Below are positions 1-64,000 of a DNA stretch of 64,000 nt, in pieces. The position numbers were made by a program, and so were the translations under genes. The stretch comes from Candidatus Enterousia sp. (GTDB taxonomy: Bacteria; Pseudomonadota; Alphaproteobacteria; Rs-D84). The notes under the pieces are model-generated. The model ran no database searches and was not told the DNA's origin. It saw only the letters and a program-made list of their open reading frames with translations. Location: NCBI GenBank assembly GCA_045614665.1, contig JAZLDI010000013.1, positions 6,642-70,641 on the forward strand, given 5' to 3'. The number at the start of each line of letters is the position of its first letter. Position 1 is the stretch's first letter.

Positions 1-266
1 CGTACGGTGATGCGCGTGTTGATGATGGTGCAATGCATGATCCAAAAATGGCACTTTATGCGAAAAGAGATGGTTTTGCAGCATACGAATCAATTGCCAA
101 GAATGCACGTTCTTGGATTAAACGTGGTGGCAGAATATATCTTGAAATTGGTATAGATATGGGCGCACATGTCCGCAAAATATTTGAATCCAATGATTGG
201 TGTTTTGTGCGATCTGAATGTGATTTGTCTGGAACAGAGCGTGTATTAATCTTTTGCCGGTGCTAA
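1..266 (+). CDS. prmC: Release-factor glutamine N5-methyltransferase PrmC/HemK, C-terminal fragment (5' end outside window)
   Basis: Frame is open from the window edge. The tail 'ALYAKRDGFAAYESIAKNARSWIKRGGRIYLEIG...DLSGTERVLIF' resembles the conserved HemK C-terminal block. Confidence 0.6.
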   Translation, partial: YGDARVDDGAMHDPKMALYAKRDGFAAYESIAKNARSWIKRGGRIYLEIGIDMGAHVRKIFESNDWCFVRSECDLSGTERVLIFCRC

Positions 267-997
267 TTGAAATCTAAATGTAATCCGCGCAGGGAATCGT
301 GACGGGCGTCTTTAATAACGACAATGTCGGTATCTTTTGCCCACCGACGACTAAGTTCATTTGGTACAACTTTATCCCCGTCCGCAATATAATGTGTCTG
401 TGAAATTTGCGGCAATTTGTTCAGGTTTAGTGATTTAGATAGAGGACTGTCGTTAAAATATTCGGTCCATTCTTTGTGGTTCAGAACCCCCGCAATTGTA
501 ATCCATTTTTTTGCGTTTAAATCTGGATATTTTTGTATAAGTAATCCCGAAATCATTGCGCCACCAGAATATCCAATCAATATAATTGGACGATTTTTTG
601 CAACTATCTTAATTGCGGTGTACATTGAATCTAAAACCTCAGTCGAAAATCGTCCATCTGTCCAATCAGAAATATCACAACTGGGGGATTTTATATATTG
701 GCATGGGCGTGCGATATATGCGACATTTGCCCCGTTATCGCGCGCCACTAAATTACGCACCAGATTTTTTCGTGGTGTTGGATTTCGTGTTGGGCGACCG
801 TATCGATCAAATGCATATCCATCGCCCTCTATATAAATGTGTATTGGGTCTGATGCATTGGTTAAATGTTGCCAGGTTGCGATTTCAAATTCACCCGCCT
901 GGACTGGAATATACGTAAAACTATACGGGCTAATCATCAAAGATGTACATGCCCCCAGGCAAGATATTGCACCTAAAAAACAGAATTTAAAATTCAA
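263..997 (-). CDS. Lipoprotein, alpha/beta-hydrolase fold (serine hydrolase)
   Basis: Signal peptide with lipobox-like 'LGAC'. Nucleophile elbow 'GYSGGA'; later 'DGD' and 'ARHDS' fit an acid/His order. Confidence 0.55.
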   Translation of the reverse strand: MNFKFCFLGAISCLGACTSLMISPYSFTYIPVQAGEFEIATWQHLTNASDPIHIYIEGDGYAFDRYGRPTRNPTPRKNLVRNLVARDNGANVAYIARPCQYIKSPSCDISDWTDGRFSTEVLDSMYTAIKIVAKNRPIILIGYSGGAMISGLLIQKYPDLNAKKWITIAGVLNHKEWTEYFNDSPLSKSLNLNKLPQISQTHYIADGDKVVPNELSRRWAKDTDIVVIKDARHDSLRGLHLDFN

Positions 998-1976
998 ACC
1001 GCAACCCCAACATCACATTCAGGTAAATCAAATCTTCAGCGCTTATCCAGTCGCGATGGCGGGTTCCGTCTTCGTTGGTTAATACCCATTTGACCTTTGG
1101 AATATATGTCATACGTGCACCGAAGTCTATGAACATAGTTTCCGTCAGGCCATATGAAAATCCCGTCGCCAACAATCCTGCAACGTTTGTTGAACTGTGT
1201 TTTGATTGATAGAAATTAACGATTTCATACACCGAACTTTCGTCCAATTTACCAAAATTACGTAAATCATTATCCGCCGACAGATCACCATACGGATCCG
1301 TCAGATTCAATACGGTCGTTGTATCTGCATAGCCAATACCAAACCCAATATACGGGATTGCTTTGCGCAAAGGCTTCCGTAATCCGTCAAAGAAATCGTA
1401 AAACGCCATCGCGCTAATAATGTCTGTTTGAATAGTCGAATGAATTGCGCCGCTATCTGCACTCAAAACATACGTAGCATCGCCTGCGCCGTTATAGAGT
1501 TGCATTTCCCCACGAAATAAAGGGGATGCATTAAAGTCACTTTTCATTATATGATCCCATCCCCCTTCAAAACGCCATTGCGGGCGCCCCGGCAGTGTCC
1601 ACCCAATACTGGTTCCGGCGGCAAATGAAAAAGACTTCAAATTTTTGGTTGGTGACAGACTTGCAATATCTCCATACCCCAGTAATTTATACCCGCTGCA
1701 ATCGCCATCATTTGCACGACATACGGTTTCTGGGATAATGGCCCCGGAATCATCAACATAGTAATATGCACTCAGTGCGCCAACGTCATTTTTTATATCA
1801 CCAAAACCAGCCGCCGCGCCACCACGAAATGACAGAATAAAGCGTGCACCGTCATCTTCATACCAGCCATCGCCAACATAAATTCCATCATATTGCCAAT
1901 TTGCCATCGCCGGCATCGCCACCAGACACGATAAAATCGGTAAAGTTGTAAATATTCTTTTTCTCATGCCTGTCAT
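987..1976 (-). CDS. Outer-membrane beta-barrel protein
   Basis: Sec signal 'LSCLVAMPAMA'. Alternating aromatic/Gly-rich strands and a C-terminal 'LGLRFEF' ending in Phe, which is the typical OMP signature. Confidence 0.6.
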   Translation of the reverse strand: MTGMRKRIFTTLPILSCLVAMPAMANWQYDGIYVGDGWYEDDGARFILSFRGGAAAGFGDIKNDVGALSAYYYVDDSGAIIPETVCRANDGDCSGYKLLGYGDIASLSPTKNLKSFSFAAGTSIGWTLPGRPQWRFEGGWDHIMKSDFNASPLFRGEMQLYNGAGDATYVLSADSGAIHSTIQTDIISAMAFYDFFDGLRKPLRKAIPYIGFGIGYADTTTVLNLTDPYGDLSADNDLRNFGKLDESSVYEIVNFYQSKHSSTNVAGLLATGFSYGLTETMFIDFGARMTYIPKVKWVLTNEDGTRHRDWISAEDLIYLNVMLGLRFEF

Positions 1977-2010
1977 TATATCACAAAATAATTGCCGATA
2001 AAAACAGATT

Positions 2011-2535
2011 TTATTGTTGGTGCTGTTTTTTTCTGGTTTGTATCATCGCGATTTGTTTTTGTGATTTTTCCAGCTCTGCGAAAAACATTTCGTTTGCTTC
2101 GCCGGCGGTCAAAACTTTTTTACTGGCCAAATTCCAGGCGATTTTATCTATTTTTTCATCAGAAATTGTGGCCAAAGTTGGGTCTGTTTTATATCCCGGG
2201 GTTTCTGGATTAATTTTTGGCTGTTTTATTTTGTCTGTTTTTCTTGAGTATACAACGATTAATTTTGCAAATTCAAAAAAATCATTTAAGCACTTTCTCT
2301 TAATTGCGAAAACTTTATTTTTACCGTTTCTTTGCCGTGATATCTTTCGTACTGCGTTTGGGTGTATTGTGAAAAATTGGCTAATTTTATGGCTTATTGT
2401 GTTGGTATTTGTATTTCCTTCAAAAAGATATAGCGCCATTATTTCGCTTGCGGTTATAAATTCATTTTTTATGTCAAATGACATGAAGTGTTCGTAAAGA
2501 CAATTAACAAAATCTGGAGTACTATTGTTACGCAT
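2011..2535 (-). CDS. Hypothetical protein (174 aa)
   Basis: Long ORF co-oriented with its neighbours. No recognisable motif. Confidence 0.4.
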   Translation of the reverse strand: MRNNSTPDFVNCLYEHFMSFDIKNEFITASEIMALYLFEGNTNTNTISHKISQFFTIHPNAVRKISRQRNGKNKVFAIKRKCLNDFFEFAKLIVVYSRKTDKIKQPKINPETPGYKTDPTLATISDEKIDKIAWNLASKKVLTAGEANEMFFAELEKSQKQIAMIQTRKKQHQQ

Positions 2536-2602
2536 ATATACAATCTTTCTAAAAGAGTTACTTTAAGTAAAGCTTATCACAAAATAATCTGACTGTAAAG
2601 GT

Positions 2603-4375
2603 TCAGGGTTTATCGATAATTTTGCGGAAAATTTCTGCGGGAATTGTGCCGCCTGTGATTTTTGAATCCATAGGGGTAAAATCATCGTTGCCCATCCATA
2701 CGCCGATAACTAAATCTTCTGTTGCACCAACAAACCATGCGTCACGGTTACCATTGCTGGTGCCTGTTTTTCCGCCCAAGACCCCATTTGTACGTGCTCG
2801 GCCACCGGTTCCGCCCGGTGCAATGACGTCGCCCAGCATCTTTGTCATATGATCAACGGTTTCGGGCTGTAAGATAACAATTGGCTCAGATGGATTTCGT
2901 TCATAAAGTACGTTGCCCGATGCATCTGTAATCTTCGTAATAGAATAAGGACGTACCGAGTTCCCGTTGTTCCAAATAACTGCATAAATATTTGTTAGGT
3001 CAACAAGGTTCATTTCCGATGCGCCCAGAACGGTTGAATATTCACGGCGCAGACGTGTTCCCACGCCTAAGCGTCCCGCCATCGATAATATGTTTTCAAT
3101 CCCGTAAAGCTCTGTTAATTTTAATGGGACAGAATTTACACTTTTGGCAAATGCGGTTGCCAATGTTATGTCTCCATAGTATTTTTCATTATAATTTTTT
3201 GGGTTGTAATCCCCAATCGCAAACGGAGAATCGTTTACATAGCTGTCGGGGGTTAAGCCGTTTTCAAGCGCGACCAGGTATACGACGGGCTTAAAACTGC
3301 TGCCGGGTTGTCGTGGGGCGGTTGCGCGGTTAAATTGGCTGGCCTGATAATCGATGCCACCAGACATTGCGCGAATTGCGCCATCTGTTTCCATTGCGAC
3401 AACGGCGCCCTGATAAGGAGGGGTTTTTTGTGACAATGTTGCGGCAACATGTTCTTGTAATTCTCGGTCGATTGTCGTGTGTACATACAGATCGGATTCA
3501 AAGGTTCCAATTCTTGATTTTGCTTCGTCAATGACAAAGTCTGTCCAATATCTATACAGGTTTGTATCCGTCATTGGGGATGCGGGCTTTAATTGTTGTG
3601 CTGCAATTCGTGCCTGGTTCAGGGTGATGTGTCCCTGGCGTACCATTTCCTGTAAAATAACACGCGCGCGTTGGATGTTTTTTTCTGGATTGCGCAACGG
3701 ACTGTACGTTGTTGGCGCTTTTAGCATTGCTGCGATTTGTGCTGCCTGGGCAATGGACAGTTTGTTTGCGGGTGTTTGGAACATAGTGCGTGCTGCGGCA
3801 TCAACGCCGCGCATTCCGCCGACCAATGACACACGATTCATATATAAATCCAAGATTTGATTCTTTGTAAAGCGATTTTCCAACCAGTGTGACAGAATCA
3901 GCTCCTGGACCTTGCGGGAAATTTTTTTATCCCGACTCAGAAATATATTCTTTGCGGTCTGTTGTGTGATTGTAGAACCGCCTGCTGCAACGCGTCCTGC
4001 CACCATATTTGAAATTATTGCGCGCATAATTCCACGTATGTCAACTGGTCCGTGTTCAAAAAAACGTTTGTCTTCGATTGCAACAATTGCCTGCCATACA
4101 TGCGGGGGCAGGGTGTCCACCGACACAGGGGTTCCCATAATACGCCCAGATGACCGAATTTCATTTCCATTTTTATCCAGTATGGTCACGGCAGCCGGCC
4201 GTGTCTCGTTCAATATTGCATCCAGTGATGGCATGCGCATATAAATATATGAGATATATCCACCGATACACAAACCGCCAATTAGAAATGCATTAAAAAA
4301 CAACGCCAGCAGCCGTCGTTTAATTGACGGTTTTTGCTGTTCTTGGTTGTGTTTTTGGGCGTTTGCGCGTGCCAC
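2603..4375 (-). CDS. mrcA: Class A penicillin-binding protein (glycosyltransferase GT51 + transpeptidase), short form
   Basis: N-terminal TM anchor. GT51 motifs 'EDKRFFEHGPVD', 'GGSTITQQTAKN', 'RKVQELILSHWLE'. Transpeptidase motifs 'SSFKP' (SxxK), 'SVN' (SxN), 'KTGT'. Confidence 0.85.
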   Translation of the reverse strand: MARANAQKHNQEQQKPSIKRRLLALFFNAFLIGGLCIGGYISYIYMRMPSLDAILNETRPAAVTILDKNGNEIRSSGRIMGTPVSVDTLPPHVWQAIVAIEDKRFFEHGPVDIRGIMRAIISNMVAGRVAAGGSTITQQTAKNIFLSRDKKISRKVQELILSHWLENRFTKNQILDLYMNRVSLVGGMRGVDAAARTMFQTPANKLSIAQAAQIAAMLKAPTTYSPLRNPEKNIQRARVILQEMVRQGHITLNQARIAAQQLKPASPMTDTNLYRYWTDFVIDEAKSRIGTFESDLYVHTTIDRELQEHVAATLSQKTPPYQGAVVAMETDGAIRAMSGGIDYQASQFNRATAPRQPGSSFKPVVYLVALENGLTPDSYVNDSPFAIGDYNPKNYNEKYYGDITLATAFAKSVNSVPLKLTELYGIENILSMAGRLGVGTRLRREYSTVLGASEMNLVDLTNIYAVIWNNGNSVRPYSITKITDASGNVLYERNPSEPIVILQPETVDHMTKMLGDVIAPGGTGGRARTNGVLGGKTGTSNGNRDAWFVGATEDLVIGVWMGNDDFTPMDSKITGGTIPAEIFRKIIDKP

Positions 4376-4445
4376 GATTAAAACTCCTTGCCTTTTTGTA
4401 TGTTTTGTAATTATAATCCTAGCATATAAAAAAGGAAAGAGATAT

Positions 4446-5117
4446 ATGAAAAAAATAGCATTTCTTGTAGCGATATTGGCCGCAACACCCGCGATTGCAA
4501 ATGATTTTTATTATGCGGAATACGCATCACCAGATGCTGAATACGTGGCGTCGGTGTCGTCTGCACCGATTGTGCGTGATAATTATATTGGTTTGCGCCT
4601 GCACAAGAACGAGCGGATTTCTTATGCGTTTGATATGCGTAATGGTTCGGGTACAACATTAAAGAACGATAGTGTCGGTTTTGGCGCGTTTGTTGGTAAT
4701 CGCCTGACTGATTTTTTAAAAATAGAATTTGAAACAATATATACGGGCCTGGATGATACAAAGCGCGATTTGGATTTGAATTTTAATATCTGGGCGAATA
4801 TGGTAAATATCTATATGTTCCAGACCTATGGTGGCGCTGTTGAACCATACGCGGGAATCGGCTTGGGCTTTTCGACTATTTGGTCTGATATAAGTGGATG
4901 GGGCTTTGATGCGGACAATAATACGTTTGATTTTTCATATTCATTGATGGTGGGTGTAAACTTTGCACTGAATGACCGTGTTGATTTGAATCTGGGGTTC
5001 AAATATATCAAGTATGGTGACGCCGACCACAAGACGTCGGCGGGAACTTTTGCGACGACGGATATAGATGCCACTGAATTTTATCTGGGCGCGGCATACA
5101 AGTTCGGGTTAAAATAA
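4446..5117 (+). CDS. Small outer-membrane beta-barrel protein (OmpA-like / OMP_b-brl type)
   Basis: Internal ATG at 4446 follows 'AAAGGAAAGAG' and gives the signal peptide 'MKKIAFLVAILAATPAIA'. Amphipathic beta-strand pattern; C-terminus 'GAAYKFGLK'. Confidence 0.65.
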   Translation: MKKIAFLVAILAATPAIANDFYYAEYASPDAEYVASVSSAPIVRDNYIGLRLHKNERISYAFDMRNGSGTTLKNDSVGFGAFVGNRLTDFLKIEFETIYTGLDDTKRDLDLNFNIWANMVNIYMFQTYGGAVEPYAGIGLGFSTIWSDISGWGFDADNNTFDFSYSLMVGVNFALNDRVDLNLGFKYIKYGDADHKTSAGTFATTDIDATEFYLGAAYKFGLK

Positions 5118-5118
5118 G

Positions 5119-5144
5119 AAAAAACCGCCAAACGGCGGTTTTTA
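5119..5144. terminator. Bidirectional intrinsic terminator
   Basis: 'AAAACCGCC-AAAC-GGCGGTTTTT' lies between convergent genes. Confidence 0.7.
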
Positions 5145-5372
5145 TTATTTCTTTTTTGCCTTTGGCTTTGACACCGTCTTTGGTGTTGGTTTTCTGTATT
5201 CGCGCGCCAGTGCAACAATGCACGTGTACGCCAACATTGCTGAAACAGCTGTAATTAATCCGGAAATCAAACCGTCCGAGAAGATTGCAAACAATACAAT
5301 CGCCGCAACCAAAACAACGGTATAGCCCAGATTAGCTGCCAGTACGCCCATCAACTTTTCAAAAGATTTCAT
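5145..5372 (-). CDS. Small membrane protein (75 aa, 2 TM, Lys-rich tail)
   Basis: Two hydrophobic helices and a 'KPKAKKK' C-terminus. A terminator lies directly downstream. Confidence 0.4.
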   Translation of the reverse strand: MKSFEKLMGVLAANLGYTVVLVAAIVLFAIFSDGLISGLITAVSAMLAYTCIVALAREYRKPTPKTVSKPKAKKK

Positions 5373-5430
5373 GTTTTTTCCTTTGTTTACACATCGGTAT
5401 TATATCATACATAAAAATATCTTTCTAATG

Positions 5431-5464
5431 AAAAAAAGGGCGCGGAAAAAGCGCGCTCTTTTTC
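5431..5464 (-). terminator. Intrinsic terminator downstream of the 5490..6245 gene
   Basis: Minus-strand read 'AAAAAGAGCGCGC-TTTTTC-CGCGCCCTTTTTTT'. Confidence 0.55.
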
Positions 5465-5489
5465 AGGGGAGAAAACATGAAAAAACTTT

Positions 5490-6245
5490 TTACAATATTA
5501 CATATCCGCCCAGACGTGCCGTTGCCGGAATTGGGCCGAACGAAGAGCGTGGGCTGACATAAATATTACCTTTGACTGTAAATTCGCCACAGAACTGCAA
5601 CATACTTACATCCCTCAGGAACAAGTTACCATTGATGCGCACGCCACAAGGTAATGTGTATTTACGCATGTTTTGCAGGTACAGGTTTCCTTGGATTTTT
5701 GTGCCGTGTTCGATTACACCCGACATCTTGCGAGAATCTATAACGACATCGCCCATAATTTTGTTGTTGTTTTGTACCTTTGCAATTTGATTTTCCATTG
5801 TTGCGCAAGGCTTTTCAGTTGCAACAACAATTGGTTCATTAACCATTTCGCCAGATTTCGCATCACGCATCATCGGTAGGGTATTTGTTACCGGCTTTAC
5901 TGGACGTGCAACGACATTGCGTTTTTCGCTTGGTAATACTGCGGTCTGAACAACATCCGAACGGACAACGACCGTTTGTGTGTTATTGCACTTGGTAAAA
6001 TCAATAATCAGCATAGAAAACAAAATAATAATCGCGATCAATAATGTCAGATTAGCAATGCCGATTACGTTAATCCCGCACAGCCATTTCCAAAACCATT
6101 TGGCGCCACGGGACAGCATACGAAACGGCCAGCATATAATATTCCAAACTTTTTTCCAGAAATTACCCTGGCGTGTTTTCTTGGACGTGACTTTTTTTGT
6201 TTGTACACGCTTTGTCGCGCGTTTAATCTGTTGCTTTTTTGACAT
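5490..6245 (-). CDS. Membrane-anchored hypothetical protein (basic N-terminus, 1 TM, repetitive C-terminal domain)
   Basis: Start moved to the ATG at 6245, preceded by 'AAAGGGG'. N-terminus 'MSKKQQIKRATKRVQTKK', then a TM segment. The C-terminus repeats 'GN[LI][YF][LV]'. Confidence 0.5.
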   Translation of the reverse strand: MSKKQQIKRATKRVQTKKVTSKKTRQGNFWKKVWNIICWPFRMLSRGAKWFWKWLCGINVIGIANLTLLIAIIILFSMLIIDFTKCNNTQTVVVRSDVVQTAVLPSEKRNVVARPVKPVTNTLPMMRDAKSGEMVNEPIVVATEKPCATMENQIAKVQNNNKIMGDVVIDSRKMSGVIEHGTKIQGNLYLQNMRKYTLPCGVRINGNLFLRDVSMLQFCGEFTVKGNIYVSPRSSFGPIPATARLGGYVIL

Positions 6246-6712
6246 ATTGTAACCCCTTTGGTTAAATTCTTTTATTGGGATTATAGTCCAAAAATACATT
6301 TTGTCAATATGTTTTGTCAAAAAAGAATTTATATCTGTTCTCTATATCAAAATAATAATTTTTTCGCTTGTATTTATTTTATGGATATTTTACACATCAA
6401 CAATGAATTCACGGGGATGTGGGTTTGGGGCGGATGAATTGACCCGCACGGCGTGTGATACTGGCCTGGTGACGTGTGGTGCGGGCAAATGTGCGAATAA
6501 ACTTGCATATTTGTAAATAAAATAGTACAATCAAATCTGTCGGTGGGAAAAATTCCGACAAAATAACCCCCTTTTGTATTTTATCGGTGAATAAAACATC
6601 CGGGGGATGGTACGCGACCCCCAGGTTTACTACAAATAAAGATACGTCTTTATTAGCAATAAACTGCGGGATGGTCGCGAAAATGTTAATTATAACAAAG
6701 GATTGTTTATAA

Positions 6713-8482
6713 ATGGTAAAAGTAAAAGAAAAGAAAAATTTGCCGGCAAAAATTACCGGTAAAACAAAACACGAAAGTGATAAAAATGATGATAAAATGT
6801 ACTTTATGGCATTGGGCGGATTGGAACATATTGGCCAGAATATGTATGTCTATAAGTACCAGGGTAAATATTTAATCGTTGATTGTGGTATGGGTTTCCT
6901 GGAAGAGGAAATTGGTGCCGGTGATGTTCAATACTGTGATACGACGTGGCTGGAAAAACGTCGCAAAGATGTTGTTGGTTTTGTTATCACACATGGTCAC
7001 GAAGATCACATTGGTGCACTGAAATACATTTGGCCAAAATTCAGAAAGCCAATTTACTGCACACGGTTTCCGGCGGAAATTCTGCGTCGCACATTCCGTG
7101 GTATTGAATTAGATTTCAACGAAAAAACAGATATTGTCGAATTTGATCACAATGGTGCAACACTGGATTTGGCGCCGTTTACGGTCGAAACATTCCACGT
7201 TACCCATTCCGTGCCAGAGGCACAAATGCTAATTATCTCGACAGATGCGGGTAAAATCTTGCATACGGGTGACTGGACATTTAACGATGATATACCGGTA
7301 GAGGCACCAACAGATTTCGCACGTTTACGTGAAATTGGGTCTGATCCGAAATTATTGGCGTGTATGTGCGATTCAACCAATGCATCTCGCCAGACAAAAC
7401 AAGTTACCGAAACTCAGGTTCGTGACACCTTGACCGAAATTATGAAAAACGCCCCGGGGCGCGTTATCGTGACGGGATATTCACGCAGTCTGGCTCGTAT
7501 TAAAATGTTTGCTGAGGCTGCTCGTGCCGCCGGCCGAATCGCCGCAATCAAAGAACGCACCAATCCAAATCCGGTGCCGTATGTGGGGCTGCCCGAATTT
7601 CGTGAAATGGGAATCGAATTTGGCTATATAAGCAAGGACGAGGTTTACACCCATGGTGAAATCAAAGATTTGCCAGCGGAAAAACAAGCGATATTCCTGA
7701 CCGGGTCCCAGGGTGAAAAATTCGCAATGCTGACGCGCCTTTGCCGTGGCCAGGTAAAAGAAATGAAATTAATGCCAACCGATACGGTTATATTCAGTTC
7801 TATTATCATCCCTGGTCGTGAACAGGATGTATCGTTCCTGTACAATAAATTGGCGCGTATGGGTATCAAAACACACACTATCTTTGATACCGATAATGTC
7901 CACGCCAGTGGTCACGCCGGCCGTCCAGAACTGGAACGTTTTTATGATATGGTTCACCCCCAGGTGTCGATTCCGATGCACGGTGATTATATCAACGAAA
8001 TGTTGAACGGTAAAATGGCGATGGAACGTGGTGGCGCAAAACATATGATGGTTGTGCATAATGGTGAAATGGTCGCCCTGCGCGATGGCGAAGAACCTTA
8101 TGTCGCCGAAACAATCGAAACATCCTATGTCGTGATGGAGGGCGAAACAGAACGCAGTGCCGATGATCAGGTTTATAAAAACCGTCGCAAAATTGCATCC
8201 AATGGTGCGGTGTTCGTCACATTGCCGGTTGACAAGCGTGGCTTCCTTAAAGGCGTGCCAGAGGTTTCCAGTGCTGGTATTTTTGAAACAGATACAACTG
8301 GCTTTATGAAACGTCAGATTCAGATTGAAATAACCAAGGCGATTGATGCATTAAGCAAAGCAGAACGCAAAGATCGTGATAACCTGGTCCGTGCGGTCCA
8401 GACATCATCAAATCGTGTTGTGCGCGCGTCCCTGGGGGCAGACAAGAAGCCTCAATACAGTGTGCATTTCATTCAGAAATAA
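6713..8482 (+). CDS. rnj: Ribonuclease J (metallo-beta-lactamase / beta-CASP)
   Basis: 'VITHGHEDHIGAL' (HxHxDH), 'HTGDW', 'HASGH'. 589 aa, a typical RNase J length. Confidence 0.85.
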   Translation: MVKVKEKKNLPAKITGKTKHESDKNDDKMYFMALGGLEHIGQNMYVYKYQGKYLIVDCGMGFLEEEIGAGDVQYCDTTWLEKRRKDVVGFVITHGHEDHIGALKYIWPKFRKPIYCTRFPAEILRRTFRGIELDFNEKTDIVEFDHNGATLDLAPFTVETFHVTHSVPEAQMLIISTDAGKILHTGDWTFNDDIPVEAPTDFARLREIGSDPKLLACMCDSTNASRQTKQVTETQVRDTLTEIMKNAPGRVIVTGYSRSLARIKMFAEAARAAGRIAAIKERTNPNPVPYVGLPEFREMGIEFGYISKDEVYTHGEIKDLPAEKQAIFLTGSQGEKFAMLTRLCRGQVKEMKLMPTDTVIFSSIIIPGREQDVSFLYNKLARMGIKTHTIFDTDNVHASGHAGRPELERFYDMVHPQVSIPMHGDYINEMLNGKMAMERGGAKHMMVVHNGEMVALRDGEEPYVAETIETSYVVMEGETERSADDQVYKNRRKIASNGAVFVTLPVDKRGFLKGVPEVSSAGIFETDTTGFMKRQIQIEITKAIDALSKAERKDRDNLVRAVQTSSNRVVRASLGADKKPQYSVHFIQK

Positions 8483-8512
8483 AAGAACCGCCGTTTGGCG
8501 GTTCTTTTATTT
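8481..8512. terminator. Bidirectional intrinsic terminator (rnj / dcd)
   Basis: 'AAAAGAACCGCC-GTTT-GGCGGTTCTTTTATTTTT'. Confidence 0.75.
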
Positions 8513-9220
8513 TTGTTTTTGTGCCAAATCTTTCAAAAATGTATCGACCGGTACCGGGGCGGCGGGTGTTGGACCGCGCTGACCATTATAGTGACTGGCC
8601 TTGTTAAGATTATATGGCATGCGTTCGCCTTTAAATTCTTTGAAATAAATTTGTCCGATACGCATATACGGATAAACAACCGTTGGATACAGAACGTGAA
8701 TTTCCAATGTCCATTGTCCACAGAATCCATCATCCCCACGACCCGCGGTATGATGATTCAAGATAAAATTTCGACCAATACTGGATTTGCCGTCAATTTC
8801 CGGGAACAGGTTATGTGCCTCTGTATATTCAACCGTTGACCCCAGGTATCCCACATCTGGCGACAGAATCAGTCCACTTTCTGGAATTTTAATATCGATT
8901 GTTTCGTGATGTGCAGGATTTGTTGGATCTATTAAATATTTCGGGTTACGTATATCATACGCATCTGGGTTCTGTCTGTACACCTCAAAGCGCACGGGGT
9001 ATTCAAACCAGTCTTTCATATCATGTAATTCTGGAGCACCCTTGTATGGTATTGCCGGCCTCATCCCCCATGGAATAGTATGTTTATACACCTTTAACGT
9101 GTCATCCAGGTGCAAATCATAACTGTTTGACCCCAGGCATCTATCATCAAAGGGGCTTATTACAATATCGGGATTTTTACCCATCATTCGTTTTTTTATT
9201 TCTGGACCGGTCAGTAGCAT
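8507..9220 (-). CDS. dcd: dCTP deaminase family protein (long form with internal insertion)
   Basis: 'ISPFDDRCLGSNSYDLHL', 'GKSSIGR', 'TAGRGDDGFCGQWTLEI' and 'MRIGQIYF' match dCTP deaminase/dUTPase-fold blocks. Confidence 0.7.
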   Translation of the reverse strand: MLLTGPEIKKRMMGKNPDIVISPFDDRCLGSNSYDLHLDDTLKVYKHTIPWGMRPAIPYKGAPELHDMKDWFEYPVRFEVYRQNPDAYDIRNPKYLIDPTNPAHHETIDIKIPESGLILSPDVGYLGSTVEYTEAHNLFPEIDGKSSIGRNFILNHHTAGRGDDGFCGQWTLEIHVLYPTVVYPYMRIGQIYFKEFKGERMPYNLNKASHYNGQRGPTPAAPVPVDTFLKDLAQKQK

Positions 9221-9316
9221 TCATAATCCTTTTTTTACGTTTTTATTATGCGCACAACCAACAGCCAAATGCAAGATTTTAATTCACTTTTGATTTTGGT
9301 GTGGTATTGTTTGGGC

Positions 9317-10213
9317 ATGACTAAGAAAACATACTCTGGCTTTGTAGCCATTATCGGCCCGACAAATGCGGGCAAAAGTACATTATTAAATCAAATTATG
9401 GGACGCAAAGTGTCCATTGTTTCGCACAAGGTGCAAACAACCCGAACACGCCTGCGTGCGGTGAAAATGGTGGGCGATAAGCAATTGGTGTTTGTCGATA
9501 CCCCCGGCGTGTTCAAGCCGTCACGCAGATTAGATCGTGCAATGGTCGCCGCCGCTATGGATGCGGTGGCAGATGCTGATGCGGTGTTGCTGTTGGTTGA
9601 TGCGCAAAAGGGATTGACCGAAACCATTCGCACATTGGCGGAGAAAATCAAAGAACGCCCAAACATCTTTGTCGCATTGAACAAGGTTGATGCAATCCCA
9701 AAACTGGAATTATTACCAATGGTCGCCGAATTAAACGAAATGGCGCCATGGCGTGAAATATTTATGATTTCGGCACTGAAAAATGACGGTGTTGAAAAAA
9801 TGTTGGGGGCACTGGCGGACGTTATGCCCGAAAGTCCGTATTTGTTTGATACGGTTGATGCACCCGATGTGCCGGATGAATTATATCTGTCTGAACTGAC
9901 CCGTGAAAAGATTTATAAATACATTCACCAGGAATTACCATATCATATCAATGTTGTCACCGAACGTGTTGACGTTGATGCCGACGGTGTCCTGGACATA
10001 TACCAGAAAATTGCAGTTCAAAACGAAGCGCACAAGAAGATAGTTGTAGGCAAGGGGGGCGAACAGTTAAAACGTATTGGTACCGCCGCCCGTCACGATA
10101 TTCAGGACCAGTGGGATGTAAATGCACGCCTGCACCTGTTTGTACGTGTGGAACCCGACTGGGAAGAAAAGGCAGAAAACTACATCGATCAGGGCTTAGA
10201 GTTTAAGAAGTAA
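9317..10213 (+). CDS. era: GTPase Era
   Basis: Start at the internal ATG 9317. G1 'GPTNAGKST', G3 'DTPG', G4 'NKVD'. C-terminal KH-like 'VGKGGEQLKRIG'. Confidence 0.9.
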   Translation: MTKKTYSGFVAIIGPTNAGKSTLLNQIMGRKVSIVSHKVQTTRTRLRAVKMVGDKQLVFVDTPGVFKPSRRLDRAMVAAAMDAVADADAVLLLVDAQKGLTETIRTLAEKIKERPNIFVALNKVDAIPKLELLPMVAELNEMAPWREIFMISALKNDGVEKMLGALADVMPESPYLFDTVDAPDVPDELYLSELTREKIYKYIHQELPYHINVVTERVDVDADGVLDIYQKIAVQNEAHKKIVVGKGGEQLKRIGTAARHDIQDQWDVNARLHLFVRVEPDWEEKAENYIDQGLEFKK

Positions 10214-10218
10214 AAGAA

Positions 10219-11269
10219 ATGCTAACATTATCTGATTTTGATTTTGATTTGCCAACCGATTTAATTGCGTCACATCCGTTGGCGCAACGTGATGCATCTC
10301 GTATGTTGGTGGTTGGTGCCGATGGCGCCATCGCGGACAAACATATCCGTGATTTTCTGGACTTTTTGCGTCCGGGTGATGTTGTTGTTATGAATAATTC
10401 ACGTGTTATTCCCGCACGCTTTGTGGCGGACGGTAAACACGAAATCACACTGCATACTGCGCTAAATGATAAAACCTGGTGGGGGCTGTGCAAAAAATAC
10501 ACCAAGATAAAAAAAGGGACAACCTTAACCCTGGACGATGGAACAACGGTTCGTGTGGTTGATAATGATGCCGAAAGTGGCCTGAAATTAAAATTTTTAT
10601 GTGATGATGTGTTTGCTGTATTGGACCGGGTGGGTAAATTACCCCTGCCGCCGTATATGAAGCGTGAAATGGAAGACTCTGATCGTGAACGTTATCAAAC
10701 GGTGTATTCGAAACACTTGGGGTCGTTGGCGGCGCCAACGGCTGGCCTGCATTTTACAGATGAATTATTGGATGAAATTCGTGCCCGTGGGGCAAAAATT
10801 GTTCATGTCACATTGCACGTTGGGGCGGGCACCTGGATGCCGGTCAAGACCGAGAATTTATCCGAACACAAAATGCACAGTGAATGGGCATTTATCAGTG
10901 AACCACACGCCCGTATGATTAACCGTGCCAAGCGTGTAATTGCGGTTGGTACGACATCTATGCGTGTGCTGGAATCGGCGGCGGCCGAATATGCCCGTCG
11001 TGCGGCGCGGAACAAAAATCTGAATCCAAAGCATCGTGTTTGTCCGTTTGGTCAAAATACAGATATATTCATCACGCCGGGCTATAAATTCCGTGCGGTT
11101 GATGTGTTGCTGACAAACTTTCATTTGCCGAAATCGACATTGTTTATGTTGGTGTCTGCGTTTTCTGGGCTGCCAGAAATGCGGGCGGCGTACAAGCACG
11201 CCGTTGATGAAAAATATAGATTTTTCAGTTATGGCGACTGCTGTCTGTTATTCAAAAGGGGGATAAGCG

Positions 11270-11295
<26 letters not shown>
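10219..11295 (+). CDS. queA: S-adenosylmethionine:tRNA ribosyltransferase-isomerase
   Basis: 'LSDFDFDLPTDLIASHPL', 'GLHFT', 'VGTTSMRVLES', 'FFSYGDCCLL'. Confidence 0.9.
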
Positions 11296-13985
<2,690 letters not shown>

Positions 13986-14002
13986 CCACAAAGGGGGGCG
14001 AT

Positions 14003-14986
14003 ATGGCAAAGAAAGAAGTCACAGTAATCGATATGGGCGGTGCAAAAACCGTACAGAAGAAGCAATCTGTTATCACCTGGACAAAACGTACATTTACAAT
14101 CATAACAGTTGTCTGGCTGGCGTTGGTTGCCTGGTTCCCATTGCATGTTAAAAACACATATTCCCAACCGATAAAGAAGTCGATAGTTGTATCAATGTTC
14201 TTTGACCTGCAAAAGGGGATAGTAAAGCAATACGAAGCATTGTTGTCTGGTGTGGCAAAATCTATTAACCTGGAAAAACCAATTGCCGCCGCGATAAAGG
14301 GCGTAAAAATGGCAGATAACACCGTTGACAAGGTGACAAATGTCGCCGATAAAGCCAAAGATGCCACCGCAGACGTATCTGAAAAAACATCGGGGGTAAA
14401 GAAATTAACGGGCATTGCCAATAAATTCGGCATTAAAACCGGTGGCGCTGACAAAGCCGTTGCCCAGGTCGACCAGGGTGTCGCCCGTGCAAATGATGCA
14501 ATCGCATCGGTTGATAAAACGGCACAACTGGTAAATGAAAAGTTGGATAAAATTCAGGGGGATTTAACCCGTGTTGCACAAACCGAAATTGATAAAGCAT
14601 TGGACACGGCGGTAAAATCTGCGCTGGATAAAAACAGTGGTGGTTTGGGTACGACATTGCTAACTAATTATGGCGTGGAACATGTTTATGCATGGCGTCC
14701 GTCATCATGGGGTGTTGCCACCAAGATTTACGACGATTTATCTAAATCGGATGTGGATACCATAACCGTAATCACCCGCACGGTTGACACGTACTTTGGC
14801 TATGTTGCGTGGGGCCTGGTTGTGGGTGCGTGGGCGATTGGATTGTATATCTGGTGGTTGGTATCTAAGAAGGTAAAATCTATTTTGAAACCGTTTAATG
14901 TATGTCCACGCTGTGGCCACACATATGCTGATAAACGTACGGCAATGGGCCTGTTAAAGGTATTTCAGCCTTGGACGTGGTTTTGA
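14003..14986 (+). CDS. Hypothetical membrane protein (2 TM, K/A/D-rich helical central region, C-terminal 'CPRCGH')
   Basis: RBS 'AAAGGGGGG' precedes the ATG. TM segments at about aa 30-50 and 270-295. The central segment is amphipathic and low-complexity. Confidence 0.5.
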   Translation: MAKKEVTVIDMGGAKTVQKKQSVITWTKRTFTIITVVWLALVAWFPLHVKNTYSQPIKKSIVVSMFFDLQKGIVKQYEALLSGVAKSINLEKPIAAAIKGVKMADNTVDKVTNVADKAKDATADVSEKTSGVKKLTGIANKFGIKTGGADKAVAQVDQGVARANDAIASVDKTAQLVNEKLDKIQGDLTRVAQTEIDKALDTAVKSALDKNSGGLGTTLLTNYGVEHVYAWRPSSWGVATKIYDDLSKSDVDTITVITRTVDTYFGYVAWGLVVGAWAIGLYIWWLVSKKVKSILKPFNVCPRCGHTYADKRTAMGLLKVFQPWTWF

Positions 14987-15031
14987 TAATGGGTTGAAAA
15001 TAGGATGGAAAATAAAAAACGAAAAAAATAC

Positions 15032-15060
15032 TTGCAATGCGAAAAAATATATGTCAATAT
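15032..15060 (+). promoter_or_regulatory. Sigma-70-type promoter for tRNA-Gly
   Basis: TTGCAA-17 nt-CAATAT, ending 12 nt upstream of the mature tRNA 5' end. Confidence 0.5.
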
Positions 15061-15072
15061 ATACCACGCAAT

Positions 15073-15149
15073 GCGAGCGTAGCTCAGTTGGCTAGAGCGC
15101 AACCTTGCCAAGGTTGAGGTCGAGGGTTCGAGCCCCTTTGCTCGCACCA
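15073..15149 (+). tRNA. tRNA-Gly (anticodon GCC), CCA encoded
   Basis: Cloverleaf folds by hand. Acceptor GCGAGCG/TGCTCGC, anticodon stem CAACC/GGTTG with loop TTGCCAA, T-arm GAGGG-TTCGAGC-CCCTT, then A-CCA. Confidence 0.9.
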
Positions 15150-15156
15150 GGATTTA

Positions 15157-15186
15157 TAAGACCGTCCTTGTGGGCGGTCTTATTTC
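15157..15186 (+). terminator. Intrinsic terminator after tRNA-Gly
   Basis: 'TAAGACCGTCC-TTGT-GGGCGGTCTTATTT'. Confidence 0.6.
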
Positions 15187-15322
15187 AAATAAACAGGATG
15201 CATAGAATAATGAAATTGTTTATTAAACGTTTTAATTGATTGTGCGACCAACAGTAACAAAACTGCGGGCGCACTTTGGTACGTCCGTTTTTTTATTAAA
15301 AAAAGCCAAGGGAAAACAAAAA

Positions 15323-16798
15323 ATGTCAGAAAATACAACAAACACAGCGATTTCAACAAATGAATTGACGGCACGTCTGCAAAAGGCTGAAAATATCCGT
15401 GTCCGTGATGGCGTTGTATGGAAAGACAAATTTGACCGCACGCATACGATTGAGGATGCACGTAATCTGGCCGATGGTACGCCGGTACGCTTGGCGGGAC
15501 GTGTGACAGCATTGCGTTGGTTGGGCAAGTTGATGTTTGGTCGTATTTATGACATCAATGGCGAAATTCAGTTTTCTATGTCACGTGAAGAATTGGGCGA
15601 AGAAAATTATAAGTTTATGAAGGCCAATGTTGATTTGGGTGATTTTGTCGGCATTACAGGTGAATTGTATCACACAACTGCCGGCGAATTAACGGTAAAG
15701 GTATCAGCGTATGAAATCCTGGCCAAGGCTTTGCGTCCATTGCCTGAAAAGTATCATGGCCTGACCGATATGGAAACACGCTATCGCCAGCGTTATTTGG
15801 ACATTATTTCGAACCCAGAGGCACGCAGTGCATTACTGGGGCGTTTCAAGATGACCCAATACTGGCGCGATTATATGAACCGTAATGGTTTCTTGGAAAT
15901 TGAAACACCAATTATGCAAAATATTGCATCTGGTGCGGCGGCGCGTCCATTTACAACACATCACAATGCCCTGGATACAGATTTTCAGTTGCGCATTTCG
16001 CCTGAATTATTCTTGAAACAGGCTATTGGTGCCGGCTTTGACCGCGTGTATGAGGTTGCCAAAGACTTCCGCAACGAGGGTATGGATGCAATGCACCTGC
16101 AAGAATTCACAATGGTTGAATGGTACGCGGCATATTGGGACTTTAACGACAATATCAAATTTACATGGGAATTAATCCAGGAATTATTGATTAAATGCCG
16201 TGGAACATTACAGATTGAATATCAGGGCACATCTCTTGATTTCAGCAAATATGAAATGATTGACTATACGGCCAAGATGAACGAATTCTTTGGTTGTGAT
16301 ATCTTGGATTTTGATGATGTTGATGAATTGCGCCAGAAATTGGTGGATAACGGGATGTTCCCGATGGCTGAACTAGAAGATTTGAAATCAATTCCAACAT
16401 TGGTCGATTATGTTTACAAGCGCAAGATTCGTGGCGATATTGTAAATCCGACATTCTTGTATAACTATCCGGCATATATGGTTCCATTGGCCCGTCGCAG
16501 CGATGCCGACGAACGCAGAATAGATATGTATCAATTATTGGTATGTGGCGCCGAAATCTGCAAGGGGTATTCCGAACTTGTAAACCCAATCCAGCAATTA
16601 GCAGCATTCGAAGAGCAAGCACGTAATATCGCCGATGGGGATGAAGAAGCATTTAATCCAGATAATGATTTTGTTCGTGCGATGGAACATGGTTTTCCGC
16701 CGATTTCTGGTGTTGGTATGGGGGTTGATCGTTTGGCAAGCATTATTTTCGACCAGCCAACCTTGCGCGATGTAATCTTGTTCCCAATAATGAAATAG
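15323..16798 (+). CDS. lysS: Lysyl-tRNA synthetase, class II
   Basis: Start at the internal ATG 15323. OB-fold N-domain 'VRLAGRVTALRWLGKLMFGRI'. Class II motif 2 'FRNEGMDAMHLQEFTMVEWY' and motif 3 'GVGMGVDRL'. Confidence 0.9.
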   Translation: MSENTTNTAISTNELTARLQKAENIRVRDGVVWKDKFDRTHTIEDARNLADGTPVRLAGRVTALRWLGKLMFGRIYDINGEIQFSMSREELGEENYKFMKANVDLGDFVGITGELYHTTAGELTVKVSAYEILAKALRPLPEKYHGLTDMETRYRQRYLDIISNPEARSALLGRFKMTQYWRDYMNRNGFLEIETPIMQNIASGAAARPFTTHHNALDTDFQLRISPELFLKQAIGAGFDRVYEVAKDFRNEGMDAMHLQEFTMVEWYAAYWDFNDNIKFTWELIQELLIKCRGTLQIEYQGTSLDFSKYEMIDYTAKMNEFFGCDILDFDDVDELRQKLVDNGMFPMAELEDLKSIPTLVDYVYKRKIRGDIVNPTFLYNYPAYMVPLARRSDADERRIDMYQLLVCGAEICKGYSELVNPIQQLAAFEEQARNIADGDEEAFNPDNDFVRAMEHGFPPISGVGMGVDRLASIIFDQPTLRDVILFPIMK

Positions 16799-16799
16799 G

Positions 16800-18209
16800 G
16801 TGGTTGGTATGAATGATGGTATGCCTGATGGCTATGCGGAAACATTAACCCTGGAACGGGACAGAAAAAATCTATCTGCAATTGATAATGCGGTCGAATC
16901 CGGTCTTATTAACGAAGAGGCGGCCGAATACTTGCGTACATTGTACAGCGATAGTATGATCTGGTTTCGCGAGATATTTCATATACTGGGTAAATCATTT
17001 GGTGCGCCCAAGGCACCCGTTATGCAATATGATTATGCGACGGATTCGGCTATTGATGAACCGATGAAGATTTCGGATATTCATCCGTTGTCCCCCTATG
17101 TTGTTCAGCATCGTTTGGATGCTGACCCTATGCGTAATCAGTTCTTTACAAGTGCCCCCGGACATAAAATTGAATTGTCGGTATCGTCAATTGTAACTGT
17201 TATTGTCGCAGCCCAGAAAAGAATAGAGCGTTCTTTGGATAAAATTACGGGTAAATATTATCGTGATTATGTAAATGACGTTGCTCGTGCCGCGTCCCGC
17301 GTGTTAAGCGCCGATGGTCGTGATGCGTCCGCGCGTGCAATATCAGACAAGATTCATAAAATTTTTGACGAGAAATATATTACTAATGCATCTGAAACGG
17401 TATTGTCGATTATTGGTCGAGGACACGAGAAAATAGCGGTTGAAATGGTTCGTGCCCTGGATAAAATTGAAAAACCTCATCAAAGATTACAAGATGTCTG
17501 GCGTGTAAAATGTCTTTTTGATTTAATCCCCCAGGCACGGACGTTTATTGAACGTCTTTATTCCGCAATGCCAGAGCGTATTTTGTCCAGTCGTGACAAA
17601 TTCTATGATATGACGAATCCGCGTAACTATCGTGATGCCAAGATTATATTAAATATCGGTCATGGCAAGACGGTAATTCCAATGGAAATTATATGTCAGG
17701 TGCGTACATTTTTTGAATTTGAACGTAAAACACACGAAGTGTATGAAACGACGCGTCTGGCAAAGAATGCAAAATCAGACAATATGGAAAGCAAATTGGC
17801 CACATTCCTAGAAGATGGCGTAAAATCGTACAATCGTATGATTTGTCGCTGTCTAGAGGCGTTATTTGAACGTGTTGGTTGGAATATTTTATATTCCCAG
17901 GACAATCATATATCTATGTTCGAAGGTTTTCCGCATGAATGCAAGTTGTATTATCCGCAAAAGATATTGGATAATATCAATGAAAAGCTGGACGATACCA
18001 TTGAAAACGAGGTTTTCCGTGTTGAAAATGCGCCAACAAAATTAACCGCCAATCAGCAAGCCAAGATTTTCCATTTTATGGCGCGCTTTGTGTTGGTGTC
18101 GGCGATGCCTTACATGCAACGTGACTGGGCGTTTGCCCCAACGACCCAGGCGGAAAAGTTATTTAACTTCGTTATGAATGAGGTTCAACGTTACTATAAA
18201 AAATCTTAG
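16800..18209 (+). CDS. Hypothetical protein with a tentative RelA/SpoT-like nucleotidyltransferase core
   Basis: GTG at 16800 (or ATG at 16809) lies 1 nt after the lysS stop. aa ~207-316 read 'RGHEKIAVEMVRALDK..DVWRVKCLF..NPRNYRDAKIIL..EIICQVRTFFEFERKTHEVYE', which parallels the RelA_SpoT motif order. Confidence 0.35.
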   Translation: MVGMNDGMPDGYAETLTLERDRKNLSAIDNAVESGLINEEAAEYLRTLYSDSMIWFREIFHILGKSFGAPKAPVMQYDYATDSAIDEPMKISDIHPLSPYVVQHRLDADPMRNQFFTSAPGHKIELSVSSIVTVIVAAQKRIERSLDKITGKYYRDYVNDVARAASRVLSADGRDASARAISDKIHKIFDEKYITNASETVLSIIGRGHEKIAVEMVRALDKIEKPHQRLQDVWRVKCLFDLIPQARTFIERLYSAMPERILSSRDKFYDMTNPRNYRDAKIILNIGHGKTVIPMEIICQVRTFFEFERKTHEVYETTRLAKNAKSDNMESKLATFLEDGVKSYNRMICRCLEALFERVGWNILYSQDNHISMFEGFPHECKLYYPQKILDNINEKLDDTIENEVFRVENAPTKLTANQQAKIFHFMARFVLVSAMPYMQRDWAFAPTTQAEKLFNFVMNEVQRYYKKS

Positions 18210-18216
18210 TATTGTT

Positions 18217-18243
18217 ATCCCGCCATCCGGCGGGTATTTTTAT
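18217..18243 (+). terminator. Intrinsic terminator after the lysS operon
   Basis: 'ATCCCGCC-ATCC-GGCGGGTATTTTT'. Confidence 0.7.
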
Positions 18244-18335
18244 TCCCCTTGCGTTAAATGGTCAAAAATGTAAAAATAGTATCAGGTTCTTGACTGTCTT
18301 ACAGAACCATAACAAGCATAACAAAGGATACGATT

Positions 18336-18677
18336 ATGCGTCAGGGAAAAGTAAAATGGTATAACGGTAAAAAGTGTTTTGGGTTTATTACCCCGGATAC
18401 ACCAAATGAAAATGGTAACACAGATGATGTATTTGTTCATTCCAGTTCATTAAAGGCTGCGGGCATTCGCTTCTTGAATGAAAATGATGTCGTAGAATTC
18501 GAAGAAGAGGTGCGCAATGATAAATTATCAGCCACAACTATTACATTGATTCAACGTGACGAAGAATCCGCTCGTCGTTTTCAGGAACGTCGTGCCGAAC
18601 GTCGTCGCGCAATCGAGGACAGAAAACAACGCGAAGAAAAGTCAACTCGTCGTGGTTTTGCTTTCTGGAAAAAATAA
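18336..18677 (+). CDS. cspA: Cold-shock domain protein with a long Arg/Glu-rich C-terminal tail
   Basis: 'GKVKWYNGKKCFGFITPD' (RNP1-like), 'DVFVHSSSL' (RNP2-like). About 45 aa of extra basic/acidic tail. Confidence 0.8.
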   Translation: MRQGKVKWYNGKKCFGFITPDTPNENGNTDDVFVHSSSLKAAGIRFLNENDVVEFEEEVRNDKLSATTITLIQRDEESARRFQERRAERRRAIEDRKQREEKSTRRGFAFWKK

Positions 18678-18688
18678 TATTTATATCT

Positions 18689-18719
18689 AAAAAAAATCCC
18701 CCGTTTGGGGGATTTTTTA
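18689..18719. terminator. Bidirectional intrinsic terminator (csp / dnaK)
   Basis: 'AAAAAAAATCCCCC-GTTT-GGGGGATTTTTT'. Confidence 0.75.
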
Positions 18720-20612
18720 TTTCTTTTCAGAAAAGTCTGCATCGACCGTGCCATCATCATTTTTCTTGTCGTCGGCACCGGATGCGGCGGCTTGTTCTGC
18801 CTGGGCGGCTTTATAAACCGCTTCGCCCAATTTCATTGCCTTTTCAGACAACGCATCGGTCTTGGCTTTCAAAGATTCTGCGGTTGCATCCGCCTTGGCC
18901 AATTCATCTGCCAATTCTTTCTTGGCGTCTTCAATGGCCTTCTTTTCATCTTCACTGATTTTATCGCCATGTTCTTTCAGTGACTTTTCAATGCTGAATA
19001 TCGCTGTTTCGGCGGTGTTTTTTGCCTCGGCCAATTCACGTTTCAGTTTGTCTGCCTCTGCATTGGCGGCGGCTTCATCAACCATACGTTTGATTTCATC
19101 TTCTGACAGACCACCGTCTGATTTAATTGAAATCGCTTGTTCTTTGCCGGTGCCCTTGTCTTTGGCCGATACGTGAACAATACCGTTTGCGTCGATATCG
19201 AACGAAACCTCAATCTGTGGCATACCACGTGGGGCCGGGGCGATACCTTCCAGGTTAAATTGACCCAATAATTTGTTATCTGCGGCCATATCACGTTCAC
19301 CCTGGAATACACGAATTGTCACGGCCGATTGATTGTCTTCGGCGGTACTAAATACCTGTGACTTCTTTGTTGGGATTGTAGTGTTGCGGTCGATTAAGCG
19401 TGTAAATACGCCGCCCAACGTTTCAATACCCAATGACAATGGTGTCACGTCCAACAACAGAACATCTTTTACATCACCCTTTAAAACACCACCCTGAATT
19501 GCGGCCCCCATACCGACAACTTCGTCTGGGTTAACGCCTTTGTGTGGTTCGCGACCAAAGAATTCTTTAACCGTTTCCGCAACCTTTGGCATACGGGTTT
19601 GACCACCAACCAAGATAACTTCGTTAATTTGTGATTTTTCCAAACCAGCATCTTTTAATGCCTTTTTGCAAGGTTCGATTGTGCGTTCAATCAAATCTGC
19701 AACCAAAGATTCCAATTTTGCACGTGTCAGTGTTGTGTTGAAATGTTTTGGACCCGATGCATCCGCCGTCAAGAATGGCAGGTTGATATCTGTAGAAGTT
19801 TTAGACGATAATTCAATTTTTGCTTTTTCTGCGGCTTCTTTCAAGCGTTGCAGTGCCAATTTGTCGCCCGACAAATCAATTCCAGTCTGGGACTTGAATT
19901 CCGCAATCAGGTGTTCCAAAATACGCGCATCAAAGTCCGAACCACCCAACGCGGTATCGCCGTTTGTGGATTTTACTTCGAATACACCGTCGATAATTTC
20001 CAATATGGATACGTCAAACGTACCGCCGCCCAGGTCGTAAACCGCGATAATACCGTCTTTGCCCTTATCCAGGCCATATGCCAATGCGGCGGCGGTTGGT
20101 TCATTAACAATACGCAACACGTTTAAACCCGCAATACGACCGGCATCTTTTGTTGCCTGACGCTGAGAATCATTAAAGTATGCCGGCACCGTAATAACTG
20201 CATCTGTTACCGGTTCGCCCAAATAGGCTTCTGCATCCTTTTTTAATTTGCCTAAAATCATAGCGGAAATCTGGGATGGGGCATATTTTTTGCCGTCCAT
20301 TTCAACCCACGCATCACCGTTGTCACCGGCAACAATTTTATATGGTACACGTGCAGCGATTTCTTTGACCGCTGGGCTGTCAAAACGCAATCCCATTAAA
20401 CGTTTGATTTCATAAATTGTATTTTCAGGGTTTGTGACGGCCTGATTCTTGGCGGTAATGCCAACCAATTGTTCGCCGTTTGATGTCAATGCTACAACCG
20501 ATGGTGTTGTGCGTTGTCCCTCTGAATTTTCGATGATTTTTGGGTCTGTTCCATCCATAAAAGCCATGGCGGAATTAGTAGTTCCCAAGTCAATACCAAT
20601 TACTTTTCCCAT
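18717..20612 (-). CDS. dnaK: Molecular chaperone DnaK (Hsp70)
   Basis: 'GIDLGTTNS', '[10 protein letters not shown]', '[11 protein letters not shown]'. 631 aa. Confidence 0.97.
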
Positions 20613-20644
20613 TTTTTTTACTCCTTAAAATTTTCGCTTAACCA

Positions 20645-20677
20645 CCATATAGTTATGCAAAAAATGTTTTCAAGGGG
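20645..20677 (-). promoter_or_regulatory. Candidate sigma-32 (heat-shock) promoter of dnaK
   Basis: Minus-strand read 'CCCCTTGAAAA-N-CTATAT', i.e. CTTGAA-16 nt-CTATAT, about 30 nt upstream of the 'AAGGAG' RBS. Confidence 0.4.
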
Positions 20678-20685
20678 CAACAGAC

Positions 20686-21603
20686 TTATTTTCTTAATTT
20701 TTTATTCAGTTTCGGAACGTGCTTTAATATCGCGGTATCTTCGATATCGTTCATATCGTGCTTATCAAAATCGGCACGCTGAAAAGTATTTTCTGCAAAC
20801 GTCTGTCCGTGCAAAACATCACCACGTGATTTGCGCCGCTGGTATTCCGCCCACGATTTACAGTAATAGTGATTGGTACGAATCACATTCTTGCTTGGGT
20901 AAATTGTTTTTGATGCACAGACACCAACGTGAACAAACGCGTCAAAAATCAGGCGCGGGTTAACAATAGATTTTCTGTGCCAAATTTTTCGCGCAGATTT
21001 AGTATAACTTTCAATAACCAGGCCACTTGGTTTTTCTATGTGTCCGTTTGAACCAAAGAATAACCACGGTGTCGAAACCTGGCCAACAGATTTTGGTAGC
21101 GATCGCAGATAGTCTGCGATATTGCCATGTTTGATTGGTAAAATAAATTCATCTAAATCTACAACTGCCAACCATGTTGTATCGAATTTATGTGTGTCGA
21201 TACAGTGTTTATATGCGGCCAGCTGTTGTCTTTGACCGGGCCAGTATTTGTATTCAACAAATCCAGAATCAATATATGGTTTCAGGATTTCCATCGTACT
21301 GTCATCGCTTTCATTATCATAAATATATATTTTATCAACGCCCAGCAAAGAATAGTATTCCAGCCATTCTGGTAAATATGCAGACTCGTTCTTAATAATT
21401 GCCAGCACTGACAAGAAATGTTTCTGGTGTGGGTGTGATTTATCGATGTGTTTCATCTGGCGTGCTTGCTTTAAAAACGCCCGCCATCCTTCTGGATAAT
21501 CTAATGCACTTGTAATTTTATGGCGCCACGAACGAACCGGCACAAAGGTTGAAATCAAGCGTTTGATTGTTTTCTTGTGTTTTTGATAAAAAGACATCGC
21601 CAC
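20686..21603 (-). CDS. Glycosyltransferase (GT2/GT92-like, Glyco_tranf_2_4 type)
   Basis: 'LSVLAIIKNESAYLPEWLEYYSLLGVDKIYIYDNESDDST' and 'VVDLDEF' (DxD-like). Confidence 0.65.
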   Translation of the reverse strand: MAMSFYQKHKKTIKRLISTFVPVRSWRHKITSALDYPEGWRAFLKQARQMKHIDKSHPHQKHFLSVLAIIKNESAYLPEWLEYYSLLGVDKIYIYDNESDDSTMEILKPYIDSGFVEYKYWPGQRQQLAAYKHCIDTHKFDTTWLAVVDLDEFILPIKHGNIADYLRSLPKSVGQVSTPWLFFGSNGHIEKPSGLVIESYTKSARKIWHRKSIVNPRLIFDAFVHVGVCASKTIYPSKNVIRTNHYYCKSWAEYQRRKSRGDVLHGQTFAENTFQRADFDKHDMNDIEDTAILKHVPKLNKKLRK

Positions 21604-21661
21604 CCCCGTGTGATTATTATTATGAAAATAATCCTAGCAAAGGGATGGCGATTGTACAAAT

Positions 21662-21692
21662 AAAAAATCCCGCCAATTGGCGGGGATTTTTT
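21662..21692 (-). terminator. Intrinsic terminator downstream of rplY
   Basis: 'AAAAAATCCCGCC-AATT-GGCGGGGATTTTTT' (palindromic, usable on either strand). Confidence 0.7.
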
Positions 21693-22290
21693 ATTTTGCT
21701 GCTGCAGATCTTTTGTCGTCTTCTTCGGCTGGCATTTTACCACCGATTGTTGCGAACGCCAATTCTGCTTGGTGTAAACCTAATTCAACACCTGCTGGCA
21801 ATGCCAAATCCGTACCGTGAACCACGTCACCGATTGTCAAATTCGCCAAATCAATTGTAATTTTTTCTGGGATTACATCAACCAACCCACGCAAGGCAAC
21901 CTTACGTACCGCAAAGTTCAATGTACCGCCCAATTTCAAGCCCTTTGATGTTTCAGCATTGATAACCTCAACCGGAACAACCACGTTAACTGGCTTTTTA
22001 ACGTCGATACGTTTAAAGTCTGCGTGAATTGCCATGTCAGACACCGGATGGTATTGAATATCCATCAGCATTGCATCTTCGGTGCCGTTTGGTGTTGCGA
22101 TTTGGAACAATTTTGTCCGCAATCCTGGTGTTTTAATCAACATTTCAAATTCACGACCGTTCAATTCGATTGCAACTGGGGCTTTCTTTTCGCCATAGAT
22201 AACAGCCGGAATGTTTTTGTTATTGCGGATGCTACGTGCGGCCCCCTTGCCAGCAACATTGCGAATTTCTGCATTAATATTAATTGCCAT
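21691..22290 (-). CDS. rplY: 50S ribosomal protein L25 / general stress protein Ctc
   Basis: 'RNVAGKGAARSIRNNKNIPAVIYG', 'IQYHPVSD', 'HADFKRI'. 199-aa long form. Confidence 0.9.
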   Translation of the reverse strand: MAININAEIRNVAGKGAARSIRNNKNIPAVIYGEKKAPVAIELNGREFEMLIKTPGLRTKLFQIATPNGTEDAMLMDIQYHPVSDMAIHADFKRIDVKKPVNVVVPVEVINAETSKGLKLGGTLNFAVRKVALRGLVDVIPEKITIDLANLTIGDVVHGTDLALPAGVELGLHQAELAFATIGGKMPAEEDDKRSAAAK

Positions 22291-22389
22291 TTTTATATCC
22301 TTTTATAGCATTTGTTTAACCTTACCCAGCCTCCAAGGGTGCTGTGCGGCGTGTATTATTACCTAAAAGAACTGAAAAATCAAGTGATT

Positions 22390-22650
22390 TTATTTCCAAG
22401 TGGTTGGTATTGTCTTATAATCAGACAATTTTTGACATTTAAAGAACGCATCACCGACCTGGTCTTGTGTCGCATTTGGCCAGATCTCATACAGATACAG
22501 TCCATTTATTTGAGGTGAATTTCCGTACATTTTATTATTACCATAGAATATTTGGGTAAACATATCTGTTTGTGCGGCCCCTGTTAAATCACCAAAAACA
22601 TCGGTATCAATACCGGTTATTTTTGTGCATTGAATAAAAAATGTATACAT
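22390..22650 (-). pseudogene. Orphan copy of the C-terminal module of the adjacent 557-aa repeat protein (no signal peptide, no clear RBS)
   Basis: The 86-aa ORF aligns by eye with aa ~459-545 of the 22709..24382 product ('TGID..VFG.L.G.AQ..MF', 'YLYEIWP.AT..QVG', 'LSDY..IP..W'). Confidence 0.5.
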
Positions 22651-22708
22651 AAAATCATTTCTTTATCAAAACTGGCAATTGTACACCCGCAAGAATAGGG
22701 CAAACATA

Positions 22709-24382
22709 TCATGCAGGATCGGTCCATAGGCAATTATAGCCACCACCGCCCCATGCGCTTGGGATACAATTATAATCACTAAGTCCATTTGCCCCAGAAT
22801 ACATTTTTCCAACCTGGGTGCTAGTCGCATCGGGCCATATTTCATACAAATACTTACTCCCAATCTTAGCAGAAGGGCCACGCAAAGCGGTTGCACGATT
22901 AAACATTTCTTCAAACATTCCAGCTTGAGCATCTCCGGACAACTCACCAAACACGCCACTATCAATTCCAGTCAGCTGATTACAGTTATAAAACGTTTTA
23001 TTAAACATACGCTGTGCTGGTGCACCACTAAATGTTGCAAACAGTCCCGCTGGCACAGTGCCGGTCAACCCAGAACATCCTGTAAATGTATTATAAAACA
23101 TACTGGCGGCTGGTGTCCCCCCCATGCTTGAAAATAAATTCGCCGGTATTTGCCCCGTTAACCCAGAACACATACTGAACGTGCCTTCAAACATACGCTG
23201 TATTGGCGCCCCAGTTATCCCAGCAAACAAATCAGCAGGGATTTTCCCAGTTAGGTTAGTACACCCATGAAACGTGTTACCAAACATCAATTCTTGAGGA
23301 GCACCATTAAATGTACCGAATAGCTTGTCTGGGATATTACTTGTTATGCCCGAACATTCATAAAAAGTAGCATTATACATACGTTGTGCGGGTGCGCCAT
23401 TTATACCGGCAAACAGTCCATCTGGTATCGCTGTCAGTCCCTTGCACCCAGAAAACGTGCTGTGAAACATATCACGTGCCGGTGTACCATGAATCCCAGA
23501 GAATAAATCGGATGGAATAGGACCACTTAAGCCCGTACATGTTTCGAACGTACGATAAAATATTCCTTCGGTTGGCGCGCCATCCAGTCCTGAAAACAAT
23601 GTCCCTGGAATGCCACCGGTTAATCCAGCAGAACCATAAAAAGTTCCATAAAACATATTTTTTGCGGGTACACCCGTTATACCGCTAAACAATGTACTTG
23701 GAATTCCACCAGATATATTGGGCAAATTTGCAAATGTGTAATAAAATTTTGGATTCGTACCATTTGCCAATGTTGGAAAGACTTGGCCAACAGAACCAAA
23801 TATCATCGAAATGTTTTCATTTCCATCAAAACTAATCGCTGGTGTAGAAGAACCATTACTGTATGCGGTCGCAGTTCCCTTTATGCCAATAGTATAACTG
23901 TTTGCAACATTATACGTATGATCATATGTAACAGTACTGGTATCTGGGTTGGTTATTACTTCTATGTTGCCATCCCCCCAGTTTACAACAAAGCTTCCTT
24001 TTGCCGACATACTAAAACTGAAGTATGTGGTATCCTTGGTCGTTTTTATTTCAAACGGATATGCGTCAACCGGCAATTTAATCAGATTTGCAATCGCCTG
24101 GTTAGCGGCAACGGTATCTGCCACTTGGTTTGTTGCATATGTGCTGTTTCCCCAATCTGTAATCGCGTCCCCATTTAACATAGCATTCGCTACATCAACT
24201 GATGTTAATAAATATTTCATGTTAGCCACAGCCTGCGTATTATTTAGTGCGGAATTATATGGCACAGAAATATTCCATTTTTGCAGTATTAAATCATGAA
24301 TATATTCAACATTAACAGCCTGGGCTGCATACGCAGTCCAGCTAAGAAAAACACTAAACAAAAAACACAATACGCGTTTCAT
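22709..24382 (-). CDS. Secreted repeat protein: N-terminal domain plus 9-10 tandem 31-residue repeats (LRR/BspA-like) plus conserved C-terminal module
   Basis: Signal peptide 'MKRVLCFLFSVFLSWTAYA'. Repeat consensus 'MF..TF..C.GLTG.IP..LF.G..GAP...' with Met spacing 31,31,30,31,31,31,31,30. Confidence 0.75.
   Translation of the reverse strand: MKRVLCFLFSVFLSWTAYAAQAVNVEYIHDLILQKWNISVPYNSALNNTQAVANMKYLLTSVDVANAMLNGDAITDWGNSTYATNQVADTVAANQAIANLIKLPVDAYPFEIKTTKDTTYFSFSMSAKGSFVVNWGDGNIEVITNPDTSTVTYDHTYNVANSYTIGIKGTATAYSNGSSTPAISFDGNENISMIFGSVGQVFPTLANGTNPKFYYTFANLPNISGGIPSTLFSGITGVPAKNMFYGTFYGSAGLTGGIPGTLFSGLDGAPTEGIFYRTFETCTGLSGPIPSDLFSGIHGTPARDMFHSTFSGCKGLTAIPDGLFAGINGAPAQRMYNATFYECSGITSNIPDKLFGTFNGAPQELMFGNTFHGCTNLTGKIPADLFAGITGAPIQRMFEGTFSMCSGLTGQIPANLFSSMGGTPAASMFYNTFTGCSGLTGTVPAGLFATFSGAPAQRMFNKTFYNCNQLTGIDSGVFGELSGDAQAGMFEEMFNRATALRGPSAKIGSKYLYEIWPDATSTQVGKMYSGANGLSDYNCIPSAWGGGGYNCLWTDPA
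22883..23749 (-). repeat. Coding tandem repeat array, period ~93 nt (31 aa), 9-10 units
   Basis: Counted from the translated ORF (aa 212-500). Units are conserved at the protein level but diverged at the DNA level. Confidence 0.75.
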
Positions 24383-24397
24383 TTTATGCCGTTTGGA

Positions 24398-24595
24398 TTA
24401 TGGCATTGGTGGCAATGGCGGCGTTTCTACCGTCATCACCCCACTAACATGGTATGTCCCCTGCATTATTTGATTCGCATTTGCTGTAACATCGACTTTT
24501 GTTTCTGAAACACTTTGAACATATGTGGTCGACGCCAGATCCGCGAACGCGTTTCCATTATACAATATACAAATAATCAGCACTATACGCCTCAT
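24398..24595 (-). CDS. Small secreted protein (65 aa) with Pro-rich C-terminus, directly upstream of the repeat protein
   Basis: The ATG at 24595 is preceded by 'GGGAGGAAT'. Signal peptide 'MRRIVLIICILYNGNAFA'; tail 'ETPPLPPMP'. Confidence 0.5.
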   Translation of the reverse strand: MRRIVLIICILYNGNAFADLASTTYVQSVSETKVDVTANANQIMQGTYHVSGVMTVETPPLPPMP

Positions 24596-24767
24596 ATTCC
24601 TCCCACATGCCCAAAAAAGCATTCCAAAAACAGTCCAGTAACTTGCATACTAGACTGAATACAAAAAATGCCGTTCAAACAATACGTTAACATCCTTTCC
24701 CGGGATATCACTAATATAAGTATAGAAAAATCAGAAAAATGCTACAAGGACAAAATAAGCAAGGATT

Positions 24768-25328
24768 TTACTTTTTTTCTAAAATCAAGAAACGGGCGCG
24801 TCCATACGTTTTGTCGCGCAACATATCCCATTGCGCTTCATCTGCTACAATAAAGTTCACAGATTCTTGTTCCCAGATTAAAATTGTGCCACTTTTTGCG
24901 ACTCCGCCAATTTTTTTTACAAATACTCGCCCCAGTTCTGGATTGTCATATGGTGCATCTACAAAAACAACATCTGCTTCTGCACCAAATTGACCAACTG
25001 CTGCAATTGCATCATTTTGGAATACAGATGCACGCGCACCTACACCTAATTGGCTTAAATTATCACGCACGGTTTTTATTGATGTCGGCGCAACGTCTGT
25101 AAAATAAACCCTTGCATTTGGATATCGTGATATGCATTCCAGGCCAAATGCCCCCGAACCCGCAAAAGCATCCCACACCGTCATTTCAGTGGATTTATTA
25201 ATAATTCCCGATTCCAGCATGTTAAACAGCGCAATTCGTGCACGGTTTTGGGTTGGACGTGCGCCCGGTGGCAGGCGTAATTTGCGCCCCTTGTATTGTC
25301 CTGAAATAATTTGCAATTTTGAATCCAT
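24768..25328 (-). CDS. rsmD: 16S rRNA (guanine966-N2)-methyltransferase RsmD
   Basis: 'QIISGQYKGRKL', 'ARPTQNRARIALFNML', 'DAFAGSGAFGLECISR', 'VFVDAPY'. Confidence 0.85.
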   Translation of the reverse strand: MDSKLQIISGQYKGRKLRLPPGARPTQNRARIALFNMLESGIINKSTEMTVWDAFAGSGAFGLECISRYPNARVYFTDVAPTSIKTVRDNLSQLGVGARASVFQNDAIAAVGQFGAEADVVFVDAPYDNPELGRVFVKKIGGVAKSGTILIWEQESVNFIVADEAQWDMLRDKTYGRARFLILEKK

Positions 25329-25345
25329 ACGCTAAAGTATATCGT

Positions 25346-25792
25346 ATGAAGTTTATGAAACAAGCATTTATTTTGGCCGCCCGTGCCCAATCTCATGACG
25401 ATGTTCCAATCGGTGCCGTGATTGTACATGATGGAAAAGTTATCGCACGTGGTGAAAACCAGGTTCAATTAAAAAAGAACCCGACACTGCATGCGGAAAT
25501 TGTTGCGATAAATCGTGCGTGCAAGAAATTGGGAACGAAATTCCTGGATGATTGCGATATTTATGTGACATTGGAACCGTGTGCAATGTGCGCAACCGCT
25601 ATTTCATTCGCACGAATACGGAATGTTTACTTTGCCGCAACCGATGAAAAGGGTGGGGGGATTACATCAAACGCACGTGTATATGAAAGTGACCGCCACC
25701 TGTGGCGGCCATCCGTGCACCATGTACCCGAATATTCAGATGAATCTGCGCAAATGTTGCGGGATTTTTTTGCATTGCGTCGAAAAAAATAA
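25346..25792 (+). CDS. tadA: tRNA-specific adenosine deaminase TadA
   Basis: CDA zinc motifs 'HAEIVAI' and 'PCAMCATAI'. Start chosen at the internal ATG 25346. Confidence 0.88.
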   Translation: MKFMKQAFILAARAQSHDDVPIGAVIVHDGKVIARGENQVQLKKNPTLHAEIVAINRACKKLGTKFLDDCDIYVTLEPCAMCATAISFARIRNVYFAATDEKGGGITSNARVYESDRHLWRPSVHHVPEYSDESAQMLRDFFALRRKK

Positions 25793-25814
25793 TCCGGCAT
25801 GTGCCGGATTTTTA
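25784..25814. terminator. Bidirectional intrinsic terminator (tadA / gpmI)
   Basis: 'AAAAAAATAATCCGGC-ATGT-GCCGGATTTTTAAA'. Confidence 0.7.
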
Positions 25815-27287
25815 AATCAAAGGTTTTCCCGTCATGTCGTCGGGCTGTTTTATCCCTAATATTTTAAGCATTGTTGGTGCAATATCTGCCAATCCCCCGT
25901 CATGTATTGTGGTTGGTGGATTGTTAGATACTATAATCAAGTTTACTGGATTGGTTGTGTGTGCCGTCCAGGGGTCGTTATTTGTATCGTCCCACATTTG
26001 TTCGGCATTTCCATGGTCGGCCGTAATCAGCATTGTTCCATTTAATGCCAATACCGCCGGCACCAATCGTGCCAATTGCGTATCTAATACCTCCATCGCA
26101 CGCACTGCTGCGTCCATATTACCGGTATGTCCAACCATGTCGCCATTTGCCCAGTTTAAAATTACCACGTCATAATCGCCCAGTACTGGCAATAACGCGT
26201 CTGTGATTTCAATTGCGGACATTTCTGGTTTTAAATCAAATGTTGCAACATCGGGTGACGGAATCAGAATCTTTTTTTCGCCCACATAATCAACATTGTG
26301 TTCCGCATCCATAAAATATGTGACGTGATTGTATTTTTCGGTCTCGGCAATGCGCAGTTGCGACAGTCCGGCCGCCGACAGAACGTCCCCCAATGTATTT
26401 TCAACCGCTATATCGTTAATCAGTGCTGGACATATTTCATTTAGTCCCTCGCCATATTGTGAAAAACATAAAACGCGTACCCCTGTTTTGATAATTTCCC
26501 GCATGATTTGACGCGCACGATCACTGCGATAATTGCCAAAGATAAATCCGTCGTTTTTTGTTATTTTAATATCATTACTTATAACGGTTGGTTTGATAAA
26601 TTCATCGGTTTCACCACGTGCGTATGCGGCATTCAAAGCGTCGATGACTGTATCTGCATGATATTCAGATTTAGCATTTGTGATTGCATCGATTGCACGT
26701 GTTGTGCGGTCTATATTATTATTTCGATCCATTGCATAATATCGTCCCGACAATGTTCCCCAAATCGCACGACCATCGGCAAAATATGGTGCCAGGCTAT
26801 CTTTTATCAGCTGGATATATTTTTCCGCAGACTGTGGTGGTGTATCACGTCCGTCTGCAATAAAGTGAATACAGACACGTAATCCAGAATTTAATACATG
26901 TGTCGCAATTGTCATAATGTCGCGGATGTCGGAATGAACACGTCCGTCGCTCATCAGTCCTGCGATATGCACGATTCCGCCTGTTGCTTTGATGTCAGCA
27001 ATAAATGCGTTCAGTGCTACGTTGTTGTCCCAATCTTCAACCTCAAACCGGCGCAGGAACTGATTTACAACGCGTCCGGCCCCAATTGTTATGTGTCCAA
27101 CCTCTGAATTTCCCATTGTTCCCGCGGGCAGTCCCACTGCCTCACCACTGGCATCCAGTTTGGAATGTGGATATTTTTTTAGCAGATCATCAAAGAACGG
27201 CATTTTTGCCATTGCAACCGCATTATTTGTCTGAGATGGATTTATTCCAACCCCATCCATAATACATAATACCAAAGGTTTGTTCAT
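25812..27287 (-). CDS. gpmI: 2,3-bisphosphoglycerate-independent phosphoglycerate mutase
   Basis: 'LCIMDGVGI', 'GNSEVGHITIGAGR', 'ETEKYNHVTYF', 'NWANGDMVGHTG', 'ITADHGNAE'. Confidence 0.92.
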   Translation of the reverse strand: MNKPLVLCIMDGVGINPSQTNNAVAMAKMPFFDDLLKKYPHSKLDASGEAVGLPAGTMGNSEVGHITIGAGRVVNQFLRRFEVEDWDNNVALNAFIADIKATGGIVHIAGLMSDGRVHSDIRDIMTIATHVLNSGLRVCIHFIADGRDTPPQSAEKYIQLIKDSLAPYFADGRAIWGTLSGRYYAMDRNNNIDRTTRAIDAITNAKSEYHADTVIDALNAAYARGETDEFIKPTVISNDIKITKNDGFIFGNYRSDRARQIMREIIKTGVRVLCFSQYGEGLNEICPALINDIAVENTLGDVLSAAGLSQLRIAETEKYNHVTYFMDAEHNVDYVGEKKILIPSPDVATFDLKPEMSAIEITDALLPVLGDYDVVILNWANGDMVGHTGNMDAAVRAMEVLDTQLARLVPAVLALNGTMLITADHGNAEQMWDDTNNDPWTAHTTNPVNLIIVSNNPPTTIHDGGLADIAPTMLKILGIKQPDDMTGKPLI

Positions 27288-27399
27288 ATCAACTCCGTAT
27301 TTTTGTCGATATTATACACGTTTTTTGATTGCAAAATAACATAAAATTTATACAATTACAGGTTGTATAAGATATTGTTCATATCACAGGAGAAGACAT

Positions 27400-27822
27400 A
27401 TGGCAGGAAAACCATACACCCCAACAGTTATTGACGAACATATTGGTCGTCGTATTCAGTTGCGTCGTAATATGCTGGGGCTGTCCCAGAAAGATTTGGC
27501 CGATGCCTGTGGTGTTACCTTTCAGCAGGTTCAGAAATATGAAACGGCGGGGAATCGCGTTGCGGCATCACGATTGTTTGAAATTGGTATCGCGATGGAA
27601 ACGCCTGTATCTTTTTTCTTTATGGGGTTGCCAGGAAATTTACCAGATGAAACCAAGACCACGCGTTCCCAGCCGGCGATGCGCGTATGTTCCAGCGCGG
27701 CCGATGATCCAATGGGTAAAAACGAAACATTAGAATTGATAAAGTTATACTGGAAATTGGGTGATGATGGCAAACGCGAAGCCGTCTTGAATCTATTAAA
27801 AACAATGAATGGAATCGAATAA
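27400..27822 (+). CDS. XRE-family helix-turn-helix transcriptional regulator
   Basis: 'IGRRIQLRRNMLGLSQKDLADACGVTFQQVQKYETAGNRV' is a canonical HTH_3. Confidence 0.8.
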   Translation: MAGKPYTPTVIDEHIGRRIQLRRNMLGLSQKDLADACGVTFQQVQKYETAGNRVAASRLFEIGIAMETPVSFFFMGLPGNLPDETKTTRSQPAMRVCSSAADDPMGKNETLELIKLYWKLGDDGKREAVLNLLKTMNGIE

Positions 27823-27848
27823 AAAAACCGCCGATTGGCGGGTTTTTA
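27821..27848. terminator. Bidirectional intrinsic terminator (XRE gene / bamD)
   Basis: 'AAAAAAACCGCC-GATT-GGCGGGTTTTT'. Confidence 0.7.
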
Positions 27849-28571
27849 TTTTAATTTTTTTGTCCATTCGTTATCAGGAAAGTTTAATTTTAACATTTCA
27901 CCATACCCATACGCCTGTTCCGGCAGGCCAATTGCAGTATAACATTCGGTCAGACGATACATCGCTTCCGGTGTCATAACGGTTTCTTGGGCACCCGACA
28001 CAACCGATTGCAGGTGTGAAATCGCACTGGGCCAATTTTCGCGTGCCATATCATTGCGTGCGGCGTACATAATTTTGCCCGCGATATAGTTTTTAAGAAT
28101 GTTAATCTTGTTTTCTGCATTTTTTGCATATGGGCTTTTTGGGAAACGTTGTGCCAGATTTTGAAATTCCGCCAGCGCATATACAGACATCCCTGGTTCG
28201 CGACGAACATCACTGACCTGGCGATAATAGCACATTCCACGTAAATACATCATATATGCCACATCACGATGTCCCGGGTGAAAGCGCATATATCGGTCTA
28301 TGGCCAAAATTGCCGCCGCAAAATCACCGTCCATATAGTATGAATATGCACTCATCACTAATGCGTCCGCGGCCCATGGACTGGACGGATATTGGGTTTC
28401 TGCCTTTTGAAATTCCAACGCCGCCATTTCATAATGTGCATCGTTAAATTCGGCGTATGCCGTTTTATAAATAGTATCCAATGGCATCTGTGCGACAATC
28501 TCGCTGTCAGATGCGCCCGCGCACGCCCCCAGAATTCCCGTACATACCAATAACATAAATATTTTTTTCAT
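27846..28571 (-). CDS. bamD: Outer membrane protein assembly factor BamD (TPR lipoprotein)
   Basis: Start at the internal ATG 28571 gives the lipoprotein signal 'MKKIFMLLVCTGILGAC'. TPR-like 'YKTAYAEFNDAHYEMAALEFQK', 'YPSSPWA'. Confidence 0.85.
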   Translation of the reverse strand: MKKIFMLLVCTGILGACAGASDSEIVAQMPLDTIYKTAYAEFNDAHYEMAALEFQKAETQYPSSPWAADALVMSAYSYYMDGDFAAAILAIDRYMRFHPGHRDVAYMMYLRGMCYYRQVSDVRREPGMSVYALAEFQNLAQRFPKSPYAKNAENKINILKNYIAGKIMYAARNDMARENWPSAISHLQSVVSGAQETVMTPEAMYRLTECYTAIGLPEQAYGYGEMLKLNFPDNEWTKKLK

Positions 28572-28624
28572 CACGTATATTCCTGCCTTGATTTTAGTTT
28601 GATGAACGCAGTATAATCCAAACC

Positions 28625-30088
28625 ATGAAACTAGGCAAACATATTTTCGGTGTTGGTGCAATGACCGGCATCAGTCGTATTTTTGGATTTGTTCGCGATA
28701 TGCTTATTGCGCGCGTGTTGGGGGCTGGACGATTGTCTGACATATTTCTGGCGGCGTTCAAGTTACCAAATTTGTTCCGTGATTTACTGGGCGAAGGTGC
28801 GCTGTCTGCGATATTTATTCCAATGTATACTGATTTAAAGAAAGATGATTCTTTTGCCAAGAATGTGTTTTCTTGGTTGATGGTTGTGCTGCTTGGTATA
28901 ACAATTTTATTTGAAATATTTATGCCGGTGGTTATATGGATTTTGGCTCCTGGATTTGATGCGGACCCGGGCAAGATTGATTTAACCATCACAATTGCGC
29001 GCATAATGTTTGTGTATGTGATATTTGTGTGTGGCGCGGCGTTTTTGTCGGCGATTTTGAATGCGTTTTCGCGGTTTTTGTTGGCGGCATTTATGCCGGT
29101 GCTACTAAACATTATGTTAATTGGTGCATTGGTGTGCGCGATTGTATTTGGAACGGAAAATGTGCTGTATCTTATGGCGGGTACGGTTGTTTTGTCTGGG
29201 GTTATTCAGTTTGGGATTTTGTGGTCACGTATACGTCGTCGGCACTTTGGATTGCGCCTGGTGGTACCACGCTGGACCCCGGGGATAAAGAATCTGTTTA
29301 AACGCCTGGGGGTCAGTATTGTTGGTACTGGTTTTTATCAGATAACGATGATAATTGGCACTTTTGTTGCCAGTTTTCAAAGTGGGGCGGTATCGTGGCT
29401 CTATTATTCTGACAGGATTGTGCAATTGCCGTTTGCGATGATTGGTTTGGCGGTTGGGACGGTTTTGATGTCTTCGATATCAAATGCCCTGGCTGATAAA
29501 AATATGCGCAGTGTTTATTTGCAGCAAAATTCGTCGATGCGTCGTTCGCTTATGTTAATATTTCCGTGTGTGGCTGGGTTGATTGTCTTGGCAGAGCCAA
29601 TAATAAGATATTTGTTTGAATATGGTGCCTGGACGTCTGCATCAACAACGGCGGTGGCTAATGCAATAATGATTCAGGTCCTGGTTCTGCCTGCTATGCT
29701 GGTCAGCCAGATTTACAGCAAAACACTTTACGCGTCCCAGGATGTTAAAACCCCGGTAAAAACCAGTATGGTATCATTGGGGGTTGCGGCGGTGCTATAT
29801 TTGGCATTGTTCCCGGTTGTTGGGTATTTGGCAATACCGATTGGTGTTGTGGTCAGTGGTTATTTAAAAAATTATTTGCTGGGGCGGGCGTGTCGTCGAC
29901 GTGGGTTGGTGCATCATGACGGCCGAACCGTGCGCGCGATTATTGCGTTTGGTTTGTGGGCGACGATTGTTGGTATGGGCTTGTGTTTGGTTCCGGTGCA
30001 CAGCATTTGGATGTTGGCATGTGCGATTGGCGGCTATGGAATCGTGTATTTGCCAGTGGCCTATATAATAGACCGCAAATTAAAGTAA
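28625..30088 (+). CDS. murJ: Lipid II flippase MurJ (MviN)
   Basis: 'GISRIFGFVRDMLIARVLGAG', 'AAFKLPNLFRDLLGEGALSAIFIP'. Polytopic membrane protein. Confidence 0.9.
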   Translation: MKLGKHIFGVGAMTGISRIFGFVRDMLIARVLGAGRLSDIFLAAFKLPNLFRDLLGEGALSAIFIPMYTDLKKDDSFAKNVFSWLMVVLLGITILFEIFMPVVIWILAPGFDADPGKIDLTITIARIMFVYVIFVCGAAFLSAILNAFSRFLLAAFMPVLLNIMLIGALVCAIVFGTENVLYLMAGTVVLSGVIQFGILWSRIRRRHFGLRLVVPRWTPGIKNLFKRLGVSIVGTGFYQITMIIGTFVASFQSGAVSWLYYSDRIVQLPFAMIGLAVGTVLMSSISNALADKNMRSVYLQQNSSMRRSLMLIFPCVAGLIVLAEPIIRYLFEYGAWTSASTTAVANAIMIQVLVLPAMLVSQIYSKTLYASQDVKTPVKTSMVSLGVAAVLYLALFPVVGYLAIPIGVVVSGYLKNYLLGRACRRRGLVHHDGRTVRAIIAFGLWATIVGMGLCLVPVHSIWMLACAIGGYGIVYLPVAYIIDRKLK

Positions 30089-30158
30089 AAATAAATTTGA
30101 ATACAGCCTTATTTTGTGATAAAATATAAACATAAAAGAATGTAAGGAGTCACAAAAT

Positions 30159-31064
30159 ATGAAAAAAATAGTTTCCTTGGCGGTATTAACTGCATTGGTG
30201 TCCGCATGTGCGGATTTAAGTACTACGTCTCAGCCTGCGGGTTATGGCGCGGACGGATTTGGTGAAGAGACATTGGTTGCAGCACCGGGCGCGGAACAAT
30301 CATTGAATACGGATGCGTATTTGATGGCGCCGGCACCAAAGTATTACATTGGCACCGCATACAAGGTCGAAGATGTTCAATATATCCCGGTCGAAGATAT
30401 GTCTTATAACCAGACGGGTGTTGCGGGCATTATCCCAACTGAATTAAATGGCACAAAGACCAGTAACGGTGAAACATTTGATGCGGGTCAGTTATTGGCA
30501 ACCAGCAAAACATTGCCATTGCCAACAATTGCACGTGTAACAAATCTGGACAATGGCCAATCTGTTGTTGTTCGTGTGAATAATCGTGGACCATTTGTAA
30601 ATACTCGTATTATGGACTTGTCACCGGCGGCGGCCCAGAAAATTGGTTTGAATGGTCAGGGCAAGATTCAGGTTCAAGTTATGGTTAATGAATCCAATGC
30701 GGTCAAGGCAGCAACCCTGGGCGCCAGCACACTGGCCCAGCCGGCGGTTGTTGCGGCCCCGGTTGTAACCGAAACGGTTGCAGTTGCCACGACCCCGGTT
30801 GAAACACCGGCCCCAGTTGCCACTGGTGATTACAGTGTTCAGGTTGCTGCATTCTATGCCGAAGACAGTGCTACAACATTGGCAAACCGTATGAAAACAT
30901 ATGGTGATGCAGTTGTTATCAACGAAGGTGACATGTACAAGGTTCGTATTATTAACCTGGATGCAACCCAGGCGCGCGGTGTGATTGACGCCCTGCGCAA
31001 TAACGAAGGTATGGCCCCAGGATTATTAAAATCCGGTCGTTGGGTCAACGCCGACAGTATTTAA
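30159..31064 (+). CDS. rlpA: Septal-ring lytic transglycosylase RlpA family lipoprotein (DPBB + SPOR domain)
   Basis: Lipobox 'LVSAC'. DPBB 'ATSKTLPLPTIARVTNLDNGQSVVVRVNNRGPF'. SPOR 'YSVQVAAFYAEDSATTLANRMK'. Confidence 0.85.
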   Translation: MKKIVSLAVLTALVSACADLSTTSQPAGYGADGFGEETLVAAPGAEQSLNTDAYLMAPAPKYYIGTAYKVEDVQYIPVEDMSYNQTGVAGIIPTELNGTKTSNGETFDAGQLLATSKTLPLPTIARVTNLDNGQSVVVRVNNRGPFVNTRIMDLSPAAAQKIGLNGQGKIQVQVMVNESNAVKAATLGASTLAQPAVVAAPVVTETVAVATTPVETPAPVATGDYSVQVAAFYAEDSATTLANRMKTYGDAVVINEGDMYKVRIINLDATQARGVIDALRNNEGMAPGLLKSGRWVNADSI

Positions 31065-31092
31065 AAAAAATCCCCCAAACGGGGGATTTTTG
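31063..31092. terminator. Bidirectional intrinsic terminator
   Basis: 'AAAAAAAATCCCCC-AAAC-GGGGGATTTTT'. Confidence 0.75.
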
Positions 31093-31093
31093 A

Positions 31094-31561
31094 TTATTCT
31101 GCGACGGTTGCATCGGTCGGTTCTGGCTGGTGCATTTTGTGTTTAAATGCTTTGAATTCTGTCTTGTCAACACAGCCATCCGCATTAATATCAATTTCCG
31201 CCATTTTTTCCATCATCTTTGGACACTTTACCACCAAGCATCCATTATCATCAAATTGTGGACGTGGCATCTTGTTGTGTTTTTTGCATGGGATAACCTT
31301 TGCAGCTGCAAATCCCAATGCGAAAAATACCAACATTACAATGAATTTTTTCCAGAAACCACAGTGGTGATGTTTGCATTCACAATTGCCACCGCATGGG
31401 CAACCTTTGTCACATCCACATGCGTGTGTTTCCACGACCGGCGCGACAACTTTTAATTCAGGGGTCTTTTTTGCAACCGCTTTTTTAACGGGTGCTTTCT
31501 TTGTAACTGTTTTCTTAGTGGTTGTTTTCTTTACAACTTTTTTTGTTGTTTTTTCTGCCAT
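31094..31561 (-). CDS. Hypothetical single-pass membrane protein: K/T-rich N-terminus, Cys/His cluster, TM, canonical EF-hand loop
   Basis: 'HACGCDKGCPCGGNCECKHHHC', TM 'FIVMLVFFALGFAAAKVI', EF-hand 'DINADGCVDKTE'. Confidence 0.55.
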   Translation of the reverse strand: MAEKTTKKVVKKTTTKKTVTKKAPVKKAVAKKTPELKVVAPVVETHACGCDKGCPCGGNCECKHHHCGFWKKFIVMLVFFALGFAAAKVIPCKKHNKMPRPQFDDNGCLVVKCPKMMEKMAEIDINADGCVDKTEFKAFKHKMHQPEPTDATVAE

Positions 31562-31633
31562 TTGTCCTTTCCTTTGGTTGTTGACGCTTTGATTGTATTC
31601 AATAATTTTTTTGTTGTAAAGATTTTTTTGAAC

Positions 31634-33157
31634 TTATTTTACACCGTATTTGCCACGATTGATTGGGCGATATGACAACGCCTCTGCCAGATCGGACATT
31701 TCGATATCTGCCGCCCCGCGCAGGTCTGCAATTGTTCGCGCCAATCGCTTGATACGATTATATCCACGTGCCGACATCCCCATTTTTTCTGCCGCGGTAT
31801 TCAAGAAATTTGTTAAGTCATCCGTCAGTGGTGCAAATTGTTCCAATTCCGGCCCGTCCAGGGTCGCATTAACGTGCCCCTGGCGTGCGATTTGTCGGTT
31901 GCGCGCGGCAACAACACGTGCGCGAATTTGTGTACTTGTTTCGCGTGGTGTGTTATCTTCATTGTTCATTTCCCAGGGATTTACTGCGTCGACATCGACG
32001 TGTAAATCAATTCGGTCCAACAGTGGGCCGGAAATTTTATTTTGATATGCCTCGGCGCATCGTGGGGCGCGCGAACAAGACAGCGCCGCATTTCCCAGGT
32101 GTCCGCATGGACACGGATTCATTGCCGCGATTAATTGAAAGCGCGCCGGGTACGTCGCATTGCGACGTGCCCGTGAAATTAAAATTTTACCGCTTTCCAT
32201 TGGCTGGCGCAGAATTTCAAGTGTTGCACGATTAAATTCTGGTAATTCGTCCAAGAACAAAACACCATTATGCGCCAACGATATTTCGCCGGGTCTGGCA
32301 TCTGAACTGCCTCCGGCCAGGGCGACCGGGCTTGATGTGTGGTGAACACTGCGGAATGGGCGCGATGACATCAGGCTTTTGTTATCTAGTTGACCTGCAA
32401 TAGAATAAATAATAGAAGTTTCCAAGATTTCTTCGGCGGTCATTTCCGGCAGAATTGTTGACAACCGTGACGCCAACATGGTTTTTCCAGACCCCGGGGG
32501 ACCGACCATAAGCATCGCGTGCCCACCCGCCGCCGCGATTTCCAAGGCGCGTTTCGCCGCGGCCTGACCGTGAACATCAGACATATCAATTGTATATTTC
32601 TGTGGGGTTCCATCCCCGGATACAGCATCGGGTAATGTCAGTTGTGATGTGCCATTAAAATGATTTATCAATTCCAGGACGTGAAACGGTGCCAAAATAT
32701 CATCATGCCCGGACAAACGTGCCTCGCCCCCCTGGGGGCCTGGGCATATAAGTCCCAAACCATTCTGTTTGCCCCAGACACCTGCGGGTAAAACCGCATC
32801 GGTTTTTACAATTGCGCCGTTCAAACCAACTTCGCCCAGGATAAGGTAGTGCGCCAATTTTTCTTCTGGTAAAACGCCAATTGCACACAAAATTCCGCAC
32901 AATATCGGCAAATCAAAATGCGAACCACTTTTTTCAACGTCCGCCGGCGATAAATTTACGGTCAGTTTTTTTGGTGGTAATGCAATATTTAATGCTGCTA
33001 AAACATTCAATATACGTTCGGCAGATTCTTTGACAGCCCGATCCGCCAGGCCGATAATATTAAACTCTGATTTTGCAAAACCATTAGACAGCTGAACCTG
33101 GACATCAATGCGCGTGGCATCCATTCCGCTAAAAATTATTGAATTTAATGATATCAT
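31634..33157 (-). CDS. comM: YifB/ComM family Mg-chelatase-like AAA+ ATPase
   Basis: 'GPPGSGKTM', 'NGVLFLDELPEF', 'FQLIAAMNPCPCG', 'SARGYNRIKRLARTIADL'. Confidence 0.9.
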   Translation of the reverse strand: MISLNSIIFSGMDATRIDVQVQLSNGFAKSEFNIIGLADRAVKESAERILNVLAALNIALPPKKLTVNLSPADVEKSGSHFDLPILCGILCAIGVLPEEKLAHYLILGEVGLNGAIVKTDAVLPAGVWGKQNGLGLICPGPQGGEARLSGHDDILAPFHVLELINHFNGTSQLTLPDAVSGDGTPQKYTIDMSDVHGQAAAKRALEIAAAGGHAMLMVGPPGSGKTMLASRLSTILPEMTAEEILETSIIYSIAGQLDNKSLMSSRPFRSVHHTSSPVALAGGSSDARPGEISLAHNGVLFLDELPEFNRATLEILRQPMESGKILISRARRNATYPARFQLIAAMNPCPCGHLGNAALSCSRAPRCAEAYQNKISGPLLDRIDLHVDVDAVNPWEMNNEDNTPRETSTQIRARVVAARNRQIARQGHVNATLDGPELEQFAPLTDDLTNFLNTAAEKMGMSARGYNRIKRLARTIADLRGAADIEMSDLAEALSYRPINRGKYGVK

Positions 33158-33227
33158 AAGCGCATATTATAACTTGCTTTAATAGATTTCAAGGTCTAAA
33201 ATACCCCACATCAAGAAAGGATATGTA

Positions 33228-34181
33228 ATGCCCGCAAAAAGTAAAAATGTCGCACGTGAATGGTTTAATACAATATTCTATGGGGCACTAATCGCAATCG
33301 TTTTTCGCAGTTTGTTATTGGAACCATTTAATATTCCGTCTGGGTCTATGATTCCAACACTGCATGTGGGCGATCATATCTTTGTGACCAAATGGTCGTA
33401 TGGTTATTCGCGTTATTCATTCCCATTTGGTTCGTGGAAATTATGGAATGGGCGGTTCTGGGCAACTGAACCGGAAATTGGCGATGTTATCGTTTTCAGA
33501 AACCCGGTCGATGAATCCCAGGATTATGTTAAACGCTTGATTGGCAAGCCCGGTGACAAGGTTCAGATGATAAACGGACGCCTGCACATAAACGGCGAGC
33601 AGATTAAACGTGAAAATCCACGCCCATATGTTTGGGCAACATTCCCGACCGAACCAAAGCGCGGCAAATATCAAAATGGCAAATTCGAAATTGACGGCAA
33701 TAAAATATATGTTGATAATAAACCAGCTGAATTTAACTATACGATCCAATACAGCCCAATGTGTAGCAACCAATACAAACGTGTAATAAACCTGTATGAT
33801 GGGCCAAATGGGGAAAATTTGCCAGCATCAGAGGGCAATTGGAAACCATCAGATATACCATGCGGTATATTCATTATGACCGAATATACCGAAACATTAC
33901 CTAATGGCATCACGCATAGTATTATTGAAACATCTGATAATGAGCATTATTCAGATAATACGCCGGTCTATACTGTGCCAGAAAATCATTTCTTTTTTAT
34001 GGGCGACAACCGCGACAACAGTGCTGACAGCCGTATGTATATTGGATTTGTTCCACGTGACAATGTGCTGGGGCACGTTTGGTTTACGTGGTATTCGCAT
34101 AACTATTATGCGCCAATGTTGGCAATATGGTCATGGGGTGACAAAATGCGCTGGGGCCGATTTGGAATGGGTGTAAAATAA
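33228..34181 (+). CDS. lepB: Signal peptidase I
   Basis: 'PSGSMIPTL', 'GDHIFV', 'YVKRLIGKPGD', 'FMGDNRDNSADSR'. Confidence 0.92.
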   Translation: MPAKSKNVAREWFNTIFYGALIAIVFRSLLLEPFNIPSGSMIPTLHVGDHIFVTKWSYGYSRYSFPFGSWKLWNGRFWATEPEIGDVIVFRNPVDESQDYVKRLIGKPGDKVQMINGRLHINGEQIKRENPRPYVWATFPTEPKRGKYQNGKFEIDGNKIYVDNKPAEFNYTIQYSPMCSNQYKRVINLYDGPNGENLPASEGNWKPSDIPCGIFIMTEYTETLPNGITHSIIETSDNEHYSDNTPVYTVPENHFFFMGDNRDNSADSRMYIGFVPRDNVLGHVWFTWYSHNYYAPMLAIWSWGDKMRWGRFGMGVK

Positions 34182-34182
34182 T

Positions 34183-34818
34183 ATGGAAAAATTAAACTAT
34201 ACTTTTAAAAATCAATTGTTGTTGGATTTGGCGCTGACCCAGAGTGGGGCGGATGCCACAAATAATAACGAACGCTTGGAATTTATTGGCGATCGCGTGT
34301 TGGGCCTGGTTGTGGCGGAATTGCTTTACAAAATGTTCCCGACCGAGCCCGAAGGCCACCTTGCGCGACGTCATGCCTTGCTGGTGTCAGCAAAAACGTT
34401 GGCAAATGTTGCAATGCGATTGGGCTTGCATAAACAAATTCGTCATGGGCATTTAACGGGCGGACGCTTGCAACATATCTTGGCCGACGCAATGGAAGCG
34501 GTTCTGGGGGCGATATTTATCGACAGTGGTTGGCGGGCCGCGCGTGCGGTTGTAACGGAAATATGGACCGAATTAGCGCGTGAGAATGTTGTAGCACCAA
34601 AGGATCCGAAAACCAAATTACAAGAATATGTTCAGAAAAACGATAACGGGGCATTGCCGATTTACAATTACCTGACACCACAGGGGGAATCGCATTGCCC
34701 AGAATTTGTTGTTCGTGTTACAGCGATGGGCAAAACGACCGAGGGGCGTGGGCAATCTAAAAAAGCGGCCAGTATTGCTGCCGCTGATGAAATGCTGAAA
34801 GTCCTTGCAATTTCATAA
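34183..34818 (+). CDS. rnc: Ribonuclease III
   Basis: 'NERLEFIGDRVLG' signature. C-terminal dsRBD 'GQSKKAASIAAADEML'. Confidence 0.92.
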   Translation: MEKLNYTFKNQLLLDLALTQSGADATNNNERLEFIGDRVLGLVVAELLYKMFPTEPEGHLARRHALLVSAKTLANVAMRLGLHKQIRHGHLTGGRLQHILADAMEAVLGAIFIDSGWRAARAVVTEIWTELARENVVAPKDPKTKLQEYVQKNDNGALPIYNYLTPQGESHCPEFVVRVTAMGKTTEGRGQSKKAASIAAADEMLKVLAIS

Positions 34819-34861
34819 ATGGACCTATAAAATCAAGACAACACAAGCCAAAGGATAAAGT

Positions 34862-35191
34862 ATGTTTTCAATTTTACTGGTTTTATTAATAATCGTAGCA
34901 GTATTTATGATTGGAATTATTTTGTTGCAGAAATCAGAGGGGTCGGGGATGTCGGGTTCATCTGCGGCGTCTATGTTTGGTGGCGCATTGACGGGCGCGG
35001 CGGCTGGTAATTTCTTGACGCGTGCGACGGCATGGTTGGCGACATTGTTCTTTATATTATGTGCGGCATTGGCATTGGTTGCAGCCAAGACAGATATGAC
35101 AACACAACAAAGCCACCTGCGCCAGGAAATTATAGAGCAGGGCGCAACCGCCCCAGCACAAACGCCGGCCGAAACCCCATCCGAGAAATAA
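34862..35191 (+). CDS. secG: Preprotein translocase subunit SecG
   Basis: 'IGIILLQKSEGSGM' and a second TM 'ATAWLATLFFILCAALALV'. Confidence 0.85.
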   Translation: MFSILLVLLIIVAVFMIGIILLQKSEGSGMSGSSAASMFGGALTGAAAGNFLTRATAWLATLFFILCAALALVAAKTDMTTQQSHLRQEIIEQGATAPAQTPAETPSEK

Positions 35192-35219
35192 AAATACCCG
35201 CCATTTGGCGGGATTTTTT
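35190..35219. terminator. Bidirectional intrinsic terminator
   Basis: 'AAAAATACCCGCC-ATTT-GGCGGGATTTTTT'. Confidence 0.75.
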
Positions 35220-36378
35220 ATGCGTATCTGCCGGCAACGTGGCCACTGGCCCATGCCCAGTGCAGGTTGAAACCACCCAAATCACCCGATATATCCAATG
35301 CTTCGCCCACTAAAAACAGTCCCGGGCATAATTTTGATTCCATTGTCTTGGACGAGATTTGATCGGTTGATACGCCGCCGCGAACGATTTCCGCACTTTG
35401 CATATTGTGTAATTTTATATCCTGTGATTGAATTTGTGTTTTATTAATATGGTCGGCAATTGCGCGAATTTCCGCGTCCCGCCAATCTGCGATATTTCGC
35501 ATATCGTTGTTTGAAAAATATTTGGCAATACGTACCGGCAAATATTCAGATAATACGGTTGCTATATTACGTTTCCCGTTTATTTGTTTTGCGTTTCTAA
35601 GTGCGCTAAAAATATCCACGCCCGGGCACAAATTGATTGTTAAACCATTCGATAAGTCACGAACACTGGCACGATAAACGGCCGGTCCACCAATGCCAAA
35701 GTGCGTAAATAACATATCGTCTTGAATTTTTTCACGTCCCATCGTAATTTCGACCGGTATAGAAATACCTGCAAAATCCGCTCCAAATATCGATACCGCC
35801 ATTGCGCACAGGGCGGGGCGCACCGGTACAATTTTGTGTCCGAATGATTTTGCTATTTTGTATCCTGTGTCTGATACCCCCAACGTTCCAAAAGACGTCC
35901 CGCCCGTTGCAATAATCAAAGAATCTGCGCAAAATTTGGCACCATTTGCGATAACGATAAATTGATTGTCGTCCCGAGTTGCCGATTCCACGGTATGATT
36001 ATATTTTATATCCGCCCCCATTGCATCATGAATCAGCGCATCGACAACCATGGCCGCGCCATCGACACAGAAATATCGACCGGGTTCTTTCTCATAAAGT
36101 CTGATTTTGTGTTTTTCACACCATTGCAAGATGTCTGTCGGTCTAACACGACTTAATGCGCCACGCACAAAATTTGGATTTTCACCAAAGTATCGCGTGA
36201 CCCCAACGGCTGTATTCGTAATATTGCATTTTCCGCCACCGGATGCGGCCACCTTGCGCGCAGGTGCGGCGCCCATATCCAGCACCAATACCCGTCGACC
36301 ACGTGCGACCAGTTCTCCCGCCGCTGTCAATCCAGCTGCCCCCGCACCAATAATGATTACGTCATAATGTTTCATCAC
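35218..36378 (-). CDS. HI0933/YhiN-family FAD-dependent oxidoreductase (BaiN-like)
   Basis: 'YDVIIIGAGAAGL', 'KVAASGGGKCNITN', 'LFLVGEALDISGDLGGFNLHWAWASG'. Confidence 0.8.
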   Translation of the reverse strand: MMKHYDVIIIGAGAAGLTAAGELVARGRRVLVLDMGAAPARKVAASGGGKCNITNTAVGVTRYFGENPNFVRGALSRVRPTDILQWCEKHKIRLYEKEPGRYFCVDGAAMVVDALIHDAMGADIKYNHTVESATRDDNQFIVIANGAKFCADSLIIATGGTSFGTLGVSDTGYKIAKSFGHKIVPVRPALCAMAVSIFGADFAGISIPVEITMGREKIQDDMLFTHFGIGGPAVYRASVRDLSNGLTINLCPGVDIFSALRNAKQINGKRNIATVLSEYLPVRIAKYFSNNDMRNIADWRDAEIRAIADHINKTQIQSQDIKLHNMQSAEIVRGGVSTDQISSKTMESKLCPGLFLVGEALDISGDLGGFNLHWAWASGHVAGRYA

Positions 36379-36439
36379 ATAATTAATTTTATATTACGGT
36401 ATATTGTTTTGCAAATTTCAAAAAGATAATTTTTCCCAC

Positions 36440-36468
36440 TTGCAATTAAATTTATGATTCTATATAAT
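36440..36468 (+). promoter_or_regulatory. Sigma-70-type promoter for tRNA-Ser
   Basis: TTGCAA-17 nt-TATAAT, ending 17 nt upstream of the tRNA 5' end. Confidence 0.6.
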
Positions 36469-36485
36469 ACCCAACGCAACCACAC

Positions 36486-36573
36486 GGAGCGTTGGCAGAG
36501 TGGTAATGCAGCAGATTGCTAATCTGTGACCGGTATTATCGGTCCATAGGTTCGAGTCCTATACGCTCCGCCA
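36486..36573 (+). tRNA. tRNA-Ser (anticodon GCU), CCA encoded
   Basis: Acceptor GGAGCGT/ACGCTCC, anticodon loop TTGCTAA, long variable arm 'GACCGGTATTATCGGTCC', T-arm ATAGG-TTCGAGT-CCTAT, then G-CCA. Confidence 0.9.
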
Positions 36574-36582
36574 TAAAAATTC

Positions 36583-36606
36583 AACCGACCATCTGGTCGG
36601 TTTTTC
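36583..36606 (+). terminator. Intrinsic terminator after tRNA-Ser
   Basis: 'AACCGACC-ATCT-GGTCGGTTTTT'. Confidence 0.7.
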
Positions 36607-36782
36607 TTTGTCTTGACTTTGCGGTGTATGTTGTGCCACAATCGTGGTGATATGACAATACGTTTTATTAACTTTTACTGTTGTTGTTAATTGTTGCATT
36701 TTTTTCGCAAACTGATTTTGTTTGCATTTAAATAACCTGTTTACTAAACTTTACACATAAAATTAACAAAGGAAGAACGCAT

Positions 36783-38201
36783 ATGACAATAAGACTGTAT
36801 AACACGATGAGTCGCAAAGTAGAAGAATTTAAACCACTGGTTCCGGGCAAGATGGGCTTTTATTCGTGTGGTCCAACGGTCTATTGGGATGCGCACATCG
36901 GTAATATGCGTACATTCGTTAATAATGATATTATCAAGCGCGTGTTTATTGAAAATGGTTACGATGTCACACACGTAACAAATATCACAGACGTTGGCCA
37001 CCTTACCAGTGACGAAGACGATGGTGATGACAAAATGGAAAAAGGGGCCGCCCGTGAAAATGTGTCTGTGTGGGATATTGCAAAAAAGTACACGGATGCG
37101 TTTTTGAATGATGCAGACCTGTTGAATATCATTCGTCCGACGTTTTTACCGCGTGCAACGGATCATATTGCAGAACAAATTGCCCTGGTCCAGGAGTTGG
37201 AAAAGATGGGTTATACTTATGAAATTCCGGGTAATGGGATTTACTATGACACGTCGCGTTTTGTGGCTTATGGTGCGCTGGGCGGGCAAAATCTATCAGA
37301 GTTACGGGGTGGTGCACGTATTGATGATACTGGCAAACGTAATCCAACCGATTTTGCATTATGGAAATTTTCTCCAACAGATGCCAAGCGCGCAATGGAA
37401 TGGGACAGTCCCTGGGGTATTGGTTTCCCAGGCTGGCATATAGAATGCAGCGCAATGAGTATGAAATACCTGGGACAACATTTTGATATTCATACCGGCG
37501 GCCAAGAACATACCAAAGTTCACCATACAAATGAAATTGCCCAGGCGGAACCAATTGTTGGAAATCCATGGGTGTCATACTGGGTGCATTATGCGTGGTT
37601 GCTGCTAAAAGACGGGAAAATGTCAAAATCGGCGGGTACGGCATATACAGTCCGTAATCTTATAGAACGAGGCTATGATCCAATGGCGTTCAGATATCTG
37701 TTGTTACAGGGGCATTATCGTCAGCCACTGGAATTTTCGTTTGAATCCTTGGATGCGGCGGCAAATGGATACAAAAACATTGTTCGTCGTGTTGCAGATA
37801 TTCTGTCGGATACGGCGTGTGGCGACGTTGATGGTGCGGTTTATAACATGTGGCACGATAAAATTTTAGCACCGGCATCTGATAACTTTAAAACAGCAGA
37901 ATCTTTGGTTGTTGTCCAAGAGTTGTTAAAGGACACATCTGTCAATCCAGCGACTAAAATTGCATTGTTTGAATTTATTGACCGCCTGTTGGGGGCGCAA
38001 TTTATTGACCGCGCAAAGAAACTGATTGCGCTGGAATCGGAATCGGCACCGGCTGAAATTGTTGCGTTGGCCGAATCTCGCGCCCTGGCAAAGGCGGCCA
38101 AGGATTGGGCAACCGCAGATGCATTGAGAGCTGAAATTGATGCGGCGGGTTGGTCGGTTTTGGATTCCAAGGACGGATATAAAATCGTCAAAAAGGCATA
38201 A
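36783..38201 (+). CDS. cysS: Cysteinyl-tRNA synthetase
   Basis: HIGH-type 'AHIGNMRT', 'KMSKS', 'GFPGWHIECS'. Confidence 0.93.
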   Translation: MTIRLYNTMSRKVEEFKPLVPGKMGFYSCGPTVYWDAHIGNMRTFVNNDIIKRVFIENGYDVTHVTNITDVGHLTSDEDDGDDKMEKGAARENVSVWDIAKKYTDAFLNDADLLNIIRPTFLPRATDHIAEQIALVQELEKMGYTYEIPGNGIYYDTSRFVAYGALGGQNLSELRGGARIDDTGKRNPTDFALWKFSPTDAKRAMEWDSPWGIGFPGWHIECSAMSMKYLGQHFDIHTGGQEHTKVHHTNEIAQAEPIVGNPWVSYWVHYAWLLLKDGKMSKSAGTAYTVRNLIERGYDPMAFRYLLLQGHYRQPLEFSFESLDAAANGYKNIVRRVADILSDTACGDVDGAVYNMWHDKILAPASDNFKTAESLVVVQELLKDTSVNPATKIALFEFIDRLLGAQFIDRAKKLIALESESAPAEIVALAESRALAKAAKDWATADALRAEIDAAGWSVLDSKDGYKIVKKA

Positions 38202-38290
38202 TTTCCCAAAATAAAAAAATAATAAAAATCGGTTGAAATTGGGGTAATATTGGTGTATATTACCCCGCGTAATTACAAGAGGAATTTTCC

Positions 38291-38839
38291 ATGAACTATC
38301 CATATATGCCAAAATCTACAGCCTTGTGGCTAATTGAAAATACTGCATTGACATTTGAACAAATTGCGGATTTCTGCGGCTTGCATGAACTTGAGGTAAA
38401 AAGTATCGCTGATGCAGAAACATATAAAATTCAACCATTAAATCCAATCTTAAGCGGTCAATTAACACGCGAAGATATCGAAAAATGTGAAGCGGATGCG
38501 TCTGCGCGTCTGACATTGCGTGATGAAATTGTCGCTGCTCAGAACAAACAGAACAAGCGTGGTGTTGGTTATACGCCAAAATTACATCGTCAAAATCGTT
38601 TGGGTGGAATCTTGTGGATTTTGAAAAATTATCCAGAATTATCAGATGGCCAGGTTGCACGCCTGATGCGCAGCACGAACCCAACGGTTGCATCGGTTCG
38701 CAACAAAACACACAGTTCATATTCTTTGATTCAGATTCAAAGTCCGATTGTATTGGGGTTGGTTTCTGAGTCTGCAATTCATGATGCTGTAGCCAAGGCA
38801 CAACGTGCGGCCAGCAAACCTACAAAAAAGAAGAAATAA
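38291..38839 (+). CDS. DUF1013-family protein (alphaproteobacterial, TrcR-like)
   Basis: N-terminus 'MPKSTALWLIENTALTFEQIADFCGLHELEVKSIADAE' matches my recollection of the DUF1013 family. Not searched. Confidence 0.6.
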   Translation: MNYPYMPKSTALWLIENTALTFEQIADFCGLHELEVKSIADAETYKIQPLNPILSGQLTREDIEKCEADASARLTLRDEIVAAQNKQNKRGVGYTPKLHRQNRLGGILWILKNYPELSDGQVARLMRSTNPTVASVRNKTHSSYSLIQIQSPIVLGLVSESAIHDAVAKAQRAASKPTKKKK

Positions 38840-38879
38840 TAAATATAATCAACCCATTAACACACGCAAAGGTTAATTG

Positions 38880-40961
38880 ATGGTAAAAAAACTGGACGAA
38901 GCAACAAGACTGTTAATCGAGTCTTTGCCAGAAAATTTGCAAAAGTTGGCTGAAACTGCCATAGAAGTCGGCTATATGTCCCAAATGGATTTTGCCGCTG
39001 CTACCGCTGCAGACGAGGTTCCTGACGAAGAGCAGGACGAGGTTTTGGATTTCTTTCAGCAGGACCTGGGACTTGAGGTTCTGGAAACAGACAATTATGC
39101 ACGTGATTTGGACAAATATTATGATGACGATGATTCTGATGAGCCACGCGATAAAACACGTAATTTGTTAAACGCCGATGCCGAACAGGTTGACGTCAGT
39201 GACGATGACTATGAGCATTATGCCAAACAGCTAGAGCGTAGCCAGACTGGTTCTCTAGTGTTGGGGGTTCAGGATTCAGTTCAGTCTTATTTGAAACAAA
39301 TTGGTACGGTTCAACTGTTGACAGCTGCGGGCGAGGTTGCAATTGCCCAGCGTATAGAGGCTGCATCCCGTTTAATGGTCTATGGTCTGTGCGAAAGTCC
39401 GATGACAATTCAGGCTATGCTGGATTGGTATCAACAGTTATTAAATGAAGATATTCGTTTGCGCTATATCGTTAATCTAGAAGTGATGTATTCCAGTGAA
39501 TCCGAACAAAAATCCCTGGCGGCACTGTCTGAGGCTCTGAAATCCAAGGGGGTCGAGCATGTTGATGAACTGGACGATGACGATTTAGATGATTTGGCAG
39601 ATGCCACCGTTGACGAAGAAGATGAAGAAGAGCTCGACGACGAAGAAGACGGTATCAAAAAGGAAGATACACCACGCAGTACATCTGGTGTGCCAATCCC
39701 TGTTATGGAAGAAGCCTTGATGCCAATGGTCACGGAACTATTTGCTAAGATAAAGCGTATATTTAACAGTATGCAAAAATTACAGGCGAAACGTTTGGAG
39801 AATTTGTTAGTGTCCGATACCCCGGATGCTGCCCTGGAAAAGAAATACAACAAAATGCGCTTGGAATTGTTTGAACATGTTAGCAAGATCCGCCTGAATG
39901 ATGATCGTGTTGCCGAAATTTTGGAACAATTAACCAAGCGAGATCAACTGTTGATGGGGCTTGAGGGGAAATTGTTGCGTCTGGCAATGGCGAACAAGGT
40001 TAAACGCGAAGATTTCTTGGCTGAATATGCTGGCAATGAATTGAATCGCAACTGGGTTAAAAAGTTGGCCAAGCACAAAAATACGGTATGGTCTAACTTT
40101 GCCAAGAAACATGAAAAAGATATCTTAAAGATTCAAGAAGATATCACGGCAATCGCAACCGAAACCGGTCAGCCAACAACCGAGTATAAAAAGGTTGTTG
40201 AATTGGTTCGTCGTGGCCAGGCCGAGGCCGCCCGTGCCAAACGCGAAATGATAGAGGCCAACTTACGTTTGGTTATCAAGTTCGCCAAGAAGTCCAGTAA
40301 TCGTGGCTTGGGATTGGATTTCTCGGACCTGGTCCAGGATGGTAACATCGGTTTGATGAAAGCGGTTGATAAATTTGATTATCGTTTGGGGAACAAGTTC
40401 TCTACATATGCCACCAACTGGATTCAACAGGGTATTTCGCGCAGTATCGCCGACCAGGCGCGTACAATCCGCATCCCGGTTCATATGATTGATAATATTC
40501 ACAAGATTCAGCGTGCTACGCGCCAGTTTATGCACAAATATGGTCGCCAGCCAACCGCCGAAGAATTATCCAAGATTATCTATCTGCCGGTGGACAAGAT
40601 TCACAAGGCGATGAAGGTTAACCTGAAACCTATTTCCCTTGAAGCGCCCGTTGGTACCGAGGATGACAGTTCTCGTATCGAAATCATCGCGGATGAAACG
40701 GCGAAAAATCCGTTTACATCGGCTGCGCAAAAGAATTTGCGTAAAATTGTTACACAAATCTTGTCTGAATTGGACCCAAAGGAAGAAACGGTTCTGCGTC
40801 AACGTTTTGGTATGTCAACCAATAAAACCAGCACATTGGAAGAGGTTGGCGAATATATCGGCGTTACACGTGAACGTATCCGCCAGATAGAACAAAAGGC
40901 GTTGAATAAATTAAAACATCCAACGCGTGCACGTAAATTGCGCAGTTTCTTGGAAGATTAA
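38880..40961 (+). CDS. rpoD: RNA polymerase primary sigma factor RpoD
   Basis: Acidic non-conserved region. Region 2 'DLVQDGNIGLMKAVDKFDYRLGNKFSTYATNWIQQ'. Region 4 'TLEEVGEYIGVTRERIRQIEQKAL'. Confidence 0.95.
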   Translation: MVKKLDEATRLLIESLPENLQKLAETAIEVGYMSQMDFAAATAADEVPDEEQDEVLDFFQQDLGLEVLETDNYARDLDKYYDDDDSDEPRDKTRNLLNADAEQVDVSDDDYEHYAKQLERSQTGSLVLGVQDSVQSYLKQIGTVQLLTAAGEVAIAQRIEAASRLMVYGLCESPMTIQAMLDWYQQLLNEDIRLRYIVNLEVMYSSESEQKSLAALSEALKSKGVEHVDELDDDDLDDLADATVDEEDEEELDDEEDGIKKEDTPRSTSGVPIPVMEEALMPMVTELFAKIKRIFNSMQKLQAKRLENLLVSDTPDAALEKKYNKMRLELFEHVSKIRLNDDRVAEILEQLTKRDQLLMGLEGKLLRLAMANKVKREDFLAEYAGNELNRNWVKKLAKHKNTVWSNFAKKHEKDILKIQEDITAIATETGQPTTEYKKVVELVRRGQAEAARAKREMIEANLRLVIKFAKKSSNRGLGLDFSDLVQDGNIGLMKAVDKFDYRLGNKFSTYATNWIQQGISRSIADQARTIRIPVHMIDNIHKIQRATRQFMHKYGRQPTAEELSKIIYLPVDKIHKAMKVNLKPISLEAPVGTEDDSSRIEIIADETAKNPFTSAAQKNLRKIVTQILSELDPKEETVLRQRFGMSTNKTSTLEEVGEYIGVTRERIRQIEQKALNKLKHPTRARKLRSFLED

Positions 40962-41012
40962 CCCCGGCCCACATTTTGTGGGCCATTTTATATAAACAAA
41001 AGGAATGATCGT

Positions 41013-41696
41013 ATGCCATCTGGAAAACTTATTGCCGTCGAAGGGGCCGACAAGGCCGGCAAACACACCCAGGTTATGAATATCGTAAATTATTTGAAAT
41101 CACTTGGAATCCCGGTGCAAACATTGGATTTTCCCCAGTACAAGGCATTCTTTGGTCGCCTTATACGTGATTATTTGAATGGTAAATTTGGGGCAACACG
41201 TGATTTGCCGGCCGAATATACCATGTTACCATATGCGCTTGACCGACAGCAACATACGCCGCTTATCAAACATTGGCTGGATTCAGGCAATTGGGTTGTT
41301 TTGGACAGATACACATACAGTAACGCATTTTCAATTGCAAAAACACCACGCGAACAATGGGATTCAAAAATAGATTTTCTAGAAGACCTGGAATTTACAA
41401 ATATGGGGATGTTGCGACCAGACTATAATATATATTTGTATCTGGATCCGCGCGTTGCATATGAAATGCGCAACACCGGCTTGAAAGAATACCAAAAAGG
41501 CAAGCCCGACATTCATGAGTCTGATTTTCAATTGTTATATGATGTATCAAATGTGTACCGTCATATCGCGTCGCGTAATCCGGGGCAGTGGACGATTGTT
41601 GATGAAATGCGTCCCGATGGCACACGTATGAACATAGAGCAGGTTTTTGACGTTATACGCCCAACAATTGATAACCTGTTACAAAAGAAAAGATAG
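41013..41696 (+). CDS. tmk: Thymidylate kinase family protein
   Basis: P-loop 'IAVEGADKAGKHTQ', 'DRYTYSNAFS'. Divergent LID region. Confidence 0.6.
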   Translation: MPSGKLIAVEGADKAGKHTQVMNIVNYLKSLGIPVQTLDFPQYKAFFGRLIRDYLNGKFGATRDLPAEYTMLPYALDRQQHTPLIKHWLDSGNWVVLDRYTYSNAFSIAKTPREQWDSKIDFLEDLEFTNMGMLRPDYNIYLYLDPRVAYEMRNTGLKEYQKGKPDIHESDFQLLYDVSNVYRHIASRNPGQWTIVDEMRPDGTRMNIEQVFDVIRPTIDNLLQKKR

Positions 41697-41730
41697 ACAT
41701 AACGGTATGATAGTACCGTATTGATTTTTC

Positions 41731-41759
41731 TTGACATTTCCGGGGTATTGCGTCATAAT
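41731..41759 (+). promoter_or_regulatory. Sigma-70 promoter of the rplM-rpsI operon
   Basis: TTGACA-17 nt-CATAAT, 38 nt upstream of the rplM ATG. Confidence 0.6.
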
Positions 41760-41796
41760 GTGCGCGCTATAACAAAAAACACAAGGAAAAATAAAA

Positions 41797-42270
41797 ATGG
41801 CAGCGACAAAATCGTTAAAAAAGTGCGAATTAGAGGCCAAATGGTATCTGATTGACGCAACTGATTGCACGCTGGGACGTTTGGCGGCATATACCGCGAA
41901 CATCTTGCGTGGCAAGAACAAGCCAACTTGGACACCAAATATGGATTGTGGTGACCATGTTATCATTATCAATGCGGACAAAGTTGCTTTGTCTGGCCAC
42001 AAGGCTGACAAAGATCGTTTCTTCTGGCATTCTTTGTGGACCGGTTCATTGAAATCACGTACCCTGGGTCAGATGCGCGAAGAAAAACCAGAAAAATTGG
42101 TTACAAACGCGGTAAAACGTATGATGGGACGTCGCACGGCGGTTGCATTGGCAAACAAACGTTTGACAAAACTGCACGTATATGCGGGCACAGAACATAA
42201 ACACGCGGCCCAGAACCCAATCGTTATTGATTTCGCATCATTAAACCGTAAAAACAAAAGGGGCGAATAA
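41797..42270 (+). CDS. rplM: 50S ribosomal protein L13
   Basis: '[33 protein letters not shown]', '[12 protein letters not shown]'. Confidence 0.95.
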
Positions 42271-42755
42271 TGGCAGAAGCAAAAAAGACAGCCACAAAAG
42301 CTACAACTAAGAAGGCTGCAACAGCAAAAACAACTGCTAAAAAGGCACCTGTTGTTGCACCAAAATTAAACGACGCGACATATGCAACCGGTAAACGCAA
42401 GGATTCTGTTGCACGCGTATATTTGATGCCGGGCAAGGGCAACATCATCGTTAATGGCAAAGCATCTGCGGAATATTTCCGTCGTGCGGTATTACAGATG
42501 ATTATTGCACAGCCATTCGGTGTTACAAATCGTGAAACTGCATATGACATTGTTGCCTTTGTAGAAGGTGGCGGTTTGTCAGGTCAGGCGGGTGCCGTTA
42601 AACACGGTATTTCCAAAGCCCTGGAAAAGAAAGAACCAGAATTACGCGCCGCATTAAAGACAGCCGGATTCTTGACCCGCGACAGCCGTGTTGTTGAACG
42701 TAAACACTACGGTTTCCGCAAGGCACGTCGTTCTACTCAGTTCAGCAAACGTTAA
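42270..42755 (+). CDS. rpsI: 30S ribosomal protein S9 with ~36-aa K/A/T-rich N-terminal extension
   Basis: '[15 protein letters not shown]', '[19 protein letters not shown]', C-terminus '[12 protein letters not shown]'. Confidence 0.95.
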
Positions 42756-42770
42756 TACGTTTACAAAACA

Positions 42771-42801
42771 AAAGAAAATCCCGCATCAGCGGGATTTTTT
42801 T
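42771..42801 (+). terminator. Intrinsic terminator after rpsI
   Basis: 'AAAGAAAATCCCGC-ATCA-GCGGGATTTTTTT'. Confidence 0.75.
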
Positions 42802-42867
42802 ATTATTGCTTTCATATAAAAACAGTGTATAATCACCTGGCAATTCTAATTAATTAGGGGAAAACAT

Positions 42868-44175
42868 ATGTTCAAAAAAGAAAAAATCAAAGATTTACAC
42901 TATTCTGTAAATGGCGTAATTTCTGCGGACGAATTGCAGAAATCAGCTGACGAAATTTTGTTGGAATATGGCAAGAAGGTTAAAATGCCGGGATTTCGCA
43001 CGGGCAAAGTTCCATTAAATATCCTGCGCCAGAAATACAATGCATCTGCGTATGGTGAAGCAATCGATAAATTGATGAACCGTGACCTGGAAACATATGT
43101 CGCAGACAAGAAAATTCGCCTGGCCGGCGCGCCAAAGGTTGATTTGTCGGGCTGGACCGTTGGCCAAGATGCGGAATATTCGATGGAATTTGATATTTTG
43201 CCAACTTTGCCGGCAATTGACTTGGAAAAAATCACGGTAACCAAGAAAGTTGCAAAACTGGACGAAAAAGAAGTTGAAACCGCACTGGAAAATATTCGCA
43301 AATCTCGCAGCACGGCCGAAAAACAAGACGAAAATTATGTCGCTGCAAATGGTGATACGGCTGTAATCGATTTCAAGGGATTTGTTGGTGATGAAGCATT
43401 TGCCGGTGGCGAGGCAAAAAAGCATCACCTGATTTTGGGCTCTGGCGCATTTATTCCGGGCTTCGAAGACCAAATCATTGGTCACAAGGTTGGCGATAAA
43501 TTCGATGTCAACGTTAAATTCCCGGCGGATTATCATGCGGAAAACCTGGCGGACAAGGATGCTCGTTTCGAGGTAGAGGTTCACGAAGTCCGCAAACATA
43601 TCTTGCCAGAATTAAATGACGACCTGGCAAAACAGGTAGGTCAAGAATCTGTCGAGGCTTTGCGTGAACACATCCGCAAAATCATCAATGAACAGTATGA
43701 CGAAGCGGCCAAACGCGATATGCGCAATGAATTGCTGGATGTTTTGGCGGACAAAGTCAAGCTGGATTTGCCAGAAACATTGGTTGAACAAGAATACAAT
43801 ATGGCAAAATCTGAATTTGAACATCAACATTCCCACTGTCACGATGAAAAATGTGACCACAAATGGGATGAAAAACAAGAACACAAAGACGCCGAACGTC
43901 GTGTTAAATTGGGCCTGATATTGGCGGAATGGGGCACCCAGAACAAGGTAGAGGTCACACGTGAAGACTTGCAACAAGCCATCTGGGCCGAGGCCGCACG
44001 CTATCCAGATCCAAAACAGGTGTTTGAATTCTATAACAAGAATCAGAACGCCTTGGCAATGTTGCGTGGAATGATTTTCGAACGCAAGGCCCTGGATGCG
44101 ATGTTGACACACGTCAAGACCAAAGAAAAAACGGTCCCGGCGGATGAATTGTTCAAACAGGCATCTGTACGCTAA
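42868..44175 (+). CDS. tig: Trigger factor
   Basis: Ribosome-binding 'GFRTGKVP'. FKBP-type PPIase 'GDTAVIDFKGFVGDEAFAGGEAKKHHLILGSGAFIPGFEDQIIGHKVGD'. Confidence 0.92.
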   Translation: MFKKEKIKDLHYSVNGVISADELQKSADEILLEYGKKVKMPGFRTGKVPLNILRQKYNASAYGEAIDKLMNRDLETYVADKKIRLAGAPKVDLSGWTVGQDAEYSMEFDILPTLPAIDLEKITVTKKVAKLDEKEVETALENIRKSRSTAEKQDENYVAANGDTAVIDFKGFVGDEAFAGGEAKKHHLILGSGAFIPGFEDQIIGHKVGDKFDVNVKFPADYHAENLADKDARFEVEVHEVRKHILPELNDDLAKQVGQESVEALREHIRKIINEQYDEAAKRDMRNELLDVLADKVKLDLPETLVEQEYNMAKSEFEHQHSHCHDEKCDHKWDEKQEHKDAERRVKLGLILAEWGTQNKVEVTREDLQQAIWAEAARYPDPKQVFEFYNKNQNALAMLRGMIFERKALDAMLTHVKTKEKTVPADELFKQASVR

Positions 44176-44180
44176 ACAAC

Positions 44181-44210
44181 AAATAAATGCGCCACATGGC
44201 GCATTTATTT
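44181..44210 (+). terminator. Intrinsic terminator after tig
   Basis: 'AAATGCGCC-ACAT-GGCGCATTTATTT'. Confidence 0.6.
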
Positions 44211-44231
44211 ATAAAGGAAAGGACGAACAAA

Positions 44232-45197
44232 ATGAAAGCATACCTGGATATATTGGGGGATATTTATAAAAACTGTACCGATGTGCGTCAAAATCGCACC
44301 GGCACACCCGACATCGGCATCGGACACGGCGCCACATTTGTGCACGATATGGCCGACGGGTTCCCATTAATTACAACTAAAAAGATGGGATTGAAAAACA
44401 TTGCCACAGAACTGGAATTCTTTATTCGTGGCATAACGGACAAAAAATGGTTAACCGATCGCAAATGTAAAATATGGAATGAATGGGCCAATCCAGTCAA
44501 GGTAGAACAGGCTTATAAAATCAAGACCGGCATGTTAGAGCAGGGCGGACCATTAACCCCCGCACAGAAACAAATTGTTCGCAATTCTATAATGGATTCT
44601 GAACGCGATCTGGGGCCAATATATGGATTCCAGTGGCGACATTTTGGTGGCGAATATCAATGGGACACCGCCAGAATCGAACACAACCCAACGGATAACT
44701 TTAACCCGCAAAAACCCGGCACAGACCAGGTTGCAAACGCAATCGACAAATTAAAGAATAATCCAAACGATCGTCGCATACTGGTATCGGCATGGAATCC
44801 CACAGACTTTTATCAGATGGCACTACCACCATGTCACGTAATGCACCAATTAATTGCACGTGACGGCAAATTAAACCTTATCTGGACTCAGCGTTCATGC
44901 GACATGTTCCTTGGGATACCTTATAATATCGCCAGTTATGCACTGTTGCTGCTGTTATACGCCAAAGAAGCAGGCATGACCCCCGGCATATTAAAAGGCG
45001 AATTCCATGACGCACATATTTATACAAATCATCTGGACCAGGTTCGGGAACAACTGTCACGCACACCGTACAAATTACCAACCGTTGAAATACCCGACGA
45101 CAACTGGAACGGCATGTTAAATTGGTCGGCCGACGGCGGATTCAAATTAAAAGATTATGTATGCCATGAAAAATTAACCGGTGCGGTTGCCCGATAA
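44232..45197 (+). CDS. thyA: Thymidylate synthase ThyA (long form, 321 aa, with insertions)
   Basis: Start at the internal ATG 44232, after 'AAAGGAAAGGA'. 'RTGT', 'GPIYGFQWRHFG', 'DRRILVSAWNP', 'LPPCHVMHQL', 'QRSCDMFLGIPYNIASYALL'. Confidence 0.9.
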   Translation: MKAYLDILGDIYKNCTDVRQNRTGTPDIGIGHGATFVHDMADGFPLITTKKMGLKNIATELEFFIRGITDKKWLTDRKCKIWNEWANPVKVEQAYKIKTGMLEQGGPLTPAQKQIVRNSIMDSERDLGPIYGFQWRHFGGEYQWDTARIEHNPTDNFNPQKPGTDQVANAIDKLKNNPNDRRILVSAWNPTDFYQMALPPCHVMHQLIARDGKLNLIWTQRSCDMFLGIPYNIASYALLLLLYAKEAGMTPGILKGEFHDAHIYTNHLDQVREQLSRTPYKLPTVEIPDDNWNGMLNWSADGGFKLKDYVCHEKLTGAVAR

Positions 45198-45227
45198 AAA
45201 TCCTCGCCAGTTGGCGGGATTTTTTTA
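45196..45227. terminator. Bidirectional intrinsic terminator
   Basis: 'AAAAATCCTCGCC-AGTT-GGCGGGATTTTTTT'. Confidence 0.7.
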
Positions 45228-45761
45228 TCTTTTTTTCTGAAAGGTTTCTTTTATGTTGTGCCACATAATCTTATGTTGTGGTAATTTACTTATAGAATCC
45301 GCGCGTTGTACCTCGGCACGAACAAATTCCATATGTTCCGCGGCCTGTTGCATATCCTGTTTCGTGGCCAAATATGCGGAATCGGCATCCATATAATCTT
45401 GAATAACTTTATTTTTAACAGAATCTGCCTTGACAGCTAACTCGTCACAAACCCTTTTGCGGTGGGCTATACGTGTTTCTGTGTTACCGCCTTTTGGCAT
45501 ACGTACATCATAGCTGGCCTCTTTCAAACGTTTGTATTCTGGATTGTTATATCCCAAATGTTGTGCCTCAATTAATGCGCTAGAATAGGCACTACGATGT
45601 TGTGCTTCTGCTCTAACATATTCGCTTTCAGCCTTTTTTAGGTCATATTCATTATATTCTGGCCAGTTATACCCCAGTGTTGCACTGGTTGCCATTAGCA
45701 TAGCAATACCCAAAATATATACAAAATCTCTGACGGTTGTGTTTGTTTGTTTTTCAGACAT
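45225..45761 (-). CDS. Hypothetical N-terminally anchored protein (178 aa)
   Basis: One TM 'FVYILGIAMLMATSATL'. Internal duplication 'LGYN(W/N)PEY'. Confidence 0.45.
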   Translation of the reverse strand: MSEKQTNTTVRDFVYILGIAMLMATSATLGYNWPEYNEYDLKKAESEYVRAEAQHRSAYSSALIEAQHLGYNNPEYKRLKEASYDVRMPKGGNTETRIAHRKRVCDELAVKADSVKNKVIQDYMDADSAYLATKQDMQQAAEHMEFVRAEVQRADSISKLPQHKIMWHNIKETFQKKR

Positions 45762-45893
45762 ATCAAATCCTTCTTATGACAAAAGTTAAGGTATACAAAT
45801 GTTACAATTTTGTCAATAATAAATTCCTACAAAAAATCAAGGTTATTACTAGTAAGATATTATCCTATGATGTTTGACACTTAGCACATAAAT

Positions 45894-45920
45894 GAAAAAA
45901 ATCCCCCATTCGGGGGATTA
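45894..45920 (-). terminator. Intrinsic terminator of the giant gene
   Basis: Minus-strand read 'ATCCCCC-GAAT-GGGGGATTTTTTT', 5 nt after the stop codon. Confidence 0.75.
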
Positions 45921-45924
45921 AGCA

Positions 45925-48900
45925 TTACCAAGCCATATAACCATCGTTACATTTGCGTTCGCACTTCTTTGTGGTTGAATTCCACTTCATTGTTCCTGTT
46001 TCGTCTTCATATTCTTCGCCAACTGGACAAATTGGAACGCATTCATTATTTTCAAGGTTATACAATTCTCCCTGATACATACATGCCGCAATCGTACATC
46101 CTTCGATATAACTGCTTGCTGCATCTTGCCCCAGTACGCTCTTGGCATTTCGACAACGTCCACACTGTTTGTTTGGCTCATCTGATTCGTATGAGTCATT
46201 TGTATAACCAGGTTCGCACGACGTTGCGATACATTCGCCCCACGTGCCACGATTTTCATCCCATTCACGTGTTCCTGTACCATGTTCAACCGAGCATACC
46301 TCTACATCAGGGACACAGGTATTTGATGAAACATGATAACCATCAACGCATTCTGTAATCTTACAGATTCCAAAAGCGCCCAACTTGCTGTCCCAGGTTT
46401 GACTTGCAGCCAGGGCATTCGGTGCCGTGCAAGTTTTTACATCATCTGCACACTGGTCACCTTCTGGGTGGAAGCCTGTATGACATTTTGCCACCAGACA
46501 GTTGCCATTTGGTTTGTATGCGGTTGCATTAGCGCGATCGCATCTCTTGCAACGACCATCAATCAATTCATAGTCTGGGTTACAAGAAGTCTCGACACAA
46601 GTTTCGTTGCCCTTAATCGTCTGAATTTCACATGGATTACCTGTTTCAGACTTCCCCTTGTATGTACAAACATTGTCATACTGTACGGTATCACTGTCAC
46701 GTATCGCCATACCGCCCAAGATTTCATAGTCTTCACATGTTGTATAGCACTGTTCAATCTTGGTTGAACCCGCCCCAGATAACTTATGTGTTCCACCTGT
46801 TAATTCATCACAGGTCATTGGTGTGCTATCTGGTGTGCCATCTAGATCAATGTCCGATCCAGACAACGCATCGCAAACACTGTTTTCTGGGCACAATTCA
46901 CATTGTGATTTATCGCCCGACAGATAGTATTTCGTATCACATACCTGAATTTCACAAGTGTCTGTCATAGTTGCTCCCTGATAGTCGCGACCAACCATTG
47001 TTGTGACATTGGCCGGGGCATCACATTCGCCAAAGCATTGTCCCGTGTATGTCGAGCCCGCATCTGATTCGGGATAACGCCCATCAAACAGCGTACTACA
47101 CAGTTGCGGTTTAGCATTTGCAACCCCATCAAAGCCCGTACGTGTTGATTCATCACAAACACTGCCGGCTGGACAAATATCACATTGATTGTTATTGATG
47201 TAATATTTTTCGTCACACGTATCCAACATACACGCCGTACAATCGGACGAATAATCTTCTGCATTCGTATTGTACCCACAGGTCTTAATTCCGCTACCGT
47301 GCGAAACAGAGCAGGGCATTTCTGTCATAAAGCACGCGGATGCATCACTGCTGGTGTCTGATTCAGTTTGTCCTGCACGCCCGTCAAATGTTGCGCAACC
47401 CTGACGTGCGGTTGGGTGTCCTTCGTTGCCTGCATCTGCAACTGGACCAAAGAAGCCATATCCAACCTTGGTACAATCTGTGTCACCAATTGCATTCCAA
47501 TAATATCCTGCATCACACTTCTGGAACATGCGGGCACGACATTCAGTGTATCCCTTGTTCTCGGGCGAATAGATACAGTACTGGAATCCAGAACCGTGAT
47601 CCGACGTGAATGGATTTTCTGCCTTGAAGCACGATGTGGATTCAGCAGCGTTGTCGACGTTTGTGTCACCGCCGTCCGGACATGGTGTTCTGTTCAAACT
47701 ACCCGGTTCACTGTACGCATCATATCCGACCGCCGTACAATCTGTTGCCGCCGCATTTTCACGATAATACCCACCTTGACACGTTGTGATATACTTGTCA
47801 CGACAATCTGTTGCATATTTTGCACTGCCGTCTGCATTGTCAGATGTGTAATTACATACCTGGGTTCCTGCACCGTATGTCGCATTATATTCAACTGTCT
47901 TATAGCAGTCACCAGCATCGTCCGCGGTTGTCAGTGATCCTGTCAATCCTTCTGCTGGACATTCATAACGTTTCAGGTCGTCTGCGCCACTGTAATGGTT
48001 TATACCAACCTCAATACAGTCTATACCAGATACGTGATAGTATCCAGCTACACATTTCTTGACCGAATGATCGCGACACGATGCGTCGTATTCCTTTGTG
48101 TCATCATCATAGTTACACGTTTGTGTCCCGCTGGCCTTGCCGGTTGTGGATGTGTATGCCAACCCTTGCTTATAGCATACACCGCTGTTGGTCGCGCTTG
48201 TGCCACCGGCCGAGATGCCGCCGTCTGGGCAAATTTCGTGACCGCCAACAACGCCCGTGTCTGTTGGGTATGTTCCGCCCGGACACCAGTGATTGGCCGC
48301 ACAAACCACACAATCTCCGCCCCGGCCTGGGTAGTAATAACCCGCCTCACAGACAGTGTCGCCTTCGGACCAAACAACATTTGCGGTTGTGTCTTCCGTT
48401 GTCACACGCAGGGCCGAATTTGTATTTTGCAACATCCCTGCGGCATCAATAACCATAACGTCGTCGACGCTGTAACCCGCAAAGTTGTATCCAGATTTGC
48501 CGGGCAGGGCACTTGTATCAATTGTTGTTAATGCCTTGCTTGCCGCCAGATCTTCAAACCAACCAACCGTGTATTTCAAATATACTGGTTTTTGTGTTGC
48601 ATTTTCTGTGGCGTCACTTGCAACCAATTCAACTTTGAACACATCTGGTTCCCAAATCGCATACAGCGTTGTATCGGTACCATTCGCCGAGATGTTTTCA
48701 GATGTTGCAACATTCGCGACATAGCACGCGCCCGAGCCGTTCGCGTTGGTGCACCATTTATTAGCAGATACATATCCTGCACGTGCCAGTCCATCCGTTG
48801 CCGGTAACTTACAGACGCCACTGTCAAATGTGCATTCTATATATGCTGTGGCATCGCCTGTCCCCTGGTTCTTATCCAGTGTGACCGTATATTTATTCGC

Positions 48901-51900
48901 AACACATTGCGGATTTGTACCATTTTTCGCCGTATAACCCGCATTACACGTAATTGTATAAGAACAGGCTTCATATTCTCTCTTCGTTGTGTTGTATGGT
49001 GCGTTGGCCTCGTCTGGTGTTACGGTCTTGCTGTTTGCGATATCCGCGGTTGTCAAGGAACAAGCACTGTAACAATCTGCCTCTGTTGCACGTGGCGCAT
49101 TAGATCCGATCCCGTCATTCGCTGCGCCGGTTTCCCCTAGACATGCGTGTGCTGTCATACTTTCTGTGTCTTCGGTTCCGTTTTCTACAACCGGTGCAGG
49201 ACTGTAATATCCGTTTGTTACCGGCGTACATGCATTACCAACACCACTGTAATAATATCCCGCATCACATGTCAGCGCAATAGAATCACAGTTTGTTGTA
49301 TATATAGCATTATTGCCACTGCCACTTGTATACCAACAATCCCATTTTGCGGTACCAAAGTTGAATGTCATATCTCCGCCATCAGTTGTAACCTTGCGAC
49401 AGTCTGATATGCTATCTGCACCAGCGGCGGTTGTGGCACCATTCGCTGGACATGTTTCAATACAACCAGTCGAACCTTCGTTAATTTCACCATTGCCCGG
49501 ACAATATTGACCCAATTCACAGCGGGTACGTACGCCGTTGTTGTAATAATAACCGGCCTCGCATGCAACCATATTCTGGTCCCAAATTGCGTACAGAGTA
49601 ATTTCGCCACCATCCGACAGCAGGTTCTTGATACTACCGTTTGCAACAATTGTTTTTCCCTTGCCATCTTTCTGGGTGTTCCAAACACTGAATGTCTTGT
49701 TCGGCATTTCAATTGTATCAGCGGCTGCGCATTCCATATCATACACGCATGTAACATCCGCAACATTCAGGCTTCCTGCATCTGTCGGATCAAAATGCAC
49801 CGTAAACGTTGTTGGTGTCCAGTTTGCTGTAACGGTTATGTGACCCGTTGTACCCGCAACAATTTCATTGTTTACAACCTTGTTGCCAGTCCAACCATCA
49901 AAGACGTAGCCCGTTTTTACAGGATTCTTTAATTCAATCGGTGTATCAGATATTGTATAAGTTTCCGGATTCTCGGCATTATTTGTGCCTCCATCCAATT
50001 CATATGTAATCACATACGAATCAGAGGCCCAGTTCGCGGTCAGAACCATATCGCCGATTGAACCATTTATAATCTGTGTAACCGTATTGCCATTTGCGTC
50101 GGTCCACTTGCTGAAAGTAAAACCTGTTTTTTCTGGTTTCTTTAAAACGATAGTGTTTGTTTCAACAGTGTACTTATCTGGGTTAGATTCACCGGTCTTA
50201 TAAGTCCCGCCATTAAGATTGTATGTAATCTTATAGGTAACAGGTGTCCACTTTGCCCAGAATTCTTTATCTCCGGTTGTGCCCGCTGTGATCTCGGTAA
50301 CACTTGTGTTGAAGTTGCTATCGCTGAACCACCCACCAAAATCATACCCACGTTTTGTTGGGTTGGATAGCACAAATGCATCTTCAATAGTATACTTTTC
50401 TGGGTTCGAAGCACCCGCATAATAGCCACCATCCAAGTTGTATTTAATAGTATATGGATTTGGTGTCCACTGCGCAAACAAAACCACAACACCCCCAGCA
50501 TCAGTTGTCAACTTATTAACAAATTGTTCATCTGCATATGAATTGCCTGTACCATCCTCTTTTGTGTTCCAACCGGTGAATGTATACCCATCACGTACAA
50601 ATTTATTTGAATATAAACTTTGACCATCACCAAATACAAACTCTTGTGTATTCATCACAACTTCGCCACCCATATAATTGTCGTGATATTCAACTGTATA
50701 GGTATTAGGATTACAGGTAATATGTTCATAATATTTAGAATACCCTCCAGTATATGTAAAACATAAATACCCAAATTTTTCAAAGCATTCATCAGTGTAT
50801 GCAGCCGTATATCCTCCCTCACAGACAACGCTCATTTGGCAATTTGTGTATGGAGCAATCGTTGACTCAACATTTTCTCCAAGGAATACTTTCATACCAG
50901 CAACGGTAGCATTTTTTAGAGTACATGTTTTTGCATTTTCGGGACATACATTAGGACATACATATGTTACACCAGATGTAGAAGAGCGACAGCCAATGTA
51001 TCCTTCAGGTGCAGATGGAACATAAGCAACAGGACCATATTGCCCACCAGTAGAGTACTGATATGTCCCATCCCCAACGGTAGAGCAGCTGACACATTGG
51101 TCATCTTGACGGAAATAATTGGCGTTACACTGAACGGCATATCCACCTTCAAAGCCACGCTGTATAGGACAAGTCCATGTGTCTTCTTCTGCCGAAACAG
51201 ACACGCATTCTGAGGCACCGTAATACCATTTGCAAGGTGTTGTTGCAGTTGTATCATAAATACAACGTTGGTACGCAACCGTATCTCCACAGTCTGTAGT
51301 CCACAGATAGTTTGCAAAATCTATCGTATGCTCCGGTGCGGTACAATCCATTGTTGTCTCATAATAACACTGCTTTTCTGCGGTGTCATCACCGTCGGTT
51401 GCGCAAATATTATATGTGCCCTGATATTCGGCGCCCAGCGATGAACACGCCGTTGTACAACTTGTACATACGCCATTGCTTGGGTATGTGCCACTTGCGC
51501 AACCACAGGCACCGTCTTCTGTGCTGTTGCACGCATTCCATTGCGCGATAAAGGTCATATTCGTCGTACATGTGTTTGCTGCAACCGAAGTAACCGTTGC
51601 GCCCGTGGAGTCTTTCCAGCCTGCAAATGTATATCCTGGGCGTGCAATGTTATCGGCTGTCGGCAGGTCAAAAGAATCCATGACTTGGCACGATGTTTTA
51701 TATTGCCCGCTCCATACTGTGTCACCTGGGGTTACATATGTGATTGTCTTTGCGCCCTCGGCAACATATTCCGCAGTAAATGTTTTACCAGTTGTATAAG
51801 TCCAGACAAAATCTGTGCCCGCGGTGTGAATTGTTGTTCCGTCATTCCAGTGGCTGAAATCATATCCATCTGGCTCGGTGCAAGTATTTGTCGCCGGTGC

Positions 51901-54900
51901 AAAGCCTGTATTATATATTGCCGTTGCGTTTGCCGGTGCGGTACCCGTTCCGTCACCACAATTGTATGTAACGGTATAGGACTTTGGAGTACATACACAG
52001 GACAAGCCGGTGCATTTTGGTGTTTCATATCCCGTGGCACATTCCGCACTTGCCACACAGGTGTTATTAGAAACACTGACCGAACATGTGTTCACACCAT
52101 CTCCTTTGGCGCAATCGGCACATTTTGTCCATTTGGCCGTGAATGACATTTCAGATACACACGTGCCCGCCGCAATAGACGTTGTCTTTATACCAGTTGC
52201 GTCGTTGTACCATCCGTCAAATGTATGGCCGTCGCGTGTGGTTGTAGGCAATGTGATGACGGTTGATTCAACGTTACATTCTGTGTCGCTTACCGTTGTA
52301 CCACCATTTTCATTAAATGTAACCTTGTTCATGCCACCAACTGTCCATTGGGCATATAGTGTCGTTGCCTTTGCAATATCCCAGGTGCGTGCTGATTGAG
52401 CCGCCGCGGTATAGTACTGTGTGCCACCCGTCTTGGCATCAAACCAACCCGTGAATACGTATCCGGCCTTTGTTGGGGCGGTTGTGCTGATTGCCGGCAT
52501 AGTGCTGTCATATGTTGCTAAAACGTCTGCGGTCTGACCGCCTGTACCGCCATTGGCATCAAATGACACTGTGTACTGGTTCGCCGTCTTACAGGCATAG
52601 TATGTACTGTTTTTCGGTGTTGTAAACGTACTTGTCTTAGCTGTACAAGACTGGGATGTTCCCCAACCACCTGTAAATGTGTATCCGGTTTGTGTCAGGA
52701 TGGACGAATCTCCAAAATAACATTCCACGTCCTGGTAACAGGTCACAGATGCGCCAAGCGAACCGGCCCCGCCATTTTTATCCAGCGTTATCACGCGATA
52801 ACAGTCGGATGATGAATCGTGGTCTGCCGTTGTTGTGCCGGTAATGGTATACCCCGTTTCACAATCATCTACGCAACTTGTTGCAGTCGACCCGTTTGTG
52901 GTCTGGTATTTACCAGTTCCACATACAATGCACGACAGGGTTGCGCCATTCACATATGCACCGGCCTTGGCGGTAACTGACGCAACGGTTGGCGTGCATA
53001 CGGTCTCGTTTTCGATGCCATAAAAGTCTTTATAATTGCAAGACGCCCATGTAGCACTGTGACAGTTTGCAGGGATATTACCCTTGGTAACTATTACGGT
53101 ATTATAACAATCCTCTTTTGCATCGGACCCCAGTTCACTGTCTGGATATTCCGTCGGACAGGTCTCTGTGATTCCCTGATTAACAGAGGTGCTATATGTA
53201 TAGTCTCCACCACCACAGTAACTATCTTCTGGACATGATTCGCACTGTGTTTTTAACATTGGCAAATATTTACCTGGATTACACGTGTATGTATTGGCTT
53301 TCCACTGTGCGGTCAAAGTTGTATTTCCAACCGTTGTATATGTATATTCTTTGTTCGCCTTTGGATAATTGCCATTCCAGCCCGTAAATGTATATCCTGT
53401 ACGGCCACACATGGTTCCTGGCTGGGTTGTGAATGTACCGTCAAATATCACCGACTGTGTATTGATAGATGGTGTTTGAATATTGCCACCGTTACAATTG
53501 TAAGTGATGGTATATTCTTTTGGGGTTAATTTACCATAAACCGTGATGTCCCCTGTGCCAGATGTCTTGGTAATTCTGTTTTTGTATGCGGCATCACTAA
53601 ACCAACCACCAAACGTATAACCGGCCTTGGATGCGTCTGTGAATGTCACAGGCGATTCGACCGTGTATGTCTTTGCGTTGCTGTGTGTCGCACCATCAGC
53701 AATTTCATATGTGATATCATAACTAATCGCATCGCCCCAAATTGCATATAATGCAACGCTACCATTATTAGTGGTCGTCAGGTTAGAAACATTTTCTTTG
53801 TCGGAATATTTTACATCGCCGTCGCTGCTGAATGCCCATCCCTGGAAATTCAAGCCGTCTTTTGTAAACTTGTTCGCGTTCAGTTGCTGCGCCACATCAT
53901 ATGTAAATGACTGACTGCTCATCGTGCCCGATCCGCCATTCGCATTAAACGTAACTGTGTATTTATTTGCTGTTGCGCGACATGTGCTTACGGCATTATT
54001 GGATGGCTCACATGTTGGGCTATTATATCCTGCCACCGCAATTGCTGTCGCGGTACCACAAATACCCAATGGAGCACTTGGTGTACAAGATGCAACACCC
54101 GTCCCTTTGTCACAAGTACATTCTGCGCCCCAGACTGCGTACAAATTAACCTTGGCGCCGTCTACACTGCTCAGGTTTAATACACTTTGTTTGTTGGTGT
54201 ATTTGGCACTGCTTGCGCCACTGGTCTCGGCCCAACCCAAGAACTGTTTCGCGTCATTTGTGAATCCATTTGTGGACAAGGTGCCCGACTTATCATATGT
54301 ATGCGTGCTGGTTGCGGGTGTCCCAGTTCCACCATTCGCATTATACACAATCGTATATGTAATCGGCGAACAGCTTGGGTTATAAGCACCGGAATTTTTG
54401 ATATCCTTGTACCCATTTGCACAGTTGGTTGTATAAGAGCACTGGTTGTTTACAATATTTAACGAGCAGGTTGCCCCCGTTCCTGCCGCACACGCTGTAC
54501 AGGGGCTCCATACTGCATATAGTGTCTTTTCACCGCTTGTGATGATATTTTTGATGCTTGCGCCCGGTGCGTATTCGGCCACCGTTGCATCTGTTGTCGA
54601 TGCCCAGCCCTGGAAAGTGCTGTTAGTCTTCAACATTGTGCCCTGAGTTGTTGTCAAACAGGTCCCATTATAAGAACATGTCTGCGAACTGACTGTTGGT
54701 TCGCCCGAGGTTGCGTCGTTTGTATCATATTTAATGGTTATCGAATTTGCAGAACACGCATAATTATAAGATGTCGACCCCGCTGTACCTGTGTATGTCC
54801 CGCTGGTCCCATAACCATCGTTGCAAGTAACTGTACATTTTGGTGCGTTCGTCGTCGTATTTACCGGTTTCGCGGTTCCATTATCGGCACTGCATGTTGG

Positions 54901-56103
54901 TGTTACCCAAACTGCGTACACGCTTGTAGACGCTTTGAGTGTAAAAGAAGTGTTGCCACTTGTGGCGGTATTGGATTCCGACCATCCTTTGAATATCTTT
55001 GTGCCATTGCTAAGCCCGCAAGATGATGCGTTCCACGATGGTAATGTGCACGCCTTATTATAGTAACACGTTGCCGAACCATCAGATGTGCTAGATGCGC
55101 CACCACAGGTGCCAGCCCCGCCATTTTTATTTAATGTAATTGTGAAATAACAGTCATTTTCTGTTTTTGCGCCTGTTGCACTGGTACCTGCCGGACATAT
55201 TGTCAGACCCGCATCAACACCGCTGTTTGACCCGGCTACGCCCTTGCAATAATTGCCGGCCGTACACTGTGCACATTTCGCTGTATCCGCATCCCAATAT
55301 GTACCTGCTCCACAATCGTATGTATACCCCGCCCAAATCGCATAAAGTTTTACATCGGCTGTCGGTGTATATTCGCCAGTACTGCCACTTGTGGCGGTGC
55401 TTGATGTGGCCCAGCCCTTAAAGGTGTACCCGATGCGTGTAGTGGTTGGCATTGTTACGGGCACTGCCGTCCATTGTGCATATAATTTTAAATCCTTTGC
55501 GGATGCTTTGATTCGTGCTATACCGCCGTTTGTTATATATCCGTTTGCGTTAATAACTTGCGTGCCACCTGTTGCCGCCGTGAAATACCCGTTGAATATA
55601 TATTCTGATGTTTGTGACGTAGTGTCAAGCGTCCCACCAACTGCATCGTAAGTAACAGTGTAACTTTTTTCTGGCAAGTCAACCGGATTCGAGGTTGTTG
55701 TCATAACATTCTTACGTGCCGCGTCCAAATACACGTTCGTTTCATAGCGACCATAAATTGTTACTGTGCCGTGGGTTGTCGCATCGTCTTCCAGTGAAAT
55801 CGTTGTCGCGATTGGTGTACATGCCGTTGTTGTCGTAGTAGTTGCCCCCGTCGTGGTGCCACCAACACTGTGCCCGGTTGAACACGTACAGTAAGTCGCC
55901 TTATTCCCATTGACCGTATAGGAATTATCTGGACACGCCGTACAGGCATTGCCCGTTCCGGCTCCATTCAAATAATAGCCTGCGTTACAGGATGTATATT
56001 GTTTTATATCATCACAGGTATAACCATCTGCAAACGAATTCGTTGCGAAAATGACACCCATAAATAATACAAAAAAACCCAGGAAACAGCGTATTTTTCC
56101 CAT
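45925..56103 (-). CDS. Giant secreted mosaic repeat protein (3,392 aa): ~20 Listeria-Bacteroides (Flg_new / InlB B-repeat-like) repeats plus cysteine-rich CxxC modules
   Basis: Uninterrupted 10,179-nt ORF with RBS 'GAGAGGAAG'. Signal peptide 'MGKIRCFLGFFVLFMGVIFATNSFA'. Repeats such as 'YTITYNLNGGT...GYTFxGW...LYAxW'. Cys modules such as 'CxxGxY...CxxCPxxxYC'. Confidence 0.85.
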   Translation of the reverse strand: MGKIRCFLGFFVLFMGVIFATNSFADGYTCDDIKQYTSCNAGYYLNGAGTGNACTACPDNSYTVNGNKATYCTCSTGHSVGGTTTGATTTTTTACTPIATTISLEDDATTHGTVTIYGRYETNVYLDAARKNVMTTTSNPVDLPEKSYTVTYDAVGGTLDTTSQTSEYIFNGYFTAATGGTQVINANGYITNGGIARIKASAKDLKLYAQWTAVPVTMPTTTRIGYTFKGWATSSTATSGSTGEYTPTADVKLYAIWAGYTYDCGAGTYWDADTAKCAQCTAGNYCKGVAGSNSGVDAGLTICPAGTSATGAKTENDCYFTITLNKNGGAGTCGGASSTSDGSATCYYNKACTLPSWNASSCGLSNGTKIFKGWSESNTATSGNTSFTLKASTSVYAVWVTPTCSADNGTAKPVNTTTNAPKCTVTCNDGYGTSGTYTGTAGSTSYNYACSANSITIKYDTNDATSGEPTVSSQTCSYNGTCLTTTQGTMLKTNSTFQGWASTTDATVAEYAPGASIKNIITSGEKTLYAVWSPCTACAAGTGATCSLNIVNNQCSYTTNCANGYKDIKNSGAYNPSCSPITYTIVYNANGGTGTPATSTHTYDKSGTLSTNGFTNDAKQFLGWAETSGASSAKYTNKQSVLNLSSVDGAKVNLYAVWGAECTCDKGTGVASCTPSAPLGICGTATAIAVAGYNSPTCEPSNNAVSTCRATANKYTVTFNANGGSGTMSSQSFTYDVAQQLNANKFTKDGLNFQGWAFSSDGDVKYSDKENVSNLTTTNNGSVALYAIWGDAISYDITYEIADGATHSNAKTYTVESPVTFTDASKAGYTFGGWFSDAAYKNRITKTSGTGDITVYGKLTPKEYTITYNCNGGNIQTPSINTQSVIFDGTFTTQPGTMCGRTGYTFTGWNGNYPKANKEYTYTTVGNTTLTAQWKANTYTCNPGKYLPMLKTQCESCPEDSYCGGGDYTYSTSVNQGITETCPTEYPDSELGSDAKEDCYNTVIVTKGNIPANCHSATWASCNYKDFYGIENETVCTPTVASVTAKAGAYVNGATLSCIVCGTGKYQTTNGSTATSCVDDCETGYTITGTTTADHDSSSDCYRVITLDKNGGAGSLGASVTCYQDVECYFGDSSILTQTGYTFTGGWGTSQSCTAKTSTFTTPKNSTYYACKTANQYTVSFDANGGTGGQTADVLATYDSTMPAISTTAPTKAGYVFTGWFDAKTGGTQYYTAAAQSARTWDIAKATTLYAQWTVGGMNKVTFNENGGTTVSDTECNVESTVITLPTTTRDGHTFDGWYNDATGIKTTSIAAGTCVSEMSFTAKWTKCADCAKGDGVNTCSVSVSNNTCVASAECATGYETPKCTGLSCVCTPKSYTVTYNCGDGTGTAPANATAIYNTGFAPATNTCTEPDGYDFSHWNDGTTIHTAGTDFVWTYTTGKTFTAEYVAEGAKTITYVTPGDTVWSGQYKTSCQVMDSFDLPTADNIARPGYTFAGWKDSTGATVTSVAANTCTTNMTFIAQWNACNSTEDGACGCASGTYPSNGVCTSCTTACSSLGAEYQGTYNICATDGDDTAEKQCYYETTMDCTAPEHTIDFANYLWTTDCGDTVAYQRCIYDTTATTPCKWYYGASECVSVSAEEDTWTCPIQRGFEGGYAVQCNANYFRQDDQCVSCSTVGDGTYQYSTGGQYGPVAYVPSAPEGYIGCRSSTSGVTYVCPNVCPENAKTCTLKNATVAGMKVFLGENVESTIAPYTNCQMSVVCEGGYTAAYTDECFEKFGYLCFTYTGGYSKYYEHITCNPNTYTVEYHDNYMGGEVVMNTQEFVFGDGQSLYSNKFVRDGYTFTGWNTKEDGTGNSYADEQFVNKLTTDAGGVVVLFAQWTPNPYTIKYNLDGGYYAGASNPEKYTIEDAFVLSNPTKRGYDFGGWFSDSNFNTSVTEITAGTTGDKEFWAKWTPVTYKITYNLNGGTYKTGESNPDKYTVETNTIVLKKPEKTGFTFSKWTDANGNTVTQIINGSIGDMVLTANWASDSYVITYELDGGTNNAENPETYTISDTPIELKNPVKTGYVFDGWTGNKVVNNEIVAGTTGHITVTANWTPTTFTVHFDPTDAGSLNVADVTCVYDMECAAADTIEMPNKTFSVWNTQKDGKGKTIVANGSIKNLLSDGGEITLYAIWDQNMVACEAGYYYNNGVRTRCELGQYCPGNGEINEGSTGCIETCPANGATTAAGADSISDCRKVTTDGGDMTFNFGTAKWDCWYTSGSGNNAIYTTNCDSIALTCDAGYYYSGVGNACTPVTNGYYSPAPVVENGTEDTESMTAHACLGETGAANDGIGSNAPRATEADCYSACSLTTADIANSKTVTPDEANAPYNTTKREYEACSYTITCNAGYTAKNGTNPQCVANKYTVTLDKNQGTGDATAYIECTFDSGVCKLPATDGLARAGYVSANKWCTNANGSGACYVANVATSENISANGTDTTLYAIWEPDVFKVELVASDATENATQKPVYLKYTVGWFEDLAASKALTTIDTSALPGKSGYNFAGYSVDDVMVIDAAGMLQNTNSALRVTTEDTTANVVWSEGDTVCEAGYYYPGRGGDCVVCAANHWCPGGTYPTDTGVVGGHEICPDGGISAGGTSATNSGVCYKQGLAYTSTTGKASGTQTCNYDDDTKEYDASCRDHSVKKCVAGYYHVSGIDCIEVGINHYSGADDLKRYECPAEGLTGSLTTADDAGDCYKTVEYNATYGAGTQVCNYTSDNADGSAKYATDCRDKYITTCQGGYYRENAAATDCTAVGYDAYSEPGSLNRTPCPDGGDTNVDNAAESTSCFKAENPFTSDHGSGFQYCIYSPENKGYTECRARMFQKCDAGYYWNAIGDTDCTKVGYGFFGPVADAGNEGHPTARQGCATFDGRAGQTESDTSSDASACFMTEMPCSVSHGSGIKTCGYNTNAEDYSSDCTACMLDTCDEKYYINNNQCDICPAGSVCDESTRTGFDGVANAKPQLCSTLFDGRYPESDAGSTYTGQCFGECDAPANVTTMVGRDYQGATMTDTCEIQVCDTKYYLSGDKSQCELCPENSVCDALSGSDIDLDGTPDSTPMTCDELTGGTHKLSGAGSTKIEQCYTTCEDYEILGGMAIRDSDTVQYDNVCTYKGKSETGNPCEIQTIKGNETCVETSCNPDYELIDGRCKRCDRANATAYKPNGNCLVAKCHTGFHPEGDQCADDVKTCTAPNALAASQTWDSKLGAFGICKITECVDGYHVSSNTCVPDVEVCSVEHGTGTREWDENRGTWGECIATSCEPGYTNDSYESDEPNKQCGRCRNAKSVLGQDAASSYIEGCTIAACMYQGELYNLENNECVPICPVGEEYEDETGTMKWNSTTKKCERKCNDGYMAW
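47200..48135 (-). repeat. Three to four tandem ~90-aa cysteine-rich modules inside the giant ORF
   Basis: Recurrent pattern 'G(S/A)G-x-(Q/K)-x-C-x-Y...C(R)...C-x-(A/G)GYY...C...VG...C(P)...C(Y/F)K'. Boundaries mapped on DNA ('GTQTCNYDDD' at about 48,110; 'IKTCGYNTN' at about 47,270). Confidence 0.65.
49785..50730 (-). repeat. Block of four back-to-back canonical Flg_new-type repeats inside the giant ORF
   Basis: Checked on DNA. 'NTYTVEYHDNY' maps to about 50,700, 'PNPYTIKYNLDGG' to about 50,450, and 'TTFTVHFDP' to about 49,800. Confidence 0.75.
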
Positions 56104-56240
56104 ATCTTCCTCTCTTTTGCTTTTTATGGTAGTAAAAATACGCTATATCGCGCAAGGGGAAATATTAAAAATCAATTAAAAAAATATATTTGACACATTT
56201 TTGATACTTGACTTTTTATAAAAAGCTATTTTTTTGCTTT

Positions 56241-56267
56241 AAAAAAGCCCCAACCGTTTGGTTGGGA
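56241..56267 (-). terminator. Intrinsic terminator after tRNA-CAU
   Basis: Minus-strand read 'CCCAACC-AAAC-GGTTGGGGCTTTTTT'. Confidence 0.7.
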
Positions 56268-56274
56268 CTAATTC

Positions 56275-56350
56275 TGGTGGGTTAGGTAGGACTTGAACCC
56301 ACGACCAAAGCGTTATGAGCGCTCCGCTCTAACCACTGAGCTACTAACCC
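56275..56350 (-). tRNA. tRNA with CAU anticodon (elongator Met or lysidine-modified Ile2; not an initiator)
   Basis: Reverse complement 'GGGTTAG-TA-GCTCAGTGGTTAGAGC-G-GAGCG-CTCATAA-CGCTT-TGGTC-GTGGG-TTCAAGT-CCTAC-CTAACCC-A-CCA'. The 1:72 pair is G-C. Confidence 0.88.
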
Positions 56351-56359
56351 ACGGCGCCC

Positions 56360-56387
56360 ATTATATATTATTTAAAATTTCGTGCAA
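56360..56387 (-). promoter_or_regulatory. Sigma-70-type promoter for tRNA-CAU
   Basis: Minus-strand read TTGCAC-16 nt-TATAAT, ending 9 nt upstream of the tRNA 5' end. Confidence 0.55.
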
Positions 56388-56434
56388 GATAATTTTTTGT
56401 TCTATTTAATGAATTTTTATGTAATGATGCGCGT

Positions 56435-57718
56435 ATGGGGCTGATTTCGCCGATTTTAAATGATGTTCAGATATCTGCGTTTAATGCGATTGAACGCACA
56501 AATTCTAATATTCTCATCCTGGGGCAGGCTGGAACTGGCAAATCTACATTTGTAAATTATTTAAAGTCCGCATCAAAAAAACGCATTGTGTGTGCGTGTC
56601 CGACGGCGGTGTCGGCATTAAATATCGGTGGACAAACGATACATTCTCTGTTTCAGATTCAACCACGTGATTTTATTATGCCCGAATTGTTAAAATTAAA
56701 GGCCAAGCCCAGAAATATTCTAAACGCTACGGATGTGTTGATTATTGATGAAATTTCGATGGTCGCACCGGATTTATTGGACGCAATTGATATCTTGGCC
56801 CGCATGGCACGCCATAACAACGCGCCCTTTGGCGGAATTCAGGTCGTAGCCATTGGGGATTTGTTCCAGTTGCCCCCAGTTATAACGCGCGATGCAATGT
56901 CTTACTATGAATCCACATACGAGCATCCAAATGCTTATTTCTTTGACAGTAACGTTTATAAACGTGCCAATTTTATTCGATTCAGTTTTGATATGGTATA
57001 TCGTCAAAACGATGGGGCGCTATTAGAAAATCTGACTCGATTACGTAACCGCGATATTGATGCATTAAATTTCTTTAATAGCTGCAAGATAGAAGATGTT
57101 GAGCGTCGCGCAAATGCGGTTTTAATAACACCGTTTCGTGACACGGCCGAGCGGATAAATTCATCGCGCCTGGCCCAGATTAATGCGCCGGAAATAATGT
57201 ATGCCGGGACATTGACCGGAACGTTTTCGGAACGCGATGTCCCCGCGCCATTGAATCTTATTTTAAAGGTTGGGGCATTGGTAATTTTTGTAAAAAATGG
57301 TGACAAATGGCACAACGGTTCGATGGGGATTGTGCGGGCAATGTCCACACGTGATATAACCGTACAGTTATTGTCTGATAATCGTGAAATTGTATTGGTA
57401 AAACCTGAAAAGTGGGAAAAGATAGAATATTCCCGTGATGAAAACGATAGAATTGTCGAAAACGAAGTAGGGGGATATAAACAATTTCCGCTGAATCTGG
57501 GGTATGCAATGACCATACACAAGGCCCAGGGAAAAACACTGGATGCGGTTGTTGTAGATATGTCGCGTGGCGCATTCGCCCACGGTCAGACTTATGTTGC
57601 GTTGTCCCGCACACGTGCGGCCACCGATATGCATATTTCGTCGCCCCTGCGACCACGCGATGTTATTTTTGATGATCGTGTACTTGAATTTGTGGGGATC
57701 GATATGCCACACGCATAA
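56435..57718 (+). CDS. Pif1-family (RecD-like, SF1B) DNA helicase
   Basis: Walker A 'GQAGTGKST', 'TIHSLF', Walker B 'LIIDEISMV', Pif1 signature 'PFGGIQVVAIGDLFQLPPV', 'GYAMTIHKAQGKTLD', 'YVALSRTR'. Confidence 0.85.
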   Translation: MGLISPILNDVQISAFNAIERTNSNILILGQAGTGKSTFVNYLKSASKKRIVCACPTAVSALNIGGQTIHSLFQIQPRDFIMPELLKLKAKPRNILNATDVLIIDEISMVAPDLLDAIDILARMARHNNAPFGGIQVVAIGDLFQLPPVITRDAMSYYESTYEHPNAYFFDSNVYKRANFIRFSFDMVYRQNDGALLENLTRLRNRDIDALNFFNSCKIEDVERRANAVLITPFRDTAERINSSRLAQINAPEIMYAGTLTGTFSERDVPAPLNLILKVGALVIFVKNGDKWHNGSMGIVRAMSTRDITVQLLSDNREIVLVKPEKWEKIEYSRDENDRIVENEVGGYKQFPLNLGYAMTIHKAQGKTLDAVVVDMSRGAFAHGQTYVALSRTRAATDMHISSPLRPRDVIFDDRVLEFVGIDMPHA

Positions 57719-58727
57719 AATCTTGTGCATTTTGTGTCAAATCGGAAAACTTAACGCCACGACCTGTAATCAGATTGGTTGGTATTGGTTTACGCTCAAT
57801 CGCCGCCAATACAGATTTAACAACAGCATTTCGTTCGGCGGCGAACAAGATTTTACCCGATTTGCTGATTTTATATGGGCTTTTTTCACCCAGGTCAAAT
57901 GTTGAATGTTCGTCCGTTTCGGCATCGGGCATTTCGTTCCGAACGTTTGGAATAATCAATGTGCGCGTATTTTCTATGTACATTGGGTTAACCTTTTCGG
58001 CATTTTCCAGAAAAACCGCATCTATCATATTGTTATTGCGCAGGACCGCATCGTGTATCGACATAAAAGATACGCTGGTTGTCTTCAATTGCGATAATGG
58101 CGCCAACGGTTCGTGATTTATCGTAATAATATTCTTCAAGAATAAATCGATTTCCGCCTGCGTATAACCCGCGTTTAGCATCGCCTGTTGCAGCATACAC
58201 TGCAACATCAACATTGTTGATGTGCCTTGGCAATGCGTAAAGAAAATCGCATTGCGCGCATATTGGATGGCGGTGTTTATATCGTGACGACGGCCGTATT
58301 GATTGACGATACGTGGCTTAAAGATATGTTCAAACAGAATTTGTACGAAAACAGGTTTTGTTTCAAGTTTATCAACGGTTGCGATTTGCTGGGCACGCTT
58401 TGTGTTATCTGCGTCCAGTTCTATAACATTGCGTCCCGCCGCGCGAAACAGTTCCGCCCGATCGTGTGATGGCACACGTGAACCAAACGCATAGAACGTC
58501 GAATATAAATCAATGCCTTTGATATCGTTTTGTCTTAAAATCTCGCGAATATATCGGCCATAGAATCGTGCTTTGTATTCGTCTGTTGTTTCTTCGCCAC
58601 CCAGTGCAAATATGGCCAGTTTACCAACCGGTATTTGTGATGGGTTGCGAATAATCTCGTTGTCATTTACCGATTTAGGAACAATTTTTATAATCTGCGC
58701 GCTGCTGCGCTGAAAAGACTGATTCAT
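57663..58727 (-). CDS. Hypothetical protein, paralog A (putative Cys-nucleophile alpha/beta-hydrolase-like)
   Basis: Collinear by eye with 58741..59763: 'LGGEETTDE', 'IFFTHCQGT', 'ITINHEPLAPL', 'SFMSIHDAV', 'DEHSTFD'. The C-terminus ends 'HQK'. Confidence 0.6.
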   Translation of the reverse strand: MNQSFQRSSAQIIKIVPKSVNDNEIIRNPSQIPVGKLAIFALGGEETTDEYKARFYGRYIREILRQNDIKGIDLYSTFYAFGSRVPSHDRAELFRAAGRNVIELDADNTKRAQQIATVDKLETKPVFVQILFEHIFKPRIVNQYGRRHDINTAIQYARNAIFFTHCQGTSTMLMLQCMLQQAMLNAGYTQAEIDLFLKNIITINHEPLAPLSQLKTTSVSFMSIHDAVLRNNNMIDAVFLENAEKVNPMYIENTRTLIIPNVRNEMPDAETDEHSTFDLGEKSPYKISKSGKILFAAERNAVVKSVLAAIERKPIPTNLITGRGVKFSDLTQNAQDFMRVAYRSPQIQVHDHQK

Positions 58728-58740
58728 ATCTATGCCTTTA

Positions 58741-64000: not shown

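Follow-up and report, generated by a model that had tools for sequence, protein, structure and literature searches.

We propose that a 3,392-residue protein encoded by an Enterousia-like alphaproteobacterium of the order Rs-D84 is probably the principal member of a lineage-specific family of giant, fibrillar proteins of the cell surface that are rich in disulfides and exported through Sec, namely an adhesin with a new C-terminal handle. Its gene lies on the minus strand of the window, by which we mean the whole 64,000-nt stretch of DNA analysed, at positions 45925..56103 (3,392 codons plus the stop codon), and the preliminary description's reading of it as a single frame filling 16% of the window is reproduced here (15.9%). 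Candidatus Enterousia genomes are under ~1 Mb in size, lack respiration and encode almost no biosynthesis; the genus, for which dependence on partner cells is predicted, is prevalent in the guts of ruminants, cervids, birds, mice, and humans (PMC12306168). One giant gene of 10.2 kb amounts to ~1% of such a genome, and by its predicted features its product is the best candidate for the attachment of Enterousia to its partner. The role in host or cell interaction suggested in the preliminary description would still be a putative one; it is now better grounded by the reduced-genome, presumably partner-dependent genus (PMC12306168), by the existence of a lineage-wide family, and by a strain-variable cassette within the protein.

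Gene, locus, and domain architecture

The frame is bracketed by signals of its own, which we read much as they had been read before: a Shine–Dalgarno site, a Sec signal peptide, and a dedicated terminator directly after the stop codon (Table 1). The signal peptide recurs in the relatives, the pattern MGKxRxFLGxF...GNAFA/AGY being kept across family members, and the family-wide conservation extends through the first ~20 mature residues. It is also the sole hydrophobic segment of the protein on the Kyte–Doolittle scale (KD>1.6), with no second one along the chain. The motif of the N-terminal Cys module is retained in most complete family members, and residues 1–147, used as a BLASTP query, found matches in 55 of 125 large representatives. 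The diderm housekeeping context that had been described is likewise evident, with rpoD, tmk, rplM, rpsI, tig, thyA, BamD, an OMP, Lon, and the signal peptidase gene product LepB all encoded inside the window.

The gene order helicase, tRNA-Met, giant gene is also present in a related genome (locus L001), and the helicase adjoins the giant gene in 33 loci; this conserved chromosomal locus had gone unremarked in the preliminary description. A genomic island inserted at the tRNA-Met gene was considered and rejected, since this order is kept and the dS of the giant gene equals that of its flanking genes. The G+C content (46–48% vs. 42–44%) fits the Thr/Gly/Ala-rich composition of the protein.

Table 1. 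Features of the giant gene and its protein, with positions in the window
Feature	Positions	Strand	Basis or remark
Intrinsic terminator, 8-bp stem with 5 G-C pairs, then T-run	45900..45919	-	5 nt 3' of stop codon
Family-defining C-terminal domain, aa 3173-3392, 22 Cys	45928..46587	-	Alignments A1, A2
Six ~90-100-aa Cys super-repeats, aa 2579-3172	46588..48369	-	Alignment A3
Two Flg_new units, aa 2405-2578	48370..48891	-	E=5.4e-19 (2405-2484); 0.061 (2516-2578, degenerate)
Two ~100-aa Cys super-repeats, aa 2175-2404	48892..49581	-	Each an Ephrin_rec_like module + beta-sheet
Five tandem Flg_new units with 4-aa linkers between, aa 1802-2174	49582..50700	-	Custom HMM E=2e-18 to 6e-26
Strain-variable cassette, aa ~1571-1875	50479..51393	-	Unique Cys-rich region + first Flg_new unit of tandem block
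Five Flg_new units + one 50-aa Cys linker, aa 1103-1522	51538..52797	-	Pfam, custom HMM
Cys-rich block with Ephrin_rec_like-type modules, aa 935-1102, 14 Cys	52798..53301	-	PF07699 18.5 bits, E=0.0017, 2 stretches
Seven Flg_new units alternating with ~50-aa Cys-knot linkers, aa 320-934	53302..55146	-	Custom HMM E=1e-12 to 3e-23
Ephrin_rec_like-type Cys module, aa 258-319, 6 Cys	55147..55332	-	PF07699 14.5 bits, full 48-position profile, below 23.1
Flg_new units 1-2, aa 148-257 (second a half unit)	55333..55662	-	Custom HMM E=1.5e-15, 6.4e-13; PF09479
N-terminal Cys module, aa 26-100, motif GYxC(D/P)xxKxYTSCNxGYY, then Thr/Gly-rich linker	55804..56028	-
Signal peptide, Sec-type (signal peptidase I), aa 1-25, MGKIRCFLGFFVLFMGVIFATNSFA/DG	56029..56103	-	Typical n/h/c layout, without lipobox
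Shine-Dalgarno-like GAGAGG	56109..56114	-	6 nt 5' of ATG, read directly from sequence
tRNA-Met(CAT)	56275..56350	-	Immediately 5' of giant gene, outside protein; own terminator 56269-56246

Listeria–Bacteroides-type repeats, of which the preliminary description had counted about 20, are recovered by curated and custom profiles alike. Pfam Flg_new (PF09479) matches the giant protein in 13 stretches at E=7.6e-103 (337.1 bits; cut-off 27) and NCBIfam TIGR02543 at E=4.1e-54 (180.7 bits; cut-off 20.95), both above the curated cut-offs, which places it among the Flg_new/List_Bact_rpt proteins; an HMM trained on the units of this protein itself resolves 19 strong units and 1–2 degenerate ones. The Pfam search that had been put forward as a check on these repeats thus came out in their favour rather than empty. 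Flg_new is treated as a stalk domain of fibrillar adhesins, for which Thr enrichment has also been reported (PMC9210967), and Thr makes up 14.7% of the residues here. The protein has the stalk expected of a fibrillar adhesin in that scheme (3,392 aa, 19–20 Flg_new units, and 8 Cys super-repeats); for the adhesive domain there was no Pfam or NCBIfam match in the giant protein, and for the cell-surface anchor no known motif or domain in it. Matches to the NCBIfam internalin models were weak, lay in aa 1103–1522 and covered the B-repeat alone: internalin_H scored 65 bits (cut-off 1050) and internalin_A 47 (cut-off 1600), so that the protein does not class with the class 1 internalins. Neither LPXTG (motif scan) nor an LRR family (Pfam) was found in it.

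Cys-rich modules are interleaved with these repeats, as had been noted and as cysteine counts between the Flg_new units bear out. The giant protein contains 185 Cys, 184 of them in the mature chain (5.5% Cys), and nearly all modules have an even number; the Cys-knot linkers in aa 320–934 have 4–6 each. The kinship with Ephrin_rec_like (PF07699) that the preliminary description proposed to check proved borderline, in that one module scanned alone (aa 2181–2278) reached 23.3 bits against a gathering cut-off of 23.1, whereas longer tiles, matched along the whole profile, reached only 14.5, 18.5, and 19.6 bits; 4 of 10 modules scanned singly gave matches at E≤1, and the family was absent from the whole-protein Pfam scan at E≤0.01. 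The six super-repeats that precede the C-terminal domain start at aa 2585, 2684, 2775, 2863, 2963, and 3055. When an AF2 model of aa 2579–2965 (pLDDT 76) was submitted to Foldseek, the best matches were the mastigoneme protein MST1 (8wa2, E=2e-4, prob 0.99) and ELAPOR1, and an HMM search of the PDB with the super-repeat returned ELAPOR1 at E=0.005. Because the TM-scores to these matches are low (0.2 or less), we take the MST1 match to concern the type of module and not the assembly. As modelled, then, the Cys super-repeats of ~90 aa are similar to Ephrin_rec_like arrays found in eukaryotes, such as those of ELAPOR1 and MST1. Some 1,200 aa of the giant protein, the C-terminal domain included, are without Pfam coverage, and new domain families can therefore be defined from it.

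Judged by its sequence, the giant gene is genuine and functional: its ORF is uninterrupted, its signals are present, overall omega is 0.18, and relatives are intact in the long-read chromosomes OZ007020.1 and OZ246409.1. It is scarcely credible, in our estimate, that the frame is an assembly artefact, whether by repeat collapse or by chimera formation (the outcome that the preliminary description had named as fatal to its reading), or else a decaying pseudogene. The genome that holds the window is of metagenome type, only one NCBI contig (102,623 bp) is recorded as encoding the protein, and genes related to it frequently run off contig ends (SUUO01, L018/L057) or are split (L002). Against this, no tandem DNA repeats were found in the giant gene, its dispersed repeats are ≤75% identical over ≤45 nt, and its 10.2 kb contain no stop codon under a low omega. 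An independent sheep-colon MAG encodes a colinear 3,374-aa orthologue with 83% identity and the same 19 Flg_new units, and the giant gene has a dS of 0.54, equal to that of cysS, tig, and tmk on its flanks. Independent assemblies that fall in the same 90% cluster (P0001 and P0208–P0210) also align to the C-terminal part, P0210 from aa 1272 onward and with an identity of only 78% overall because of the swapped cassette described below. With no DNA-level repeats and a colinear orthologue of flank-matching dS, the assembly looks sound.

A family-defining C-terminal domain

A collection of 5.8 billion proteins was queried with the C-terminal 892 aa and then with a profile of the C-terminal domain. 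At E≤1e-3, 661 representative clusters carry the domain. Of 142 full-length cases, 141 have it at the very C-terminus, and the genome loci found to encode it (79/79) are all from Enterousia-like gut MAGs. Against the profile of its own family, which is defined here and for which we found no published name, the window protein scores highest (410 bits); the predicted giant proteins sharing this one C-terminal domain are an undescribed family in Candidatus Enterousia. Family proteins are 1,300–4,400 aa long, their length varies between species, and several occur per genome. The domain is joined not only to Flg_new/Cys passengers but also to unrelated, LRR-like ones (L077, L080), Flg_new being wholly absent from 33 of 150 representatives, and the N-termini differ in some members (L055, L064, L077, L080). 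Paralogues within one genome are 64–70% identical in the domain, no higher than across genomes, and no concerted evolution among within-genome paralogues, of the kind that would point to a receptor specific to each genome, is apparent.

The domain is built of ~4.5 modules of ~45 aa (CxxxCxxGY...C...C...W...C) and ends in GYMAW. AF2 predicts the C-terminal 243 aa with high confidence (pLDDT 94.6) as Cys-rich and composed entirely of beta-hairpins. A sequence-profile search of the PDB gave no match and Foldseek found nothing significant there; in BFVD there was one weak match (E=4.8e-4, TM 0.22), and the Foldseek matches were to generic EGF, FnI, furin-like, and Ephrin-like arrays. Two observations sit uneasily with a role as anchor: the AF2 model, an EGF-like hairpin array, looks indistinguishable from the stalk modules, and in a few proteins parts of the domain are found repeated in tandem at internal positions. 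The terminal GY(M/T)xW is unlikely to be a beta-signal, since P0005 and L065 run 17 aa beyond the W.

The scans agree with the earlier statements that the protein has no autotransporter beta-domain, RTX/T1SS signal, LPXTG motif, or lipobox and that no secretion-system genes lie adjacent. The motif scan of the giant protein found no LPXTG, no RTX nonapeptide (zero GGxGxDxUx), and no lipobox; Pfam and NCBIfam returned no autotransporter or sorting-domain model for it, and no beta-barrel was found. In the window there is no recognisable secretion-system gene, TpsB-like neighbour, or transporter gene, and in 81 related loci no secretion-system gene is a recurrent neighbour. Thus, the protein is not a Type V adhesin (no beta-barrel translocator, no TPS domain, and a C-terminus of Cys-rich hairpins), nor a Type I RTX adhesin (a Sec signal, zero RTX motifs, and no transporter genes in the window). 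It is likewise not a T9SS CTD, PEP-CTERM, GlyGly-CTERM, or LPXTG protein, as NCBIfam returns only List_Bact_rpt and the weak internalins, and it has no C-terminal transmembrane helix, its only hydrophobic segment being the signal peptide. The preliminary description's conclusion that there is no anchor or signal therefore holds for the known ones, and it overlooked the conserved, family-defining C-terminal domain, which by position and conservation only is a candidate anchor.

Rates of evolution and a strain-variable cassette

Selection is unevenly distributed along the gene. The C-terminal third evolves at a housekeeping-like rate, with omega of 0.03–0.10 across this third and in its six-super-repeat region and of 0.03–0.05 in the C-terminal domain itself, whereas the Flg_new part is faster (0.12–0.33, the range found for aa 1–1500). 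Residues 1–300 are among the fastest-evolving parts between close relatives, with 55–85% identity and omega of 0.24–0.33. As judged from alignments of orthologues, a ~300-aa cassette (aa 1571–1875) is swapped between close relatives: relative to the L003 orthologue it retains 5–45% identity between flanks of 85–99%, its dN is 0.34–0.86 and its dS is saturated against a gene-wide dS of 0.54, and it diverges though the housekeeping proteins of the two genomes are 95–99% identical. The comparison with P0210 shows a break in identity at the same cassette. Pfam has no match in the Cys-rich tile aa 1523–1801, and a sequence search with this variable region found no relatives, which left no alignment from which to model the cassette. 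The cassette is a candidate specificity or binding region.

Proposed working, alternatives, and known systems

In our working model, the protein would pass through Sec by virtue of its evident signal peptide and would be cleaved by LepB after SFA. The 184 mature Cys, in even numbers, would pair within their modules and render the chain a protease-resistant rod, and the ~20 Flg_new (InlB B-repeat) units, the Cys-knot linkers, and the eight ~90-aa super-repeats would together form a long stalk, its domains recognised in the sequence and its rod geometry predicted. The 220-aa C-terminal domain and the conserved C-terminal third would constitute a constant handle recognised by the envelope and serving surface attachment and/or outer-membrane passage, which we infer because of the strict C-terminal position, the independence of the passenger, the housekeeping-like purifying selection, and the family-wide conservation. 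The fast-evolving N-terminal two thirds, and above all the cassette, would be the distal specificity part, contacting a partner cell, a host surface, or mucus. A further proposal is tentative, and we hold it to be doubtful: the 22-Cys C-terminal domain and the conserved N-terminal motif might mark an undescribed export/attachment route that brings very large proteins, with their disulfides already in place, to the surface of a minimal-genome diderm, without a recognisable T1, T2, T5, or T9 component, and the displayed proteins might form an organelle for docking on and living off a partner cell, with modules typical of eukaryotic cell-surface receptors. Respiratory chains are the usual electron sink for DsbB. 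How ~92 predicted disulfides are made without a respiratory chain, and how a 350-kDa protein containing them crosses the outer membrane of a minimal diderm, are puzzles that the family poses; extensive disulfides in an anaerobe reported to be without respiratory chains (PMC12306168) are left unexplained by the main model.

Rather than a specific adhesin, the giant protein could be a protective coat or a free filament, that is, a shed or self-assembling, disulfide-laddered and protease-resistant layer or hair whose C-terminal domain mediates self-assembly, with analogies in algal mastigonemes and in the Cys-rich coats of anaerobic gut protists. We think this unlikely, even though the protein contains 5.5% Cys in even counts per module, neither an adhesive domain nor an anchor was found in it, and a conserved terminal domain could serve as a polymerisation interface. 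The best structural matches, too, are the filament-forming MST1 and Cys-rich ectodomains (PMC10602792), but Foldseek TM-scores of 0.2 or less mean that a type of module was matched rather than an assembly. A purely structural coat would also be hard to reconcile with the exchange of a ~300-aa cassette and with accelerated evolution in one part only, and gene length that varies between species, here from 1,300 to more than 3,500 aa, is typical of stalked adhesins.

The conservation of the first ~20 mature residues across the family means that the polarity of the fibre could be the reverse of the one proposed, with the N-terminal motif as envelope retention module and the C-terminal domain as a shared, distal ligand-binding tip. 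RTX adhesins of diderms, which are anchored by their N-terminus, provide a precedent, the signal peptide is conserved along with those residues, and a conserved tip would suit a conserved receptor. This arrangement nevertheless seems quite improbable, given that aa 1–300 evolve at the high rate reported above (55–85% identity, omega 0.24–0.33), that some members (L055, L064, L077, L080) have different N-termini, and that a domain which remains terminal on unrelated passengers follows a pattern known for sorting and anchor domains. Very little speaks for the C-terminal domain being the payload of a polymorphic toxin or of a contact-dependent effector, an idea prompted by the size and predicted secretion of the protein, its distinct C-terminal domain, and the small ORF directly 3' of its gene (45225–45761): the domain is conserved and not polymorphic, it is a Cys-rich hairpin array without an enzyme-like fold or family match, the downstream ORF is replaced by other genes in L003 and L001, and the Pfam and NCBIfam scans revealed no pre-toxin or Rhs/CdiA-type domain.

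On our preferred reading, that of a fibrillar adhesin with a C-terminal handle, the giant family is an obvious molecular handle on the Enterousia partner and way of life, offering antigens with which to localise it, baits with which to find the partner or receptor, and, in the C-terminal domain, a marker for cataloguing the family. Among known systems, the InlB B-repeat/Flg_new proteins share with it bona fide units (19–20 here), large size, Thr richness, a stalk-like character, and an N-terminal signal peptide. In contrast to them, the host is a reduced-genome alphaproteobacterial diderm instead of a Firmicute or Bacteroidete; an LRR/internalin cap, LPXTG, a GW module, and a T9SS C-terminal domain are all absent; and disulfide modules lie between the units, followed by ~1,200 aa of Cys-rich repeats. 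With ELAPOR1 (PDB 9vqm) and Chlamydomonas MST1 (PDB 8wa2, 8tx1), the latter a disulfide-laddered extracellular filament protein (PMC10602792), it shares the core CxxGxY...CxxC...G.YC...CP...DCY and, by prediction, an extracellular, elongated, disulfide-laddered array. The protein described here differs from both in being bacterial, in having an extra three-stranded sheet per Ephrin-like module, which yields the ~90-aa super-repeat, and in having no Ig-like, polyproline, or transmembrane part; the resemblance is one of TM-scores of 0.2 or less and of Pfam scores at or below the gathering cut-off.

The giant adhesins of diderms exported by T1SS (the RTX adhesins LapA, SiiE, and MpIBP) or T5SS (autotransporter and trimeric adhesins) are repetitive rods several thousand residues long, which hold a binding region out from the outer membrane, and T1SS substrates as a rule have neither a Sec signal peptide nor Cys. 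The Enterousia protein is likewise a repetitive chain of several thousand residues whose gene length varies from strain to strain; it differs in its Sec signal peptide and 184 Cys and in having no RTX, C-terminal T1SS signal, beta-barrel, or adjacent ABC/MFP/TolC or TpsB genes. The sorting domains (T9SS CTD, PEP-CTERM, GlyGly-CTERM, and LPXTG) afford the remaining comparison. The C-terminal domain described here is set apart from them by its 220 aa and 22 Cys, by having neither a transmembrane helix nor a T9SS-type beta-sandwich, and by having no NCBIfam or Pfam match and no identified cognate sorting machinery; like them, it is conserved and occupies the very C-terminus of otherwise unrelated passengers that carry an N-terminal Sec signal.

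An intact, Sec-targeted giant protein among housekeeping genes

The present analysis shows that the 3,392-aa giant protein is Sec-targeted, intact and selectively maintained. ORF listing and translation give one uninterrupted frame of 3,392 codons plus stop, and the Shine-Dalgarno site, Sec signal peptide and terminator that the preliminary description had assigned to this single giant ORF are all found in the sequence: GAGAGG lies 6 nt upstream of the ATG; the signal peptide, MGKIRCFLGFFVLFMGVIFATNSFA followed by DG, combines a basic n-region with a hydrophobic core of 15 residues and a cleavage site of the small-x-small type and is alone in exceeding 1.6 on the Kyte-Doolittle scale; and a stem-loop with a T-run stands just past the stop. 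Tandem Repeats Finder returns no repeat in the DNA of the gene, and the dispersed DNA repeats reach only 45 nt at 69-75% identity; thus the protein repeats are old and provide no DNA driver of assembly collapse. The orthologue in the closest locus, L003 (RGIG5353, sheep colon), is colinear (residues 1-3392 versus 1-3374, 83% identity) and has the same 19 Listeria-Bacteroides (Flg_new) units, and four more independent partial sequences belong to the protein's 90% cluster. By the Nei-Gojobori method, dS between the window and L003 is 0.54 for the giant gene and 0.53-0.55 for cysS, tig, tmk and an unnamed flanking ORF of 182 aa, with omega 0.18 for the giant gene and 0.01-0.05 for flanking genes. 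The equal dS and the omega of 0.18 indicate vertical descent under purifying selection rather than a pseudogene or island.

The window (G+C ~43%) encodes PBP1, an OMP beta-barrel, RNase J, Era, QueA, Tgt, DnaK, L25, iPGM, BamD, MurJ, RlpA, ComM, LepB, CysS, RpoD, Tmk, L13, S9, trigger factor, ThyA and Lon, as well as a two-piece (permuted) alphaproteobacterial tmRNA with the tag peptide AANDNVRLAMAA, which helped to assign the window to its taxon. Family scans agree with the housekeeping context claimed earlier, without adjacent secretion genes: no secretion-system gene is recognisable in the window, several ORFs of which match no family. The related locus L001 shows the same order of helicase, tRNA-Met and giant gene; across related loci, the giant gene has the helicase as neighbour in 33 cases and an HI0933-like gene in 46. 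In most relatives this flavoprotein gene follows the giant gene; here it lies ~10 kb off, which indicates a local rearrangement in the window. What lies directly downstream of the giant gene varies: L003 has two different ORFs (149 and 159 aa) in place of thyA and a 178-aa ORF. Two paralogous ORFs without Pfam or NCBIfam match belong to a cluster that recurs close to the giant gene in 17 of the related loci.

Features of the window (nt) and segments of the giant protein (aa)
Feature	Position	Strand	Detail
329-aa ORF	987-1976	-	signal peptide; ends ...LGLRFEF
GT92/GT2-family glycosyltransferase	20686-21603	-	
557-aa secreted repeat protein	22709-24382	-	signal peptide MKRVLCFLFSVFLSWTAYAAQA
HI0933-like flavoprotein	35218-36378		
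Interval between tig and giant gene	44187-45761		thyA and 178-aa ORF
thyA	44187-45197	+	
178-aa ORF	45225-45761	-	no assigned function
Stem-loop and T-run	45919-45900		
Giant gene	45925-56103	-	
Cassette	50479-51393 (aa ~1571-1875)	-	
tRNA-Met(CAT)	56275-56350	-	
PIF1/RecD-like helicase	56435-57718	+	
Paralogous ORF, 354 aa	57663-58727	-	
Paralogous ORF, 340 aa	58741-59763	-	
tmRNA	63641-63995	-	
Signal peptide	aa 1-25		
First Cys module, conserved	next after signal peptide		GYxCxxxKxYTSCNxGYY
Flg_new blocks	aa 148-2578		spacers: 4-6-aa linkers or ~50-aa Cys modules with 4-8 Cys
Larger Cys-rich blocks	aa 258-319, 935-1102, 1523-1801, 2175-2404		
Six super-repeats, ~90-100 aa	from aa 2579		CxAGYY..C..(C)..G.Y..CP..G..DCY..G.G..C.Y..Y..C
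C-terminal domain	aa 3173-3392		220 aa, 22 Cys; ~4.5 modules of ~45 aa; last residues GYMAW

Building blocks and the terminal domain

The giant protein combines Flg_new, known as a stalk domain, with Cys modules of Ephrin-like type. Pfam places Flg_new in 13 stretches (E=7.6e-103), NCBIfam matches TIGR02543 (E=4.1e-54), and an HMM trained iteratively on units of the protein itself separates 19 strong and 1-2 degenerate ones, in line with the ~20 proposed before. The interleaved Cys-rich modules of that proposal are likewise present, and nearly all hold even numbers of Cys (4, 6, 6, 6, 14, 8, 26 and 16); the signal peptide contributes one of the protein's 185 Cys and the mature chain 184. Motif checks reveal no LPXTG, RTX nonapeptide or lipobox, as had been described, and no autotransporter, T9SS or other sorting model in Pfam or NCBIfam matches. 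The first half of each super-repeat is of Ephrin_rec_like type: three tiles match the full profile at 14.5-19.6 bits (cut-off 23.1), a single module alone scores 23.3 bits against that cut-off, and the super-repeat profile finds ELAPOR1 in the PDB (E=0.005). In an AF2 model of aa 2579-2965 (pLDDT 76, shallow alignment) every unit consists of a hairpin module and a three-stranded sheet; Foldseek matches the model best to MST1 (E=2e-4, prob 0.99) and to ELAPOR1, and the TM-scores are low, which is to be expected of rods. MST1, a mastigoneme protein, is a building block of extracellular filaments, and its clustered disulfides form a ladder (PMC10602792).

The hallmark of the family is the terminal 220-aa Cys-rich domain together with a conserved N-terminus. 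A HMMER search of 1.84 billion representatives with the domain profile recovered 661 clusters at E<=1e-3, 255 of them at E<=1e-30. Among the best 150 of the 661, 142 carry the full-length domain, which in 141 ends within 25 aa of the C-terminus; protein length reaches 4,444 aa, with a median of 1,678 aa, the median Cys content is 6.8%, 33 lack any Flg_new unit, and the window protein has the highest count, 19. In most of the complete members the signal peptide and first mature residues are also conserved, and several genomes hold at least two members. In the loci L077 and L080 the domain is preceded by an unrelated passenger built of ~24-aa LRR-like repeats. AF2 models the domain (56 sequences) with confidence (pLDDT 94.6), as beta-hairpins throughout; a profile search of the PDB brought up no sequence relative and Foldseek no significant match, the closest non-significant ones being EGF arrays (Pvs25, for example), FnI modules, R-spondin furin repeats and giant-virus Ephrin-like proteins.

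The window also encodes a second secreted repeat protein, of 557 aa, which lacks the domain and has no Pfam match even at E<=0.1; it consists of ~24-aa LRR-like repeats (LFsGixGxPAxxMFxxTFxxCxGLTGxIP) and is 46% identical to the L080 and L077 passengers, which have the same repeats. In L002 (ENA ERZ28593846 scaffold_1369, 3690-14227 and 1-1206) a homologue appears as 2,104-aa and 1,408-aa ORFs overlapping by 4 nt, which may reflect a frameshift, an error of sequencing or a genuine split; 2.5 kb upstream lies a 2,210-aa paralogue with faint Ephrin_rec_like and Flg_new matches, so that the family is multi-copy.

Variable cassette and host lineage

The giant protein is constant at one end and variable at the other and in its middle. 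Compared with L003, it has an omega of 0.12-0.33 over aa 1-1500, 0.03-0.10 over aa 2100-3392 and 0.03-0.05 in the C-terminal domain. The strain-variable cassette, a unique 26-Cys region with one Flg_new unit, shows 5-45% identity to L003 with indels, its flanks 85-99%; its dN is 0.34-0.86 and its dS saturated, against ~0.5 in the rest of the gene, and the flanking housekeeping proteins of the window, unlike the cassette, are 95-99% identical to those of L003. The identity break recurs against P0210, a related sequence from the 90% cluster. Low identity and saturated dS between conserved flanks indicate that a divergent allele was swapped in, not that divergence occurred in place, and point to allele replacement by recombination.

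As far as detected, the family is confined to Enterousia-like gut bacteria. Run against GTDB with each species represented by a single genome, the domain profile found 79 loci, all in gut MAGs labelled Candidatus Enterousia, 'Alphaproteobacteria bacterium' or 'Rickettsiales bacterium', from hosts that include sheep, goat, deer, chicken, human, mouse and termite; two lie on chromosomes of 958,618 and 716,531 bp. Family members of Enterousia-type architecture also occur under the labels 'uncultured Muribaculaceae bacterium' (L065, OZ246409.1, the 716,531-bp chromosome) and 'uncultured Clostridia bacterium' (L031, CALXAO010000146.1). These labels are probably wrong; the L065 gene shares its N-terminal stretch with P0005, the protein of L001, where the window's gene order is found. 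[quoted passage not shown]

A putative surface fibre and its rivals

The inferred role of the giant protein is that of a surface fibre stabilised by disulfides, which would place it among fibrillar adhesins as PMC9210967 uses the term. The C-terminal third, which is constant, and the terminal domain would serve attachment and/or outer-membrane passage, and the variable N-terminal part and cassette would contact the partner. A sorting or anchoring role for the terminal domain is suggested mainly by its independence of the passenger and its strictly terminal position, which are not proof, and reversed polarity is a rival arrangement. The 329-aa ORF, which has no Pfam match, ends in what looks like an outer-membrane beta-barrel signature, making it a candidate lineage-specific OMP and possibly a partner for the domain. 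Given 14.7% Thr and Thr/Gly-rich linkers, glycosylation of the fibre is conceivable; a glycosyltransferase gene is present in this minimal genome. About 92 disulfides are predicted, against which stands the reported lack of respiratory chains in the organism.

A coat or free filament competes with the adhesin reading, as does a toxin. An assembly artefact, the collapse or chimera raised in the preliminary description, has left no sign in the repeat scan, the colinear L003 orthologue or dS.

The exact sequence is already public without a name, and relatives are annotated 'hypothetical protein' or 'InlB B-repeat-containing protein'; no published description of the family, the terminal domain or the cassette was found. 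As a combination, a minimal-genome diderm, a Sec signal with ~92 predicted disulfides, Ephrin-like super-repeats of eukaryotic type, a novel terminal domain and no known secretion or anchoring system are not known together. In kind, the protein is a familiar one: host-associated bacteria are known to have giant repetitive surface proteins.
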